A stretch of 64,000 nt of DNA from a virus (Duplodnaviria; Caudoviricetes). The notes beneath the pieces were generated by a model. That model saw only the letters and a list, made by a program, of their open reading frames with translations, ran no database searches and was not told where the DNA came from. Positions 1-64,000 of this stretch are shown piece after piece (the first letter of the stretch is position 1; every line of letters begins with the position of its first letter). The stretch lies in IMG/VR virus record IMGVR_UViG_3300025073_000989; one strand, written 5' to 3'. The position numbers were made by a program, and so were the translations under genes.

Positions 1-3000
1 TCATCCTCAGATCCCAGCTTCATCCAAGATAGTAACTGCCTTCCTTCGTAAATATCCACAGGTAAATCTACAATTAAATCGTAAGGTTTATCGTAGCCAT
101 TCTCAAATTCTACTTTATTGATATCACCTAAACCACCAGTTTTAGTACCAGTTAATAAAATAGAACTATTACAATCTTCTAATTTAATATCATCACTTGT
201 ATATAAACATAGACCATATATTTCAGACTCCACCTGAGATGATACCTCAACATTAATAAACCTAGGAGCAGCGCCTATCTTAGAAAATATTTTAGTATTA
301 TAAACAGGATCTGATTCAAAATCCGCTGTTTTCCAGTAGTCACCATAGTCCGAAAAACGCATAAATATGTTGTCAATCAGTGTAGGCTCTATATATAATT
401 TACTATATAGCTCCATCTCTGTTATCTTTGTGCTCTTGTGGTAATCCGTATGAATACAAAAACCATTACACGTTACAGGATTAAAATTATGTTCTATGAT
501 ATTCCATTGTGTTAAATATTGGGCTTTTAGTAAACCACCGTTTACTATAATACCGTCATCCCACTCAGGGGCAACCTCATAGCTTGGGTTTCTGAACAAA
601 TATTCCTTTAGATAATCATTTTTACCTTGATACTCCAAAAGAAATTCATAAAACCCTGGCGCCTCATAACTAATTCCATCTATAGCTATAGAGGTATAGT
701 TAGGTACGTATTGAAAACCTGCTGTTGGGATATTAGCATTACCAACACCATGACCAGGCCCCAAATAGTAGGACAAAGACATAGATCTAAAATTATGTGC
801 TTCTTTAAAATATATTATACTTTTATGTATATCTACAAAAACATTATTAGGAAAAAGTAAAAAGAACGAAATAGGGTCATTTTCAAACTCAGAAGTACTA
901 GCCCCTGTAGCTGGAGTACAAAACTCATGCTTACCATCACAAACACTTTGATATACCCACTCTGCGTCACCATTAACATAAAAATAAGCATGGCTGCCTA
1001 CAGTTTCTACGCCATTGGCTCCAGCATTGCTATAACTATCCCCCTGCCTTCCATTATCAGCTGTAACTATACCATCATCTAGACAACCTAAACCGTAAGC
1101 TATATTATTATGGTAAGCAACCGAGGCCGGCTGTAAACTGTATGTTATAACATGCATATGATTATGGCCGTACAAATCAACTTGCCACCCTATATCTAAA
1201 CAACTAGCTATATTAAACTCAAAAGTATCTTCAAGCTCTTTTCCTGACAAATAAGCAGTATTTATATTAACCCTATTACCAAGATCTATATCTAATAAAG
1301 CCCCAGTCTGTCGCCTATCACCACGAGCATAAATACAAAATCCTAAAATGCCTGGAGTATTTAAAGGGCCAGGATCAAAATTACCAAAAACTGGCACTGA
1401 AGTAGTCATTAAAAATTTAGTATATTGATCAACGTTGGACAACTGATAAGACAACCCTTCGTCAAAAGCAGCTTTATATCTAGCAATACCTACAGATATA
1501 TTAAACCCAAACATCCTACCTTTCATTGGATAACGTAAATCTGTATAACTTCCTATTGTAAATTTAGTTGGAGTAGTAGTCTGAGTAATATTTATTACTG
1601 CCCTCTCTATAACTATCTTACCATCAACAAAAATCCTAAACTTATTTAATTCATTATCATTAACAACGGCGACATGGTGCCATGTATTTATTGAAAACTT
1701 ATTAGAAACACTAAGAACTATACTACCCCCATTACACTGCCAAGCTAAATCACCAGAAGAGTTTAAGTATAGCAAATACTGATAACCTGTGGATGTGCTC
1801 CAATCGTAAGAAGTACCACCATAACCAAAAAGACCATTATTATTCCTATGTACATAAACTTTAGCCCAAAACTCCACAGTAAAATTACTATTTTTAAAAC
1901 TAAAATCAGAATGAGCGGCAATACTAGAATAATCACTAGTTCCATCAAAATTTAAACAATACTGTATATTTTCCGCACTTCCTAATGTATCAACCACAAC
2001 ACTTGTATCATAGTTAAGAGTCAAACTATGTGCAGTATTAGCAGCATTTATTACCTCTCGTGAAAATGACCTATCATAAGGCCTTCCATCAAACTGGTAA
2101 TATGTAGCATTTGGCTTTCTAAAATATGAGCTATATGGAACAGTTGGATTTATATTATATAACCCAATAACATCTCCTTTATCGACTAGCTCATTGCAGT
2201 CTATTCTATACGTAACATGCCTAGTAGTATAAACAGCATCTATCGACGATACAATTAGAAATTCCTTTATTACTGTGAAAGTTCCATTTTTCAACGGTCT
2301 GATTATATAAACAAGTACCTCGTCACCAGAAACAACAGTACCATTAACATATATCTTTGTCAACCTACCGCTATCACTTATTGGATGTGACATGTCTACA
2401 ATAGTTTGGCCGTTATTATATAACTGATCATAAGTATCAATATCAGTATGAGTTCCTTCTCCTATATTTGCCGTAGTAGATTCCTCAAAATCACGTCTTC
2501 CACCTTCAACTACATATTGCGCCGGGTTTAAATAAAAAACAGGGTAGTCTAGATCCATAGCAAGTTTATTTATCTCAAAAGCTTGTAGTTTTCTAGAAGC
2601 AGCGTAATCAAAACCAGAAGCTGGATCTATTCCTGACTCCTTTATTGATATATCAATTCCATCTGAATCAAAAAAACCAAGAGTTTCCGCTGCGGGGTTA
2701 TCTCTTACTACAACTAATGAGTCAGCCCTACTGCTCCCAGATATAATCTTTATGGTATTGAACTCAGTAAATTCTACCTCAGAATAAGCATAGCCTCCTA
2801 TGCTTATTTTACTGAGTGCATTAGATATTTTTTTAGCAATATCAGCGCCACTTATATTATTATTTGTCCCCAACCTAACTATTTCATCACCATACCCATT
2901 TATATTGACAAGTAGAGCATCATTAACATCAGAAACAGTTGAGTAAAAACCCATACCTATTCCAGACTCACAGTACCCTTTCTGGCCTACTCCTGGACAA

Positions 3001-3587
3001 TTGTGTACATAACTTTCATAGTAAGAACATGAGGTATTAGTACAGGAAAAAGAATCTTTTGAACTGACTTTTATATATTTGATAGCAAAACTGTCTTTGT
3101 TCCTACCATCTATAAAAGGATAAACCCTAATATTGTTTATGTTGCCCTGCCAAAATGATGCTGGCCCCATATTTATAGTGTATAAATGCCACTTATCATC
3201 GTTTATTAAATCAAACTCAAGCTCCTTATTGGAATCCCACACGGTGTCAGCCACAGTAATCCACCTAACTTTACCTTTAGTTGGAAATTTTCCAGCTGAC
3301 GAATTAGCCTCATGCACAGTAAGTTTCATCATTATATATATTAAATAAAAATCCTCTGCCGGAAGGTATGAAAAAACATCAGATCTTCCTATATAACACT
3401 CTCTTTCGTAAGATGAACCAAACAAAATACCAGACCAACAACCATACATATATATATTATCATACATGGTCCAACCATCAACATTACCATTGCTGTTGAA
3501 ATTAGTAGTAAACCCATCCAAAGAATCATATCTACATAAAGACGAATTCTTTATAGACCTGGCTTTTTTTAGATAATTATATGACAC
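1..3587 (-). CDS. Large virion/tail appendage protein (partial, runs off the left edge, >=1195 codons) with a sheath-accessory-like beta domain and a LamG/concanavalin-like domain
   Basis: Absent from the ORF track, presumably because its stop lies outside the window. GTG at 3587 follows a GAGGA RBS and gives MSYNYLKKARSIKNSS. Spot translations in the same frame at ~2650-2940, ~1620-1770 and 3-50 are open. LamG signature WHHVAVVNDNELNKFRIFVDG ... FTIGSY ... GIARY at ~1480-1760. Confidence 0.8.
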   Translation of the reverse strand, partial: MSYNYLKKARSIKNSSLCRYDSLDGFTTNFNSNGNVDGWTMYDNIYMYGCWSGILFGSSYERECYIGRSDVFSYLPAEDFYLIYIMMKLTVHEANSSAGKFPTKGKVRWITVADTVWDSNKELEFDLINDDKWHLYTINMGPASFWQGNINNIRVYPFIDGRNKDSFAIKYIKVSSKDSFSCTNTSCSYYESYVHNCPGVGQKGYCESGIGMGFYSTVSDVNDALLVNINGYGDEIVRLGTNNNISGADIAKKISNALSKISIGGYAYSEVEFTEFNTIKIISGSSRADSLVVVRDNPAAETLGFFDSDGIDISIKESGIDPASGFDYAASRKLQAFEINKLAMDLDYPVFYLNPAQYVVEGGRRDFEESTTANIGEGTHTDIDTYDQLYNNGQTIVDMSHPISDSGRLTKIYVNGTVVSGDEVLVYIIRPLKNGTFTVIKEFLIVSSIDAVYTTRHVTYRIDCNELVDKGDVIGLYNINPTVPYSSYFRKPNATYYQFDGRPYDRSFSREVINAANTAHSLTLNYDTSVVVDTLGSAENIQYCLNFDGTSDYSSIAAHSDFSFKNSNFTVEFWAKVYVHRNNNGLFGYGGTSYDWSTSTGYQYLLYLNSSGDLAWQCNGGSIVLSVSNKFSINTWHHVAVVNDNELNKFRIFVDGKIVIERAVINITQTTTPTKFTIGSYTDLRYPMKGRMFGFNISVGIARYKAAFDEGLSYQLSNVDQYTKFLMTTSVPVFGNFDPGPLNTPGILGFCIYARGDRRQTGALLDIDLGNRVNINTAYLSGKELEDTFEFNIASCLDIGWQVDLYGHNHMHVITYSLQPASVAYHNNIAYGLGCLDDGIVTADNGRQGDSYSNAGANGVETVGSHAYFYVNGDAEWVYQSVCDGKHEFCTPATGASTSEFENDPISFFLLFPNNVFVDIHKSIIYFKEAHNFRSMSLSYYLGPGHGVGNANIPTAGFQYVPNYTSIAIDGISYEAPGFYEFLLEYQGKNDYLKEYLFRNPSYEVAPEWDDGIIVNGGLLKAQYLTQWNIIEHNFNPVTCNGFCIHTDYHKSTKITEMELYSKLYIEPTLIDNIFMRFSDYGDYWKTADFESDPVYNTKIFSKIGAAPRFINVEVSSQVESEIYGLCLYTSDDIKLEDCNSSILLTGTKTGGLGDINKVEFENGYDKPYDLIVDLPVDIYEGRQLLSWMKLGSED

Positions 3588-3972
3588 CGTAGTTCCTCAA
3601 CTTGCAGAGTTTAATTACATCCACCAAACAGTTACCACCACCATCATAACCACTACACTTTCCACAAAAAACTAAACCGTTGTCTGGGTCTATCTTACTA
3701 AGCACAGTACTTCTAAGTAACTGGTTCTTTTTAATCTCTATTGCTTTACTTCTTAGAACAGAACTAGTTTTAGTTTCTATATCTTTTAGAGTCATTTTTA
3801 TTTTTTCTCCACAACTCAAACAAGCATATACCATATAATCAGGGTATTCGTCTATATTAATACCTTTACTAGTATTAACAAACTTAGATTTCTCTATATA
3901 TTCAAAAACCGTGTGCATTTGGTCAAGTACTATATCTAGTTTTCCACATTTATTACATTCTAGTTTAAACAT
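3577..3972 (-). CDS. Cys-rich zinc-ribbon protein, function unknown
   Basis: 131 aa with CNKC, CLSC, CGKC and further Cys. Overlaps the start of the downstream gene. Confidence 0.75.
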   Translation of the reverse strand: MFKLECNKCGKLDIVLDQMHTVFEYIEKSKFVNTSKGINIDEYPDYMVYACLSCGEKIKMTLKDIETKTSSVLRSKAIEIKKNQLLRSTVLSKIDPDNGLVFCGKCSGYDGGGNCLVDVIKLCKLRNYGVI

Positions 3973-3987
3973 TATACCTACCTAGTA

Positions 3988-6900
3988 TTATAGATTCCAT
4001 AGTAACCAACCACCGTTTGAAGGATCAGTTCCTGTCCACATACCGCCATACACTAAATAATTGTACCAATTCCTATTAAAGTCTGACGCCCAGCCCTCAC
4101 TGGATGTAGGAAAATGTAACATAGCATATGGAGCAGAAGGTAGAATTAAATCAGTAAGGTCTGTAGAAAAAACCTCATATCTAGTTTCTCTATCATAAAC
4201 TTTACTATACTCACTTACCCAATATGCCATATCTCCCCTACGGCCTTCATATATTATATGACTTCCTGTTTGCTCATACCCACGTTCTGACATTGGACCT
4301 CCTGCCTCTGTTACCCATGTACCAAAACCCAAAATATGCTCCTGGTCAGTAACGTAGTCCCGTATTAATAATCCTTGATATTCCTCATCTGGTAGTAATC
4401 CTTTTTCTTTAAGATCATTAATCATAGTATCTGCTGATGGCACAGAGTCTGCTGTAACTGCAGTATATACATACATAAAAGGTCGATCTTCTAACCAGCA
4501 AGCAATCATCATAGTTGGATTATATGATACTGGAAGAAAACTATGACCTGGTGCACTATACCTATCGGGGGTATTTAAAGAAGCAAGTCTCATAAATAAT
4601 GTATTTTCAAACTCACAGTTACCACCTATACCCAAGTATAGACCTTTGCTCCTAAATATATCCTTCAACGGAGCCGGTATTTCGTTTTTGGCACTAAAAT
4701 AAGAGGCACCTTCATTGTACAAATCGTTAAACCACTCAAACTGTTTAGCTTCCATCCTGCTTATTGGTGGCGACAGCCTAGTAAACTCTTTTTCAACAGG
4801 AAGCGCTATCCTACCTCTACACTTATTCATACTTTTAAATGCAACCTCAGAACCAGTAACTACTTCTCCATTTATATTAAGTAGTCCTAAGCGAGAATCC
4901 ATCTGCCTAGCAATTGAAACGTCGTCTACAGGTTTGTGAAAATAACTAATTTCTGCTGGGCCTTGTGGTGGAAAATTTCCGCATCCTCCGTGAGATACAT
5001 AGTATTTTCGTTCATATGTTTCTATAGTTTCTTCAGCATTTACAAAAATAGCCTCGTATAAAGATATTCCTGATATCTCAAATACACTATTATAAGTAAT
5101 TTCCTTATTATCTATAACTTTATATAGTTCCTCATCTAATACTTCCTGTTTAAAAACTATAGATAATTTTGTACTTCCTAAAATTAAATAATCCCTGGTT
5201 ACATCTATATTATATGTCCTAGTTTGTTTAACCGCAGTTTGGCTATTAAAATCAGAGAACTCTATATCTGGCTCACTATATATCTTAACCCAATTACTAT
5301 CAGAATTATCAGCTGAAATAAATATATCAAACGCTGGCCAATGATATAAAGTATCTACCCTTTTTTCATATCCACCGGCCTCGTTTAAAACTGGCGGTTC
5401 TCCCTGTTTATACCCAAACATACAAGTAATTTTAACTCTTGTTATTGTTTTTTGTTTATTGTCAAACTCGTATGACATTAGTAACGTGTCATCTGTATAC
5501 ATTAGTTCTCCAACACCTATTAATGCGTTCAAAACTAAATCATTTAGTATTTCATCTGGGCCAACGTAAACATTAAACTGATTTACATAAACCATAGATA
5601 TTGGCAGATAAGTAAAAAGGCTTGGTATCAATTCTATGTGTAAACCCCTATTATAGTAGGTATCAATTACAGTGTTAACCTGCGTTCCTGTATCTGGATC
5701 TACTACTACTGGCCCATCAAGCTCTATTTTATTATCATCCAAAGTTGCTGATGTACCTTCACTAGTATACAGATTAGCGGAATACACTCCAGCAACAAGC
5801 CCGTTAGAAAATGAATAGGTTTTAGTATCAGAATCATGCCAAACAACCACACTAGCCCCACCTCCAGGAGGTGACACTTGGTTTCTTATCTCATCGTATA
5901 CCCCACCCCCAGAACTATCAGGAAGCTCATCCATAGAAACACCGTTAGCCAACCTTTCGTAATTAGGCGGATCATTTGGATCAGCCCAAAGACCAGAATA
6001 TATATCAAAATACTTTTCTGCTCCGTTGTCCAATTTAACTGCGGCCAATGTGGTGTAAACACCAGTGTGTTCATCTTTTATTGGAGCAATAAACCGTATA
6101 ATGTGTGTACCCTCATTGCATACTATAGTAACCTCTCGTAAAAGCCTATCATGTTTATACTCTGGCTGCTTTATAAAAAAACAATAAAATTTACCTTTAA
6201 TTGAACCACCATAGTTTTTAAATGGGCCAATTATATTTGAAGACTCGTCCAAGGCACTTTCCATTAAAACACCCAAAGAAATATCAGAATTACGCTTAAG
6301 TTCTTTATACTGTTCCCTCCAGGCCCAATGTATAGTTCTATCTGTATTATTTGGGTAAGGCAAAAACTCATACCATGGGTTTGCCTTTGTTCTGTAATCC
6401 CCATTACCCTCAGGATAAATAGTTAGCTTGTCGCCATAACTTCTAAATACTTGATCAAATGTAAATCTGCTTACTGGGTCCAATGTTTCATTCAATAATA
6501 TGTTTTCGACTGTAGAATTAAAAAACATAAAAGCAAACGGATTTATAGGTTTAGGTCCCCAAGCGCTTGTATAATTAATGAACGTGTCCGGCTCTGTATT
6601 GGTTAGATTCAAGTCAGTAAAGTACATCGGCACAGGCATCCACTTCCATTCTAACCTTACAGTACTTATATCTATTTGTGGGTATTGTATACGATCCATA
6701 GATCTAAAACTTCTTAAAAACGGTCTAGAGGCATTCCCAAAAGGTGGTAATAATTCAGTATCACTTATGTTTTTTTGCCAACCAAGTATCCAAGGCGCAT
6801 TTCTCCAAGTAGATAGCATTAAAGGATCACACCCGCTTCTAATAAAACCATAACCATCAAAAATATTACCGCTGTGTCTATGCTGATTATATGTTTTTAG

Positions 6901-9795
6901 ACCACAAGGACATCCAACTGTAATTAGACAAAAGTCATCCTCAAAACCATAATGATCGTTTGGTCCTAACATCCTAAGGTCATGCTGGCCATGCTCGTAC
7001 TTACCCTCCCCGTTTGGTAAAAAATTAGGCATAACATCAAAAGCCGCAGCTGTTCCTTGTGTTACATTCTCATAAAACTGGTAAGCTTCGCAGTTATTAT
7101 AAGGCCACCACATAGGCCCAATTTCAGGATTACCATTAACATCATAATATTTTGGATCAATGTTAATTCTTAATGTATGATCACCACATCGCGGCTGAAA
7201 CCTTTTTTCCGATAAATCTCCGGCAGCAACCTCACTGTATCCCTCTGGAAATTCCGTACAACTACAATTTGGCATATTATAGTAAGTTTTATAGTACGCT
7301 TTCCAATCGTATTTTATTTCTACAGACGGGGCCAACGGCTGCCTTACCCAAGTCACCATCTTAGTTTTGGTTATTCCTATAGAACGCCCTGAAGGTCCCC
7401 TGAATACCGCAGTCATAGTGGCAGGCCCCATAAACCCAGTATGGCTGTACAAAGGCCCTTGCTGCTCTAGGGCCCCTGTGATACCCACAAGTGTTTGGTT
7501 TTCATACTCTATACCTAATCCCTCAGTTGTAAAGAAAGTAGAATCTATAGACGCTTCCTCATCAAAACTTCTTTTCTGATATGTTCTTAGTTTATTAAAG
7601 CGTAATATCGATCCATCAAGACAAAATCGCACATACTCATCTAAGTCCTCTGGAAAAACAATAATTTGGTTTGGCATTAAGCTATAATCAGTTCCATCAG
7701 CCACAGTGACCATTGTATAATTACTGGTTTCTACAATAGCATCTATGCTTTCAAATGACCATGGAAATACTGCATTATTTATATCTATATGTTTTAATGT
7801 AACTACAAGATGTCCGCTCCCAAGCACTTGTATCTCATCGATGTCTGGCATATATAGTTCTTTTTCGCCAACATGAAGTTTGTAAGATAATAATTGTTTA
7901 GCATTATCTTCAAAATCACCAAGTAGGTCAGAGTCTACATACTCAATCACTGTATCATTATATATATAATCCACCTCTGTTTCAAAACCAGACCATGCCC
8001 TTCCGGCATTTTTGAAAGGCACAAATTCAAACTTTATTCCGCCCGGATCAAAACTATCGCCCAATAGATCATTTTCTTCCTGTATAGAAAAATTAAAACT
8101 TTTTTCAAAGTTTGGGCAATGGCCCAACGCTTTATTATCCCCGTATGCTGAAAATTCCTTTTGTAACAGTATCCCTCCAACTACTACTCTTTCAAACGAC
8201 ACTTTACTGTATTCCCACAATCCGTTAATAATAGCAAAAGCAACAACCTCGTTATCCCCAGGATATATAGGAACATCTAATATAAAAGTATTACCTTGTT
8301 TACCATTTACGTTTAATCTCATTTTTTCTGGAGATAGTACTCTGAGCAGATTTAATATACTACTCAATCTAGAATAAAAAGCATCGTAGTTATTTCCTAG
8401 AACTAACTTTACATCTAACATACTATCCCTTTCAAAAATCTCCCTGGGAATTACGTATTTTAAATCCGGGTCGTTTATGTTTATTAAATAAACATCAGTT
8501 ATATCTGGTATAGATCCGTATATAAAAAAACTCTCATTCCATATATCACCATTAGGTAGCGTTTTTGGAACATCCCCCATTATATTTGTAGTCTCTATAT
8601 AGTTATCACCGTAAGCGTTTATATTAAACCTGTTTCTAATTATAGGAACAATTGGTAAATGATTCAACTCTCTTATAAGTGATGGGTAGTTTGGAGGACC
8701 ATTTACAACAGGAATTCCTGCCGTCAAAACCATATGATCATAACCTATGGTAAATGGATCAAAGTTTTCTATATAAACTCTAGTGGCCGGAATTTTATAT
8801 ACCTTACTGCCTCTGTCGTCAATAGTAGTATCAATATCCCCTTCCCAAGAATATATATTACCGTCATCATAAAACAAGGATTTAAAGTTCTTTTCGTCCC
8901 ATGTCTCCATTCTTAGATAGTATCTAAGTTCCTGTATTTGCTCTGCAAGTATTTTATCACCGGGCTTAAGATATTCGTTTATACAGTATCTCCAACAAAT
9001 CCCTGTATATTTAGGGCACATATCATTACAGCCATTACATTTATGCTGTACCAGATTATTAGAATCTTTACCTGTTTTATATGGATCTACCACAGAGTTC
9101 TCATTTGTACATTTACTATCAAAACTTAATATTTCTCCAACATCATCCAATTCAAACAAAACAGGGCTACCGTCCCACCATAAACAGGTAGAAAATTTAG
9201 CCCTAATATTAAGTACCTCATATACTATAGGAAGTATATAAACTAGCCCTTCTCCATCTACAAAACAAGATTCAGTGGCAGCTGAAGTATCTATGTTATC
9301 ATAAGAAATATTCCTAGGAGAATACCCAGAACAAGTAACAGAAGTTCCATTTGAATCACATTGCCCGTCATTGTATTCACTAATATCGTAAAAAGACCAG
9401 TACTTTCCTTCTACCTGACTAAGATTACCTTCTGGGCCATGATTATATAGTGGTGTAGTTTGTTGTTCAGGATCAGATGTTTCTACAACAGAAACCCATT
9501 TTCTACCTGTTTTTTTATTACAAATGTGAGTCTTGGGGTTTGGTAAAATACATTTTGGTAGGTAAATATCTTCATCACTATCTTCGGGCCAAGTAAATTT
9601 ATTGCATGTTAGTGATGTGCCTATTAAATTACAATAAGGATAGTTAGAGGCTCTTTCTTTTTGAACCACTTGGCCTGGGCCTTCTATATCATTTTCTCCC
9701 TCCCAAGTACATATAGTACTAACCGAAGCCCAGTAAACACAAACACGCGGGTCCTTCTCTTGCCAATACTTGCATGTATTGTATACAATAGTCAT
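3988..9795 (-). CDS. Very large (1935 aa) putative virion/baseplate-associated protein with Cys/Trp-rich N-terminus
   Basis: Long ORF in the structural module. TAATG stop/start overlap with the upstream gene at 9793-9797. Many CxxW/CxxxG clusters in the first ~280 aa. No recognisable catalytic motif. Confidence 0.75.
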   Translation of the reverse strand: MTIVYNTCKYWQEKDPRVCVYWASVSTICTWEGENDIEGPGQVVQKERASNYPYCNLIGTSLTCNKFTWPEDSDEDIYLPKCILPNPKTHICNKKTGRKWVSVVETSDPEQQTTPLYNHGPEGNLSQVEGKYWSFYDISEYNDGQCDSNGTSVTCSGYSPRNISYDNIDTSAATESCFVDGEGLVYILPIVYEVLNIRAKFSTCLWWDGSPVLFELDDVGEILSFDSKCTNENSVVDPYKTGKDSNNLVQHKCNGCNDMCPKYTGICWRYCINEYLKPGDKILAEQIQELRYYLRMETWDEKNFKSLFYDDGNIYSWEGDIDTTIDDRGSKVYKIPATRVYIENFDPFTIGYDHMVLTAGIPVVNGPPNYPSLIRELNHLPIVPIIRNRFNINAYGDNYIETTNIMGDVPKTLPNGDIWNESFFIYGSIPDITDVYLININDPDLKYVIPREIFERDSMLDVKLVLGNNYDAFYSRLSSILNLLRVLSPEKMRLNVNGKQGNTFILDVPIYPGDNEVVAFAIINGLWEYSKVSFERVVVGGILLQKEFSAYGDNKALGHCPNFEKSFNFSIQEENDLLGDSFDPGGIKFEFVPFKNAGRAWSGFETEVDYIYNDTVIEYVDSDLLGDFEDNAKQLLSYKLHVGEKELYMPDIDEIQVLGSGHLVVTLKHIDINNAVFPWSFESIDAIVETSNYTMVTVADGTDYSLMPNQIIVFPEDLDEYVRFCLDGSILRFNKLRTYQKRSFDEEASIDSTFFTTEGLGIEYENQTLVGITGALEQQGPLYSHTGFMGPATMTAVFRGPSGRSIGITKTKMVTWVRQPLAPSVEIKYDWKAYYKTYYNMPNCSCTEFPEGYSEVAAGDLSEKRFQPRCGDHTLRINIDPKYYDVNGNPEIGPMWWPYNNCEAYQFYENVTQGTAAAFDVMPNFLPNGEGKYEHGQHDLRMLGPNDHYGFEDDFCLITVGCPCGLKTYNQHRHSGNIFDGYGFIRSGCDPLMLSTWRNAPWILGWQKNISDTELLPPFGNASRPFLRSFRSMDRIQYPQIDISTVRLEWKWMPVPMYFTDLNLTNTEPDTFINYTSAWGPKPINPFAFMFFNSTVENILLNETLDPVSRFTFDQVFRSYGDKLTIYPEGNGDYRTKANPWYEFLPYPNNTDRTIHWAWREQYKELKRNSDISLGVLMESALDESSNIIGPFKNYGGSIKGKFYCFFIKQPEYKHDRLLREVTIVCNEGTHIIRFIAPIKDEHTGVYTTLAAVKLDNGAEKYFDIYSGLWADPNDPPNYERLANGVSMDELPDSSGGGVYDEIRNQVSPPGGGASVVVWHDSDTKTYSFSNGLVAGVYSANLYTSEGTSATLDDNKIELDGPVVVDPDTGTQVNTVIDTYYNRGLHIELIPSLFTYLPISMVYVNQFNVYVGPDEILNDLVLNALIGVGELMYTDDTLLMSYEFDNKQKTITRVKITCMFGYKQGEPPVLNEAGGYEKRVDTLYHWPAFDIFISADNSDSNWVKIYSEPDIEFSDFNSQTAVKQTRTYNIDVTRDYLILGSTKLSIVFKQEVLDEELYKVIDNKEITYNSVFEISGISLYEAIFVNAEETIETYERKYYVSHGGCGNFPPQGPAEISYFHKPVDDVSIARQMDSRLGLLNINGEVVTGSEVAFKSMNKCRGRIALPVEKEFTRLSPPISRMEAKQFEWFNDLYNEGASYFSAKNEIPAPLKDIFRSKGLYLGIGGNCEFENTLFMRLASLNTPDRYSAPGHSFLPVSYNPTMMIACWLEDRPFMYVYTAVTADSVPSADTMINDLKEKGLLPDEEYQGLLIRDYVTDQEHILGFGTWVTEAGGPMSERGYEQTGSHIIYEGRRGDMAYWVSEYSKVYDRETRYEVFSTDLTDLILPSAPYAMLHFPTSSEGWASDFNRNWYNYLVYGGMWTGTDPSNGGWLLWNL

Positions 9796-10100
9796 TATTT
9801 ATTATCTTGAACTTTAGTTGTAAATTGTCCTGTAAGCTCATCTACTATATAATGAACTTTGGTCGCTCCTTCGTAGAACCCAATAGTTCTTTGTTCTACT
9901 TGAAAAGACTCTTCTATACCAGGAACCATTGACGCTCTATTTTGAACAAAATAGGCTTGTTTGTTAGGTAGGTTCCAAATTCTACCGTCGTACAAGAGAG
10001 ATAGGCAAATTATGTCTTTCTTTGGTACTTTTTTCCACTCCATTTGCGTTTCTTTGATAATTGTTCCGTCCTTTAGCTCTGCCTGCCACCCTCTACGCAT
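9795..10100 (-). CDS. Small hypothetical protein (101 aa), paralog-like to 15894..16349
   Basis: The true start is probably ATG at 10100 (AAGGAG at 10108-10113), not the TTG at 10127. Shares W/F-x-A-E-x-x-D-G-T...W with the 151-aa gene. Confidence 0.75.
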   Translation of the reverse strand: MRRGWQAELKDGTIIKETQMEWKKVPKKDIICLSLLYDGRIWNLPNKQAYFVQNRASMVPGIEESFQVEQRTIGFYEGATKVHYIVDELTGQFTTKVQDNK

Positions 10101-11703
10101 GTTGTAGCTCCTTATTATACTTAACAAATTTCATGTTACCACAATCCCAAATACGGTTATACCCTTGGGACTTACGAATTTCCCATTCAGTTTGATCTTT
10201 TGGATCAGTTTGGGTTTTTCTTAAAGCAAATCTATGAATTCTATTAGAAGAATCTCTATCTAAATACCAGTAATTAGGTTTAGTGTTTCCTACAAAGTCA
10301 AACCCTATCTTTTCATATAGATTTCCGTCAGACCATCTTCTATCGGCGTAGGAAAAAAGTTCTTTCCACTCGTAGTTGCGCTCGAAATACTTTAGTAATT
10401 TAGAAGCTATTCCAATAACATTATGATTTATTTTAGAACAAAACCTAGATAATTCCAATACCCCATTTTTATCCTTTAAATTTCCCTTCGAACGCAATGG
10501 CTTAGTAAATGTCATAACCGACACCAGCAAATCATTATAAAAAGCACCTAAACAAATTGATGCATTTACATAGCCTTGAATATGATTATCCAAACAAAAA
10601 ACTTTAGCTTCTCTAGAAGTAATGGGTTTTATACTACATTTTCTTCCATATATTCTAATAAAAAAATCTCTAGATAAAATACTACCTAACCTTGACAATA
10701 GTATATCTTTCTTGTTATTAAGTTCATCACTAAAAACAGTTATTAATCTGTAGCCTTTTTCTAGGCACATATTTAACTTGTTTAAGTGATAATTTTTATC
10801 TTTTCCATTTAATTCGGAATGCCAATAAAGTCCGCAATATTCGATAGCTATCTTTTTTTCTGGAATTACTATATCTAGTTCTTTTGGATAACATATGGTT
10901 CTATTACGACACTCAATGTTAGTAATATTAGAAGTTATATAATTAATCAAATAATCTTCTTCGTCTGATACGCCATTACCACATCTTGGACATCTAGAAC
11001 CATTATGATTCCAATTGTCCAAAGTAACAGTATAATTGTGCTTATTCGGACAAATCAAAGACAATGGACTTTGGCAACCAACATAATCTTTAGAGATAAG
11101 AGTATAACCACTTAAAGAAAAACTATGCGCTAAGTCATTAATATCTTTTTTTACATTACCAAAACAATGGTAACATCTCCTTCCTCGTAACCAAGAACTC
11201 AGACATATACTGTGTTTATGCCCTTTTGGGCATATAAAATCTAGTAAAGTTTTATTATTTATATATTTATTTGATAATAACTCATACCCATCTTTACTGA
11301 ATAACTCTTTTATTTGTTCTATAGTGTATATAGGCCTACCATTACAATAAGGACATCTAGATTTCTTACTATTCCAGTCAGCCCAGCTTATTTTGTGTAT
11401 GTGCCCTTTAGGACATAAATAATCAAGTTTATTTTTACTATTTATATATTCCTTTGAAAGTAATCTATACCCTTCCACATCAAAAGCTTTTCTTATCTGC
11501 TCTATATTTAACTTACCGTTTCCTTTACAAAAAGCACATCTGTGTCCCCTACTAAAATCCATCCACGATAAATTATGTATGTGTCCATTACCACATTTAT
11601 ATTTTAGTTTTGATTTACAAGCTATATAATGATCAGTTATTAAATCATACCCTGCTTTATCAAATTCAGATTTGATAAAGTCATATGTTAATTTTATACC
11701 CAT
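10093..11703 (-). mobile_element. Free-standing Hef-like homing endonuclease: 4 tandem Zn-finger repeats + PD-(D/E)xK/DUF559-like nuclease + GNAT-like C-terminal domain
   Basis: Four ~60-aa repeats Y..K..L...C..GH......W......RC..C. Nuclease motif ELDIVIPEKKIAIEYCGLYWHS. C-terminal ELSRFC...SKLLKYF...SYADRRWSDGNLYEKIGF. Its 3' end overlaps the RBS and start of the next gene. Confidence 0.8.
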
Positions 11704-11746
11704 TCTATCCTCCTACTTGAGTTTAAAAATAAAGAAGTTAGACAAA

Positions 11747-11781
11747 ACAAAGTAGTGCTTTGTCAGAAGGCGTCCCTTCTG
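11747..11781 (-). terminator. Two adjacent hairpins followed by a U-rich tract (possible terminator/attenuator)
   Basis: CAGAAGG-gacg-CCTTCTG (11764-11781) and ACAAAG-cacta-CTTTGT (11747-11763), then TTTGTCTAACTTCTTTATTTTT on the minus strand. Confidence 0.35.
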
Positions 11782-11807
11782 TCCTCCTTATATGTCATAT
11801 TGTTTAT

Positions 11808-11836
11808 ACCATAAGCACTAGCTGTACAAAAGTCAA
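11808..11836 (-). promoter_or_regulatory. Sigma70-type promoter upstream of the homing endonuclease
   Basis: TTGACT (11836-11831), 17-nt spacer, TATGGT (11813-11808), with an AT-rich UP-like tract upstream. Confidence 0.5.
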
Positions 11837-11863
11837 CATTATATAAAAAATTATATAAAACTA

Positions 11864-13462
11864 TTAACTATAGTCGAAGTATAAACGACTATTCACTGAA
11901 GAATTTGCCCCGGTCTCAGCCGAACCCAATCTGATATTCATCCAAATAGGGTCACTTATTAACCCTGTACTTCCAACAGTTTGAGAATCGTCAGCTGTAG
12001 ATACCTCGGCCAAGTTGGCTTTAGTTGAATATAAATATGCTGGAGGAGTGTCGCTATCAATATCCTGAGCTGTAACATTCGGATACCACTCAGTAGCTGC
12101 ATTAGTTCCAGTACCTGCTGTATTAGCAGGACCAACAGTACCAAAGCGAAAGAAGGTATCACTATTTCCTTCATTGTGGTGATTAAAAGTACCGTGAGAC
12201 TGTAGTCCAAACTTAACTGTAGAAACTTCTACTGCCCCAGACTCTACCTCAAACATTACGCACTTAACATCGCTTTCAGTACTAACAGTAACATTTCCAT
12301 AGTTCAAACTAGTTATATTATAACCACTTGGTTTAGGAGCAGAGCATATTACATAAAATTGATCTCCTGCTGATAAATTGTCACCACCACCTGTAGGATT
12401 AAATTTAATCTGTAAACCCCTAAGCCCAAACTGAGTAAAAGACCCAGAGCTGGTTGTACCTACAGAGCTACTATCATCGCCTCTATCTGAACTCCAAGCA
12501 TATTGAGCAGTCCCAGCAGCACCAGTAACATTGGTACCGTCTGTATAGTCTGGTTTATAACATTGAATAGTCCAAGCCGGAGAAGCAGATGAAAATACTG
12601 CATCTGAGAATTTTACCATTAGCCCCTTGGTGCCTACATTATACCAATGATTTACATATAACAGCTCAACAGAAGCTGTAGAATCATCCACAGAACCACC
12701 TGTAGTCCATGTCATAGTAGGAACATTTCCTGTACCAGCCCCCATGGTTGAACCATTAGCTATGTTTATAACTATTGTATAAAGAATGTCAGCAGTTGCT
12801 GTAAATAAACCACCAGTAGTCATAGTTCCATCATAGGTATTAGAACCACCCTTAGTAGGAGTAGCAATTCCCCTCACAGCACCATTATCATTTGTAATTA
12901 CTATTTTATAAGTTTCGTCTAAAAACCCATAGTATGTTCCAGAAACAGTAACATCGCCACTAAAGCCGTTAGGAGCCCCTGTAGTCTTATTTACAGTTCC
13001 TCCTTCCTCTACCTTGGTACCGAACCCTAGGGTCGTGTGAGCGCTATTTGTGCCCGAAACAACCACTACTGTTGATGACGACCCCAAAGTTCCTGAATAA
13101 ATTTTAAATCTATTACCGTAGTTATTACCACTGGTTCTATCGTAAGCAGATTCCCACTTACAAACTGCATTATCGTATCCCTCATCAGCCTTCCCGAGAT
13201 TATGCAATTTTTCAGTTATATCTTTTGCTATAAATCTGGGATCCAAAGCAGACCCAGAATATAACGTTATATATGGAGCAGAATCCCCATCTATACTTAG
13301 ATATAATCTATTTGTAGTAGGACCTATGTCAAAAGTATCCCCAACACTAGCAGTACCTATGGAATACCCATTTGTACCTACGCAACCGGCACCATTTCCA
13401 TCCCCTGCCACACCTGCTGCAGACGGCGAATAGGATACCCAACGAGTTATAGCAGCACACAT
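11864..13462 (-). CDS. Virion structural protein (532 aa) with sheath-accessory-type beta domains
   Basis: AGGAGG RBS. Thr/Gly-rich. The N-terminal domain (NRLYLSIDG...IAKDITEKL...FKIYSGTLGSSSTVVVV...TTLGF) is shared with 23819..24796 and the 1..3587 gene. Two internal G.Y.G..D..Y.I.I...GL.VKF repeats. Confidence 0.7.
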   Translation of the reverse strand: MCAAITRWVSYSPSAAGVAGDGNGAGCVGTNGYSIGTASVGDTFDIGPTTNRLYLSIDGDSAPYITLYSGSALDPRFIAKDITEKLHNLGKADEGYDNAVCKWESAYDRTSGNNYGNRFKIYSGTLGSSSTVVVVSGTNSAHTTLGFGTKVEEGGTVNKTTGAPNGFSGDVTVSGTYYGFLDETYKIVITNDNGAVRGIATPTKGGSNTYDGTMTTGGLFTATADILYTIVINIANGSTMGAGTGNVPTMTWTTGGSVDDSTASVELLYVNHWYNVGTKGLMVKFSDAVFSSASPAWTIQCYKPDYTDGTNVTGAAGTAQYAWSSDRGDDSSSVGTTSSGSFTQFGLRGLQIKFNPTGGGDNLSAGDQFYVICSAPKPSGYNITSLNYGNVTVSTESDVKCVMFEVESGAVEVSTVKFGLQSHGTFNHHNEGNSDTFFRFGTVGPANTAGTGTNAATEWYPNVTAQDIDSDTPPAYLYSTKANLAEVSTADDSQTVGSTGLISDPIWMNIRLGSAETGANSSVNSRLYFDYS

Positions 13463-13511
13463 ATTAAATACCTCCTAAATTATAAAATACTAAAAATTGA
13501 TCTTCAATACC

Positions 13512-13529
13512 CTACTTATAATATGGTTA
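13512..13529 (-). promoter_or_regulatory. Candidate late-promoter motif
   Basis: TAACC ATATTATAA GTAG GG, intergenic. Confidence 0.4.
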
Positions 13530-13534
13530 AATAA

Positions 13535-14896
13535 TTAATTGTCAGGGTCCTCAATAATAAATTCATACTCAAATGGGGCTAATTCGTTACCTGCAAAATC
13601 TTTTACTCCTTCTACTGTTACTTTAAAAGTCCTTCCATAGAAGTAATAAGTACTTTGTGGATAGATTGTAGCGCCCAAATCTTTACTAATTACTGGTTGT
13701 ATGGTAGCCCCTAAATTAACAGCCTCTAAATCCCTAGTAGTAAAATAAAAAGCGGCAGTATTACTATTAGGACAAAAAGCCAAATTACTAGCCCTAGACC
13801 AAACTGCAATTTCTTTATTTGCACCCCAATCAACTACATCACTAAAGGCTACGTCATAACCGCGCAATAAATAGTAGTCTCTTTCTCTACTATCCCCAAC
13901 TACATTTTCAATATGAGCTGTATATACCAACGTGTCTTTACTATAAAAATCATCTATTGGATCATAAGACATTCTGTAGCCGTTATTTATACTAGAAAAA
14001 ATAACAGGAACCCTTTGTCCATCTACAGCAAAATAACTATCATCTGTATTTATATTCCACAAACAATCAACTATATCAACCCAAGCAGTAGCACTTGTTG
14101 TAGTAAATTCCTCTACATCTAAAAAGAAATCACCGAACTCTAAACTCCAAGTCCTTATATCAGTTTTAGTACCACTAACTTCCATTTTAGTAGAATAAAG
14201 GTCTGAGTAGGTAGCAATAAAACCACCGCTAGCAGTAAGCACATCTATATTACAATCTAACATACCTGAGGTAGTACAAAAAATATCATTCTGTAACATA
14301 AATATATTTTCAGCGCACGAAACTAAATCTATATATATACTACTTACCTTTCCATTTTCAGTTTCTACATCGGTTTGTATAAAATTTAATGACGCCAAAA
14401 GACTACTAAATATATCTGTTGGCAAGCTATATCTTATATCATTCCATATGGTTACATCTACATCTGTATTATTTTGAAAACTTAAAGCACCTATATAAAA
14501 CCTAATAAAATTTATAACATCTATAGAATTGTCTTTAGCCTGAAGTTTTGAAAAAACAACCCTTAAATCTTCTAGACTTTCTAGTCTACTCCCAACCAAA
14601 AACTTAACTAGCATACTATCATAATAGCTGGTACCAAAGTTGGTTTTAAAAAAGTTAATTATGTCACTAATGCTTCCTGTGCTTAAAGATGTATTAAACT
14701 CATTTACAATATCATCTGTATTATCATTAAACATTCCTGGAAAAACACCAGTAGGACCAATAGTAGCCTCAACCTGTACCTCGTCTGTTCCAGAAACAGA
14801 ACTATTAATCACTACCGTTATTGGTATTTTGCTACTTCCAGAATAAGAAGTACCAACAATACATACAGTAGGTAGTAATGCCCTCCAATCAGTCAT
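13535..14896 (-). CDS. Putative virion protein with C-terminal Ig-like domain
   Basis: 453 aa. C-terminal IYPQ...FKVTVEGVKDFAGNELAPFEYEF resembles an SbsA/Big_5-type Ig domain. Confidence 0.65.
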   Translation of the reverse strand: MTDWRALLPTVCIVGTSYSGSSKIPITVVINSSVSGTDEVQVEATIGPTGVFPGMFNDNTDDIVNEFNTSLSTGSISDIINFFKTNFGTSYYDSMLVKFLVGSRLESLEDLRVVFSKLQAKDNSIDVINFIRFYIGALSFQNNTDVDVTIWNDIRYSLPTDIFSSLLASLNFIQTDVETENGKVSSIYIDLVSCAENIFMLQNDIFCTTSGMLDCNIDVLTASGGFIATYSDLYSTKMEVSGTKTDIRTWSLEFGDFFLDVEEFTTTSATAWVDIVDCLWNINTDDSYFAVDGQRVPVIFSSINNGYRMSYDPIDDFYSKDTLVYTAHIENVVGDSRERDYYLLRGYDVAFSDVVDWGANKEIAVWSRASNLAFCPNSNTAAFYFTTRDLEAVNLGATIQPVISKDLGATIYPQSTYYFYGRTFKVTVEGVKDFAGNELAPFEYEFIIEDPDN

Positions 14897-14915
14897 AGGC
14901 GTATTTCAGCCCTCT

Positions 14916-15881
14916 TTATGTATATTGATAATGTAATGTTGTTACAAAATCATAATTTCCAGCAGTAAATGAATCATCCATATCAGCCAACCTGGGCAAA
15001 AAAAGTAAGTAATCGCCTATCTCACTCCCAGTAACTCCTCCGTTTGCCACGTATGTTAAATCGAAATCCCCATAATAACTATCATTACCCTTCAAAACCA
15101 AATCAAAACCAGGAGGATGTATAAATAAGTTTGTACCATATACACTAGAACTTGTCCCAGCCTTTGGTACTTGTTTTGTTCCACCTTTAGACCTATAAGC
15201 TAAACAAGTAGCTCTGTAGTGCTCCTCATCTAATATTTTATTACTTGTAGTAGAATGAGTATCGTCATCCCAAGCAGTTAGTCTACAGCTGTATGCTTCG
15301 CCATTAGTTACTTCGTATATAACTGAATTTGAAGCGTGGGCAAAAACGCTGCTATTATTGTCAGAAGAACTGTATTTCCAAGTATACAAGGAGTCTGACC
15401 CACTTACAGTAGTAGTACTACCACTTATTGTTGCTGTTCCTACAGAACCACTAATTGTTATATTGTATCTGTTGTATGTAGTTCCTTCAATAGAAACTGT
15501 ACCTGAAGCTGTAGCCGCAGTTATAATTCCTCTATTATCTTTATCGTGATATATGATTTGGTTTGTCTCTGTTGGTACTATATATAAAGAAATACCGCTA
15601 AAAGTAGTATCTGTTCCAAAAGTAAACGTTGGGTTGTATAAATATAGTTGTGAAAAATAAGTTCCTTGTATGGTTGGCGCGTTCTGATTCCATTGAAATC
15701 TATACATAAAATCAACAGCCTCATACCAGGTACCTATGTATGCACTACCTGGTAATATATGTGATCTTGTCCCAGCAGCAGCAGGGCTGCTTATATTTGG
15801 GCTTGTAAATACTATTTTAGAAATATCTTTATAAGCAGAACCACCAGAGTTCCATAGTTTTTTAGTTATAGTAACAGCCAT
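14916..15881 (-). CDS. Putative virion structural protein (AWDD-motif paralog)
   Basis: 321 aa. LTAWDDDTHSTT...LKGNDSY matches LEAWDDNSFSTT...LSGYDSR of 16361..17047. Confidence 0.7.
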   Translation of the reverse strand: MAVTITKKLWNSGGSAYKDISKIVFTSPNISSPAAAGTRSHILPGSAYIGTWYEAVDFMYRFQWNQNAPTIQGTYFSQLYLYNPTFTFGTDTTFSGISLYIVPTETNQIIYHDKDNRGIITAATASGTVSIEGTTYNRYNITISGSVGTATISGSTTTVSGSDSLYTWKYSSSDNNSSVFAHASNSVIYEVTNGEAYSCRLTAWDDDTHSTTSNKILDEEHYRATCLAYRSKGGTKQVPKAGTSSSVYGTNLFIHPPGFDLVLKGNDSYYGDFDLTYVANGGVTGSEIGDYLLFLPRLADMDDSFTAGNYDFVTTLHYQYT

Positions 15882-15893
15882 TACTTATCTCCT

Positions 15894-16349
15894 TTAGGCA
15901 GCCGCCATTTTCCAATACGGCGATTCTAAAACTTTATCATCCTTTGAAAGTATAACATCTCCTATATTATGTTTAGACACATTATCCTGTTTCAATATTA
16001 TTTTATAATTGAATACCTCATTATCTCCTAACCCTTTTATATTGACAGCGTGAAATAATTTGTCATCGTTTTGTATACTCTGTGAAACTTCAACTAAATG
16101 CATATAAGCTTTAAACTTTGGAATAGTTATTATATGGCCAGTGGACAGTTTATAATGAAGAACGGTAATTCCCTCTCTTAAATCTGCCCAACCTGTATCA
16201 AAAAGATTATTTCCTTCTACAACAGTACCATCTGCGTATTCTGCTATAAAAAAACACTTATAAGGATTTACCATCCTTACAGTATTATGCCCACCGAAAA
16301 TGTTCCCACTTACAGCGTCTAAATCTTTAATATTTTTTAGTTCTGACAT
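15894..16349 (-). CDS. Hypothetical protein, paralog-like to 9795..10100
   Basis: 151 aa; FIAEYADGTVVEG...GWADL motif. Confidence 0.7.
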   Translation of the reverse strand: MSELKNIKDLDAVSGNIFGGHNTVRMVNPYKCFFIAEYADGTVVEGNNLFDTGWADLREGITVLHYKLSTGHIITIPKFKAYMHLVEVSQSIQNDDKLFHAVNIKGLGDNEVFNYKIILKQDNVSKHNIGDVILSKDDKVLESPYWKMAAA

Positions 16350-16360
16350 AAAATATACCC

Positions 16361-17047
16361 TTAAATATATAAATATCTAAATGATATTACTGGTTGATTA
16401 TACATTAACGGAGCAGAGGATGGTAATTCTACATATATGTTAAAGTACAGCATTTGGTTAGTAGCACTATCAGCATCTATAAGTCTTACCCTACTATCAT
16501 ATCCTGAAAGATAAGCGGAACGAGTACCTGAAGAACTAGCTGCTCCGTAAGTCACACCATTCCAACCAGCCGAGGGGGCTCCTTCTGTGCATCTTACTGC
16601 CGAAATCATGGAGTGAGAGAAATCTACAGTTCCAGAAAGTACTGGAAGGTCTGTAGTACTAAAACTATTATCGTCCCACGCCTCAAGATATAGACTTGAA
16701 CTTATAAAACCGTCTATATAAACGCCAAAAACGTACCTGTTGGTGTTTTTACCGGCATTGGGTACGTTAGTCATAATATTATCAGTTGTCGATTCTATGT
16801 ACGTTTGCGGGATAACTAGAGTACCTTCAGATGGGCGCATGGTGGCTTCTCTACTTCCGAACGAAGCAGTAGGTGTTGGTAGAAATTGATTTATACCACC
16901 ACCAGTAAATACTAAACTATCAGGATCTAACCCTGAAACAGTTGTAGTTTTTATGTACTTCCAATCCCCAACCTCTTCACCAGAACCTGAATATGGTGTA
17001 TCAGAAGACCCACTATTAAATAAAAAGTATAAATTTGGAACACTCAC
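16361..17047 (-). CDS. Putative virion structural protein (AWDD-motif paralog)
   Basis: 228 aa; GGAGGGGG RBS before GTG; shares the AWDD..STT motif with 14916..15881. Confidence 0.7.
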   Translation of the reverse strand: MSVPNLYFLFNSGSSDTPYSGSGEEVGDWKYIKTTTVSGLDPDSLVFTGGGINQFLPTPTASFGSREATMRPSEGTLVIPQTYIESTTDNIMTNVPNAGKNTNRYVFGVYIDGFISSSLYLEAWDDNSFSTTDLPVLSGTVDFSHSMISAVRCTEGAPSAGWNGVTYGAASSSGTRSAYLSGYDSRVRLIDADSATNQMLYFNIYVELPSSAPLMYNQPVISFRYLYI

Positions 17048-17095
17048 TATTTACCCCCTCCGCATTCTGTACATTATCTTAATTTATAAAACCTT

Positions 17096-17112
17096 CTACT
17101 ATCTGTAGGTTA
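17096..17112 (-). promoter_or_regulatory. Candidate late-promoter motif
   Basis: TAACC TACAGATA GTAG AAGG, intergenic. Confidence 0.4.
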
Positions 17113-17114
17113 GA

Positions 17115-19817
17115 TTATTGTAACCTATACACAATAGGAACTATGGTAACTATCCTTTCTTTACCTCCTATAGTAACCTCTATACTTTCAGAAACTCCGT
17201 CCCCAACACCATACACCTGAAAACTTATATTGCTTGTATTTCTAGGTAGGGCTTCTACACATCTTCCAGGACTAAAATTAGAATCATTAAACCAAGGAGC
17301 TGTACTTTCAGAACAATAAAATCTCCAAGTATCTAAAAGAGTGTTATTATATTCTGATTTGTCTCCTACTTTAACTTCTACTGAAACAATGTCTTCAAAA
17401 TCAAAACTTTTAGGCGGAGTGTATACTACATTATAATTATTAGTATTGATTTTAGTAACAGTAGGAAAAACTCTCTTGTAATTTACTTGCATCTCAAATG
17501 AATCTATGTCTATTCCTGAACCTATATCTATTATATCAAATGATATAATTGTGTCTATACCAACACTATACTCTTCTCTTGCTGGGTATATATTATTCAA
17601 TGCTGGGGCTCTAAAATCAGGAACCAGCATAAACCAATAGTCTAGTATTATCTTATTTGGTATTACAACAGTGTCATATACTTCCATTTGAACATATACA
17701 ATTCCATTATTGTGAAAATAAATACCAGACTCTGGGTACCACTGAAACTCTAAACCATTTAACCCTCCGCCAGCATCAAAAATAGTTATAGTCCCATTAG
17801 AAGTTATATCTCTCCATTCCTCTTTATCATCATAATAATACTCTTTTATTTTTATTACCAAACTATCCGGATTAAGACTAGCGGCAAAAGGTCTTAATCT
17901 GAGCCAAATATCTGTGTCTAGTGGATTTTTCTCTGACCAAAAAGAAGGCCTTGCCTCTTGTACAAAAGTAAATTGGTCTACAGTGACCGAGTCTTTATGC
18001 CCTGATGTATAATGCCTACTTATATAGGTTTGGCTTACTGGAGCTTGGCTAGTAACTACTGCTTTCTGTGTTATATTTCCCAAATTATTTACTGTCTTCT
18101 TACTAGTAATATACGTCGGTATCAGTATACTTCCTCCTGTTACCGTTCTACCAGTAGCGCTATGCAAGTAAGGAATATAAGCCTGTTTTATTATTTTACC
18201 ATCACCAGCACTTTGTGCTATACCGACGTGCCCTCCAGGAAATTTAAATTGAGTATAAGCACTAAGAAGATTATTTATAGTAGGAGTTTCTTTAATTTGT
18301 TTACAGTATAGTGTGGAAGGAAAACTAACTACTTTTTGTTTTATAAAAGAAGTACCAACCAGCCCTGAAAAATTAGCTTTGGATATTATAATTTTTTTAC
18401 ACCAAACGTACTGACTACCAGTACTTGAACTAGAGCCATCTGATCTAACTGATATAGTCACATTACCATCATAAATATATGAGGTATAAGTTATTTCGGC
18501 GCGGCCATTAATATCAGAAACCTCATGCCCATCTGTAGGAGTAAAATAAGCACCAGCATCACCTTGTTTATAAAAATTAATATTTTTATTAGAAAGAGTT
18601 ACCCCAAACTGGTCCCTTACAGTAGCTACTAAATTTACAGTATCCTGTCTGGTAACTGTCGCAGATGGAGCTATGTCTAGTGACACACTGAAACTATAAG
18701 GCAACAATGCATCCTCTTGATAATTATAATTACTCCAAGTGTATTTAGTATAAGAGTCTAAAGTATCTCCTTTTCTGGTTGTGGCTGATTGTAACCTATA
18801 GATAGTATAACCGTCAAAATCTATATCATAAACAGTTAATATGCTCTTATCATCTACATCAACTACTTGAAATATTTGTGACTTAATTATCTCGTAGTCA
18901 CTTATATCTACTGTTAACATATTTATTTTATTAACAAAAGATAATGCTGCGTAGGTGTTATTCCATTTGGCAGCTATAACATCCGTATAAACACCACCAT
19001 CATCATACCCTATTGTACTAAAATAGTTTTTAATATCCAGTTTATATATTCTCCCGCCAGTTGGTGTAAAAACTGCGGTAATGGTATTATACACCCCTAA
19101 ATTACTAAATAAATAGGCGCCCTTAAATATAGTTACAGGATCACCTTGTACGTATTCATACTTAGTAGGTATATATGAATCAGTTGTTCTTATTTCTATG
19201 GTTTTATCATCAACAACATCTTGTACATAAACATATTCTACCGCGCCAATGTTATCATTATCTGTACTAGGTCCTATCATTATAACATCATATTTTGCTA
19301 AACCACTAGTTGTAGTTATATCAACAAAACTGGTATTTTTAGATACATGCCAATCCAGTTCTATCTTTATAGTCTCTATGGCAAAAGCTTTACTATTAAA
19401 CGGTGTAGTAGAATCAAATGCCCCAGTTTTAGTATAAACTTCACTTAACTCCAGCCGAAAACTCTCCTGATTAAGTATCCATTTTCTTATAATACACTCA
19501 TCTGAATAATTATCTGGATAACCAGTTTTTCTAACCCTCTCCAGTGTATAGAAAGGAAGTCCAGTGTAGAACCCATTCTGATTGTAAGGTCCTACATACT
19601 GTATTGCTACTGGTTTATTATATGGGTAGGTACTAGAATGACTATCTACGTGAAGTGTGTCGGCTGGATAAAAATCGTATGTACGTATTAAGCTACCAGT
19701 ACTACTTTTAACTCTTAAAACAGCCTGCGTAGAAGAGGTATCTATACTACAGAAAGTTCCAGCTTGCGGTCCTATACAGAAATTTGGATAAGCTACTTGT
19801 ATGTTTTCATAAGACAT
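17115..19817 (-). CDS. Tail appendage protein with Big_1/invasin-type and further Ig-like domains (paralog 3 of 3)
   Basis: 900 aa. The N-terminal ~450 aa is colinear with the two upstream genes. Big_1-like VNLVATVRDQFGVTLSNKNINF...SDINGRAEITYT. C-terminal P.l.ni.P....V.idt.I.FdI.D.gSGID modules. Confidence 0.75.
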   Translation of the reverse strand: MSYENIQVAYPNFCIGPQAGTFCSIDTSSTQAVLRVKSSTGSLIRTYDFYPADTLHVDSHSSTYPYNKPVAIQYVGPYNQNGFYTGLPFYTLERVRKTGYPDNYSDECIIRKWILNQESFRLELSEVYTKTGAFDSTTPFNSKAFAIETIKIELDWHVSKNTSFVDITTTSGLAKYDVIMIGPSTDNDNIGAVEYVYVQDVVDDKTIEIRTTDSYIPTKYEYVQGDPVTIFKGAYLFSNLGVYNTITAVFTPTGGRIYKLDIKNYFSTIGYDDGGVYTDVIAAKWNNTYAALSFVNKINMLTVDISDYEIIKSQIFQVVDVDDKSILTVYDIDFDGYTIYRLQSATTRKGDTLDSYTKYTWSNYNYQEDALLPYSFSVSLDIAPSATVTRQDTVNLVATVRDQFGVTLSNKNINFYKQGDAGAYFTPTDGHEVSDINGRAEITYTSYIYDGNVTISVRSDGSSSSTGSQYVWCKKIIISKANFSGLVGTSFIKQKVVSFPSTLYCKQIKETPTINNLLSAYTQFKFPGGHVGIAQSAGDGKIIKQAYIPYLHSATGRTVTGGSILIPTYITSKKTVNNLGNITQKAVVTSQAPVSQTYISRHYTSGHKDSVTVDQFTFVQEARPSFWSEKNPLDTDIWLRLRPFAASLNPDSLVIKIKEYYYDDKEEWRDITSNGTITIFDAGGGLNGLEFQWYPESGIYFHNNGIVYVQMEVYDTVVIPNKIILDYWFMLVPDFRAPALNNIYPAREEYSVGIDTIISFDIIDIGSGIDIDSFEMQVNYKRVFPTVTKINTNNYNVVYTPPKSFDFEDIVSVEVKVGDKSEYNNTLLDTWRFYCSESTAPWFNDSNFSPGRCVEALPRNTSNISFQVYGVGDGVSESIEVTIGGKERIVTIVPIVYRLQ

Positions 19818-19826
19818 AGTATACCT

Positions 19827-21056
19827 TTAGTAGTACTGAGTAGCAGTAACTTCTATAGTAACGTGTTTAGGAGCAACTCCGGCCCTATAATTATTTGTAG
19901 CAACACCGTCCAACCAGGTATATACTTTACTTTGCGTCATATATCCTACATCATCGTTGTCTGTACAAGAAACTGCAGCATAATATAAAGGAATAGCATA
20001 CTGGTCATTTACTATGGTCCTAACCTCTGCGATATTAAAACCGTTTGCTGGAAGTATTGCTGGTGTAATATCAGCAGTAACAGAGTCTATATAATTTCTT
20101 ATAGGAGAAACTTGATAATTATATGTTGTCCAGCTATTGTCAGTTCCAAAATACATTGCTTCTATTTGTAATCTGAACAGGCTATTTCCAATCACAACCA
20201 TATCATATACCTGTATAATAGTGGAATTATTTACCCTTATATTATCTATGGTCATAGAAGTATCTACTGAAACAGAATTTGGATTCAAAAATTTCAACGT
20301 ATTAGTTTTTATGTAAAGTATGGAAAAGAAAGTTCCTAGTTGTGTATTAGATACCTCGCTAAAAGTACTAGCTACAATATTATCATACTCGCTGTCTTTA
20401 ATAATAGATAATAACTCACCATTAGGTATTTTATACTTTAATAAAGTTCCAGTACCATCAGATGGACTAAAGTAATTATTAAATATCCACATATTTCTAT
20501 GTATAATTATTTGATCGCCGGCAGAATATTCATATTCAGTAAAAGTATTAAACCCTACAGATGAGTCAGACAATGTGCCAGTAACGGTCATCTCCTCAAA
20601 GTAACCATTGTAGTTTGGTCCCAAAGTAATTACATCTCCTGGTTCTATCTTATCAACATAAGAAATTAAATCCACATATGTAGCATTTCCAGAAGAAGTG
20701 GTAGCAAAAGTAGTATTATAATGCTCTATGACAAAAGTATTTGAATCATATCTATAGTATGAATCATTATTAAAAGTATAAGTTTTTAAAAGATTACATA
20801 GACTGTTTTGTATAATCCATTTCTTTATTTCTATATTCCAAGTACTAGATGTCCTTTGTAGCGTCCAAAAAAACAAACCATCATACTCTAGACTTACTAC
20901 TTCTACTCCCAAAGTCACAGTTATTGGGTATGTAAATACTATATCTCCTTTGCTGGTTCTTTGTTCTAAAACATTAGAAGATTCATTAAACACATAAAAA
21001 TACTTACCATCACTTGTTAGATTCTTTTTTGTAGACCTAATGTTTTCATATGCCAT
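19827..21056 (-). CDS. Tail appendage protein with C-terminal Big_1-like domain (paralog 2 of 3)
   Basis: 409 aa; SLEYDGLFFWTL...IKKWII, ITLGPN, PAILPANGFNIAEVRTIVNDQY. Confidence 0.75.
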   Translation of the reverse strand: MAYENIRSTKKNLTSDGKYFYVFNESSNVLEQRTSKGDIVFTYPITVTLGVEVVSLEYDGLFFWTLQRTSSTWNIEIKKWIIQNSLCNLLKTYTFNNDSYYRYDSNTFVIEHYNTTFATTSSGNATYVDLISYVDKIEPGDVITLGPNYNGYFEEMTVTGTLSDSSVGFNTFTEYEYSAGDQIIIHRNMWIFNNYFSPSDGTGTLLKYKIPNGELLSIIKDSEYDNIVASTFSEVSNTQLGTFFSILYIKTNTLKFLNPNSVSVDTSMTIDNIRVNNSTIIQVYDMVVIGNSLFRLQIEAMYFGTDNSWTTYNYQVSPIRNYIDSVTADITPAILPANGFNIAEVRTIVNDQYAIPLYYAAVSCTDNDDVGYMTQSKVYTWLDGVATNNYRAGVAPKHVTIEVTATQYY

Positions 21057-21069
21057 AGTAGTTTAACCA

Positions 21070-22269
21070 CTAAGCTTGATTAACTGTGGCAGTTATAGTT
21101 ATGCTTCCAGCAGTGGTACCAGATGTATATGACGTTTGTGCCTTTCCATCTGAATCGGTATTAACAGTTAAGTTAAGCGGATCTATATAACCATTAGCAT
21201 CACTGTCTGTAAAGGTAACTAAACGCCCTACAACAGGTTGTAAAAATTGGTCTTTAACATAAGCAACTATGTCTGCGCTGCTTACCCCATTAGCAGTTAA
21301 TATCGCAGGATAGGCCGCTAAAGAAATAGAGGACACCAGTGGATTAATGGTAGATAATACGTAGTCAGCACTTTGTAATCTATATATATTTTGATCAACC
21401 ATAGCCATATCAGAAACAGTTGGTGCTGACCCTGTAGTTTCCATAGTCATAGACCCATAATAATCTAAAGACGAGCCGACGGTATCTATATTTATAAATA
21501 GTATATTGTATGATTTAGCAAAACACAGAGTATTTACAGGACCGTAAGTGGCAAAAGAATCAACATTATAAAAAGTAGCTGCATTTATATCTTTATATGC
21601 TCCACCAGTATACCTAGTTAAATATGACCCCACGTAAGCATTAAACTTATATAAAGCCCCAGTAGTACTTAAAAGGCCATCATAGTTATTAAACATCCAA
21701 ATGTTATTGTAAAATTGAGCTAAATCCCCCTCCTCAAAATCATAAGATGTAGGGTCTTCTAGTACTACATAGCCGTCCCCAGAATCAAATACTTGTATTG
21801 TTTCAGAGTAGCCATCTGTGTTTGGGCCTAAAGTAATAGTCATACCGCTAAGTATTTTATTCTGATAGCCCGCACCTATTCCTATATTTGTAGCTCCTGC
21901 AGTGTAAGTTCCAGTAACAGTGGTATGGTAGTGCTCAACAGAAAAAGCACTAGAATCATAATAATGATTAGCGTCTTGTAAAAACTCAAAAGTATCTTGT
22001 AATTTACAAACATAATTATCTATGCGCCATCTACGTATTCTCATACTAGCAGTACCTTTCTCTGTAGTTAAATCCTCTAACGACCAAAAATTTACCCCAT
22101 CATGCTCTAAGCTAATTATAGGATTTATTAGAACAGTATCTAAAGGGTAACTAAAGGCGGTAGTACCATCGTCAGTTTTTTGTATTAAAATATCAGCCGT
22201 ATCATCTAGCATATAAAAATAGCTGTCTACAACCGTCATATTTGCTTTAGTAAAACTTATATTAGCCAT
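21070..22269 (-). CDS. Tail appendage protein with C-terminal Big_1-like domain (paralog 1 of 3)
   Basis: 399 aa; SLEHDGVNFWSL...IRRWRI, ITLGPN, PAILTANGVSSADIVAYVKDQF...TDSDGKAQTSYTSG. Confidence 0.75.
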   Translation of the reverse strand: MANISFTKANMTVVDSYFYMLDDTADILIQKTDDGTTAFSYPLDTVLINPIISLEHDGVNFWSLEDLTTEKGTASMRIRRWRIDNYVCKLQDTFEFLQDANHYYDSSAFSVEHYHTTVTGTYTAGATNIGIGAGYQNKILSGMTITLGPNTDGYSETIQVFDSGDGYVVLEDPTSYDFEEGDLAQFYNNIWMFNNYDGLLSTTGALYKFNAYVGSYLTRYTGGAYKDINAATFYNVDSFATYGPVNTLCFAKSYNILFINIDTVGSSLDYYGSMTMETTGSAPTVSDMAMVDQNIYRLQSADYVLSTINPLVSSISLAAYPAILTANGVSSADIVAYVKDQFLQPVVGRLVTFTDSDANGYIDPLNLTVNTDSDGKAQTSYTSGTTAGSITITATVNQA

Positions 22270-22284
22270 TATTACTCCTAAACT

Positions 22285-22797
22285 TTAATTATATCTTTTA
22301 TGTACTCTTATTTGTGGGTACCAAGAAAGTTTGTACTCATAAGGATCACCTTCAATTGACACTTCGTTTGTTATATCAAAATCCTGAATACTGTTATTTA
22401 GTGTAACCTTAATATTAGATAAATCTAAACCTGAGGACGGAACATCATCTTTAATGGTTATAGCTACATTAGTATTTATATCAACTTCACTTCCATCCTG
22501 TGGAGAAAAACTGTATACGTATGGGGATGATCTATCCTCCTCTAATGCCTCCCAGTCTATCTGATCACACAATTGACCTATTATCACCTCAACTTCTTTG
22601 TTTAGGTTTTCCAAAGTAGTAAGATTTACATACTTAGGAAGTATAACTGAACCGTCAGTCCCAATATGACTAGTGCCTACTTCTAAAAGCCACATATGAT
22701 CTCCATTAGAGGTAGTAAGCACCAAGGACTTTACTGTTGTATTAAACATAACTACTTTTTTAGAATTTAGTGTATTTTTTACATGAATCCTTGCCAT
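22285..22797 (-). CDS. Hypothetical virion protein with C-terminal Ig-like module
   Basis: 170 aa; SPYVYSFSPQDGSEVDINTNVAITIKDD..SSGLDLSNI resembles the Ig modules of 17115..19817. Confidence 0.65.
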   Translation of the reverse strand: MARIHVKNTLNSKKVVMFNTTVKSLVLTTSNGDHMWLLEVGTSHIGTDGSVILPKYVNLTTLENLNKEVEVIIGQLCDQIDWEALEEDRSSPYVYSFSPQDGSEVDINTNVAITIKDDVPSSGLDLSNIKVTLNNSIQDFDITNEVSIEGDPYEYKLSWYPQIRVHKRYN

Positions 22798-23360
22798 TAC
22801 GATCCCCTAATAAAACTCTTAAATGCAATTAATCCTTTTTGTTCGTCATAAACAGAAACTAATTTATCACTTAAACCTTTATCTATATTTATAATAATCA
22901 CCGTTGGTCCTGATTTCATTGTTCTAAAAAAATTAATTATGTTTTGCTTGTCAAAATTACTTTTGAAGTGACTACTCAAATTATAAAAAGTAAAACCTAT
23001 ATTAAAGAAAATTGTAGCTGCTGATTTATTACTAAATAATGTTGGCTGAAAACCAGTAGATTGATGAAACCCACTATTAAACACAACACAAAATAAATTT
23101 TTATTTTTACTTGTTGCAGCTTGTAAAAAAATCGACAAATCCCCAGATATTGAATCATCAGTACAACATACAAAAACTCTACTTTTTGTGCACATAGACA
23201 ACCCTATAGCTAGCGATAGTCCCTCAACAGTATCAAGATACAAAAAAGAAGATTTGTTGAATTTAATAGTTTGGCTGCATAGGTCTTTGCCATAAAAAAT
23301 AACAATGTCTTCCTTATCTAAACAATCTAGGAATAACTCTACTGATTTAGATAGTCTCAT
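22797..23360 (-). CDS. ThDP-dependent decarboxylase beta-subunit-like protein (ComE / phosphonopyruvate decarboxylase C-terminal PP domain), degenerate
   Basis: Likely start is ATG 23360 in an ATGA overlap with the upstream stop. LSLAIGLSM...RVFVCCTDDSI...NLFCVVFNSGFHQSTGFQPT aligns with family ...IGLGLAL...VVVLDGDGS...NL.HIVLDNG.HESTGGQPT. Confidence 0.65.
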   Translation of the reverse strand: MRLSKSVELFLDCLDKEDIVIFYGKDLCSQTIKFNKSSFLYLDTVEGLSLAIGLSMCTKSRVFVCCTDDSISGDLSIFLQAATSKNKNLFCVVFNSGFHQSTGFQPTLFSNKSAATIFFNIGFTFYNLSSHFKSNFDKQNIINFFRTMKSGPTVIIINIDKGLSDKLVSVYDEQKGLIAFKSFIRGS

Positions 23361-23803
23361 GTCAAAAACCAATTATCTATAAATAAAACTGTAGTAAGTG
23401 TATTTTCTAAACCTTCGGCTATTATCGACATAGTATTTTTATAATCCTCATTAAGTTCAAATACAGTTATTCCCAAATCCTTACATTTTTTATAAATAGT
23501 CTCCTCAACGCCAAATAGTATTATTAAAACCGGCTGTTTATATTTTATATTAAATCTTGTTAAGTATGGGATTATATCAATAAACAGAGCACTGTCCAAC
23601 AAAATGGCACCATTTACTCCCCCTAAGCAGGCCCCAGTAACCATACCAACTGCAGCTTCTGGTGTAGTTGCAGGAACATAATGCATAAAGTCGGGGCGCA
23701 TTTTACTATAAAGAACTTTACTACCAACACATGGTATTCCTGAAAAAAACCTATAGTCCAATACTTTACAAAGGTAATCCAAAAAACCTTTAGCTTTTAT
23801 CAT
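23357..23803 (-). CDS. ThDP-dependent decarboxylase alpha-subunit-like protein (ComD / Ppd N-terminal PYR domain), degenerate
   Basis: FFSGIPC...HYVPATTPEAAVGMVTGACLGG...Y.QPVLIIL aligns with family FFTGVPC...HI.AANEGEAVGIAAGAYLAG...Y.IP.L.II. Confidence 0.7.
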   Translation of the reverse strand: MIKAKGFLDYLCKVLDYRFFSGIPCVGSKVLYSKMRPDFMHYVPATTPEAAVGMVTGACLGGVNGAILLDSALFIDIIPYLTRFNIKYKQPVLIILFGVEETIYKKCKDLGITVFELNEDYKNTMSIIAEGLENTLTTVLFIDNWFLT

Positions 23804-23818
23804 AAATTACTATAGCCA

Positions 23819-24796
23819 TTAACTGCTGTAGTCTATAGAATTAATTACATTCTTTAGCCCATATCTAATTATCATATCAATATCATTAAACCATGGGGTT
23901 GGTACAACCTCAGGATCTTGCTCCCTTAAAATTTGAACCATTGCAGAATTATCTGTAGAATAACTGTTAGCTATACCAGTATAACCATTAGTACCACTTA
24001 CTGCTACCGTAATATCGTTATTAGTTACATCCAAAGCTGTAAAGTAGTCTTTTTGTCCTAGACTATCTTTAATCATTAAACAATCACCAGCCTGAACACC
24101 AGTACCAGCGGCTATACTTAACGTAGCTGTATCTGCGGTATAGCTAGAAGTAATTAAAGCCTCGGCTATGGCCGTACCAGCTAGAGTTTCGCTGTCTACT
24201 GGTAAATCAAAACCTAGAATAACAGATGCGTCATTAGTACTTCCAGCAGCAACTTTTACAGAAGACCTGTATGGTCCAGTGTAATATCTGCCTATAGTAC
24301 CTGAAACTATCCAGAGTTTTCCATTTTTATATTCAACAGATGCGTTTTTATAAGCTAACTGGTACCCTAAGTCCGCAGTAACACAAGTTAGAGCCCTAAT
24401 CTTTTCTTCCATATCTGATGCTACATCTTCTCCAGTCCTTGATGTACCTCCCTCATTATAGGCCAGTACTATTTCGTAGTAACCATTACCGTCCGAACCG
24501 CTAACAGTTGCATCTAAACTTATATTTAGTCTATTATGTGTAGCATCCAAAGCAAACTTTCCAGCTGTTCCAGCAAACCCTGAACTTTTACACCACCCAG
24601 CATCAAATTCAGTTATATAAACTTTCTGTATAGCTGTCCTATTGACATTGTCACTATAAGCAGAGGTACTTATTGTGATAACAAACTGCTCATCGCCCTC
24701 ATAATTTACAGGAACAATTTTCTCCTGATCCACCGTTACCCTCTTTATTGTACCAGGGTATAAATCCACATTTTGGGTATCGACATTAAGCGCCAT
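23819..24796 (-). CDS. Virion structural protein with sheath-accessory-type beta domain
   Basis: 325 aa; HNRLNISLD...GEDVASDMEEKIRAL...LWIVSGTIG...SSVKV...ASVILGF is the same domain as in 11864..13462 and 1..3587. Confidence 0.7.
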   Translation of the reverse strand: MALNVDTQNVDLYPGTIKRVTVDQEKIVPVNYEGDEQFVITISTSAYSDNVNRTAIQKVYITEFDAGWCKSSGFAGTAGKFALDATHNRLNISLDATVSGSDGNGYYEIVLAYNEGGTSRTGEDVASDMEEKIRALTCVTADLGYQLAYKNASVEYKNGKLWIVSGTIGRYYTGPYRSSVKVAAGSTNDASVILGFDLPVDSETLAGTAIAEALITSSYTADTATLSIAAGTGVQAGDCLMIKDSLGQKDYFTALDVTNNDITVAVSGTNGYTGIANSYSTDNSAMVQILREQDPEVVPTPWFNDIDMIIRYGLKNVINSIDYSS

Positions 24797-24827
24797 GCTA
24801 TTTTTCTCCTTTTAGTTGTATTAAGTC

Positions 24828-25235
24828 TTATCTATAAAAATATCTTTGTCCTACACTTACACTTGTATAATATTCACAGTTGTCATCTACACAGGTCCAG
24901 CCATATACAGATCCAAAGTTTTCCCTTATCATTATTCCTCCAGTATCAACGTGGTCAGATAAGGACCCTGAAACGCTAACATTCATCTTAAAATAGTCAG
25001 GATCACCAATAGTAGTATTTCTTATCATATGTATGTCTGCCTGTGTACTATATGGGCACTTTATATGATACACCCTAAAGTCACTAAGTTTAACGTCTGG
25101 GTATGTAATATTTTCTATATTAACTTCACATACACTCTGTCCAACTTTAAATTGTGGAAGATTACCGCTAGTAGTGGTACCTACCCTATTCTCCCAACTA
25201 ACATTGCATTTTTCTACTGGACTCCTAGGCATCAT
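24828..25235 (-). CDS. Hypothetical protein (135 aa)
   Basis: ORF in operon, overlapping the upstream stop by 4 nt; beta-rich; no motif recognised. Confidence 0.65.
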   Translation of the reverse strand: MMPRSPVEKCNVSWENRVGTTTSGNLPQFKVGQSVCEVNIENITYPDVKLSDFRVYHIKCPYSTQADIHMIRNTTIGDPDYFKMNVSVSGSLSDHVDTGGIMIRENFGSVYGWTCVDDNCEYYTSVSVGQRYFYR

Positions 25236-25660
25236 TTACCCCTAAAGTTATACAATACGCCGTCATCTTTAATTAAATATGCTACATAATTAAAGTTAAA
25301 CTGATGCTTTTCATCTTCGTGGTTCTTAGTATCTATAACTATATAGTCATTGCCATTTAACTTAGGTACACTATTTATGTTCTTGTTTTTAAGAACTACA
25401 TTATCCAGGTATATCTTACCATCGTTATACCTTACTCCTACCCAGCTAAGTTTAGCTATATAGTAACTAGAAACAAATACTATATACTGACTACTAAAAT
25501 CTAAATTAATATAGTCTATTTCATTTAATTTATCAACGTTTGATATAACTGGGCCAGATAGATAACAACCTTCTAGTTTAGCTAAACCATCTTGCTCATA
25601 TATTACTTTTTCCCAATGAACCTCTAACTTATATCTCTCTGAAATAAAAAATTCCTTCAC
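25232..25660 (-). CDS. Hypothetical protein (142 aa)
   Basis: GTG start after a GGGGGA RBS; tightly packed in the operon. Confidence 0.65.
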   Translation of the reverse strand: MKEFFISERYKLEVHWEKVIYEQDGLAKLEGCYLSGPVISNVDKLNEIDYINLDFSSQYIVFVSSYYIAKLSWVGVRYNDGKIYLDNVVLKNKNINSVPKLNGNDYIVIDTKNHEDEKHQFNFNYVAYLIKDDGVLYNFRGK

Positions 25661-25685
25661 CTGTAATCCCCCATAATTCTTAAAA

Positions 25686-26366
25686 TTAACCTAAATACAA
25701 AGGCTGATGTGGAATAGAAGCGCTAGACTGCCCTATTTTACCAGCTTCCTCTAAACCACCGCCACCTATACTAGTAACAATACCATAAGTAGTTGTATCT
25801 GCGTTTCCTAAACCTGGAAACCCTGCAGACACACTTCCTTGAGAACCGGTAACTTGTCCGTTCGGAGCTAATACTATACCCATATTAGAGGCATCCCCAC
25901 TATAGCTACCTTCTGCGGTCCCTTGTAAAACAAAAGTAGGAGCAGAGGTATTTATATAGTCAATACCAACAACCCCAGAATCTACCCATTTTTGAAATGC
26001 CCAAGTCTCTGTACCAAAAGCCTGTGGATCTCCTTTACTGTAACTATAAGAGGTAATATACATTCCAACCTCATTAAAATTAACAGAAGTACCACCTACA
26101 CCACAGGCGCTTGCTGAAATAACAACATCTTTAGTAGCTGTGCTATCATCACAGCTTGTGTTTGGTATAAGATTTACTGAACCAAGTACACCAGCATATG
26201 TAGTAACATTCACTGTTAAAATCTTAGTAACTTGCGTTTTGTAGGCACTCCAATTACCTAACTGCCAAAGACGATTGCTATTAACCTGCACTTGCCAACT
26301 AATATTCTGAAAACCATCAGTGCCTTCTATATCAACAGTAGTAATACTTCCTAGTATAACCCCCAT
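25686..26366 (-). CDS. Tail-tube-fold / baseplate-proximal tube-like protein
   Basis: 226 aa; GGAGG RBS; MYITSYSYSKG...GTETWAF resembles the terminal strands of tube-fold proteins. Confidence 0.55.
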   Translation of the reverse strand: MGVILGSITTVDIEGTDGFQNISWQVQVNSNRLWQLGNWSAYKTQVTKILTVNVTTYAGVLGSVNLIPNTSCDDSTATKDVVISASACGVGGTSVNFNEVGMYITSYSYSKGDPQAFGTETWAFQKWVDSGVVGIDYINTSAPTFVLQGTAEGSYSGDASNMGIVLAPNGQVTGSQGSVSAGFPGLGNADTTTYGIVTSIGGGGLEEAGKIGQSSASIPHQPLYLG

Positions 26367-26394
26367 TTTATTCCTCCAAACTAGTATTTAACCT

Positions 26395-26412
26395 CTACTT
26401 TAATAAAGGTTA
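26395..26412 (-). promoter_or_regulatory. Candidate late-promoter motif
   Basis: TAACC TTTATTAAA GTAG AGG, intergenic. Confidence 0.45.
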
Positions 26413-26414
26413 CA

Positions 26415-26618
26415 TTATTTTCCCTTACATTTTGTATACATATTATAATCACATTTATATCTATCATTACAATCTGTACAGTTTATCCTTTTATAGGTTT
26501 CTAATCTAGCTTTAAGTTGTCTTTCTGGCAAATATTTATACCCGCCCAAAACATCATAATTATCTTTACTACTCATTTGACTTATTTCTCTTTTTTTTCT
26601 ACATCCCCCGCAAGCCAT
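26415..26618 (-). CDS. Small Cys-rich protein
   Basis: 67 aa with CGGC, CTDC and two more Cys; GGAGGAAAG RBS. Confidence 0.65.
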   Translation of the reverse strand: MACGGCRKKREISQMSSKDNYDVLGGYKYLPERQLKARLETYKRINCTDCNDRYKCDYNMYTKCKGK

Positions 26619-26630
26619 TACTTTCCTCCT

Positions 26631-26864
26631 CTATACCACTGTTGAAATGAGAGTCACTCTGTTTTCATAAAAATTAGTACTAGGTATTGGTACTAAATCT
26701 ACCGAAGCTATATAACCCGAAAATACCCTATCAGCTAGATTAATACGATCGTAAGCTTTTAGTGTTGGTGTATTAGATATTATTGTATATGAAACCGTAG
26801 CTATACCCATAATATCATAGGATATACTAACTGATGTACAATCCACAAACTCTACTGTAGTCAC
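26631..26864 (-). CDS. Small baseplate-region protein
   Basis: 77 aa; AGGAGG RBS before GTG. Confidence 0.65.
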   Translation of the reverse strand: MTTVEFVDCTSVSISYDIMGIATVSYTIISNTPTLKAYDRINLADRVFSGYIASVDLVPIPSTNFYENRVTLISTVV

Positions 26865-26873
26865 CGCTACCTC

Positions 26874-27227
26874 CTATATAGTTACAGGGCTACCAACATT
26901 AAAATCAGTAGCCGTAGTTAGCTCATCCTCTTCAACATACTCTGGTGTTTTAATTTGCTTTCCTGAAAAAACATTTCCACCTTTTGCTGGTAATCTACTA
27001 AAATTGGCTGAAATAAGATCCCCGCCCTGTCCTCTAAAATCAGCACTTTCTAGTAATCTTTCTGTATACGTATAAGTAACTGTTTCTTTTTTCTCAGCCA
27101 TAAAAGTATGTAAGTGAAAAGTAACAGCTGTATCAGTTCCGGCTATCGGCATAGGAGCCCCTGCTCGGAGCCTATACTCTACTCCCACAATACCAATCAC
27201 ATCGGGATCATTAAGATTAATAGTCAT
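26874..27227 (-). CDS. Hypothetical baseplate-region protein
   Basis: 117 aa; AAGGAG RBS. Confidence 0.65.
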   Translation of the reverse strand: MTINLNDPDVIGIVGVEYRLRAGAPMPIAGTDTAVTFHLHTFMAEKKETVTYTYTERLLESADFRGQGGDLISANFSRLPAKGGNVFSGKQIKTPEYVEEDELTTATDFNVGSPVTI

Positions 27228-27239
27228 AACTAAACTCCT

Positions 27240-27884
27240 TTAAACATCAACTTGGTATAAAAATTCATAATTAGCTATAGGTACCTGACCTGGGGTAGTT
27301 TGAATACTAAAACTCTGTAAATAAACAAGACCAGTAATTATATCTAAATCTAACTGCATTAAAACTCCGTTCTGAGGAGACTGGCTATCAGTAACCACAG
27401 AAGTGTCTATGGGCCAAGGCCTACCGGTATAAACTAAACCAAAACTATCAGTATGCATTTCCCTTTGATAAATTGAAGCCGGCCCAGAAGAAGCCGATGC
27501 TTGCAGCGTCCTATACGTTACACTTTTATCCAAACTCCTTAATGTAACATAAGAACCAACCCCACCCTGTGAGTAAGATTTACCCTCTCCAGCAAAAATA
27601 AAATACACTTTATTGTTAACACAATCATACTTTCTTAACCAATTTATAGTCACACCGGCCCTTCCAGCACAATCAGTATGTACTACAGTATTAGCATAGG
27701 CAGAAATAGAAACAGAGGCTATAGTAGGACCGACTATTACCTCTGGAGCCCTTCCCCCTATTACAGATGTAGCCAGTGATAAATCAGTAGAACTATTATA
27801 GTTTATTGATATAATACCTTCTGGAGCATTAGGTCCTAAATCTAAACTGCCTACTAGATTACAACAATCTATTGGGTTTGTCAT
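27240..27884 (-). CDS. Tail-tube-fold / distal-tail-like protein
   Basis: 214 aa; C-terminal VYLQSFSIQTTPGQVPIANYEF parallels VYVNSLEFSYTTGANATENYG of the major tube protein. Confidence 0.5.
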   Translation of the reverse strand: MTNPIDCCNLVGSLDLGPNAPEGIISINYNSSTDLSLATSVIGGRAPEVIVGPTIASVSISAYANTVVHTDCAGRAGVTINWLRKYDCVNNKVYFIFAGEGKSYSQGGVGSYVTLRSLDKSVTYRTLQASASSGPASIYQREMHTDSFGLVYTGRPWPIDTSVVTDSQSPQNGVLMQLDLDIITGLVYLQSFSIQTTPGQVPIANYEFLYQVDV

Positions 27885-27894
27885 CTATGTTTAC

Positions 27895-28338
27895 CTAGCT
27901 AGTTTTTATATTTTTATTAAAATAAGTACCATAAGCAGGACCACCTTGTGCCATAGACGAATGATCATGAATAGTAAAATCACCAATCTCTATTACTGCT
28001 TTTTTACGTGCTCCTAAAAAATATATCCTATTAGTAACTGCAAAAAGATGAGTGTATTTAACTTCAACTAATTGATTAGGGGTGGCTTCTAGCTTACCGA
28101 CATCACGGCCACTTTGATGTGGATGCTGGCAAAACCCTCTTATTACCTCAACGTCCACATCATTTATTTTTATTGTACGCACCAAGTCACCGTGCCCAGC
28201 TATAATATTATCACCTTCATAATTAGTTATTGGTTGCTGCATTATTATAACATCACCTGGATTGGCGTAGTATTTATAATCTGGAGGCGCTGTAATAAGT
28301 TCTTCTATACCATGTAAATTATAAGAATAATTAGTCAT
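27895..28338 (-). CDS. Baseplate-region protein with C-terminal HxH motif
   Basis: 147 aa ending IHDHSSMAQGGPAYGTYF; lies directly downstream of the hub-like genes. Confidence 0.6.
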   Translation of the reverse strand: MTNYSYNLHGIEELITAPPDYKYYANPGDVIIMQQPITNYEGDNIIAGHGDLVRTIKINDVDVEVIRGFCQHPHQSGRDVGKLEATPNQLVEVKYTHLFAVTNRIYFLGARKKAVIEIGDFTIHDHSSMAQGGPAYGTYFNKNIKTS

Positions 28339-28347
28339 ACATACCCC

Positions 28348-28989
28348 CTAACTTATACCAATATTTTCATATGAAAAATTAATTGCTGCAGTTCTTTTTT
28401 CTTCCTTTATAGGAACAGGTGCTTGTGGTACATTTATATTATTCATAGGATTACTAGAAGAAGTATTATTACCAAACATATCAGGAACAGCCGGAGAGAT
28501 TATTATTGTAGGCTCACTGGTAAATTGAAATTTACCAGTCTTTAACCCCTGACTAATAACACCATCAATTTTAACCCACGAATTAAAGGATTTAGTTTGT
28601 CTCCTGTTAATTTTTTTACCTTCCAACTCTTGTAACACGTCAGAACCCATTATATTTATTATAACATAGCTAGGATCATCCCAACAAGGATTAATTGTTG
28701 TCTTCCTTACATATCCGGTAAAAATTTTAGGTATAACAGAAGCTTGGTTTAGCTTCATCCCCATATAAATAACTATATATCTTTTTATATCATCTATTTT
28801 ATTCTGTTTAATCTTTACTGACGCATTAAATGTGGAAAATTGGGCCCTACTTTTATTTATATTTATACTTTGTATATAAGGAGTTTCTGCTATAAGACTA
28901 GTAGAAAATAATGAATAATTAGATATATCCTCAGTTGTTTCTAATCTAGCCCTTATAGGTATTTGTATTATCTCGCTTGTAGTAGCCAT
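28348..28989 (-). CDS. Baseplate hub N-terminal-domain-like protein
   Basis: 213 aa; IQSININKSR..FSTFNASV...IYMG...IFTGYV...IMGSDVLQEL pattern is typical of gp27/late-control-D hub N-termini. Confidence 0.5.
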   Translation of the reverse strand: MATTSEIIQIPIRARLETTEDISNYSLFSTSLIAETPYIQSININKSRAQFSTFNASVKIKQNKIDDIKRYIVIYMGMKLNQASVIPKIFTGYVRKTTINPCWDDPSYVIINIMGSDVLQELEGKKINRRQTKSFNSWVKIDGVISQGLKTGKFQFTSEPTIIISPAVPDMFGNNTSSSNPMNNINVPQAPVPIKEEKRTAAINFSYENIGIS

Positions 28990-28991
28990 TA

Positions 28992-31358
28992 TTAAATCTC
29001 CACTGGATTATTATTTATAGTCACATTAACTTTATCGCCTACCCTTATTAATTCTGGACAACCATTAATTGCTTCTCTAACACCAACCCCATCTATTAAA
29101 ACCTTGTATGCTATATGATTTCCTACATCCTGTATAACTGTGGCCTCTTTACTTATATTTTCAGTGGCCTTTATGTATACATTACCAACTATATTAGCAA
29201 GACCACTACCTTCACCAAGAACCCTAGGCCCTTCATTTACAGAAATGGTATAAGATCCTTGATCAGAGTAACTATAAGTAATATTATTTATTACTCCTCC
29301 AGCATAACCTCTGTCCCCTAATTTAGCAGTACAATTGGGTCCGCAAACATAAGTAACCTCAATACCCTCATCTTCTTCTATATACTCATATATAGTCTGC
29401 GCCATTTTTTTAATCTCATCTTCCTCAAGAGAAGCCATATTTATGTTAACAGATCTACTACCAGCATCCATATAAGTATATACTTCTTCTACCTCGGTAG
29501 CTTCTAGATCTTGTGTTGTGGTAGGATCACTATCTCTAAAGTTTACAGTCTGATCTATTACTTTATTTACTCCAGCATAAGCAACAGCCATTGGAGGGGG
29601 AGGATCATCCATAGTTATTGCTGATACCATAGCCTTAGTTTCTATTATTATTCTCCTTGCCCTGCCCTCCTTAGAACCATCATCATGTTCTATTATACCG
29701 TTAGGATCTGTAACAACAAGACAATCTGTATCGAGATCTACAACAGCATATACCTGGTCCACTAGAATAGCAGACTGGGAATTTAGTGGTAAAATTGCAC
29801 CTTTCCCCGTTATTAGATTTCTATAGGCATCTACGTTTATACTACAAAAACCAAGGTCTTTTTCTCCAGAACCTCCGAGTATTAAATTAGTATGCCAGGA
29901 ACTACCTGCTACTATTATAAAATCAACACCATTACCATCAACACCGGTTCCATATTCAGCAAAATCGTTTACATCAGAATTATTAGCAAAGCGTATATAT
30001 GGTTTCTTTCTAAGTAGATCTTGTGGATCCACTATATAGCCAACAACATAATGAACACCCTCAGTGAGAGCTACCGTAACTTCTTTTAGATTATTTGCAC
30101 TCACTAGAACATCCCTATCTTCAGGATTTCTACTAGCCAATCTATCCAAACCAATACCGACTTTGGGCTTACCAAAACAAACATCCAACATTAAACCTAC
30201 AACATAGACCTTAGATATTCTAGTAAAAGCATCCACAGTAGTATTTCTAATAGTCTCATATCGCAAAGCATCAGGAATCTTTACTACAACCCCTTTGGTG
30301 AGCTGTCCGTTACCATAAGTACCAGTAAATTCAGAATCTTCTAATTCAGTACCTAGCCCATCCATACAAGAAACATCAACACCGGAGTTCTGATCGAAAT
30401 CAGCATTATACATTCTTTTATACAGTTTACCTATCTGCGGTTTCTTAGTAGAATCAAATCTATCAGCCATTTCCAATGGCCCGGCATTTTCCCTCATCAC
30501 ATATTCAGGACTACCATCATTGTTTGGTCTAGATATCTCTATAGGAACTGAGCACTGTCTCTTGTATGAAACATTGGTTTCAGGAGTTACCCATTCTTCT
30601 GGCGGTTCTATGGTCCAGGCCCATCCTATTATTTTTTCAAAAGGACTTCTATCTACATTCATATCGTAAATTGTAGATATACCATCCTTATAGTCCGTAC
30701 TAGAAAAATGAGGATTTCTAAAAGTAATAGTAGCATGTCCAGAAAACATATCTTTGTTACAGTTACTTACCATACTGTGTGTATCCCACAAAACAGCACC
30801 ATTACCTTTAACTACCCCCTGGTCTATTGAATCCGATTGAAGTAAATCATACCACTCGCCCTGCTTCCTTAAAGGTAGAGGTTTTCTTCCAGTAATAAGA
30901 ACCGTGGTATCTTTATTATCAAAAGCTTTTGATGGTATTGTATGTAGTATGTATGGTGAAAAATTAGCATTTCTTTTACCTATCTCTACAAACTCTACTT
31001 TACCATCCTCATTTACTATTGGCTCCTTTAAATATGTAGTTGCATAGTTATTACCGATCTTACCAAACTCTTCTATCAGGGACAGCTTAAGTGTAGTTAT
31101 TGCATCAGCATGCTTTAAATCTATTCCTTCTAACGGCCCTCCGCCAGAAGTGTCATATTCCATGGGAATATTAAAAGTATTAAGTATAAACTCAGCAACG
31201 CTTCCAGGTACAGGATTTTTACCTCTAAAGGTCTCTATATCCCTCATAGAAAGATCGCCTTGTGATGGGTCAGCCAAATCAGCAGGCGAAGTATCACAAA
31301 ATGTAGGCCAGGCTTTAGGCCTATCTGCCTCTGTTCTTTCTTCTATAGCCTTTACCAT
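28992..31358 (-). CDS. Baseplate hub / Tal-like protein with C-terminal OB-like segment
   Basis: 788 aa immediately downstream of the tape measure gene; C-terminal GGVINNITYSYS...YTISV and YKVLIDG...IRVGDKVNV. Confidence 0.55.
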   Translation of the reverse strand: MVKAIEERTEADRPKAWPTFCDTSPADLADPSQGDLSMRDIETFRGKNPVPGSVAEFILNTFNIPMEYDTSGGGPLEGIDLKHADAITTLKLSLIEEFGKIGNNYATTYLKEPIVNEDGKVEFVEIGKRNANFSPYILHTIPSKAFDNKDTTVLITGRKPLPLRKQGEWYDLLQSDSIDQGVVKGNGAVLWDTHSMVSNCNKDMFSGHATITFRNPHFSSTDYKDGISTIYDMNVDRSPFEKIIGWAWTIEPPEEWVTPETNVSYKRQCSVPIEISRPNNDGSPEYVMRENAGPLEMADRFDSTKKPQIGKLYKRMYNADFDQNSGVDVSCMDGLGTELEDSEFTGTYGNGQLTKGVVVKIPDALRYETIRNTTVDAFTRISKVYVVGLMLDVCFGKPKVGIGLDRLASRNPEDRDVLVSANNLKEVTVALTEGVHYVVGYIVDPQDLLRKKPYIRFANNSDVNDFAEYGTGVDGNGVDFIIVAGSSWHTNLILGGSGEKDLGFCSINVDAYRNLITGKGAILPLNSQSAILVDQVYAVVDLDTDCLVVTDPNGIIEHDDGSKEGRARRIIIETKAMVSAITMDDPPPPMAVAYAGVNKVIDQTVNFRDSDPTTTQDLEATEVEEVYTYMDAGSRSVNINMASLEEDEIKKMAQTIYEYIEEDEGIEVTYVCGPNCTAKLGDRGYAGGVINNITYSYSDQGSYTISVNEGPRVLGEGSGLANIVGNVYIKATENISKEATVIQDVGNHIAYKVLIDGVGVREAINGCPELIRVGDKVNVTINNNPVEI

Positions 31359-31368
31359 TCTCTCTCCA

Positions 31369-34300
31369 TTAACCGAAATAAGGTCTACTTATTTGAGAGT
31401 GTATTTTTGTATTCATTACACCAATATCTCTCGTTAAAACATCTATTTTTTGATTACTAGTATTTATTTTAGCAATTAGTGGTGTTATGTTGTCATTAAT
31501 AATACTGGATATATTATTCTTATTTTCCATATTAATTTCACCAAACCTGTTATCTATATCTTCTTTGAGTGTAGACAAAATAGAACCTATATTATTATTG
31601 GAATTTATAATCTCTATGGCATCTGCATTATTGTTGGTTCTTTCATTTATATTTAAAACCTGTGATCTGACTTCCTCTAATATAGTATCAAATTTATTTA
31701 TCATATCAGCACCAACAGAATTATTTCCGGCGCCAGAAAAATCTTTAGGTATAGACGATACTGCGGTTTTAAACTCATCTATTGACAGCCTTAAATCACT
31801 AGTATCTAATTTTATTGAAGCTGGAGAGTCCACAGGTATAGAAGAAGGTATCCCTGTTACTGGAATTCCTTCTTCTGGAATACCTATAACTTTTACTTCT
31901 ATTTTATCCAAAGAAGACTCATCTATTTTTACTTTAACCCCCTCTGAAACTAAAGTTTTAAGTTGATTAAAACCAATTTCATCTACACCTATTTTTAATT
32001 TTAATATATCTTCAATTTTTTCAAGATTTTCAAATTCTACTTTTACTGTAGATTTACTATTATTAGTCGATATTGAATTTAGTATAGATTTTTGTAGTTC
32101 GGCAGTACCTCCAGAAGCTGGAGCATCTGGTACAACCACCTCACCCTCTTTTAATAAATAAGGGCCTGTATCCTTAATAAGACCACCATCATGCATTACT
32201 CGTGATTTTGGAAAGTTAAAAGAAACCCTACCACCAAGGGCTTTTTTGTCTGCATCCGAGCCTTGCCACCCAGTACTACCTGTACCGCGGTCATACCAAT
32301 CAACCTCACCCTTAGCACGCTTAAGTTCTTTTATAAGGCGTTTTATTTGATCTATATCACTTTCACCCGACCACGTTTTAGTACTACTTATACCTAACAG
32401 ATCTAGATTGTTTTTGAGATCAGTTGGTAATGCGACCGCAGCTTTTACTTTTTCTATTACAGGTACTAGTGCTTTAGTATACTCATCTTGTACATTATCT
32501 TCTTTGGTTGGATTAATGAATGACTGAAATCCAGCCTTATATCTTTCATATTCTTTTGACTTGATTAATTCAGAGTATGGAACTACATCTCCTTTATCAG
32601 GCATTTTAGTTATTATATATTCACCTAATTCTCCCCTTTTATATCCTACCCCAACCATACTTAATGATCTTCCTAAACCATCAGAGGATTTTATAGCCCC
32701 TGCTTGTTCAGGAGAAATGGCTTTTGTTGATGCTAAATAATTAGCTATGTTGTTTTCAAGTGAAACTCTTTCTGCTGCTTTATTTTGTTTGTACTCATTT
32801 AACGGATCTTTTACTAACTTAGGTTGTTTGTTACCTAATTTAGCAGAAGCAACAGCAGAATTTAACTCTTCCTTGGTTAGTAAGCCCTGTGCCATTTTTG
32901 CGCGAATTTGGCTAAACTCAAAATTATCAGCTTCAGAAAAGTACCTCATTTTATCTATAGGTACAGTTGTACTTGGGTCTATATTACGCAAAGTATCGTT
33001 TAGAGTCACACCTTCATCAAAACTGTGTTTATTCTTCTTAGCCTCCTCAATGAGTTGAGATGCTGTAGGAGCTTCCAGTTGCGCTTTTTTATATTCTTCG
33101 TCAGTCAGTCTCTGATTACCGTAAGTACCTAAATAACTATACTTATCATCTACAATACCGCCTGATGCAAAAAATACTGGGCCTCCCAAAGCCTTCTTTG
33201 TAAGTTTATTTTTAATTTTAAATAAACGTTGTTTCGCGGCCTCAGTAAGGTCCATAACTTTATACAGCGCTCTAGATAGGAAAGGACTTTCGGCCGCCTT
33301 GCTACCTGCTTTACTAGTTAATTCAGCAGCTTTAGCTTGAGCATCAGCCATACGCTGTTTAAAACTTTCGGCCAGACTACTTGCTTTAGTTCCTGAAAGT
33401 TCAGATAGCTTTTGTTTACCGAAACCGTAAGCTTGTTTAGCTAGATCTCCTACTTTAGTTCCTGAAATCCCAGAAATATGTTGTTTCGCGGCCTCAGTAA
33501 GGTCCATAGCTTTATACAGCGCTCTAGATAGGAAAGGACTTTCGGCAGCTTTATACAGCGCTCTAGATAGGAAAGGACTTTCGGCCGCCTTGCTACCTGC
33601 TTTACTAGTTAATTCAGCAGCTTTAGCTTGAGCATCAGATAAATACTGTTTCACGTTTTTAACTAGATCTGTACCGGAAAAACCAGAAATATGCTGTTTA
33701 ACAGCCTCAGCGGTGTCTCCAGTAACACCCATAGTTTTATTTAATAAATCATTAATTTTAGGCTTATTTGCACTGATATCACTAATAGTAGTTTTGGTTT
33801 TATCCATCACCCCAGTAACAATTGGTCTAGTTTTATCCATACCTTTATTTAAAAAGTCTGTAGTTATCTTTATTGCATCTGTAGTTTTGTATACCCCTTT
33901 CAAAACAGATTCCGCAAAATCACCAGACTTTACACTGTAATATGACTTCCTTAAACCTCCCCAGGCACTTGAAAGAGAAGACTTGCCGATATCTATAGCC
34001 GACCCGAATCCTTTCTTTATACCAGAACCAGCAACGGTTTTTAATTTATCATAAGCAGAAGGTATACCAAGAGCCTCTCGGTGTGCTGACTCAGCAATAT
34101 TAGTTTGGTACTTGTTAGCTTTGGCCTCCCTAAATCTAGCTGTGTAGGGCCTTCCTGTATCCGATGCTTCTTGTGCAGCTGTTCTAAGTTTAGTCAACTC
34201 CTCTGCCTGTTTTTCCATTAATGTTTTTGGACTTCTTGAGGCAATAGCCCCAGACAATAACTTACCAGACAACATTGGTCCTGCAACACTCCCTAACGTA

Positions 34301-37300
34301 CTAGTAAAACCTGTTTCCTCATAGTCTTTTTTTAATGCGTTGCCCATAGCTAAAATACTCTCTGAAGAAAAAGTACCTGCTATATTTTTACTAGTATCAA
34401 CTGCTTGTGAAAAAACAGCCTCTGGGACATTACCCAATCTCCAACCACTGGTGCCTTTTTGTTCATCTAACTTTAGTTTTCTTTTAGCCAGGCCCTCACC
34501 TGCGCTTTTAGCCATTGCTATAAAAGGCGCTCCTGAAAAAAACCTTAACGTTTCCGTAGCAAAATTAGTAGACCAATCCCAAGCCATTTTGGGATAATTC
34601 TTCAGTTTATTACCTAGCCCTTTGGTGTCTAGGTCTTTAATTTCGGAATGTCTTTCTATAACGCTTTTATGTGCGGCTTCGCTGTGTTCTATCATTTGAT
34701 CATACCAACTATTACCACTTGACCCTGAAAAAGCCATATCACTACCTGATTTTGCTATCTTATATGCTTCCTCCCTATCAAAAACTTTAGCTTTCTCGTT
34801 TTTAATTTTATCTTCACGTTCTTTTCTTATTCTCTCTATTTCCTGGTCTGTTTTATACTCCATAGCCACTTCTTCTCTGGATAAGCCGGATATTCTTTTA
34901 GCTTCTTCTTCAGAAGTACCAGTATCTGTTAAATACCTTATACCTGCCTGCTTAGCCATATCTTCTGAAAGTTTAGCTTTTTCGGCAGCAACATCTTTTG
35001 CTTTTTTGGCGGCTATTTCTTCAGTAGTAGAAGAATAGATTCTGGTTAATTCGTTTATATCTTGCTCAGATCTAGCTTTGTCTAAAACATTCGACATTTC
35101 TTTTAGATTATCTAAGCTGGATATTCTATAGGATTTATTGTAGTTTATATCCTCAAATTGTCCCTGATTACCTAACTGTTTAGCTATACCGTTGTCGTCA
35201 ACAAAACGAGCTGATTTATATTCTGGATTAACTTTTTTATTTTCTATTTGTAGTCTATTTTCCTCAATAGTTCTACTCCTTACTTCCTCCAGTCTGGCTC
35301 TCAATTCCTCATCAGTATATTTATTACCAACAATACCACCTTCCGCAAATCTCGGCACCTCGCCGGTACTGTTGATATGATCGAGAACAGCATAACCAAG
35401 CTTTCTAGCAGACTCTGTTTTAATTACATATTCACCATTACTTAAATAAGCTGAAATTTTATCGGCCTTTGGACCACCTTCACCAAAAATCCTTCCTCCA
35501 GAAGCTTTCTTTTCTACTTTATCTGGCTTTTTTAAAATACTTTCTATGTTCCTTAAATGATCAGCCGCTTCTTTTGCTGCATTTAAAAGCTGCTGCTGGG
35601 GACTTTCTTTTTGACCTACACCTAAGCTTTTTGAAAGTCTTGCGGCTATATCTTCAAGCTGCTTGTTACCAGAATTACCTAAAGCATCTATAACTGGAGC
35701 CAAAGAATCCTTAATCCCAAGAGTAATAGACCTAAGCTGGCCCATATCGCCTTTTGATAAAGCGTCTATATAAGAATTTAACTTTTCCTCATCCATACCA
35801 CCTAAAGCTTTATCTATAAGATCTCTAAACGAAGTTAAAGCCGAAACATCAGTACCTTCTCCCCCAAATGTTGCTAATCTTTGTATATTAGATATAGCCT
35901 CTTTAAATGGAGCAGCTATAGACTGAAAGTCTTCAAAACCTTGTTTTTTAAATTCGTACTGACGTTCTTCTTTTTGTTTTTGAGGAAGCAGTGCCATCCC
36001 CATCAAGGCCTCTACTTTAGGATTCAAAGCAGTACCGATTAAAGTCTGCATATAACCCGCTTGCTCAACCTCATATTTATTAGCAGAAGCTTTAATATTA
36101 GAACCTGATATATTATATTTAAAGCGCTCAAGTGGAGCTATATACTGCTTACCTAACAGATCAGACGAACCGTACTGGGCTTTCATGGTATCCATGAAAG
36201 TTTTTACCCCAGAAAGATTTTCAGTTATTCTTGTACTGGACACATCTTCCAGTACAATATTCATTCTCTGAAGAGCTCCGGAAACGTTTTCAATTACTTC
36301 TACCTGTCTACCTAATGCCGCAAAGGCATCCGTAGCAGCCCTTAACTTTATTGTATCTTGTTCAATTGCAGAGTCTAGTAAATTTATCTGATTTGTATTT
36401 TCTTCAATGTCTTGTTTATCAATATCCCTTTTAGCAATAAGTTCTGCTTTATTTCCTTCTTTGCTAACTATATCAGACTTAATAGTAGCTACAGTCTGTT
36501 GTAGTCGAATTAAAGTATCGATAGAGTTTTTATAACCTTCACCAAGATTAGAATAAGCGAATTGCTGAGCATTCATTTGTCTCTTATCCATGCGAGGAGT
36601 AAGCTCACCAGGGTAACCGAACAAATCTTTGTTGGTCATCGAACCTATATTATATTTCTTCTCTAACTCATCGCTTTGAAATCCTAAATAAGCTGATTTT
36701 TTATTTGAGAAGTTCTTTAATGCCTGTTCGGCAGCAATATAAGCAGGACGTAATTTCTCTTTACTATTATCAATTTCTTTTGAAGCTTTGGCGGCAGATT
36801 CAGCCAAACGGTCAAGTTCATCGGTTACTTGACCTAAACGGTCTTTTTCTATATCTGTTTTATCTGTCCTATTAGTAAGTTCTAGCTTCTCCTCTGTTAG
36901 TTTTTTCATAACAGACTCGATATTACTTTTTTCAGTTTGTTTTAGCTCTAATTTTTTAAATTCTTCCTCAAAAGTACCAGAAGTACCTTTCATTGAAAGA
37001 GCATTATTCATTAAATTTTTAAATGGATTTTGTATATTCTTAAATCCCTTCAAAAATGTTATAGGATTGGTAAAATCAAAGTCCTTAGAAAAAAGCTTAA
37101 AGTCCTTAAACGCACCTTTAACTTTATCCATAGGTCTTAGGAATAAATCATCAATACCCATATTATAATTTAATAATTTCTTGCCATGGTAACCACCAAG
37201 AAGTTGCTCTGGTGTCATGTCACTAAAACTTCTAATACCAAAATCTACTGTCTGTGGATTATATTTACCAGCCAACATACCACTGGCCTTAGAAGGCTTA

Positions 37301-40300
37301 CTCAACCACTGATAAGGATTTAACATACCAAGAGCAGAAGGCTTTCCGGCCTCAGACACCATTCTAGAAACCTCTTGTGCAGAAAAAATCTCATTCACTG
37401 CACGTTTTACTGCTTCGAGTTGCATTTTAAGCTCTTCAGCAAACTTTATTCTACTTAATTCTCTTTGTAACTTACTAGCCTCCTCAGACATTATTTCAAA
37501 TTCAGATACGAGGTTTTTCTTCATATCATCAATATTATCAGTTACGTTTTTAAACTCATTATCAGTATCCAGTACTAATGATTTTTTAATAGTCTCTACT
37601 GATTGTGTTGTAGTTTTACCTATATCATTAATTTGTTGTTCAAATATCTTTTGAGCAGCCTCTGGGTTTTGTTTTATAAGGTCTTTTATAAGCTTTGACT
37701 CCTCAGCGGCTTTATTTCTGTTAGTAGATACCTCAATATCACCTGCATTTTTTTCAGCCAAATATCCAGCAAAAGTAGCGCCTAATTCTGCCGCCATTAG
37801 CTTTGCTATCTCTGAAGAAGGATCTTGACTAACTGGTCCACCGGCTTTATATTTTCCAATTATACCACCACCAGCAAATCGTGGAATTTTACCAGTTGTA
37901 TTCATGTAATTTAGTCTATCAAGCCCTAACTTATCCACAGCAGAAGCCTTAAATATATATTCCCCAGCACTAGCCATAAGCGGAACTAAATCCGAGGTTG
38001 GGCCTCCTGGACCAAATACAGCCCCACCGCCTGCCATTTTAGGTGGAGTACTTTTTTCCAAAAGCTCAATGTACTTTTTGTATTCTTCTGGTAGAAAGTC
38101 AGAGACTTTTGGTTTAATAGCCAATGGATCGTCTATTATACCGCCACCTGCCATTTTAGGAGGAACAGTAAGCGCTGAATCATCGCTGTCTCCAAACAAC
38201 ATGTACCCAAGTTGAGCAGCAAGCATTGCCCAACTCAGCCCAGGAATAAACCTTGACAAGCCTTTTAACCCTACCTTACCTACTAGTTTAGATAAAGTCC
38301 CAGAAACAGCCCCAGTAGCTTTACCTACAGCACCTATACTGCCTATTTTCTTTGCAGCATTATATACACCTAGTCCAGTTAAACCACTACCAACTGTAGA
38401 TAGTATTGGAGATCTTTTTACATAACCACTTACATCGTTATACTTAGATCTTAGCCAACTAGGAACTTCGCCATATTTATTCATATAGTCTAAATTCTTT
38501 ATTCCTAATTTTTTAGTTTTATCGGCATTTAGTATATACTCACCATTACTGGCCATAAGGTTAACTTTATCAGAAGTAGGTCCACCAGGACCATGTATAT
38601 ACCCTCCTGTGGCTTTTCCTTCAGGCTTATCTTTATTTAAACCTTTTATTGCATCTAGTATAGCACTCAATCTGTCTACCTGCTCTGGTCCAACGTCCTG
38701 ATCTTTTATTACATCTGTTTGTTCTTTTATGGCAGCTATAGTCTCATCTGATACTCCGTATTTTTCCTTTTCTGACCCAACATCCTTCATAAAAGCCTCA
38801 CCGGCTCTTCTTACCTTAAGCATATCCATGGTACCAACATCCTCACCACGCGCTTTTTTAGCTAAAACCTCCTCCATTGTTTTTTCAAAAGTTGATGCCG
38901 AGGCTGGCATTTCAGTATCAGATGCTTTACTTAGTAGCTTTAATCCAACATAAGTGGAAACCGCTGCTACTCCCATTTTCTTTATATTTGCTTCTGAAAA
39001 ACCCAAAGCCTGCGCAAACTGAGTCGAACCAGAAGTAATTAGTGATAACGACTGAAGCACGCCATATATGTCTGCTTTTTTCTGAGCTTCGGCACGTTTG
39101 GATTCTAGGGCTGATGTATCTTGACCGGCCGTCTTTGCTACACTTATTTGTTCATCCAGAGCATCTATTATTTTATTAGATCCACTTTTGCTTAAAGTAG
39201 AATAAATAGAACTAGCAGCAGCAGTTTTTGCTATATTTTTAGAAGAAATAAATGTGTCCTCATTATTCTCTGCCTGAAGATCTGCTATACGCTTTACGTC
39301 TTTATCGAAAGAAGGCTGTCCTTCTACTTTTGCCAAACCAAACCACTTTCTTTCTGGAGGAAGAGCGGATCTAAGTTCAGTTATAAAATCTTTATAGTTT
39401 ACACCACTATAAGCCCTTTGAGACATTTCTTCGGGCGTAAAATTATTCTTACCAATAGCATAATTCCAATCTACCTTACTAATAGCTTTTTTTATACCTA
39501 CTTCATCCACCAACTGTTTAGATAGTACATCTAAAGCTTTATTAGCTGAGGCCATTTTATCAAAATCACCGGAAGCTGCCGCCTCATCTCTAATTCCAGC
39601 TACTCTTTCCAGAGCCTCCTTGGTTCTGCCTGTTTTACCAAAACTTAAACTAAACCTATCGGCCCAACTACTCAAAAGACTTTCTACTATTTCTGTATCA
39701 TCGGTTTGGCCTTCTATAAGCCTATCTAATCTCTCAACAGTAGCAGCAGTATTATCTGCAACCTTACTAGTCTCTATCTTTAATTCTGCAACACCGGTAT
39801 CACCTGTTCTAGCCACAACCTCAGTATATTTTTTCATATCTTCTGGGCTTAGAACAGAACCAAAGCCTTTAGATACATTCCTTATACTCTCTAAAGCCAC
39901 CTTAGCCTTTTCTGCAGAAAAAACATTTTCTGATAAACCTGTTCTTTTTAAGTTTAATTCTCTCAAAGAAGAAGCTGCTTTCTCAAAGTTTGAATTATCT
40001 CTTAGGGCTCTTTGTTGAGCAGTTAAATTGTTATAACTTTCAGCCCCTAAATCTACATTAGCCAATTCGGAAAAATGACCTTTTAATAAACCACCAGTAT
40101 CAACCATTAATGCTTGTCTTGTTTTTTCTATAGCTACATTTTCTTTAAGTGCCCTAGCTCCAGCTTCAAACTCTTTAGTAAGATCAGTTAATATAGCTCT
40201 ATACTGAAAAACAACTTGGTTATTTTTCAGTATTTCCTGCAATCTTGTTAGTTCTTCAAAAAGACCAGTAGATAAGCCCTCTTTGTTATCTAAACCTTCA

Positions 40301-43300
40301 GCTTTTAGTTTTACCAACTCCTCTAAAGATCTTCTATAATCAGACATGGGCTTTTCATAAAACTCCTTAAAGTCCTTTGCCCAACTTTGCTGAAACGGAG
40401 AAGAACCAAAACCACTTTTAGGTGTAAAACCTTTATCCCCTTGTATAATACTTGTAGTAGCTATATCACTAAAAAATCTTTCGCCCAAATTAAAGTCTCT
40501 TTTAAAATCTTTGGCTGAAATACCACGCAAACCAGCACCAGCACCAGCAACAAACTCATTTAATGCATCTATACGGTCGGATAGGTCTTGTTCTATTGCT
40601 TTTTGTGGAAATATGGAATCAGCCATTTTCTGCATAGATTTATCAAATGGCCGCTCTTCTACCTGCAAAGTTTTGGTATTAAAATAAGTAGCTACCCACT
40701 CAAAAACACCATCAGTAGTCTCTTTAAGTCTAACTATAGCCTGATTACCGGCAATATTATATTTATCCGCAGCGCCATCAATAAAAGTAACCAGATCATT
40801 ACTTAGTAGTTTACCCTCTCTCTTAGAAACGCCTGATGTTTCCAGACGAGCAGTAGTTAATATAGAAGTAGCATCAAAAGAGGAAGCCATTTCAGGAAAA
40901 ACCCTCTTCATTACATCTGCACCTAAAACATCCTGCCACTTAATCTTACCTTTAGTTTCGTTGAGGTTAAATCTAGGCTCAACATCCAGCATTAACTGGT
41001 AACCTTTCTTTAATTCAGGATTATTAAATATATTAGATATCTCTTTAGGATTTAATCCGTCTGTAGATATATTAGATAATGTCTTTTTGAAATCAGAGTA
41101 GGTCTCATTAAAGTTTTTCTTAATTGTGTCTAGCTGACCTTGATACTTAATTATATCTTTATCAAAAGCTGTAGATAGTGGTGTTTTACTACGAGCACTT
41201 ATTAATTCATTTAGTCTAGTAGTTAGTACCTTCATAGACTTAGCTGGAGTAACTTCAATACCCTTAGCAAGTAGTTCACCAAAAACAGGGGCCTCTTTTA
41301 TAAGTTCCCTTAGTTCATACTTCCATTTTTCAGGGCCCTCTGTTTGAGTTAACGCCTCTATATGCTTTGAGGCTACTCCTATTTCCACCTTTGCCATATC
41401 CTTAAGTTTTACCTTTTCTAAGACCTTAAGGTAGCCTTTTAGATTATCTTTGGTGCTCAAAATAGCATTACCCAATTTATCATATCCAGCTATTAATCCT
41501 AAATTTGAAGTAGCTAAAGAGTTAGTAGTAGAGCTTACCTCTTTTTGAAAATTAGCAAGAGCAATAAGAGGACTAACATAAGTACCTAGTTCCTGTTTTC
41601 TAGACTTTTGATTAGGATCTCTCGATGCTTGTATATTTTTAAGTTTACTTGATAAGGTATCATAATTAGTAAGCAGTCCTCTAATAGAAGAAAGTTCAGA
41701 TTCTTGCGCTCTTCTAGTTCCATATACAGACTTCTCATAATCTTGAGATGAAATCAACAAACCCCTATACTTATTATTTAGCCCATTAAAGGCATACCCA
41801 AGACCAATAACCGTAGCGATTAACGGACTTATAGATTTAACTAAATCCGAATTTTTAGAGGCAAAAGCCTCTACAAACTTTGAAGCCCGCTCACCACCAA
41901 ATTCTCCTGCCTTCTTAGCAGCATACCCTGTAACTTCAGCACCTACAGCCGCCCCAGTAGCTAATGCTCCTACACCTTTTAGAACTGGGCCAGGTGAACC
42001 AGCAGTAGCCAGTGCGGATAGATGATCTAGTTTATCACTAAAACTCTCTACTGCCCCACCAGCAGAGGCCAACCCTTTAGCCCCCGTACCTACCACAGTA
42101 CCTAGCCACTTATTATAACTTTGCCCTGTATTACTTAGTAGAAATAATGTTTTTCCTAAAGATGAGTTAAAGTCTTTTAGTGTTTTTCCTTGTAAAGCCT
42201 CATCTACATCTCTTTTTAGTGTCTTAAGCCCAAGGTCTTGGCCTGGACCCTTACCTAGTACTTCAAACTTGGCGTTTGTTATTTCTCTATCAAAATTTCC
42301 TCCAAACTCTTTAAAAATAGAACTTGCTCCAGCAAGAAGATCTGTTAACTTGCCTATTACGTACCCGCCTTTAGACATGTAAGCAAAAAACAAAGTTAAA
42401 GAAGTAAGGGCAACTTTTACTGGACCAGGAATAGCGGAAATTGACTCTAACAGAAAACGCATACCCTTTAATCCAGTCTTAAAAACAGGAAGAGCCACTT
42501 TACCAAAAGCTATTTGTAGCTCTACAGCCGCTGCTTTGGTTTGCTCTATTTGTTTTTGATAAGTATTCATAATTTCAAGATTACGTCTTTCAGCCGAACC
42601 TTTTGAATTTACGCTATCTCTAACGGCCCTAAGTACATCATCCCACTTATCCATCATAACAATTAAAGAGTTATATTGACGAGTACCGCCTATAGCTTGA
42701 GCAATATTTAGTTTTTGAGCACTAGTCAAAGAATTCCACTTACTGGCTAAATCACCTAGTACATCAAAACCCTTTCTTAGTTCTCCAGACGGCGTCATTG
42801 TAGATATGCCCATTTTAGCTAATTCTTCTGGTCCTTTTTCAGCAGATAATCTTCTCAAAATAAAGCGCATCGAAGTACCAACCTCATTACCAGTCTGACG
42901 AGTAGTAGACCCTACAGCCGCAACAATACCATTTAATTGATCAAAATCAACACCAGCAACTTTAGCAGCAGAGGCGGATTTTTTAATAGCATTTGCCATA
43001 TCACCAGCAGTAACAGCAGTTTTAGCCTCAACTTCACTCCAAGCATCCATGAAACGCATCGAGCTTTCACCTTCTCTACCAAAGATGCTCATAGCAGCGG
43101 TCAAAGCCTCCGTAGCATCTTTTGCGTTAAGGGTAGTAACGTTGGCTGCCAACGTAGAAGTTTTAGTTCTATCGATAATTTCTGCTTGTGATAAACCTTG
43201 CTGAGCAAAAATTTGCATGGATTTTAAAACATCTTTAATACTTATACCATATTTTTTAGAAAATTTAATAGCAGATTCCTGCAAGGAGTCAAAGTTAGCT

Positions 43301-46300
43301 TCTAATGGACTCATTACCATTTTAATCCGAGCCATAGCTGTCTCTACATCTCCCATAGTATCTACGCTTTGGGCAAGTTTAGCGGTACCTCCATAAACTA
43401 AGGTAGAAGCAGCACCCCACTTAGCGGCCCTTACAATAGCACCACGAAACCCTTTCTGAGTACCCTGCATCATAGCCGTCATATCACGCTGTTTATCGTG
43501 AAAAACACCTACTTTTTTCCCAGTCTCGTCTATTGTTTCGCCATACTTATAAAAATCAGTTATTATATTTTTAAGTACATTACCGGTTTCATCAAATATC
43601 TTAGTGGTGTAAGACATCCTTTCTCCAACCTTGGCGCCGCCCTCTTCTTCAGTTTTACCATAGTATTCCTTAAGTTTTTGAATATTCATGGTATGCATGG
43701 CCTGCTGCTGAGCAGGATCAATCCATTTTGGAACCTTAACGGTACCAGTAGTACCATAAGAAGACGGGTTTGGTTCTATGCCTGCTGGTAAATACGCGGA
43801 TTCAACACTCTTAAGGTACTTTATTATATTTTCTATATTCTTTGATTTATCTGGCTCATCTGTAGAAATATTAAATTTCTTGTATTTTTCTAAAGAAGCC
43901 CTCAGCCTAGTTACTCTATCACCCATTCCTTGAAAGTCCCAAGCTTTGGCGTAAGACGAGCCCATTCTATCTACAAAGTCTTTTTTCTCCCTATCATTAA
44001 GAATATCTATTTTTTCTTTATTAACAGAAGTTAATTCATCTAAAATAGCCCTAGTTTTCTTAGCCGGCGCCATCCTTTCTCCAGACTCAGCATCAGATAT
44101 TATACTCTTAAATATATCGCCAAGCTGGTCATCTTCGCCTAACGGTCCTTGGGCCTGCCTAATCAACTCAGCTGGAGGTATAAAAACTCCAGCCGACTCT
44201 GCTAATTTAGAGTCTAGATGTTGTTTATTAACTGTATATATATCACTAGGTTTACCCATACCCCTTTTAACAAATTCCTGCATTCTAGAAATAGAATCTT
44301 CATATTTAGCATATGCCATAGGGGCCATACCTACACCCCTTTCTTCCTCTAAAGCAATCAACTCTTTCCTAGCGGCAGCTATTTTATTTAGGTAATACTC
44401 ACCCAAAGCCAGCCTATAAGCCTTCCATGCCTTTGTTATCATATTACCTGGAAGACCCTGTTGGTTATCAGTCCTTTTAGCTAAATCGGTAGCTTCTTTA
44501 GTAGCATCTATGAACGTTTGATAATCTGGTCCTTCGGAAACAGCCCTTTTTAGTAGATCGGCAATAGTATTAGGGACGGATTCAGTTACGTCATTAAACT
44601 CCACACCTAGGTCTTTCTGACTTAAAATAGCTTGATTTTGTAATTCTCTTAGATTTTTAGAAGTATCATCTAATAAATTACCGCCCCTATGTATTTTTGG
44701 AGGTATCCTGTAATCACTAGGAGTGGCATCAGACAGAGACGAACCTTTAGTAAACCCAGGAATAATTCTAGATTTAGTACTGTTTATATCATCTTCTATT
44801 TCTCTAAATGCTTTTTTATTATGTCTTTTAGTATATAGCTGTTGAGCTTTACTCATGAAAGAAGAAAGTTCTTCATCAGATAATTCAACTCTTTTGGATT
44901 GGGCGCTTTTTAGTTCCTCAAAGGAACCTGTCTTAGCGTAAACAGCGTCTGGTCCTAACTCTTCCCTAGCGACCTTTATGGCCTCTATATCTTTTTTATA
45001 ACGCTCTGTGTCTTTTTTAAACTTAACTACGGTTTTCTCGGAATCGCTGCCTTTACCCGCAGCAGAGTAAAACCAACCCTCAGATTTAATATCAGGAGAA
45101 GCTTCATCTCCCAGAGCCTCTATATAAAAATTAACTTGCGAAGCAGTATCTTCAAGTTTTTTTCTAAGGTAAGTATAGTTGCTTTTTCCAGAAATATGTT
45201 TAATTATATCATCAAAATCATTACCAACAACGGATATAACTTCACTAAGTTTATCTATAAAATTTGAACTAGATGTTTTTATATCTACTAATTCGGTTAC
45301 TAAGTTGTCTGATTTTTTAAGCATATCAATATGCCCAGTAATTTCTCCAACATCAGTAACTTTACTTACCAACCTCTCTGCTTCGTAGCCTTTACTTTTA
45401 TATTCTCTTTGAACCTTTTCATGCAGACCAGTACCAACAACAGCAGTAGTCCTCAATGCTGGACTTTCTGATTTTGTACCCAACATAGTTGCTTTTATAG
45501 CCTCTATTTGTGACCTCACGCGATCTTCTTCAGTGTTAATAATGTCATTGTATTTTCCGCCAGAAGATATACCACTAGCTCTAAAAACTTTACCAAAATC
45601 AGTACCAGAAAGTTCGTTTGAGTATCCAGATAAAGCACTAGCCGTACGTTCTAAGTCATCTAAGGTTCCTACAAGAGATGGAGTACCGGCCTTAGTATAT
45701 TCTATATTATCCTTTAGTTGGATAAAAGAAAGATTATCGGCTATACTTGCTATGTGCACAGATATAGGAGAACCTTCATATTTAAAAGGCAATGGTTTAT
45801 TACCATCAAAATCATCAGAAGGAGCACCTGTATCTTTACCGCCACCAGAACCCCCACCTGAACCACCGGAACTTCCAAAAGTAGACATAAAGTCACTTTC
45901 CTCGGTCCTATGAGCTTTAGTTGGTTTTCTATGTCTATCATAGCGCTTAAAATCGTTTACGTCAGCAACCCTTAAATCATTAGGCGTAAAAACACTCTTT
46001 ACTACATCAGGAGCAGACCTTTTTAGTACAGAAAGAATCTGATCTACTTGATGTAATTTAGTAACATCTTTCAAACTATCATTAAATGCTTTTTCCTTTT
46101 CTTCTGCTGTATTACCACTAGAAATATTAAGATCCTTTAGCCCCTCAGAAAATGACATCTCAACGTCTTTTCTAACAGACTTAACCCCAGTAATATCTAG
46201 CATCTTATTAAAAGTATCTTCATTGTAAAATAGTTCTTTATGGCTCTCAGATAAATTACCAGAAGAAAGACGAGTAAATAATTCCTCAGCCGACTGGTTT

Positions 46301-49300
46301 AAAAATGTTTCTGGATTACCGGCACTCCTAACCAACCTTATAATCTCATCCTGCTCTTTAACTAGTCGCCTAGACGAACTGTTTACCATATCAGCATAGG
46401 CGCCACCAGCTGTACTAGCACTCTGTATATCACCAAGCGCCGATTCTATTTCCGCAACTGTAGCTTGAAGTCCTTTTTTAGAAGAATCACTACCAGAACT
46501 AGCTCTAGTAAACCCATGCAAAGGCATATATGCATCAGAAAAATATTTCTTTATAGGATCTGCATTTCCAGACTTTAGCTTTTCCCAAGCATTGCTTTTA
46601 TAGGTATCAAAATCTACTGGTTTTCCTTTTATAGTAGGATTAATATCATACTCCTTCTTTATACCCTTATTTATAGCGTTTGCAATATCCTTACTAAGGT
46701 CACTTATAAAGCCACTAAACCCCTCTTTAGAGATTAAATCTTCTAGTAATGCCTTTCTACCAGTAGGTATTTTACCACTATACCCTTTAATACTATATAG
46801 ATTTTCAGCCTCAGTTTTTAATTCACCAGTAGACATAGCACCGAAACGCATCTTTAAAGAGGCTTCGTTTTGTTCCATAAACTCTTTCAAGCCCTTTAAA
46901 TCATCTTCTGTATTTACTCTACTTATAAAAGCACTAGAATCCCCTTTTGCAAAGGTTAATGCTCTTATAATATCCCTAGAAACTGTACCTTCACCTGCGT
47001 GCTTAACGTCCATTCCTTTTTGAATGCTAAAACGTAGTAATTCATTCATTTGGGTATTTCTTTCTCTAGATAGTTTACCCTCCAAAGTAGTATCATCAGC
47101 CCCCAATTGTCCTTTACCTAAGGCATTCTGAGATTCAAACAATCTAGTAACACGATAAAGTGCTTCTGTTTCTGGACCTGTATGTACTTTAAATAGATTT
47201 GCATCAATAGCAGATTTAAATTTTGAACCATAATCAGGATCTGTTCTTTCTAGGAATGGCTTTTCTAAAAATCCGGCTTCTGGGAACTTCTTAGACATAG
47301 CCTTATACATAAAAGCTAGTGGATATTCCCCTTGTGATGGCTGCATAGCTTCGTTTGTAAAATAATCCCTAAAAACTCCGGCAGTAGTATCAACATCTTT
47401 AGACAATAAGTCAAAGTGCTTCTTGATATCTTTTCTGGCATCAGAAGTTTTAGCTGTATGTACCTCTATTTCATCGCCGTCAAAATCTAACTTTTGTTGA
47501 TGCGCAATATATTTAGGAAGTATTTCGGATATGGCTCCATTTAGTTTATTGATAAGTTCAGTCAGTCGTTGTATCTCTACCTGATTACCTTCTTCATCAT
47601 TGGACCTAAGCGTCTCTCTTTTTTCCACAGCAGAAGATCTGATTGCCTTAACTTCCCCTAGAGCCTGATCAAATTTAGCGAAATCCATTTCAGGCATACC
47701 AGGAACAGTTAAAGCATGGGCGCCCATCTCACCGCTTAATAGTTTGGCTTTATATGGCTGAATAGATGAAGTTCCAGTAAAAGGAAAACGAACGCTTTCC
47801 ACATAAGGAACCAATTCATCGTTGATATATTTATTTATCTTATCGTCACCTGGTTTAGCTTTAGCTAAGGTCTCAGAGTATTTTAATAAACTATGCAGAG
47901 TTTCTTTTTTTTCTCTTTGATTACCTACATAAATATCCTCACCTTCGTTTGTATATCTTCTGGTAAACCTTACAGATAGCTTTTTAGCCATATCTTCAGG
48001 GATACCCAACTCGTCTTGTTTTAGTACAGGCACCCCGGCCTTTTTATAAGATTCTACTTTTAAAGCATGCTCACTCCCTATGGCAGCAAAACTCTTTGAT
48101 AATGATGGTAATTTCTCAATTCCTGATATAGAAAGATCACCGTAAGTCGATGATATATCTTGTAAATTGTTACTAAAGGAACTAAACTCATCGGTTTTAT
48201 CTACAACAGCATTTATGGCTTTTGCCATTATAGATGGAATTCTTCTAGTAAACAAAGAACCAGCAACTCCACCAGATTTTCCTAAAACTGCTTTAGCTAA
48301 ATCACTATAATAATCCTCTTTTGCTTGATTAAGAAGTTTCATAGCCCTTTCTAATTTAGTATCATTAGATACATCTATATTAAACGTTTTTACAATATCT
48401 TGTAAAGAGTCATCAGTACTATCCCCGGCTTTGAGAGTAGCCGATATAGCTGTAGCATAGGCCCTAGTACCTTGAGATTCATAGTTCTTTTTAGCACTAT
48501 TTCTAGCTCTATCTTCATTCTTGCTAGACTTGGCAATAGCATCGTACAACTTAAACAACTCGTCATCAGCTGTTACTGGTATTTTGCTATCTTTTGCTAA
48601 AGTGTAAGCTTTATTTGTTATTGCTTTTTTAATATCATCGGTAGAAATATCAGTATCTGATCCTGCAAGAAGATTTTCAACATCTTTAGAGTAGTCTATT
48701 ATTTGTTGTAATCTTCTTGTAATTTTGTCAGGAGCTTTAGCTCCAGCAATAAGAGGATCATCATAACTCTTTCTTATTAAAGGTCCTGGTACATAAAAAG
48801 GTTCTTTTCTACCAGACTTAACACTTTTTAAGTCATTATCTGGGCCACCTGATGGTATATTTACACTAAAAGCCGATGGAAATTTTTCAGTATCTAATAA
48901 AGTATTATGAAGGCTCTGCGTACCAGCAGAATCGATTAAAAAGCTACCCAAATGACCAGACCATTGCTTTATATCTTTAAGTTCAACAGTTTTCATGTCG
49001 TCCAAAGCTTGTTGGACATGTTGTTTGTTTTTACCCATTCCTATAAGTAAGGCCTTAACGTATTCAAACTGTTCCCTAGAAGAAAGATCAGCTTGGTTTT
49101 TAATCTCGTCCATCAATGCAGATTTTTCACCAAAAACAGAAGCGTACGAAGCGTATGCCGGTAAATTTAATTTAATACCTTTAAGGCCTTTTTCTATATC
49201 AGAAGCCTTCCACTCAGCGAAGGCGTGTGGCTCCTGAATAACTTGGAGAAATTTAGAACCTACTAGACTTTTTACCTTATTTCCTAATTCGTCCTCAACA

Positions 49301-52300
49301 TCTACATAAAAATTAGAAAGCCTTTCAATTTCAGCTGCTTTTTTGGCCATATCTTCACTATAACCAGATTTTTTTAGATCATCAGTTATAGCCTTTTTAC
49401 TTTTATCTATACCCTTAAAACCAAGAGTACTACTGGCCTTAGTAATATCACCGCCCGGTAATAGCCTTTTATAGGCTTCTGGACTAAATTCGGTAGGTAA
49501 TGTAGTCGTACCACCTTTACCAGTACCTGCTAAATTGTTTGTAATTAACTCCATTACTTCAGTCTGTAAGCCGCGCTTTCCTGCACCATACGAGCTTATA
49601 CGTACATCTATTGGGACTTTTTTAGTAGTACCACCTCCAGTAACATCTTTATATAACTTCTGTAAGTCTTCTATGTTTTCTACATTTACTCCATACAACT
49701 TATTTATCTGTTTAGAAAATTCCTCATACAAAGTGTTTTCAAACTTTATCTCTTTTTTGTCGCTAACTATTCCTTTACTAGGATCCTTAAAAATATCTAA
49801 CATGAATTTATTACCAGACTTTTTTAAATCCTCTGACAAAACTTTAAAAGTATTTAATAACTCAGGATCAGAAAAAGTAGAAACCTCTCTGTCAAGTAAT
49901 TCCGAGCCCATTTCTCCCATGGTTTTAGGTACATTTGCAAACCCCAAACCTGTTCCTGGGGTAATACTAACACCTTTAGAACCATACCTAGTAGTAAATT
50001 TTCTTCCAAAGTGATTTACAAATACCTCTGCTAATTCTGCAGCCTGTACTTCTACGTCCTTTGCTCTAACTACAGCTATTTTCTTTTTAACGTCCTCGAT
50101 AAGTGCCTGATCAGCTCTACCCTCATATTTACCTGTAGTTTTTCCAAATATCTTTTGGTACTCAGCACTAGCTGACTTTATTCCTCCGGTCAATGCTTTT
50201 AGTATTTTTGGTTCAATATCATCTATGGCATGAGCACTATCCCCTAAACCCTCTATCGACATTAATCCTTTTGCACTAGGTAATACTAGTGTTTTTACGA
50301 TAGAGGTTAGAGCGTCTGCCAGCTTTCCACCTATCATTATTTGATCTTCAAAAGTACCAGCAGTGTGCCTGAGCTCAGTAGTAACATTAAAACCATAACC
50401 TTGTTTACCAAAAGCACCTGACTGTATTAAATCGCGTTCTCTAGTAGTTCTCAGTTGAGGGTATTCAGTGGTTATTCCGCCAGCAAACCTGCTACTTCCA
50501 GGAAACTTATCCGCCCATTTTTCTATATCATCCATCGATGATGACATAGCATTAGTTACATTTGTTATATTTCTACCGGCCTGCTGAAACTGTCCGAACG
50601 GGGCTTGTTCTCTTAAACTATCGGAATATAGCCTAAGCGAATGTCCTTTAAGTCCTTTACTAAGGAACTTTGTACCCTCAGTTAAAGGCTCTTCATCCGT
50701 ACCTGTAACAGCACCGCCTCTATAGTATGTGTATCTACTAGCCTGAGATTCAGGTAAACCAAGACTAGACAGATATTTAGCATTTAGACCTTTTAGTTGT
50801 GACGGTTTGTCTACTATACCTGCCTTATTAAGCGCATTATTGACTGCAGTCATTTCATCAAGACGCACATTAGTTGAGCGATAAGCGTTTTTAACTTCAT
50901 CAGGACCTAATTGTTTTACATCTTTTAAAAAGTCAGAGGTCATTATATCGAAATCAACAACTTTTTGTTGGTGAAATCCCCTTCTTGGTCTTCCAGGCTC
51001 AATAACTGGAACCAGCTGCTCTACTTGTGCTATAGCCTGTTCGAACTCTCTAATGTTTTTATCGTGTTGAGGATTTTTAGCTAATCTAGAAACAAGACTT
51101 TCAAACTGTTTATTGTTTGTGCCAATGTTAGCATTTAATACCTTATCTATAGTATCATAGAAACTTTCAAAACGTACACTATCTAAAGTCTTTACTGCAT
51201 CAGTAGTACTAACACCAAACTTTTTTTGCATAGAGGAAAAAAACTTAGGCAAATCATCTAAACTACTATTATCTAAAAAAGCATAAACAGAGTCACTAAC
51301 TTTTTCTATTTCTTGTTTAAGTTCTGTTGGAGATAAATTTGATTTATCAATAGCTGTTTTTGAAATAACAGCCTCTTTATACAACTTTTTTATATCTACA
51401 GCACCGGTTGCCTTAGCTTTGGTTAATAATTCACTAGATAATTGTTTGGGAACATCTGATTCTGGGTGTAATAGAGCCGGAACTATCTTAGACGCCAAAC
51501 TATTTATATCATTATCATCTAAACTTCCACTTCTTTTACTTATCTCACCTAATAATTTTTCATAACCAGAATCATATACAGCCCTTCTTGATAAGGCCCT
51601 ATCACTGCCATGAACGGTTTTTACCGTAGCAACGCCGCGCTCAGTTAATCTAGCTGCGGGTAAAGATACTACACGCATCAAACCTTTGGCTTGTAATTCT
51701 CTTTCTACGGTCTCTTTTCCAACAGTGGCTGTAAATATATCATCCAATGCCCCTAGTATATCTTTATTCTCCCTAATAGTATCAGGTTGTTTTTGTGCTT
51801 TAATTAGTTTTTGAATTAACTCCTGACTTAAACCTAAATTTTTTATATCTGGCTTAGACGCATGCTTTAACCAATCTGATATTTTCTCTAAAGCAACATC
51901 GGAGCCACTAAGATGCATATAATCAGAAGAACGCTTTCTTATGTAATCTTTTATTAGACCCTCACCACTACCGATAGCTCCAGTACTTCTTATTGCATCC
52001 GTGTTGATCATCCTAACAGACCACTGCCTAGCAGTAGTTGGATCACCAACTTGTTTAAATTTGTCGTCCACCAAAGACCAGCCCTTAGCTAGCTGCTGAC
52101 TCAAAGTAGTAACTATGTTTTTTGACATATTACTAAATGTTTTATTTAAAAACTCTACGTTATCTCTAACATACTTAAAGTCATCACTATCGGAAGTTAC
52201 CGAGCTGGCTTTTCTAATTCTATCAGAATTAATATCAGTCTTGCCTGGACCTATTACGCCTGATGGGTAGTGCCCTATTTTATATGTACTTAATTTTCTT

Positions 52301-56332: not shown

Positions 56333-57803
56333 TTACCCGTTTCTTCTGATCTTAAAAGCGCCAGTAATATTACCAATAGTAACATCACCTTTAACTACAT
56401 ATAGATCATTAGTGGATCTAAAACCAAAAGTCTGTGTAGCATTAGAACCCATATCCAAAGTCATACCCTCATCAGTGATTTTTAAGTGCTCAACAACCAT
56501 TGTTTTTAGAGGATATTCTTGTCCACCCTCAGCATAAGCAGACTGAAGAACGCCATCAACAAATTGAGTTTCTCCAACCAAAGGAGAACCAGCAGCAATA
56601 GTTCTACTCGCTCCTGTACCTCCAGCTTCTTCGTCAGTTTGAGCATAAACCTTAACTACTAACATAAGGTCCTCTTCAGCCATTAAATCAGTTAAAGAGA
56701 TTTCGTCTAAAGTACCGCCATCATACTCTGTTAATTTTGCAGCTACTTTTGCCCAGTTCTCAAGATCACCAGCTGTAGTATCTACAGTTACAGTGATAGG
56801 AATTGGCAGAGTCAATGGACGATCATATGGACCAAGATGACCAAGCTCTGTAAGAGGCTCACGAGTAAGATCTGCTGATATAGTACAACCAGTTAAACGC
56901 CAAGCAAGGTCATAACTAACATCCGAGCTGGATACAATATGTACCTCTACCTGACCTTGTCTAATAGCCCCAATACTAGATGGCCTACTAGAGTCTGCTA
57001 GTACGTTGAAATAAGTATCAGCAGTGGCTGTACCGTAAGCATTGGCTGAGTAGGCTACATCAACTCTATCTCCGGCCGCGAAAGTCATACCTACAGGCTT
57101 AGTAAGCTCATGGGTAGCACCAACAGCATATCCAAAAGCTGTAGCAGTAGCAGCACCAGTTACAACTGGCCAGTTGGTCATAGTAGTAGCACTGGAGTCA
57201 TAAACAGAAACTGCAGGCGCGCCATTAAAATCCTTCCTCAAAAATCCCTTACCATTAGAAAGATCTGCAATTGCATTTCCAGAAGCTAAAGTAAGTGTAA
57301 AGGTAGATGGGTTACCAGAAGCATCAAAAGACTCCCAGTTAACAAAACGGCCTGCATTTAACAACCACATTTTGTTATCAGTTTCAGCACCATAATTCTC
57401 TGTAGCATTAGCTCCAGTAGTGTAACTAAACTCAAGGCTGTTTACATAGACTTCGTCCATGAACAACGTTTGATCAATATTACTATCTAGAGTACCAAGA
57501 GAGCACTCTTCCTGTACTGGTGCCCACAAAGTAACGCCTGGAAGATTACCACAGGTAACTGCAAAATCGGCAAGACAGGCACCATGAAGAAAAGTACTGG
57601 TCTCTGTTAAATTTGTACCACTGACAACTACTAGATTAGCATTGTCATTCGTGGCAGAAGCGCTCATTTCAGCTTTTGCCTTAGCAATCTGAGCTAGAAT
57701 TGCTAAAGTTTTAATATCACCGAAATCATTGGTGTTTAGTGTGACCGCTACCGCAGGCACGTCATCCACAACGTCAACGATGTCTAAATGCCCGAGCTCA
57801 AAT
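56333..57803 (-). CDS. Major tail tube protein, exon 2 (spliced product 526 aa)
   Basis: The frame stays open 11 codons upstream of the track's GTG (FELGHLDIVDV). Joining to exon 1 gives ...TTFTSEDI|FELGHL. Located between the terminator-like gene and the chaperones. Confidence 0.85.
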
Positions 57804-58866
57804 CATATCTGTTACTTTAATGACCTAGAAAATTTCTAGGCGAGGGGAGTTCTTCGACTCCCCCTCTCACGGTCTCCCGTGAAGTTCAGACTGTACCTTC
57901 ACCCTTATTATAGGGGCTTTGCACTCAGTCGTTGGGGAACGAATTTATAATGAATACACTCAGGTAAAACATAAGTTACCATATCTAATAACTTATTAAT
58001 CGCCTTAGTGCCCGATAAAGCCAAAGTATTGTTATATGAGTCTATAGCTATGTGTCCCAGAAAAAACTTTTTTAGTGCTTCTATTAAAATAGTATTTTCT
58101 TTTTTTGTAAAACTACATGTAGCTATTGATCCTCTTAGTGCTGTTTTACACTCTGACCTTAAAGAAAAACTACCGTCGTCGGAAAGCCAGATTGCCAAAG
58201 CCAACAGATCTAACTCTTCTATTATTTTTGTATTTACGCTTTTTTTACCATCAACATACCACTCATAATAATACTTTGTAATATCTGGGTGAGCTATTGT
58301 GTTACATAAAAAATAACCAGAGGAATAAGACTGTTTTCCTTGTATGATCTTTGGTCCTGGTTTTTCGGCCTCAATTATTTTAGTAGAAAATGGATTTAAT
58401 AATTCCTTCTTCCACTTCAAGTAATTTAGTTGCTTTGTACAGTGACCTATCTGTAATCTAGCATTTTTAGACTTGCTTTGTTTTATCAATGAACCATCTC
58501 CCAAAATAGAACCAAGTATAACAGATCTATGTAATTTTGAGATTTGTGCCGATCTTAATTCCTCATATATGGTCATACAACTAGGCAAAAGTTCTATATT
58601 GTAATTTTTATACCAAGCGTATACAGTACTATATGGTAAACTTGTTACCGACGCAACTTTTCCAACAGAGCAATGTTCACCCAAAAGAGCAGTCAATTCA
58701 TCTTTAGATAGTTTTTCTCTTTTCATTATAACTCCTTTCCTGCGAATTTTCTTTATTTTTAGGATTATTACTACTTATTCAGTTAGTACCTAAAACTTAA
58801 CAAGAGGTTCCCGCATATCGCAAAGTTTTTACCTACCTGTTACCAGGTAAGGGACACATTTAGTCT
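57804..58866 (-). ncRNA. Group I self-splicing intron (1063 nt) in the tail tube gene
   Basis: P1 GGACAU/GUGUCC with U-G at the 5' splice site; P10 AUUUG/UAAAU; P2 with GUAA loop; P3 CUUUGCG/UGCAAAG; P4 GCGG/UCGC; P7 GACUG/CAGUC; P8; P9 with GAGA loop; P9.1 and P9.2 hairpins; terminal G at 57804. Confidence 0.9.
57908..58726 (-). mobile_element. Intron-encoded LAGLIDADG homing endonuclease
   Basis: 272 aa; VILGSILGDGSL and LAIWLSDDGS motifs. Starts just after the P4 3' strand/P6; its 3' end runs through P7/P3/P8 of the ribozyme core. Confidence 0.9.
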
Positions 58867-58976
58867 ATGTCCTCGCTCGTAAAGGTTGTAGTACTCCCTA
58901 ATGATTGAACACGGTAAAGAACTTCTCCGTTAGCCCAAACACTTTGTGAAGCATAAATTATTCTATTTCTAGCCAT
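58867..58976 (-). CDS. Major tail tube protein, exon 1
   Basis: ATG at 58976 after AGGAGG; MARNRIIYASQSVWANGEVLYRVQSLGSTTTFTSED + AT (110 nt). The unspliced frame hits TAA shortly after. Confidence 0.85.
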
Positions 58977-59130
58977 AATATCTTGTTCCTCCTATTTCCT
59001 TATTTTTTTTATTAACGTTAACAAACTTAAGGTTGGTATTATAACAACAACTATTTAGATTATTGATAAACTGAGGCGGTCTAACAACAATCTTCCTTCT
59101 CCTGAAGAACTAATTATCTAATTAATCCCT

Positions 59131-59148
59131 CTACGTATAGAAAGGTTA
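59131..59148 (-). promoter_or_regulatory. Candidate phage late-promoter motif TAACC-N9-GTAG (upstream of tail tube)
   Basis: TAACC TTTCTATAC GTAG AGG; same motif at 13512, 17096, 26395 and a variant at 54118. Confidence 0.45.
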
Positions 59149-60030
59149 GTTAATTAAAATACTTTTGGTGTAATAAACCAAATCAAACGATATCTTAGAC
59201 CTATAAGCATTTAAATCACTTAACACTACTTCATTTCTTCCTCTACTCATTACTAACGGTAGACTTACATGCCTACTTGTAACCTTATCAAACTCCATAT
59301 TACCTACAAGGCCTTGCACCTTGGTTCTATCAAAAGGCGTTTGGTCCTTATTCATATTATTTCTGCGATCATAAAAAGTACCATCATAATCAATAGGTGC
59401 TCCTTTTGGAAAACCATATAATGGGCAACTTTTTAAGTATAAACCATTATAAATCTTATCCACTAAATCATTTCTTTCTGCTGTAGATGACGCAAAAATA
59501 TGTATATCAACTTTTCTAATTACCTTAACACCGGTACCCAGCTGATAACCTCCTTTACCGGTATCATTTATATCCAAAACAATTACTGGTGGATCTGCTG
59601 CTTCAATAGCAGCCCATTCATCTACTACACTCACATAATTCCAATAATAATCTACATAAGCAGGCTGAACTGTGCCCGAAGTAACAATTCTACCATCCAC
59701 ATAATCAATCATATATTCAGTATCTGGTATTATATTACCATCTGAATCGTAAACAGTAACCCTGTCTTTTTGTTCTATGGTGGCATAAACAGTACCAGAC
59801 GTTGTATCAAAATATAACCATCCTCTACCCCGGTCTGTAGGTTTAGGCACCATTTCAGTAAGCGCCTCATAAACAAAACTTGTGTTTGTTGATAATAAAG
59901 GCATATATACTAAAGGTATATTTTCCTCTCTTTCTATAAAATCACTTAGTACAGTATCTTTTATATAATAAAACAAAGATAAGTCTTCTTTTCTAAGTAA
60001 TGCCATTTCATAACTCATAGTATTCTCCAA
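59146..60030 (-). CDS. Tail terminator / tail completion-like protein
   Basis: 294 aa directly upstream of the tube gene; PPVIVLD...GYQLG...RKVDIHIFASSTAERNDLVDKI is a terminator-like pattern. Confidence 0.55.
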   Translation of the reverse strand: MENTMSYEMALLRKEDLSLFYYIKDTVLSDFIEREENIPLVYMPLLSTNTSFVYEALTEMVPKPTDRGRGWLYFDTTSGTVYATIEQKDRVTVYDSDGNIIPDTEYMIDYVDGRIVTSGTVQPAYVDYYWNYVSVVDEWAAIEAADPPVIVLDINDTGKGGYQLGTGVKVIRKVDIHIFASSTAERNDLVDKIYNGLYLKSCPLYGFPKGAPIDYDGTFYDRRNNMNKDQTPFDRTKVQGLVGNMEFDKVTSRHVSLPLVMSRGRNEVVLSDLNAYRSKISFDLVYYTKSILIN

Positions 60031-60642
60031 CTAACTAAGTTTTGTTTTAAGCTGCTTTAATGCATTTTCAGATATTAATGATAACCACTCTTCAATATTA
60101 TTGTTTACAAAATCATTAGCTTCTTTAAAAATATCTTGTGGTCCTGCTTTAGAAAAAGGAAAAATAAGTACCTCTACTTTCTCTCCTTTCATTTTAGCTA
60201 GTAACTTAGTGGTAGTCCAATATAAATATACCGGAGAACCTCCAGCCATAAAAGAAATTATAGTTTTAGGAAGCCCAAGTCTACGCCTGGCATCTTCATC
60301 TATCTCAACATACTCCGTTGGCGCCAAACCCTCTATTATCATCTGTAATAATTCTAATCCTCCACTAAAATCGAACAATTCTATATCCGGAATATGTAGT
60401 TTTAAGCCTAACTTAGTATTTTCAATAAAATTAAAATCCGTTAGTCTGCCAATAAAAGAACCCTGTAAAAATTTAGGATTTAATTTACTTCTATTATTAA
60501 AAACAACACTATTAAGCATAGAATTGTAATCATTACTTATTAAATCAATTACCGCTGGTTTAATAGTACTATCCAGTAAAAGTAAAAACTCCCTCTCTAT
60601 TAAACTTTTTAAATCACTTCCTAAATTACTACTAAATGACAT
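60031..60642 (-). CDS. Neck/tail completion region protein
   Basis: 203 aa in the head-tail joining position; no motif recognised. Confidence 0.6.
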   Translation of the reverse strand: MSFSSNLGSDLKSLIEREFLLLLDSTIKPAVIDLISNDYNSMLNSVVFNNRSKLNPKFLQGSFIGRLTDFNFIENTKLGLKLHIPDIELFDFSGGLELLQMIIEGLAPTEYVEIDEDARRRLGLPKTIISFMAGGSPVYLYWTTTKLLAKMKGEKVEVLIFPFSKAGPQDIFKEANDFVNNNIEEWLSLISENALKQLKTKLS

Positions 60643-61241
60643 TATGTATAATCCTTTATTATTTCTCCAGAATCTATGGATGGTTTTTCAGTAGTAAAAG
60701 CCATAACTATTAATAAAGCCTGATTACCTAAACCCCTTAATATTGGGGGCTTTGACAATTTACATTCTATACCGTCTACTACTATTTTTTGGCAATTTCT
60801 AAAAACGTTAAAAAATTTAGGATCTGTCTTCAATTGTACAATAGTAGAACCCTCAGTACCAGCTGGAGTATAAGTCATATCATTACTTGCACCATTACTA
60901 CTAGGATCCCATGTAACTAAACAATCTACCCAGTTTTTTCTAACTGTCTCTAAAAACCCCTTACCTCTACATATAGGACATCTTCCGCGAAGAAAATATT
61001 TATATCTATCACCTAGACCCCCAGAACTTACCCACAAAGCTTGTTGCTCTATAGCCTGTACAGGAGTCCATCTACATTTACCAGTAGACTTATCGGTAAG
61101 TTTGTCATAATAACAGTTACTACATTCAGATTTGGCTGGTTGTAGATATATAGCCACTTTACGACTTAAGCCTTTTACCACATTTCTAATTCTATTTTGA
61201 AAGTTCTGTTTGGTTTTAGGACTTACTCTATTCCTGGCCAT
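60642..61241 (-). CDS. Head closure/neck-like protein with Zn-binding insert
   Basis: 199 aa; CSNC...C...CPIC insert; position between adaptor-like and terminator-like genes. Confidence 0.55.
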   Translation of the reverse strand: MARNRVSPKTKQNFQNRIRNVVKGLSRKVAIYLQPAKSECSNCYYDKLTDKSTGKCRWTPVQAIEQQALWVSSGGLGDRYKYFLRGRCPICRGKGFLETVRKNWVDCLVTWDPSSNGASNDMTYTPAGTEGSTIVQLKTDPKFFNVFRNCQKIVVDGIECKLSKPPILRGLGNQALLIVMAFTTEKPSIDSGEIIKDYT

Positions 61242-61291
61242 TTTTAATCTCCAAATTTAATAAAAAATTATTATATAACAATTCTATATAC

Positions 61292-62191
61292 CTAGTCAAT
61301 CCTAACTCCCTTAGTGGAAATAAAAGTACTAGATTTAACGGCATCATCTAATCTTTTCTTTAGCCTAGACATCATAAGTTCTCGATTTCTCAATCCGGCC
61401 GTAGGATCATAACTAGTACGATCATCTTTTATAATTGCGCCGTCTTCAATGGAATCTTCCCACAATTCGCTAGTTAAAAGATCGTAAGAACATGCAAGCA
61501 TATATATTTCTGCGGACGTATTATCAACAGTCAAAGGTATTGGTGGGGGCGTATTATCGTAGGCTTCTAATATTTCTCTATCACTCCAACGAAATGTATA
61601 GTACCAGATATCTACACCATATTCTACTCCACCAGATACTGTAGTAACTGAAATATCGTCACTAAACCTAAGGTATTTGTATCCATTAATGGTAGGATTA
61701 GTAGAACTATTGTAAGCAATTCCTCCCATATGAACACTAGCTGGCCATCCTTTTTCATCTAACTCGTATGCTTTATTATCAAAATGAATAGAAGAGGCAG
61801 CCTCTTCCCCATATTCTCTTCGAAGCCCGACAGGGTCACCAGTAAGAGTTCTTATCCTTCTTACAGTAAGTTGCTGGGCAGTACCTAAATTTAACTCAGA
61901 AGGAAACAGTGGATTATAAAATAAATCTCCAGACTCCCCCAAAATAGGATCCGACCAAGTACTTTCATTCTCAGTTATAGTAGAATAATATTGAGACCTA
62001 TACCAATGTGAGGATAGACCGTTCGTATCAGTTTCTGTATAAGAACTTACACCATCTACTAAAACGGTAGGCCCTAATCCAGACACGGCCTCGAAGGGCC
62101 CGGTATCATATTCAGACCTTTGATACTTTATTCTATCATATATTTGAATAACTGTACTTATACTGTCGACTGTAATATTAAGTCTTATCAT
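61292..62191 (-). CDS. Head-tail adaptor-like protein with FnIII-like N-terminus
   Basis: 299 aa; N-terminal beta-sandwich (SYTETDTNG...WYRSQYY...ESTWSDP) and helical C-terminus (VRRIRTLTGD...IYMLAC..LL...LKKRLDD). Confidence 0.5.
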   Translation of the reverse strand: MIRLNITVDSISTVIQIYDRIKYQRSEYDTGPFEAVSGLGPTVLVDGVSSYTETDTNGLSSHWYRSQYYSTITENESTWSDPILGESGDLFYNPLFPSELNLGTAQQLTVRRIRTLTGDPVGLRREYGEEAASSIHFDNKAYELDEKGWPASVHMGGIAYNSSTNPTINGYKYLRFSDDISVTTVSGGVEYGVDIWYYTFRWSDREILEAYDNTPPPIPLTVDNTSAEIYMLACSYDLLTSELWEDSIEDGAIIKDDRTSYDPTAGLRNRELMMSRLKKRLDDAVKSSTFISTKGVRID

Positions 62192-62201
62192 AATTAACTC
62201 C

Positions 62202-62471
62202 TTACAAGTTTTTTGGTAGCGGAAAAGTCCTTCTTCCGGCCGAAGGTAATGTCTTTATTGTACTTCTTATTGTAGGTAAATAATCTACAATCCCATCAAA
62301 AGGTATAGGAATTGTAGGAATTATGTCAACAACAACATCCACAAAAGGCGTTTTTATATCATATATGGAAATCTCTGCTTTTTCTATAGGAACAGGATAG
62401 GGTTCCCTATCCCCAGCACCAGCAGAAATAAAACCACTAATAATACCTCTTGTTGCTAATGCTATACTCAT
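62202..62471 (-). CDS. Hypothetical Pro/Ile-rich protein
   Basis: 89 aa in operon; begins SIALATRGII. Confidence 0.6.
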   Translation of the reverse strand: MSIALATRGIISGFISAGAGDREPYPVPIEKAEISIYDIKTPFVDVVVDIIPTIPIPFDGIVDYLPTIRSTIKTLPSAGRRTFPLPKNL

Positions 62472-62472
62472 A

Positions 62473-64000
62473 CTACACCTTGGTTACTTTATATGATATC
62501 ATTTCATCTCCTGACCAGGATGTATTTATTTGATAAGTGGCAACAATATTATTATCAGTACCTACAGAATCAGCATTGCTATATGTTCTCATTCTTCCTG
62601 AAGACATAAGTTTACTACCATTATACTCTATATATTCAGTTTGATCTATATAATAATTTTCCTGCACTAAACCTAAAACCCTATCAACCCTATCTTTTAT
62701 GTCTCTAAAAGAATTATTTAAAGTGTCTATTATAATAGTAGCCCCATTTGAATTATCAGTAACAGAACAACCTCCAGTTACATATATAATACCTTCGCTA
62801 CAAGAACTATCTATTACAACATTACCATAATCAAAGTATGTATTAAATTCATTTATTCCTGTTTTATCTTTAAATACAAACATTCCAAAAGCATTAACAA
62901 TGTTTCCCTCAGCCTGTCCTATAGAAATAATAACAGGAGCGCTAGTATGTGACCGTATATCCTTCATATGCACATGAGTAGATATAACATCTCTAAAAGA
63001 TATAGTACCCTCTAATATGGCATTAAGTATATTACCCCATAGCATTTCTATATCTTTTAATAGAACATTTTCATACGTAGACCATCCACAGCAATAACCT
63101 GTAATCTTAATATCCCTAAAGATTGTATTTTCCATTATACAACCTTCTTGCAATGTAATTGTATCTCTAAAAGTAGAATGGCCTGTTATTAATTTCATAG
63201 AGACATCATTACCTGAAGCTATAGTAATATCTGAATGTATGTGTAATTCATTTGCCCCAAATTTATCAGCAAGGGCAATAGCATCTGTTATATTATTTAC
63301 TGGTGTATCTATTAGTCCTACTGGATAATTAGTTCCTGAAGTACCAGAGGAGTTAATATATATACGTTTATTATACTGTGAATCTACTGGTCGCAATAAA
63401 CCACTGGTATCAACAGTAAGTCCTGATTGTGACGTTGTATTATCAAATAGTTTTGCAACACCTCTTACCCCAATCATTCCCTGTGTAATTGATGAATCTA
63501 GTGTAATAAACCCAGAATTAATATCTAAACCACAATGCTGCGTTGAATTAGTCATATTTTTTAAAGTTAAAACCCCAGAAAAATCTGTAAAATGTACTGT
63601 TGCTAAACAACTATTAATATCAACTATAGGAGAATCTATACCATTTGACCCTACACAATTAACAAAACTAAAACGTCGATCAGCTTGTTGTCGAAATTGT
63701 ATGTTGCCCATTAGATGACAATTTATTATATTAGCATCACCACCAGAAGCGCATAAACCAGTAATTTCTGAAAGATGTGAATTGTGTATATTCATTCTTC
63801 CGCCACAAATACCTGAAACACTAACATCGTAAATATTAGCCCCTGTTGTTATACAACCTTCTCCTAGAATTATACTAGTTGAATCTCTATCCTCACCACG
63901 AATATTAATAAAACTGACATCATCATTATCTACTAAAATAAGTTGCCCTATAACAAATAATGTATCAAACCCTCTAGTTTCAATAATTATAAGAGCATCT
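62473..64000 (-). CDS. Beta-helix-repeat virion protein (partial; start lies beyond the right edge)
   Basis: The frame of 62473..63795 stays open to 64000 (DALIIIETRGFDTLFVIGQLILVDNDDVSFINIRGED...SGICGGRMNIHN). That segment repeats internally as DAIALADKFGANELHIHSDITIASGNDVSMKLITGH...TGYCCG. Confidence 0.75.
   Translation of the reverse strand, partial: DALIIIETRGFDTLFVIGQLILVDNDDVSFINIRGEDRDSTSIILGEGCITTGANIYDVSVSGICGGRMNIHNSHLSEITGLCASGGDANIINCHLMGNIQFRQQADRRFSFVNCVGSNGIDSPIVDINSCLATVHFTDFSGVLTLKNMTNSTQHCGLDINSGFITLDSSITQGMIGVRGVAKLFDNTTSQSGLTVDTSGLLRPVDSQYNKRIYINSSGTSGTNYPVGLIDTPVNNITDAIALADKFGANELHIHSDITIASGNDVSMKLITGHSTFRDTITLQEGCIMENTIFRDIKITGYCCGWSTYENVLLKDIEMLWGNILNAILEGTISFRDVISTHVHMKDIRSHTSAPVIISIGQAEGNIVNAFGMFVFKDKTGINEFNTYFDYGNVVIDSSCSEGIIYVTGGCSVTDNSNGATIIIDTLNNSFRDIKDRVDRVLGLVQENYYIDQTEYIEYNGSKLMSSGRMRTYSNADSVGTDNNIVATYQINTSWSGDEMISYKVTKV

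Follow-up and report, generated by a model that had tools for sequence, protein, structure and literature searches.

A giant tape measure protein from an uncultured groundwater jumbo phage with a predicted RNA polymerase and nuclease in its N-terminal part

The 64,000-nt stretch of DNA that we analyzed (the window), from IMG/VR record IMGVR_UViG_3300025073_000989, holds at nt 31369..54081 of the minus strand one uninterrupted 7,570-codon ORF of an uncultured giant groundwater phage. Our best explanation, to which we give a probability of about 0.7, is that this gene encodes a tape measure protein (TMP) in which the N-terminal 40% is enzymatic cargo delivered through the tail, namely a single-chain two-barrel DNA-dependent RNA polymerase (RNAP) and a Cas4/RecB-type nuclease. 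The original prediction, a tape-measure ORF fused to a polymerase core, is upheld in its essentials, although it overlooked both the PD-(D/E)xK nuclease that follows the polymerase and a free paralogous polymerase encoded by the same phage. Its statement that no characterized TMP-RNAP fusion was known does not stand, since gp96 of Thermus phage P23-45, a tape measure of 5,002 aa, has an active virion RNAP as its N-terminal part; the protein is found full-length in virions, binds pre-early DNA and transcribes pre-early genes (Chaban et al. 2024, PMC10770324). Because this strategy was first shown in 2024, in that one Thermus phage (PMC10770324), most of the novelty originally claimed is removed. 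The features of the giant gene and its surroundings are collected in Table 1.

Table 1. Coordinates of the giant gene, its modules and motifs, and the neighboring ORFs.
Feature	Residues	Nucleotides	Strand	Description or basis
Whole gene		31369..54081	-	tape measure protein of 7,570 aa; predicted enzymes in N-terminal part; 0 Cys
N-terminal region	1-999	51085..54081	-	conserved in the family from residue ~600
Predicted RNA polymerase module	~1000-2590	46312..51084	-	single-chain two-barrel; hhalign to free β-β′ RNAP
Predicted β/Rpb2-type double-psi barrel	1190-1621	49219..50514	-	hybrid-binding region; AF2 and VIA-align
Motif TFEDQ	1243-1247
Motif GRKFTTRYGSKG	1359-1370			carries K1361/K1369
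Motif PIDVRISSYGAGKRG	1490-1504
Motif VGSKFLQVI	1607-1615
Predicted β′/Rpb1-type double-psi barrel	1934-2530	46492..48282	-	AF2 and VIA-align
Motif GKSGGVAGSLFTRR	1934-1947
Motif LGIPEDMA	2025-2032
Motif VRFPFTG	2097-2103
Motif DFDGD	2199-2203	47473-47487		metal-binding
Predicted Cas4/RecB-type PD-(D/E)xK nuclease domain	2815-3050	44932..45639	-	motifs, profile
Tape-measure core	~3409-5000	39082..43857	-	Pfam, PHROG, tblastn
C-terminal tape-measure extension	5100-7570	31372..38784	-	PHROG, repeats
Upstream 478-aa ORF		56333..57769	-	probable tail tube protein; protein-atlas lead
Two small ORFs between tube ORF and giant gene		54155-55180, 55218-55979		gene order
Downstream 788-aa ORF		28992..31358	-	with following ORFs, distal tail and fiber module

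The gene starts with TTG, preceded 9 nt upstream by a strong Shine-Dalgarno sequence (AAGGAGG), and its position is that of a tape measure. The 478-aa upstream ORF is a probable tail tube protein, with a protein-atlas feature score of 0.94 to Phage_tube_2 clusters (a feature-similarity lead only); with this neighbor, the giant gene occupies the slot of a tape measure. Between them are two small ORFs, at the usual place of tail chaperones, and fiber-like ORFs lie downstream, those after the 788-aa ORF carrying Ig-like, laminin-G or SPRY domains. Searches of the neighboring ORFs against PHROG and Pfam gave almost no matches. A tRNA scan of the rest of the record, beyond the window and divided into seven loci, found none, and a k-mer search for a repeated promoter-like motif returned no candidate promoter, only unrelated tandem-repeat arrays.

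The tape-measure identity of the C-terminal part is clear. Pfam PhageMin_Tail (PF10145) matches residues 3601-3799 (nt 42685-43281) with an E-value of 7.6e-30, confirming the TP901-type core that had been predicted, and PHROG tape-measure families match both the core and the C-terminal repeats. Residues 2500-5100 match 15 PHROG families, 13 of them belonging to tape measures (best E 1.5e-70), and by tblastn the core shares 26-31% identity with annotated TMPs of Bacillus, Lactococcus and Staphylococcus siphophages. A hydrophobic segment is found within it near residues 4080-4099. The C-terminal extension contains three copies, at residues 5164, 5357 and 6200, of a ~50-aa motif of the pattern G-P/E-GGP-T/K-S/A-D ... 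SNGEY ... P-R-F-A-GGG, as well as a locally triplicated ESPFLSRALYK (residues 6834-6941). At the other end of the protein, residues 1 to ~600 are rich in Lys, Glu and Ala and probably helical, while residues ~600-1000 are conserved in the family; residues 640-1010 had no usable match in the protein atlas, and some homologues have a DEDD (RNase_T) exonuclease in this N-terminal region.

[quoted passage not shown] All the motifs described originally are present in the order given, DFDGD exactly where it had been placed, but the module, originally put at about residues 1150-2400, is longer (~1000-2590). In alignments of 33-42 homologues sharing 24-47% identity, FEDQ and the two lysines of the β-type barrel (K1361 and K1369 in GRKFTTRYGSKG, pattern K..R.G.KG) are invariant in 33 sequences, and DFDGD of the β′-type barrel is invariant in 42. 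The β′ barrel, which holds an unusual helical insert of ~70 residues, is followed by bridge-helix-like KVHTGPETEALYR and QKGMDVKHAG segments, and the conserved KxHTGP..Y..R..E and QKGxDxKHxG segments of the module parallel the free RNAP described below.

AlphaFold models built from the family alignments give a consistent picture for both barrels. The β-barrel model (pLDDT 75) superposes by VIA-align on Rpb2 (residues 740-1058 or 785-1103) and on plastid and bacterial β with Z-scores of 14-15 over ~180 residues (rmsd 3-5 Å); 641 of the 964 chains compared reached Z ≥ 8, and the best 50 of these are all Rpb2/β. For the β′ model (pLDDT 78, pTM 0.75), an unbiased VIA-align comparison with 48,161 chains returned RNAP largest subunits as the best matches (Z 10-12), including those of Pol I, II, III, IV and V and of the vaccinia, ASFV, AR9 and phiKZ polymerases, interspersed with helical bundles at Z 9-11. 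The rmsd is 2.8 Å to archaeal A′ (20% identity) and 2.0 Å to designed double-psi barrel proteins, 313 residues align with Mycobacterium tuberculosis β′, and the Rpb1 alignments reach through the bridge-helix region (to model residues 556-617). With Foldseek, nearly all of the best 50 matches of the two-barrel model (pTM 0.62) are RNAP β or β′ chains, each with a weak E-value (0.07-0.5), the β′ model gave a list dominated by helical proteins, and neither model had a match at E ≤ 0.001.

Direct sequence comparison with known polymerases is far less sensitive here. Pfam Rpb1_2 falls below threshold on the β′ region (E 0.0076), and the matches of the module profile to the PDB, which fall on NADFDGD, are non-significant. 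Searches of PDB sequences with phmmer and hmmsearch returned nothing significant for the polymerase region other than a spurious coiled-coil match of the helical insert to KIF21A. A phmmer search among 1.84 billion representatives retrieved no cellular RNAP, and neither the polymerase region nor the free polymerase had a tblastn match among 50,697 records of cultured phages. Such extremely low similarity, together with the large insert in the β′ barrel, is what one might see if the region were a catalytically dead relic that now serves the ruler as a spacer or structural element. We regard this as highly improbable, since strict invariance of the metal triad, both lysines, FEDQ and the bridge-helix-like motifs, even between sequences of 24% identity, is not expected in the absence of catalysis.

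The module is also related to the product of a second gene of the same phage. The IMG/VR record (175 kb, 66% completeness) lacks this gene and its syntenic neighbors, which lie in the missing part of the record. A walk along contigs with overlaps of 99.99-100% nucleotide identity located it ~44 kb beyond the left end, on the strand opposite to the TMP gene and surrounded by many small early-type genes in a long cluster. It encodes a free single-chain β-β′ polymerase of 1,102 aa, with LDFDGD, the two-lysine motif and 16 cysteines, whose family matches Pfam Rpb2_6 and Rpb1_2 and, in the PDB, bacterial β (E 9e-5). Aligned with hhalign, the profile of the TMP module (A1) matches that of this family (A4) over 412 columns with a probability of 99.2% and an E-value of 1.1e-19, and flanking alignments A2 and A5 match it at E 5.8e-5 and 6.5e-6, respectively. 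These profile comparisons identify the TMP module as a paralogue of the free polymerase. The fusion and the free polymerase co-occur in relatives G001 and G003, while in G002, estimated to be 89% complete, no free polymerase was found. In three further pairs of TMP and free-polymerase matches, the longest contig has the same length for both members (307,814, 311,571 and 325,297 bp), which makes it probable that the two reside on one contig.

The phage itself is a mesophilic, low-GC (35%) jumbo phage of roughly 270 kb, carried by samples of PRJNA292723 (groundwater of the Rifle type), and its giant gene is not an isolated case. The original prediction had raised the concern of a misassembly, which is natural for a metagenome-derived virus contig, where separate polymerase and TMP genes might have been joined by chimeric assembly or because a stop or frameshift was overlooked. 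The same continuous architecture recurs in at least 95 giant ORFs, on contigs of up to 325 kb, in JGI, ENA, Logan and NCBI assemblies that are independent of one another. Conservation includes the junction regions, and a near-identical contig from another sample has the same gene. Misassembly is therefore rejected, the chance that the fusion is artifactual being negligible.

Residues 2815-3050 correspond to a predicted RecB-like nuclease domain. The motifs of PD-(D/E)xK nucleases are all recognizable, G-x3-H, E, G-h-x-D (GHID, residues 2916-2919), D-I-K (2933-2935) and Q-x3-Y (QVNFY, 2982-2986), and the columns of motifs I-III and QxxxY are invariant in alignment A3. The profile matches Cas4 SSO0001 from Sulfolobus (PDB 4ic1) at E 1.4e-5 and phrog_1706 at E 4.5e-4, and PDDEXK_1 gives a weak match in 7 of 25 members. 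While these motifs are shared with Cas4/RecB nucleases, the domain here lies inside a tape measure, and the four Fe-S cysteines typical of Cas4 are missing. Since the whole protein is without cysteine, we rejected Cas4 sensu stricto in favor of a RecB-like enzyme. The domain is present in most homologues and absent from some.

The absence of cysteine extends to all 7,570 residues, and 73 of the 95 giant homologues have none either (Cys frequency 5.6e-5), compared with 1.58% Cys in the rest of the genome and the free-polymerase family. It is not a peculiarity of this protein, as gp96 and two ordinary TMPs also have no cysteine, and we rejected that idea in favor of a property general to the TMPs checked. 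What is telling is that it extends to the enzyme modules. At 1.58%, 1,600 aa should contain ~25 cysteines, and the probability of finding none is ~1e-11. With 0 Cys against this background and against 16 in the free polymerase, the polymerase module obeys the composition rule of the tape measure, which fits a polymerase that takes the tape measure's route through the tail.

This composition also bears on whether the cargo stays attached. The N-terminal half might be cleaved off before or during assembly, leaving the polymerase as a late intracellular enzyme or as separate capsid cargo, as in crAss-like phages and phiKZ. Processing is common to many TMPs and head proteins, a ruler of 7,570 aa would mean a tail longer than 1 µm, and the linkers between cargo and TMP core vary among homologues, some of which lack the nuclease. 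At 0.15 nm per residue, the tail would measure ~1.1 µm with the whole chain as ruler and ~0.63 µm with residues 3400-7570 alone. We nevertheless judge cleavage unlikely, since the module is Cys-free like the TMP sequence and unlike its cytoplasmic paralogue, which argues that it shares the extracellular or translocated fate of the TMP. Moreover, Pfam identified no protease site or domain in the TMP, at least 95 ORFs retain the fusion, and gp96 is full-length in virions.

The role originally proposed, a tail-delivered virion polymerase, is likely on the evidence of fold and profiles, and by analogy with gp96 the TMP-fused polymerase is probably injected to start viral transcription. The full-length TMP of ~830 kDa, whose presence in the virion and ejection we infer, would be built into the tail lumen and expelled ahead of the DNA at infection, the ruler and hydrophobic part forming or lining a trans-envelope conduit. 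On reaching the cytoplasm, the polymerase module, presumably active, would transcribe the first-entering (pre-early) genes without the host polymerase, and the free paralogue would then take over. The nuclease would probably attack host DNA or process DNA ends. Passage of a folded 1,600-residue polymerase through the tail tube is physically problematic; the authors of the gp96 study invoked a flat, clamp-less shape (PMC10770324).

A delivered and active polymerase could alternatively have a mainly mechanical job, pulling the ~270-kb genome into the cell, with gene expression secondary. Transcription does pull in the genomes of T7 and N4, the genome here is very large (related contigs reach 325 kb), and, since the polymerase is covalently tied to a conduit-forming TMP, any transcription would reel in DNA. 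Sequence does not separate the two roles, and both may apply. A transcription cascade, as implied by the free paralogue, agrees with the expression role, and a predominantly mechanical function appears rather unlikely. Beyond injection of the polymerase to start transcription, a bolder scenario, which we offer tentatively and think doubtful as a whole, is that TMP-RNAP fusions evolved at least twice. Groundwater jumbo phages of ~270-325 kb would have duplicated their own β-β′ polymerase into the TMP and removed all cysteines from the copy, allowing it to travel, probably unfolded, through a tail of maybe ~1 µm. Together with the RecB-type nuclease, and in some phages the DEDD exonuclease, the copy would make up a polyprotein of several takeover enzymes, injected to transcribe, to attack host DNA and to assist in reeling in the DNA.

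Should the module prove to be delivered and active, TMP-fused virion polymerases would extend beyond a single Thermus phage genus and represent a recurrent route to host-independent early transcription, used in about a hundred uncultured jumbo phage clusters. They would provide a second, independent system for the storage and tail-tube passage of a two-barrel polymerase, and a Cys-free copy alongside a Cys-containing paralogue in one genome serves as a natural experiment in how translocation constrains the sequence of an enzyme. Delivery of several enzymes by one tape measure, as suggested by the additional nuclease, is relevant to early host takeover, to anti-defence and to how the many giant "tape measure" ORFs of viromes are annotated.

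Compared with TP901-1-type TMPs, the giant protein shares the PhageMin_Tail core domain, the hydrophobic segment, the long helical Cys-free chain and the location of its gene between tail tube/chaperone and distal tail genes. It differs from them in being 7-8 times longer than is typical and in that its first ~3,400 residues are not ruler-like. The concept of a particle-carried polymerase for host-independent early transcription is common to N4 vRNAP, phi14:2 gp66 of crAss-like phages and the phiKZ/AR9 virion RNAPs, but those are separate gene products, capsid cargo or multisubunit enzymes outside the tail ruler. Phi14:2 gp66 and the phiKZ/AR9 virion RNAPs, like YonO of SPbeta, have two-barrel catalytic cores, whereas N4 vRNAP is a T7-type single-subunit enzyme.

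With cellular β/β′ (Rpb2/Rpb1) and phage β-β′ polymerases, the module has in common the β-then-β′ order and the ED, K..K, RxP and NADFDGD-type motifs, and the cellular subunits are the best structural matches to both of its barrels. In contrast to them, it is extremely diverged and part of one chain inside a structural protein, with no recognized Zn-binding cysteines or clamp motifs. β-β′ polymerases are encoded by the 'mReC' Caudovirales, in a study that does not mention tape measures (Weinheimer & Aylward 2020, PMC7481178).

The closest known counterpart is gp96 (Oshimavirus, which also includes P74-26, G20c and TSP4), likewise a giant Cys-free TMP in which a two-barrel RNAP precedes the ruler, with a DFDGD metal site and no apparent accessory subunits like those of host RNAP. 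P23-45 also encodes a second, free paralogous RNAP elsewhere in its genome, among early genes. However, hhalign of profile A1 against gp96 residues 1-1200 detected no relationship (probability 0.9%), and free-RNAP profile A4 matched gp96 only over 76 columns around DFDGD and did not match gp64. The phmmer and hmmsearch searches of PDB sequences returned no P23-45 polymerase chain, and the best 50 structural matches by VIA-align included cellular β and β′ and no P23-45 polymerase, QDE-1 or phi14:2 gp66. We thus rejected membership in the gp96 family, there being no detectable sequence or profile relationship except for the catalytic barrel that all such enzymes share; this polymerase stands far nearer to cellular β/β′ than gp96 does. 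The module starts at residue ~1000 (327 in gp96), spans ~1,600 aa (800 in gp96) and is followed by a nuclease domain, while gp96 has a metallopeptidase, for which the giant TMP has no Pfam match, and P23-45 is an 84-kb thermophile rather than a mesophilic jumbo phage. By analogy, the giant TMP would work like gp96 while standing outside its family, and the pairing of a virion and a non-virion polymerase seen in P23-45 recurs here, probably independently.

The minus strand carries almost all of the coding in the window, and its giant gene is, as originally predicted, a single ORF that stays open for 7,570 codons, with a TTG start codon and a Shine-Dalgarno sequence (AAGGAGG) 9 nt ahead. The eight motifs listed in that prediction all occur, in the order it gave, and the position of DFDGD (aa 2199-2203) is exactly 47473-47487. 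The TP901-type tape-measure core, expected far into the chain, is found there, with PhageMin_Tail at aa 3601-3799 (Pfam, E 7.6e-30) and PHROG tape-measure families matching aa ~3409-5000 and the C-terminal repeats. Annotated tape measures of Bacillus, Lactococcus, and Staphylococcus siphophages share 26-31% identity with the core. Directly upstream of the gene lie a 478-aa ORF that is tail-tube-like (feature score 0.94, a lead only) and two small ORFs, while downstream a 788-aa ORF is followed by several large proteins whose Ig-like, laminin-G, SPRY, or F5/8-C domains are usual in the distal tail and fibres. No sheath gene was recognised in this genomic context. Because of these neighbours and the identity of the core to siphophage tape measures, the assignment as a tape measure protein (TMP) and its slot are sound.

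The C-terminal part of the TMP contains a locally triplicated ESPFLSRALYK and three copies of a ~50-aa conserved motif, GPGGPTSD...SNGEY...PRFAGGG (aa 5164-5420, 6200-6260); PHROG tape-measure families match this motif with their C-terminal parts. Of the very large fibre-like proteins encoded downstream of the tail module, one has 1,935 aa, and another, which carries laminin-G and F5/8 type C domains, has 2,761 aa. The IMG/VR record containing the window is 175,247 bp long (completeness estimate 66%), and three tandem-repeat arrays near its left end, outside the window, may be iterons or an origin.

That the fusion of an RNA polymerase (RNAP) to a TMP is an artefact was weighed against its relatives. 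In a word-indexed search among giant proteins only, 82 clusters of 4,500-8,000 aa share aa 1150-2450 with E values as low as 1e-270 and lie on contigs reaching 325 kb, and 44 loci of the family are found in IMG/VR. An exhaustive phmmer scan over 1.84 billion representatives gave 113 matches, every one a giant protein or a fragment of one, and none a cellular polymerase. Polymerase and tape measure occur together in giant homologues, and their architecture is collinear in all of those found, which excludes a chimeric join and argues against an artefact.

Pfam itself points to a polymerase just once, by a match of Rpb1_2 to the DFDGD segment that stays below threshold (E 0.0076), and support for the predicted polymerase barrels comes from conservation and modelled structure. 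An alignment of 33 sequences with 24-47% identity shows no variation at FEDQ (1244-1247), G1359/K1361/T1364/K1369/G1370, and D2199/D2201/G2202/D2203, among other positions; this pattern speaks against the rival reading of the region as a dead relic. From the 33-sequence alignment, AlphaFold2 gave a model of aa 1190-2385 (pLDDT 75, pTM 0.62) whose Foldseek top 50 are RNAP β or β' chains nearly throughout, at weak E values (0.07-0.5). When compared using VIA-align, model residues 1-432 match the hybrid-binding/double-psi β-barrel region of Rpb2 and of bacterial/plastid β with Z 14-15 (~180 residues superposed, rmsd 3-5 Å), and Z is at least 8 in 641 of the 964 chains compared. A second model, of aa 1910-2580 (pLDDT 78, pTM 0.75), was searched against 48,161 PDB representatives without the Foldseek prefilter, and its best matches are RNAP largest subunits: human Pol I (Z 12.2, 266 residues), Drosophila Rpb1 (Z 12.1), and Sulfolobus A' (Z 12.1, rmsd 2.8 Å, 20% identity), along with the Pol IV, Pol V, Pol III, vaccinia, and ASFV polymerases and the AR9 and phiKZ non-virion RNAPs. 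Mycobacterium tuberculosis β' aligns over 313 residues, and designed and VCP-type double-psi barrels superpose with rmsd 2.0-2.2 Å. Because the β' barrel holds a helical insert, helical bundles are interleaved with the polymerases at Z 9-11, and the argument for this barrel is therefore the consistency of the polymerase matches, not separation in Z.

A back-translated pattern search revealed a second in-frame D[FY]DGD site in two related records, which belongs to a stand-alone protein of 1,085-1,178 aa with the motifs K-I-T-N-L-x-A-N-K-G-V, ERFPCLGF, and LDFDGD. The matches of this free polymerase to Pfam Rpb2_6 and Rpb1_2 narrowly miss the threshold, and its family (at least 361 clusters, with no cultured-phage relative) has a profile that matches bacterial β in the PDB (E 9e-5). 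In profile-profile comparisons with this family, the β half of the TMP module matches over 412 columns (probability 99.2%, E 1.1e-19), the β' barrel matches with E 5.8e-5, exposing the ~70-residue insert, and the stretch that precedes the first barrel matches with E 6.5e-6. Judged by the extent of these matches, the polymerase module spans about aa 1000-2590.

The free polymerase and its neighbours are absent from the IMG/VR record itself, and synteny in relatives predicted a position 41-48 kb past its left end. Walking along groundwater metagenome contigs (PRJNA292723) that overlap the record and one another at 99.99-100% nucleotide identity, we found it within an extended stretch of small genes of early type, in the opposite orientation to the tape measure. 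TMP-borne and free polymerases occur together in the related virus records G001 and G003, and three more pairs probably each lie on one contig, since the longest contigs of the TMP and free-polymerase matches are equal in length (307,814, 311,571, and 325,297 bp). The leftward early-type cluster also encodes an anti-Pycsar Apyc1-like metallo-β-lactamase, a TROVE (Ro60-like) protein, an RtcB RNA ligase, a radical-SAM protein, a dCMP deaminase, pentapeptide-repeat proteins, and GATase/COOH-NH2 ligases.

Residues 2815-3050 form a PD-(D/E)xK nuclease domain, in which G-x3-H, E, G-h-x-D, D-x-K, and Q-x3-Y never vary. Its profile matches Sulfolobus Cas4 SSO0001 (4ic1; E 1.4e-5), and 7 of 25 members touch PDDEXK_1. 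The N-terminal half of the giant protein looks like a variable enzyme cassette, because the nuclease is missing from about one-sixth of the homologues and an RNase_T/DEDD exonuclease is present near the N terminus of others. Additional enzyme domains in some homologues, namely this exonuclease, an SLT lytic transglycosylase, or PT-TG (P0061 aa 285-418, P0074 aa 549-646, P0041, and P0030), suggest a modular cargo cassette.

There is not a single cysteine in the 7,570 aa of the giant protein, nor in 73 of 95 giant homologues (family frequency 5.6e-5). The frequency is 1.58% in this genome's other ORFs and likewise in the free-polymerase family, and 16 cysteines are present in the free polymerase of this phage; ~25 would be expected per 1,600 aa, and the chance of finding none is ~1e-11. 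Since gp96, the TMP-fused virion RNAP of Thermus phage P23-45, and two ordinary 3,000-aa tape measures also have none, tape measures in general may avoid cysteine, a rule that has drawn little notice and that extends here over the polymerase and nuclease modules. The composition of these enzymes offers independent support for their sharing the fate of the tape measure, that is, storage in the tail lumen and passage through an oxidising compartment, as against ordinary cytoplasmic action.

The most likely order of events is assembly, ejection, early transcription, and handover to the free polymerase. The full-length giant protein would be incorporated into the tail and be the first to be ejected, its ruler and hydrophobic part forming a conduit; the polymerase module would enter the cytoplasm and transcribe the first-entering DNA until the free polymerase takes over, and the nuclease would act on host DNA or DNA ends. 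A mainly mechanical role of the polymerase, reeling in DNA, is a rival compatible with transcription. Another is that the polymerase is separated from the TMP by proteolysis prior to assembly; the finding of gp96 as a full-length protein in virions (PMC10770324) speaks against it. At 0.15 nm per residue, the calculated length is ~1.1 μm for the whole chain and ~0.63 μm for aa 3400-7570, and the ratio in P23-45, an 800-nm tail for 5,002 residues (PMC10770324), would fit the whole-chain figure.

Table. Coordinates of the giant gene and of features in and beyond the window
Feature	Location	Strand	Remarks
Giant TMP gene	window 31369-54081	-	7,570 codons
ESPFLSRALYK triplication	window 33259-33582		aa 6834-6941
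LAGLIDADG homing endonuclease	window 57908-58726	-	free-standing, among tail genes
Very large fibre-like proteins	window 3-3587, 3988-9795	-	downstream of tail module
Very large fibre-like protein	L006:662-8947		downstream of tail module
Large terminase	L004:7618-10674	+	upstream in record; intein with LAGLIDADG domain
PIN-PhoH fusion; hybrid histidine kinase with receiver (HATPase_c + Response_reg)	L003:14194-15474, L003:15563-16771	+
Tandem-repeat arrays	G000:C1 4355-4400, 8196-8375, 9914-9990		periods 15/30 bp and 17 bp
Free polymerase	L083:11616-14924	+	1,102 aa, all motifs; groundwater contig k127_116098, ~44 kb past record's left end
Leftward early-type cluster genes	L078:13573-14346; L080:12744-14075; L083:16350-17531; L078:11162-11968		past record's left end

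The reading of the giant gene as a TMP-polymerase is right in substance, and the concept is already published. While the original prediction knew of no characterised fusion of this kind, gp96 has been described as one, a protein of 5,002 aa with an active RNAP at aa 327-1124 (DFDGD 779-783), and the pre-early genes of P23-45, to which gp96 binds, include gp64, a free paralogous polymerase (PMC10770324). Our literature search found no paper on the present giant family. Homology between gp96 and the giant-protein polymerase is undetectable outside the universal catalytic loop, and the P23-45 polymerases, QDE-1, and phi14:2 gp66 are all missing from the top 50 structural matches of our models, which are dominated by cellular-type subunits. 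The giant TMP thus apparently arose independently, as a convergent fusion with a cell-type β-β' phage polymerase, which may belong to the RNAP-encoding Caudovirales of Weinheimer & Aylward, where tape measures go unmentioned (PMC7481178). What is new here is an apparently convergent variant of the TMP-fused virion RNA polymerase, one that also carries a nuclease.
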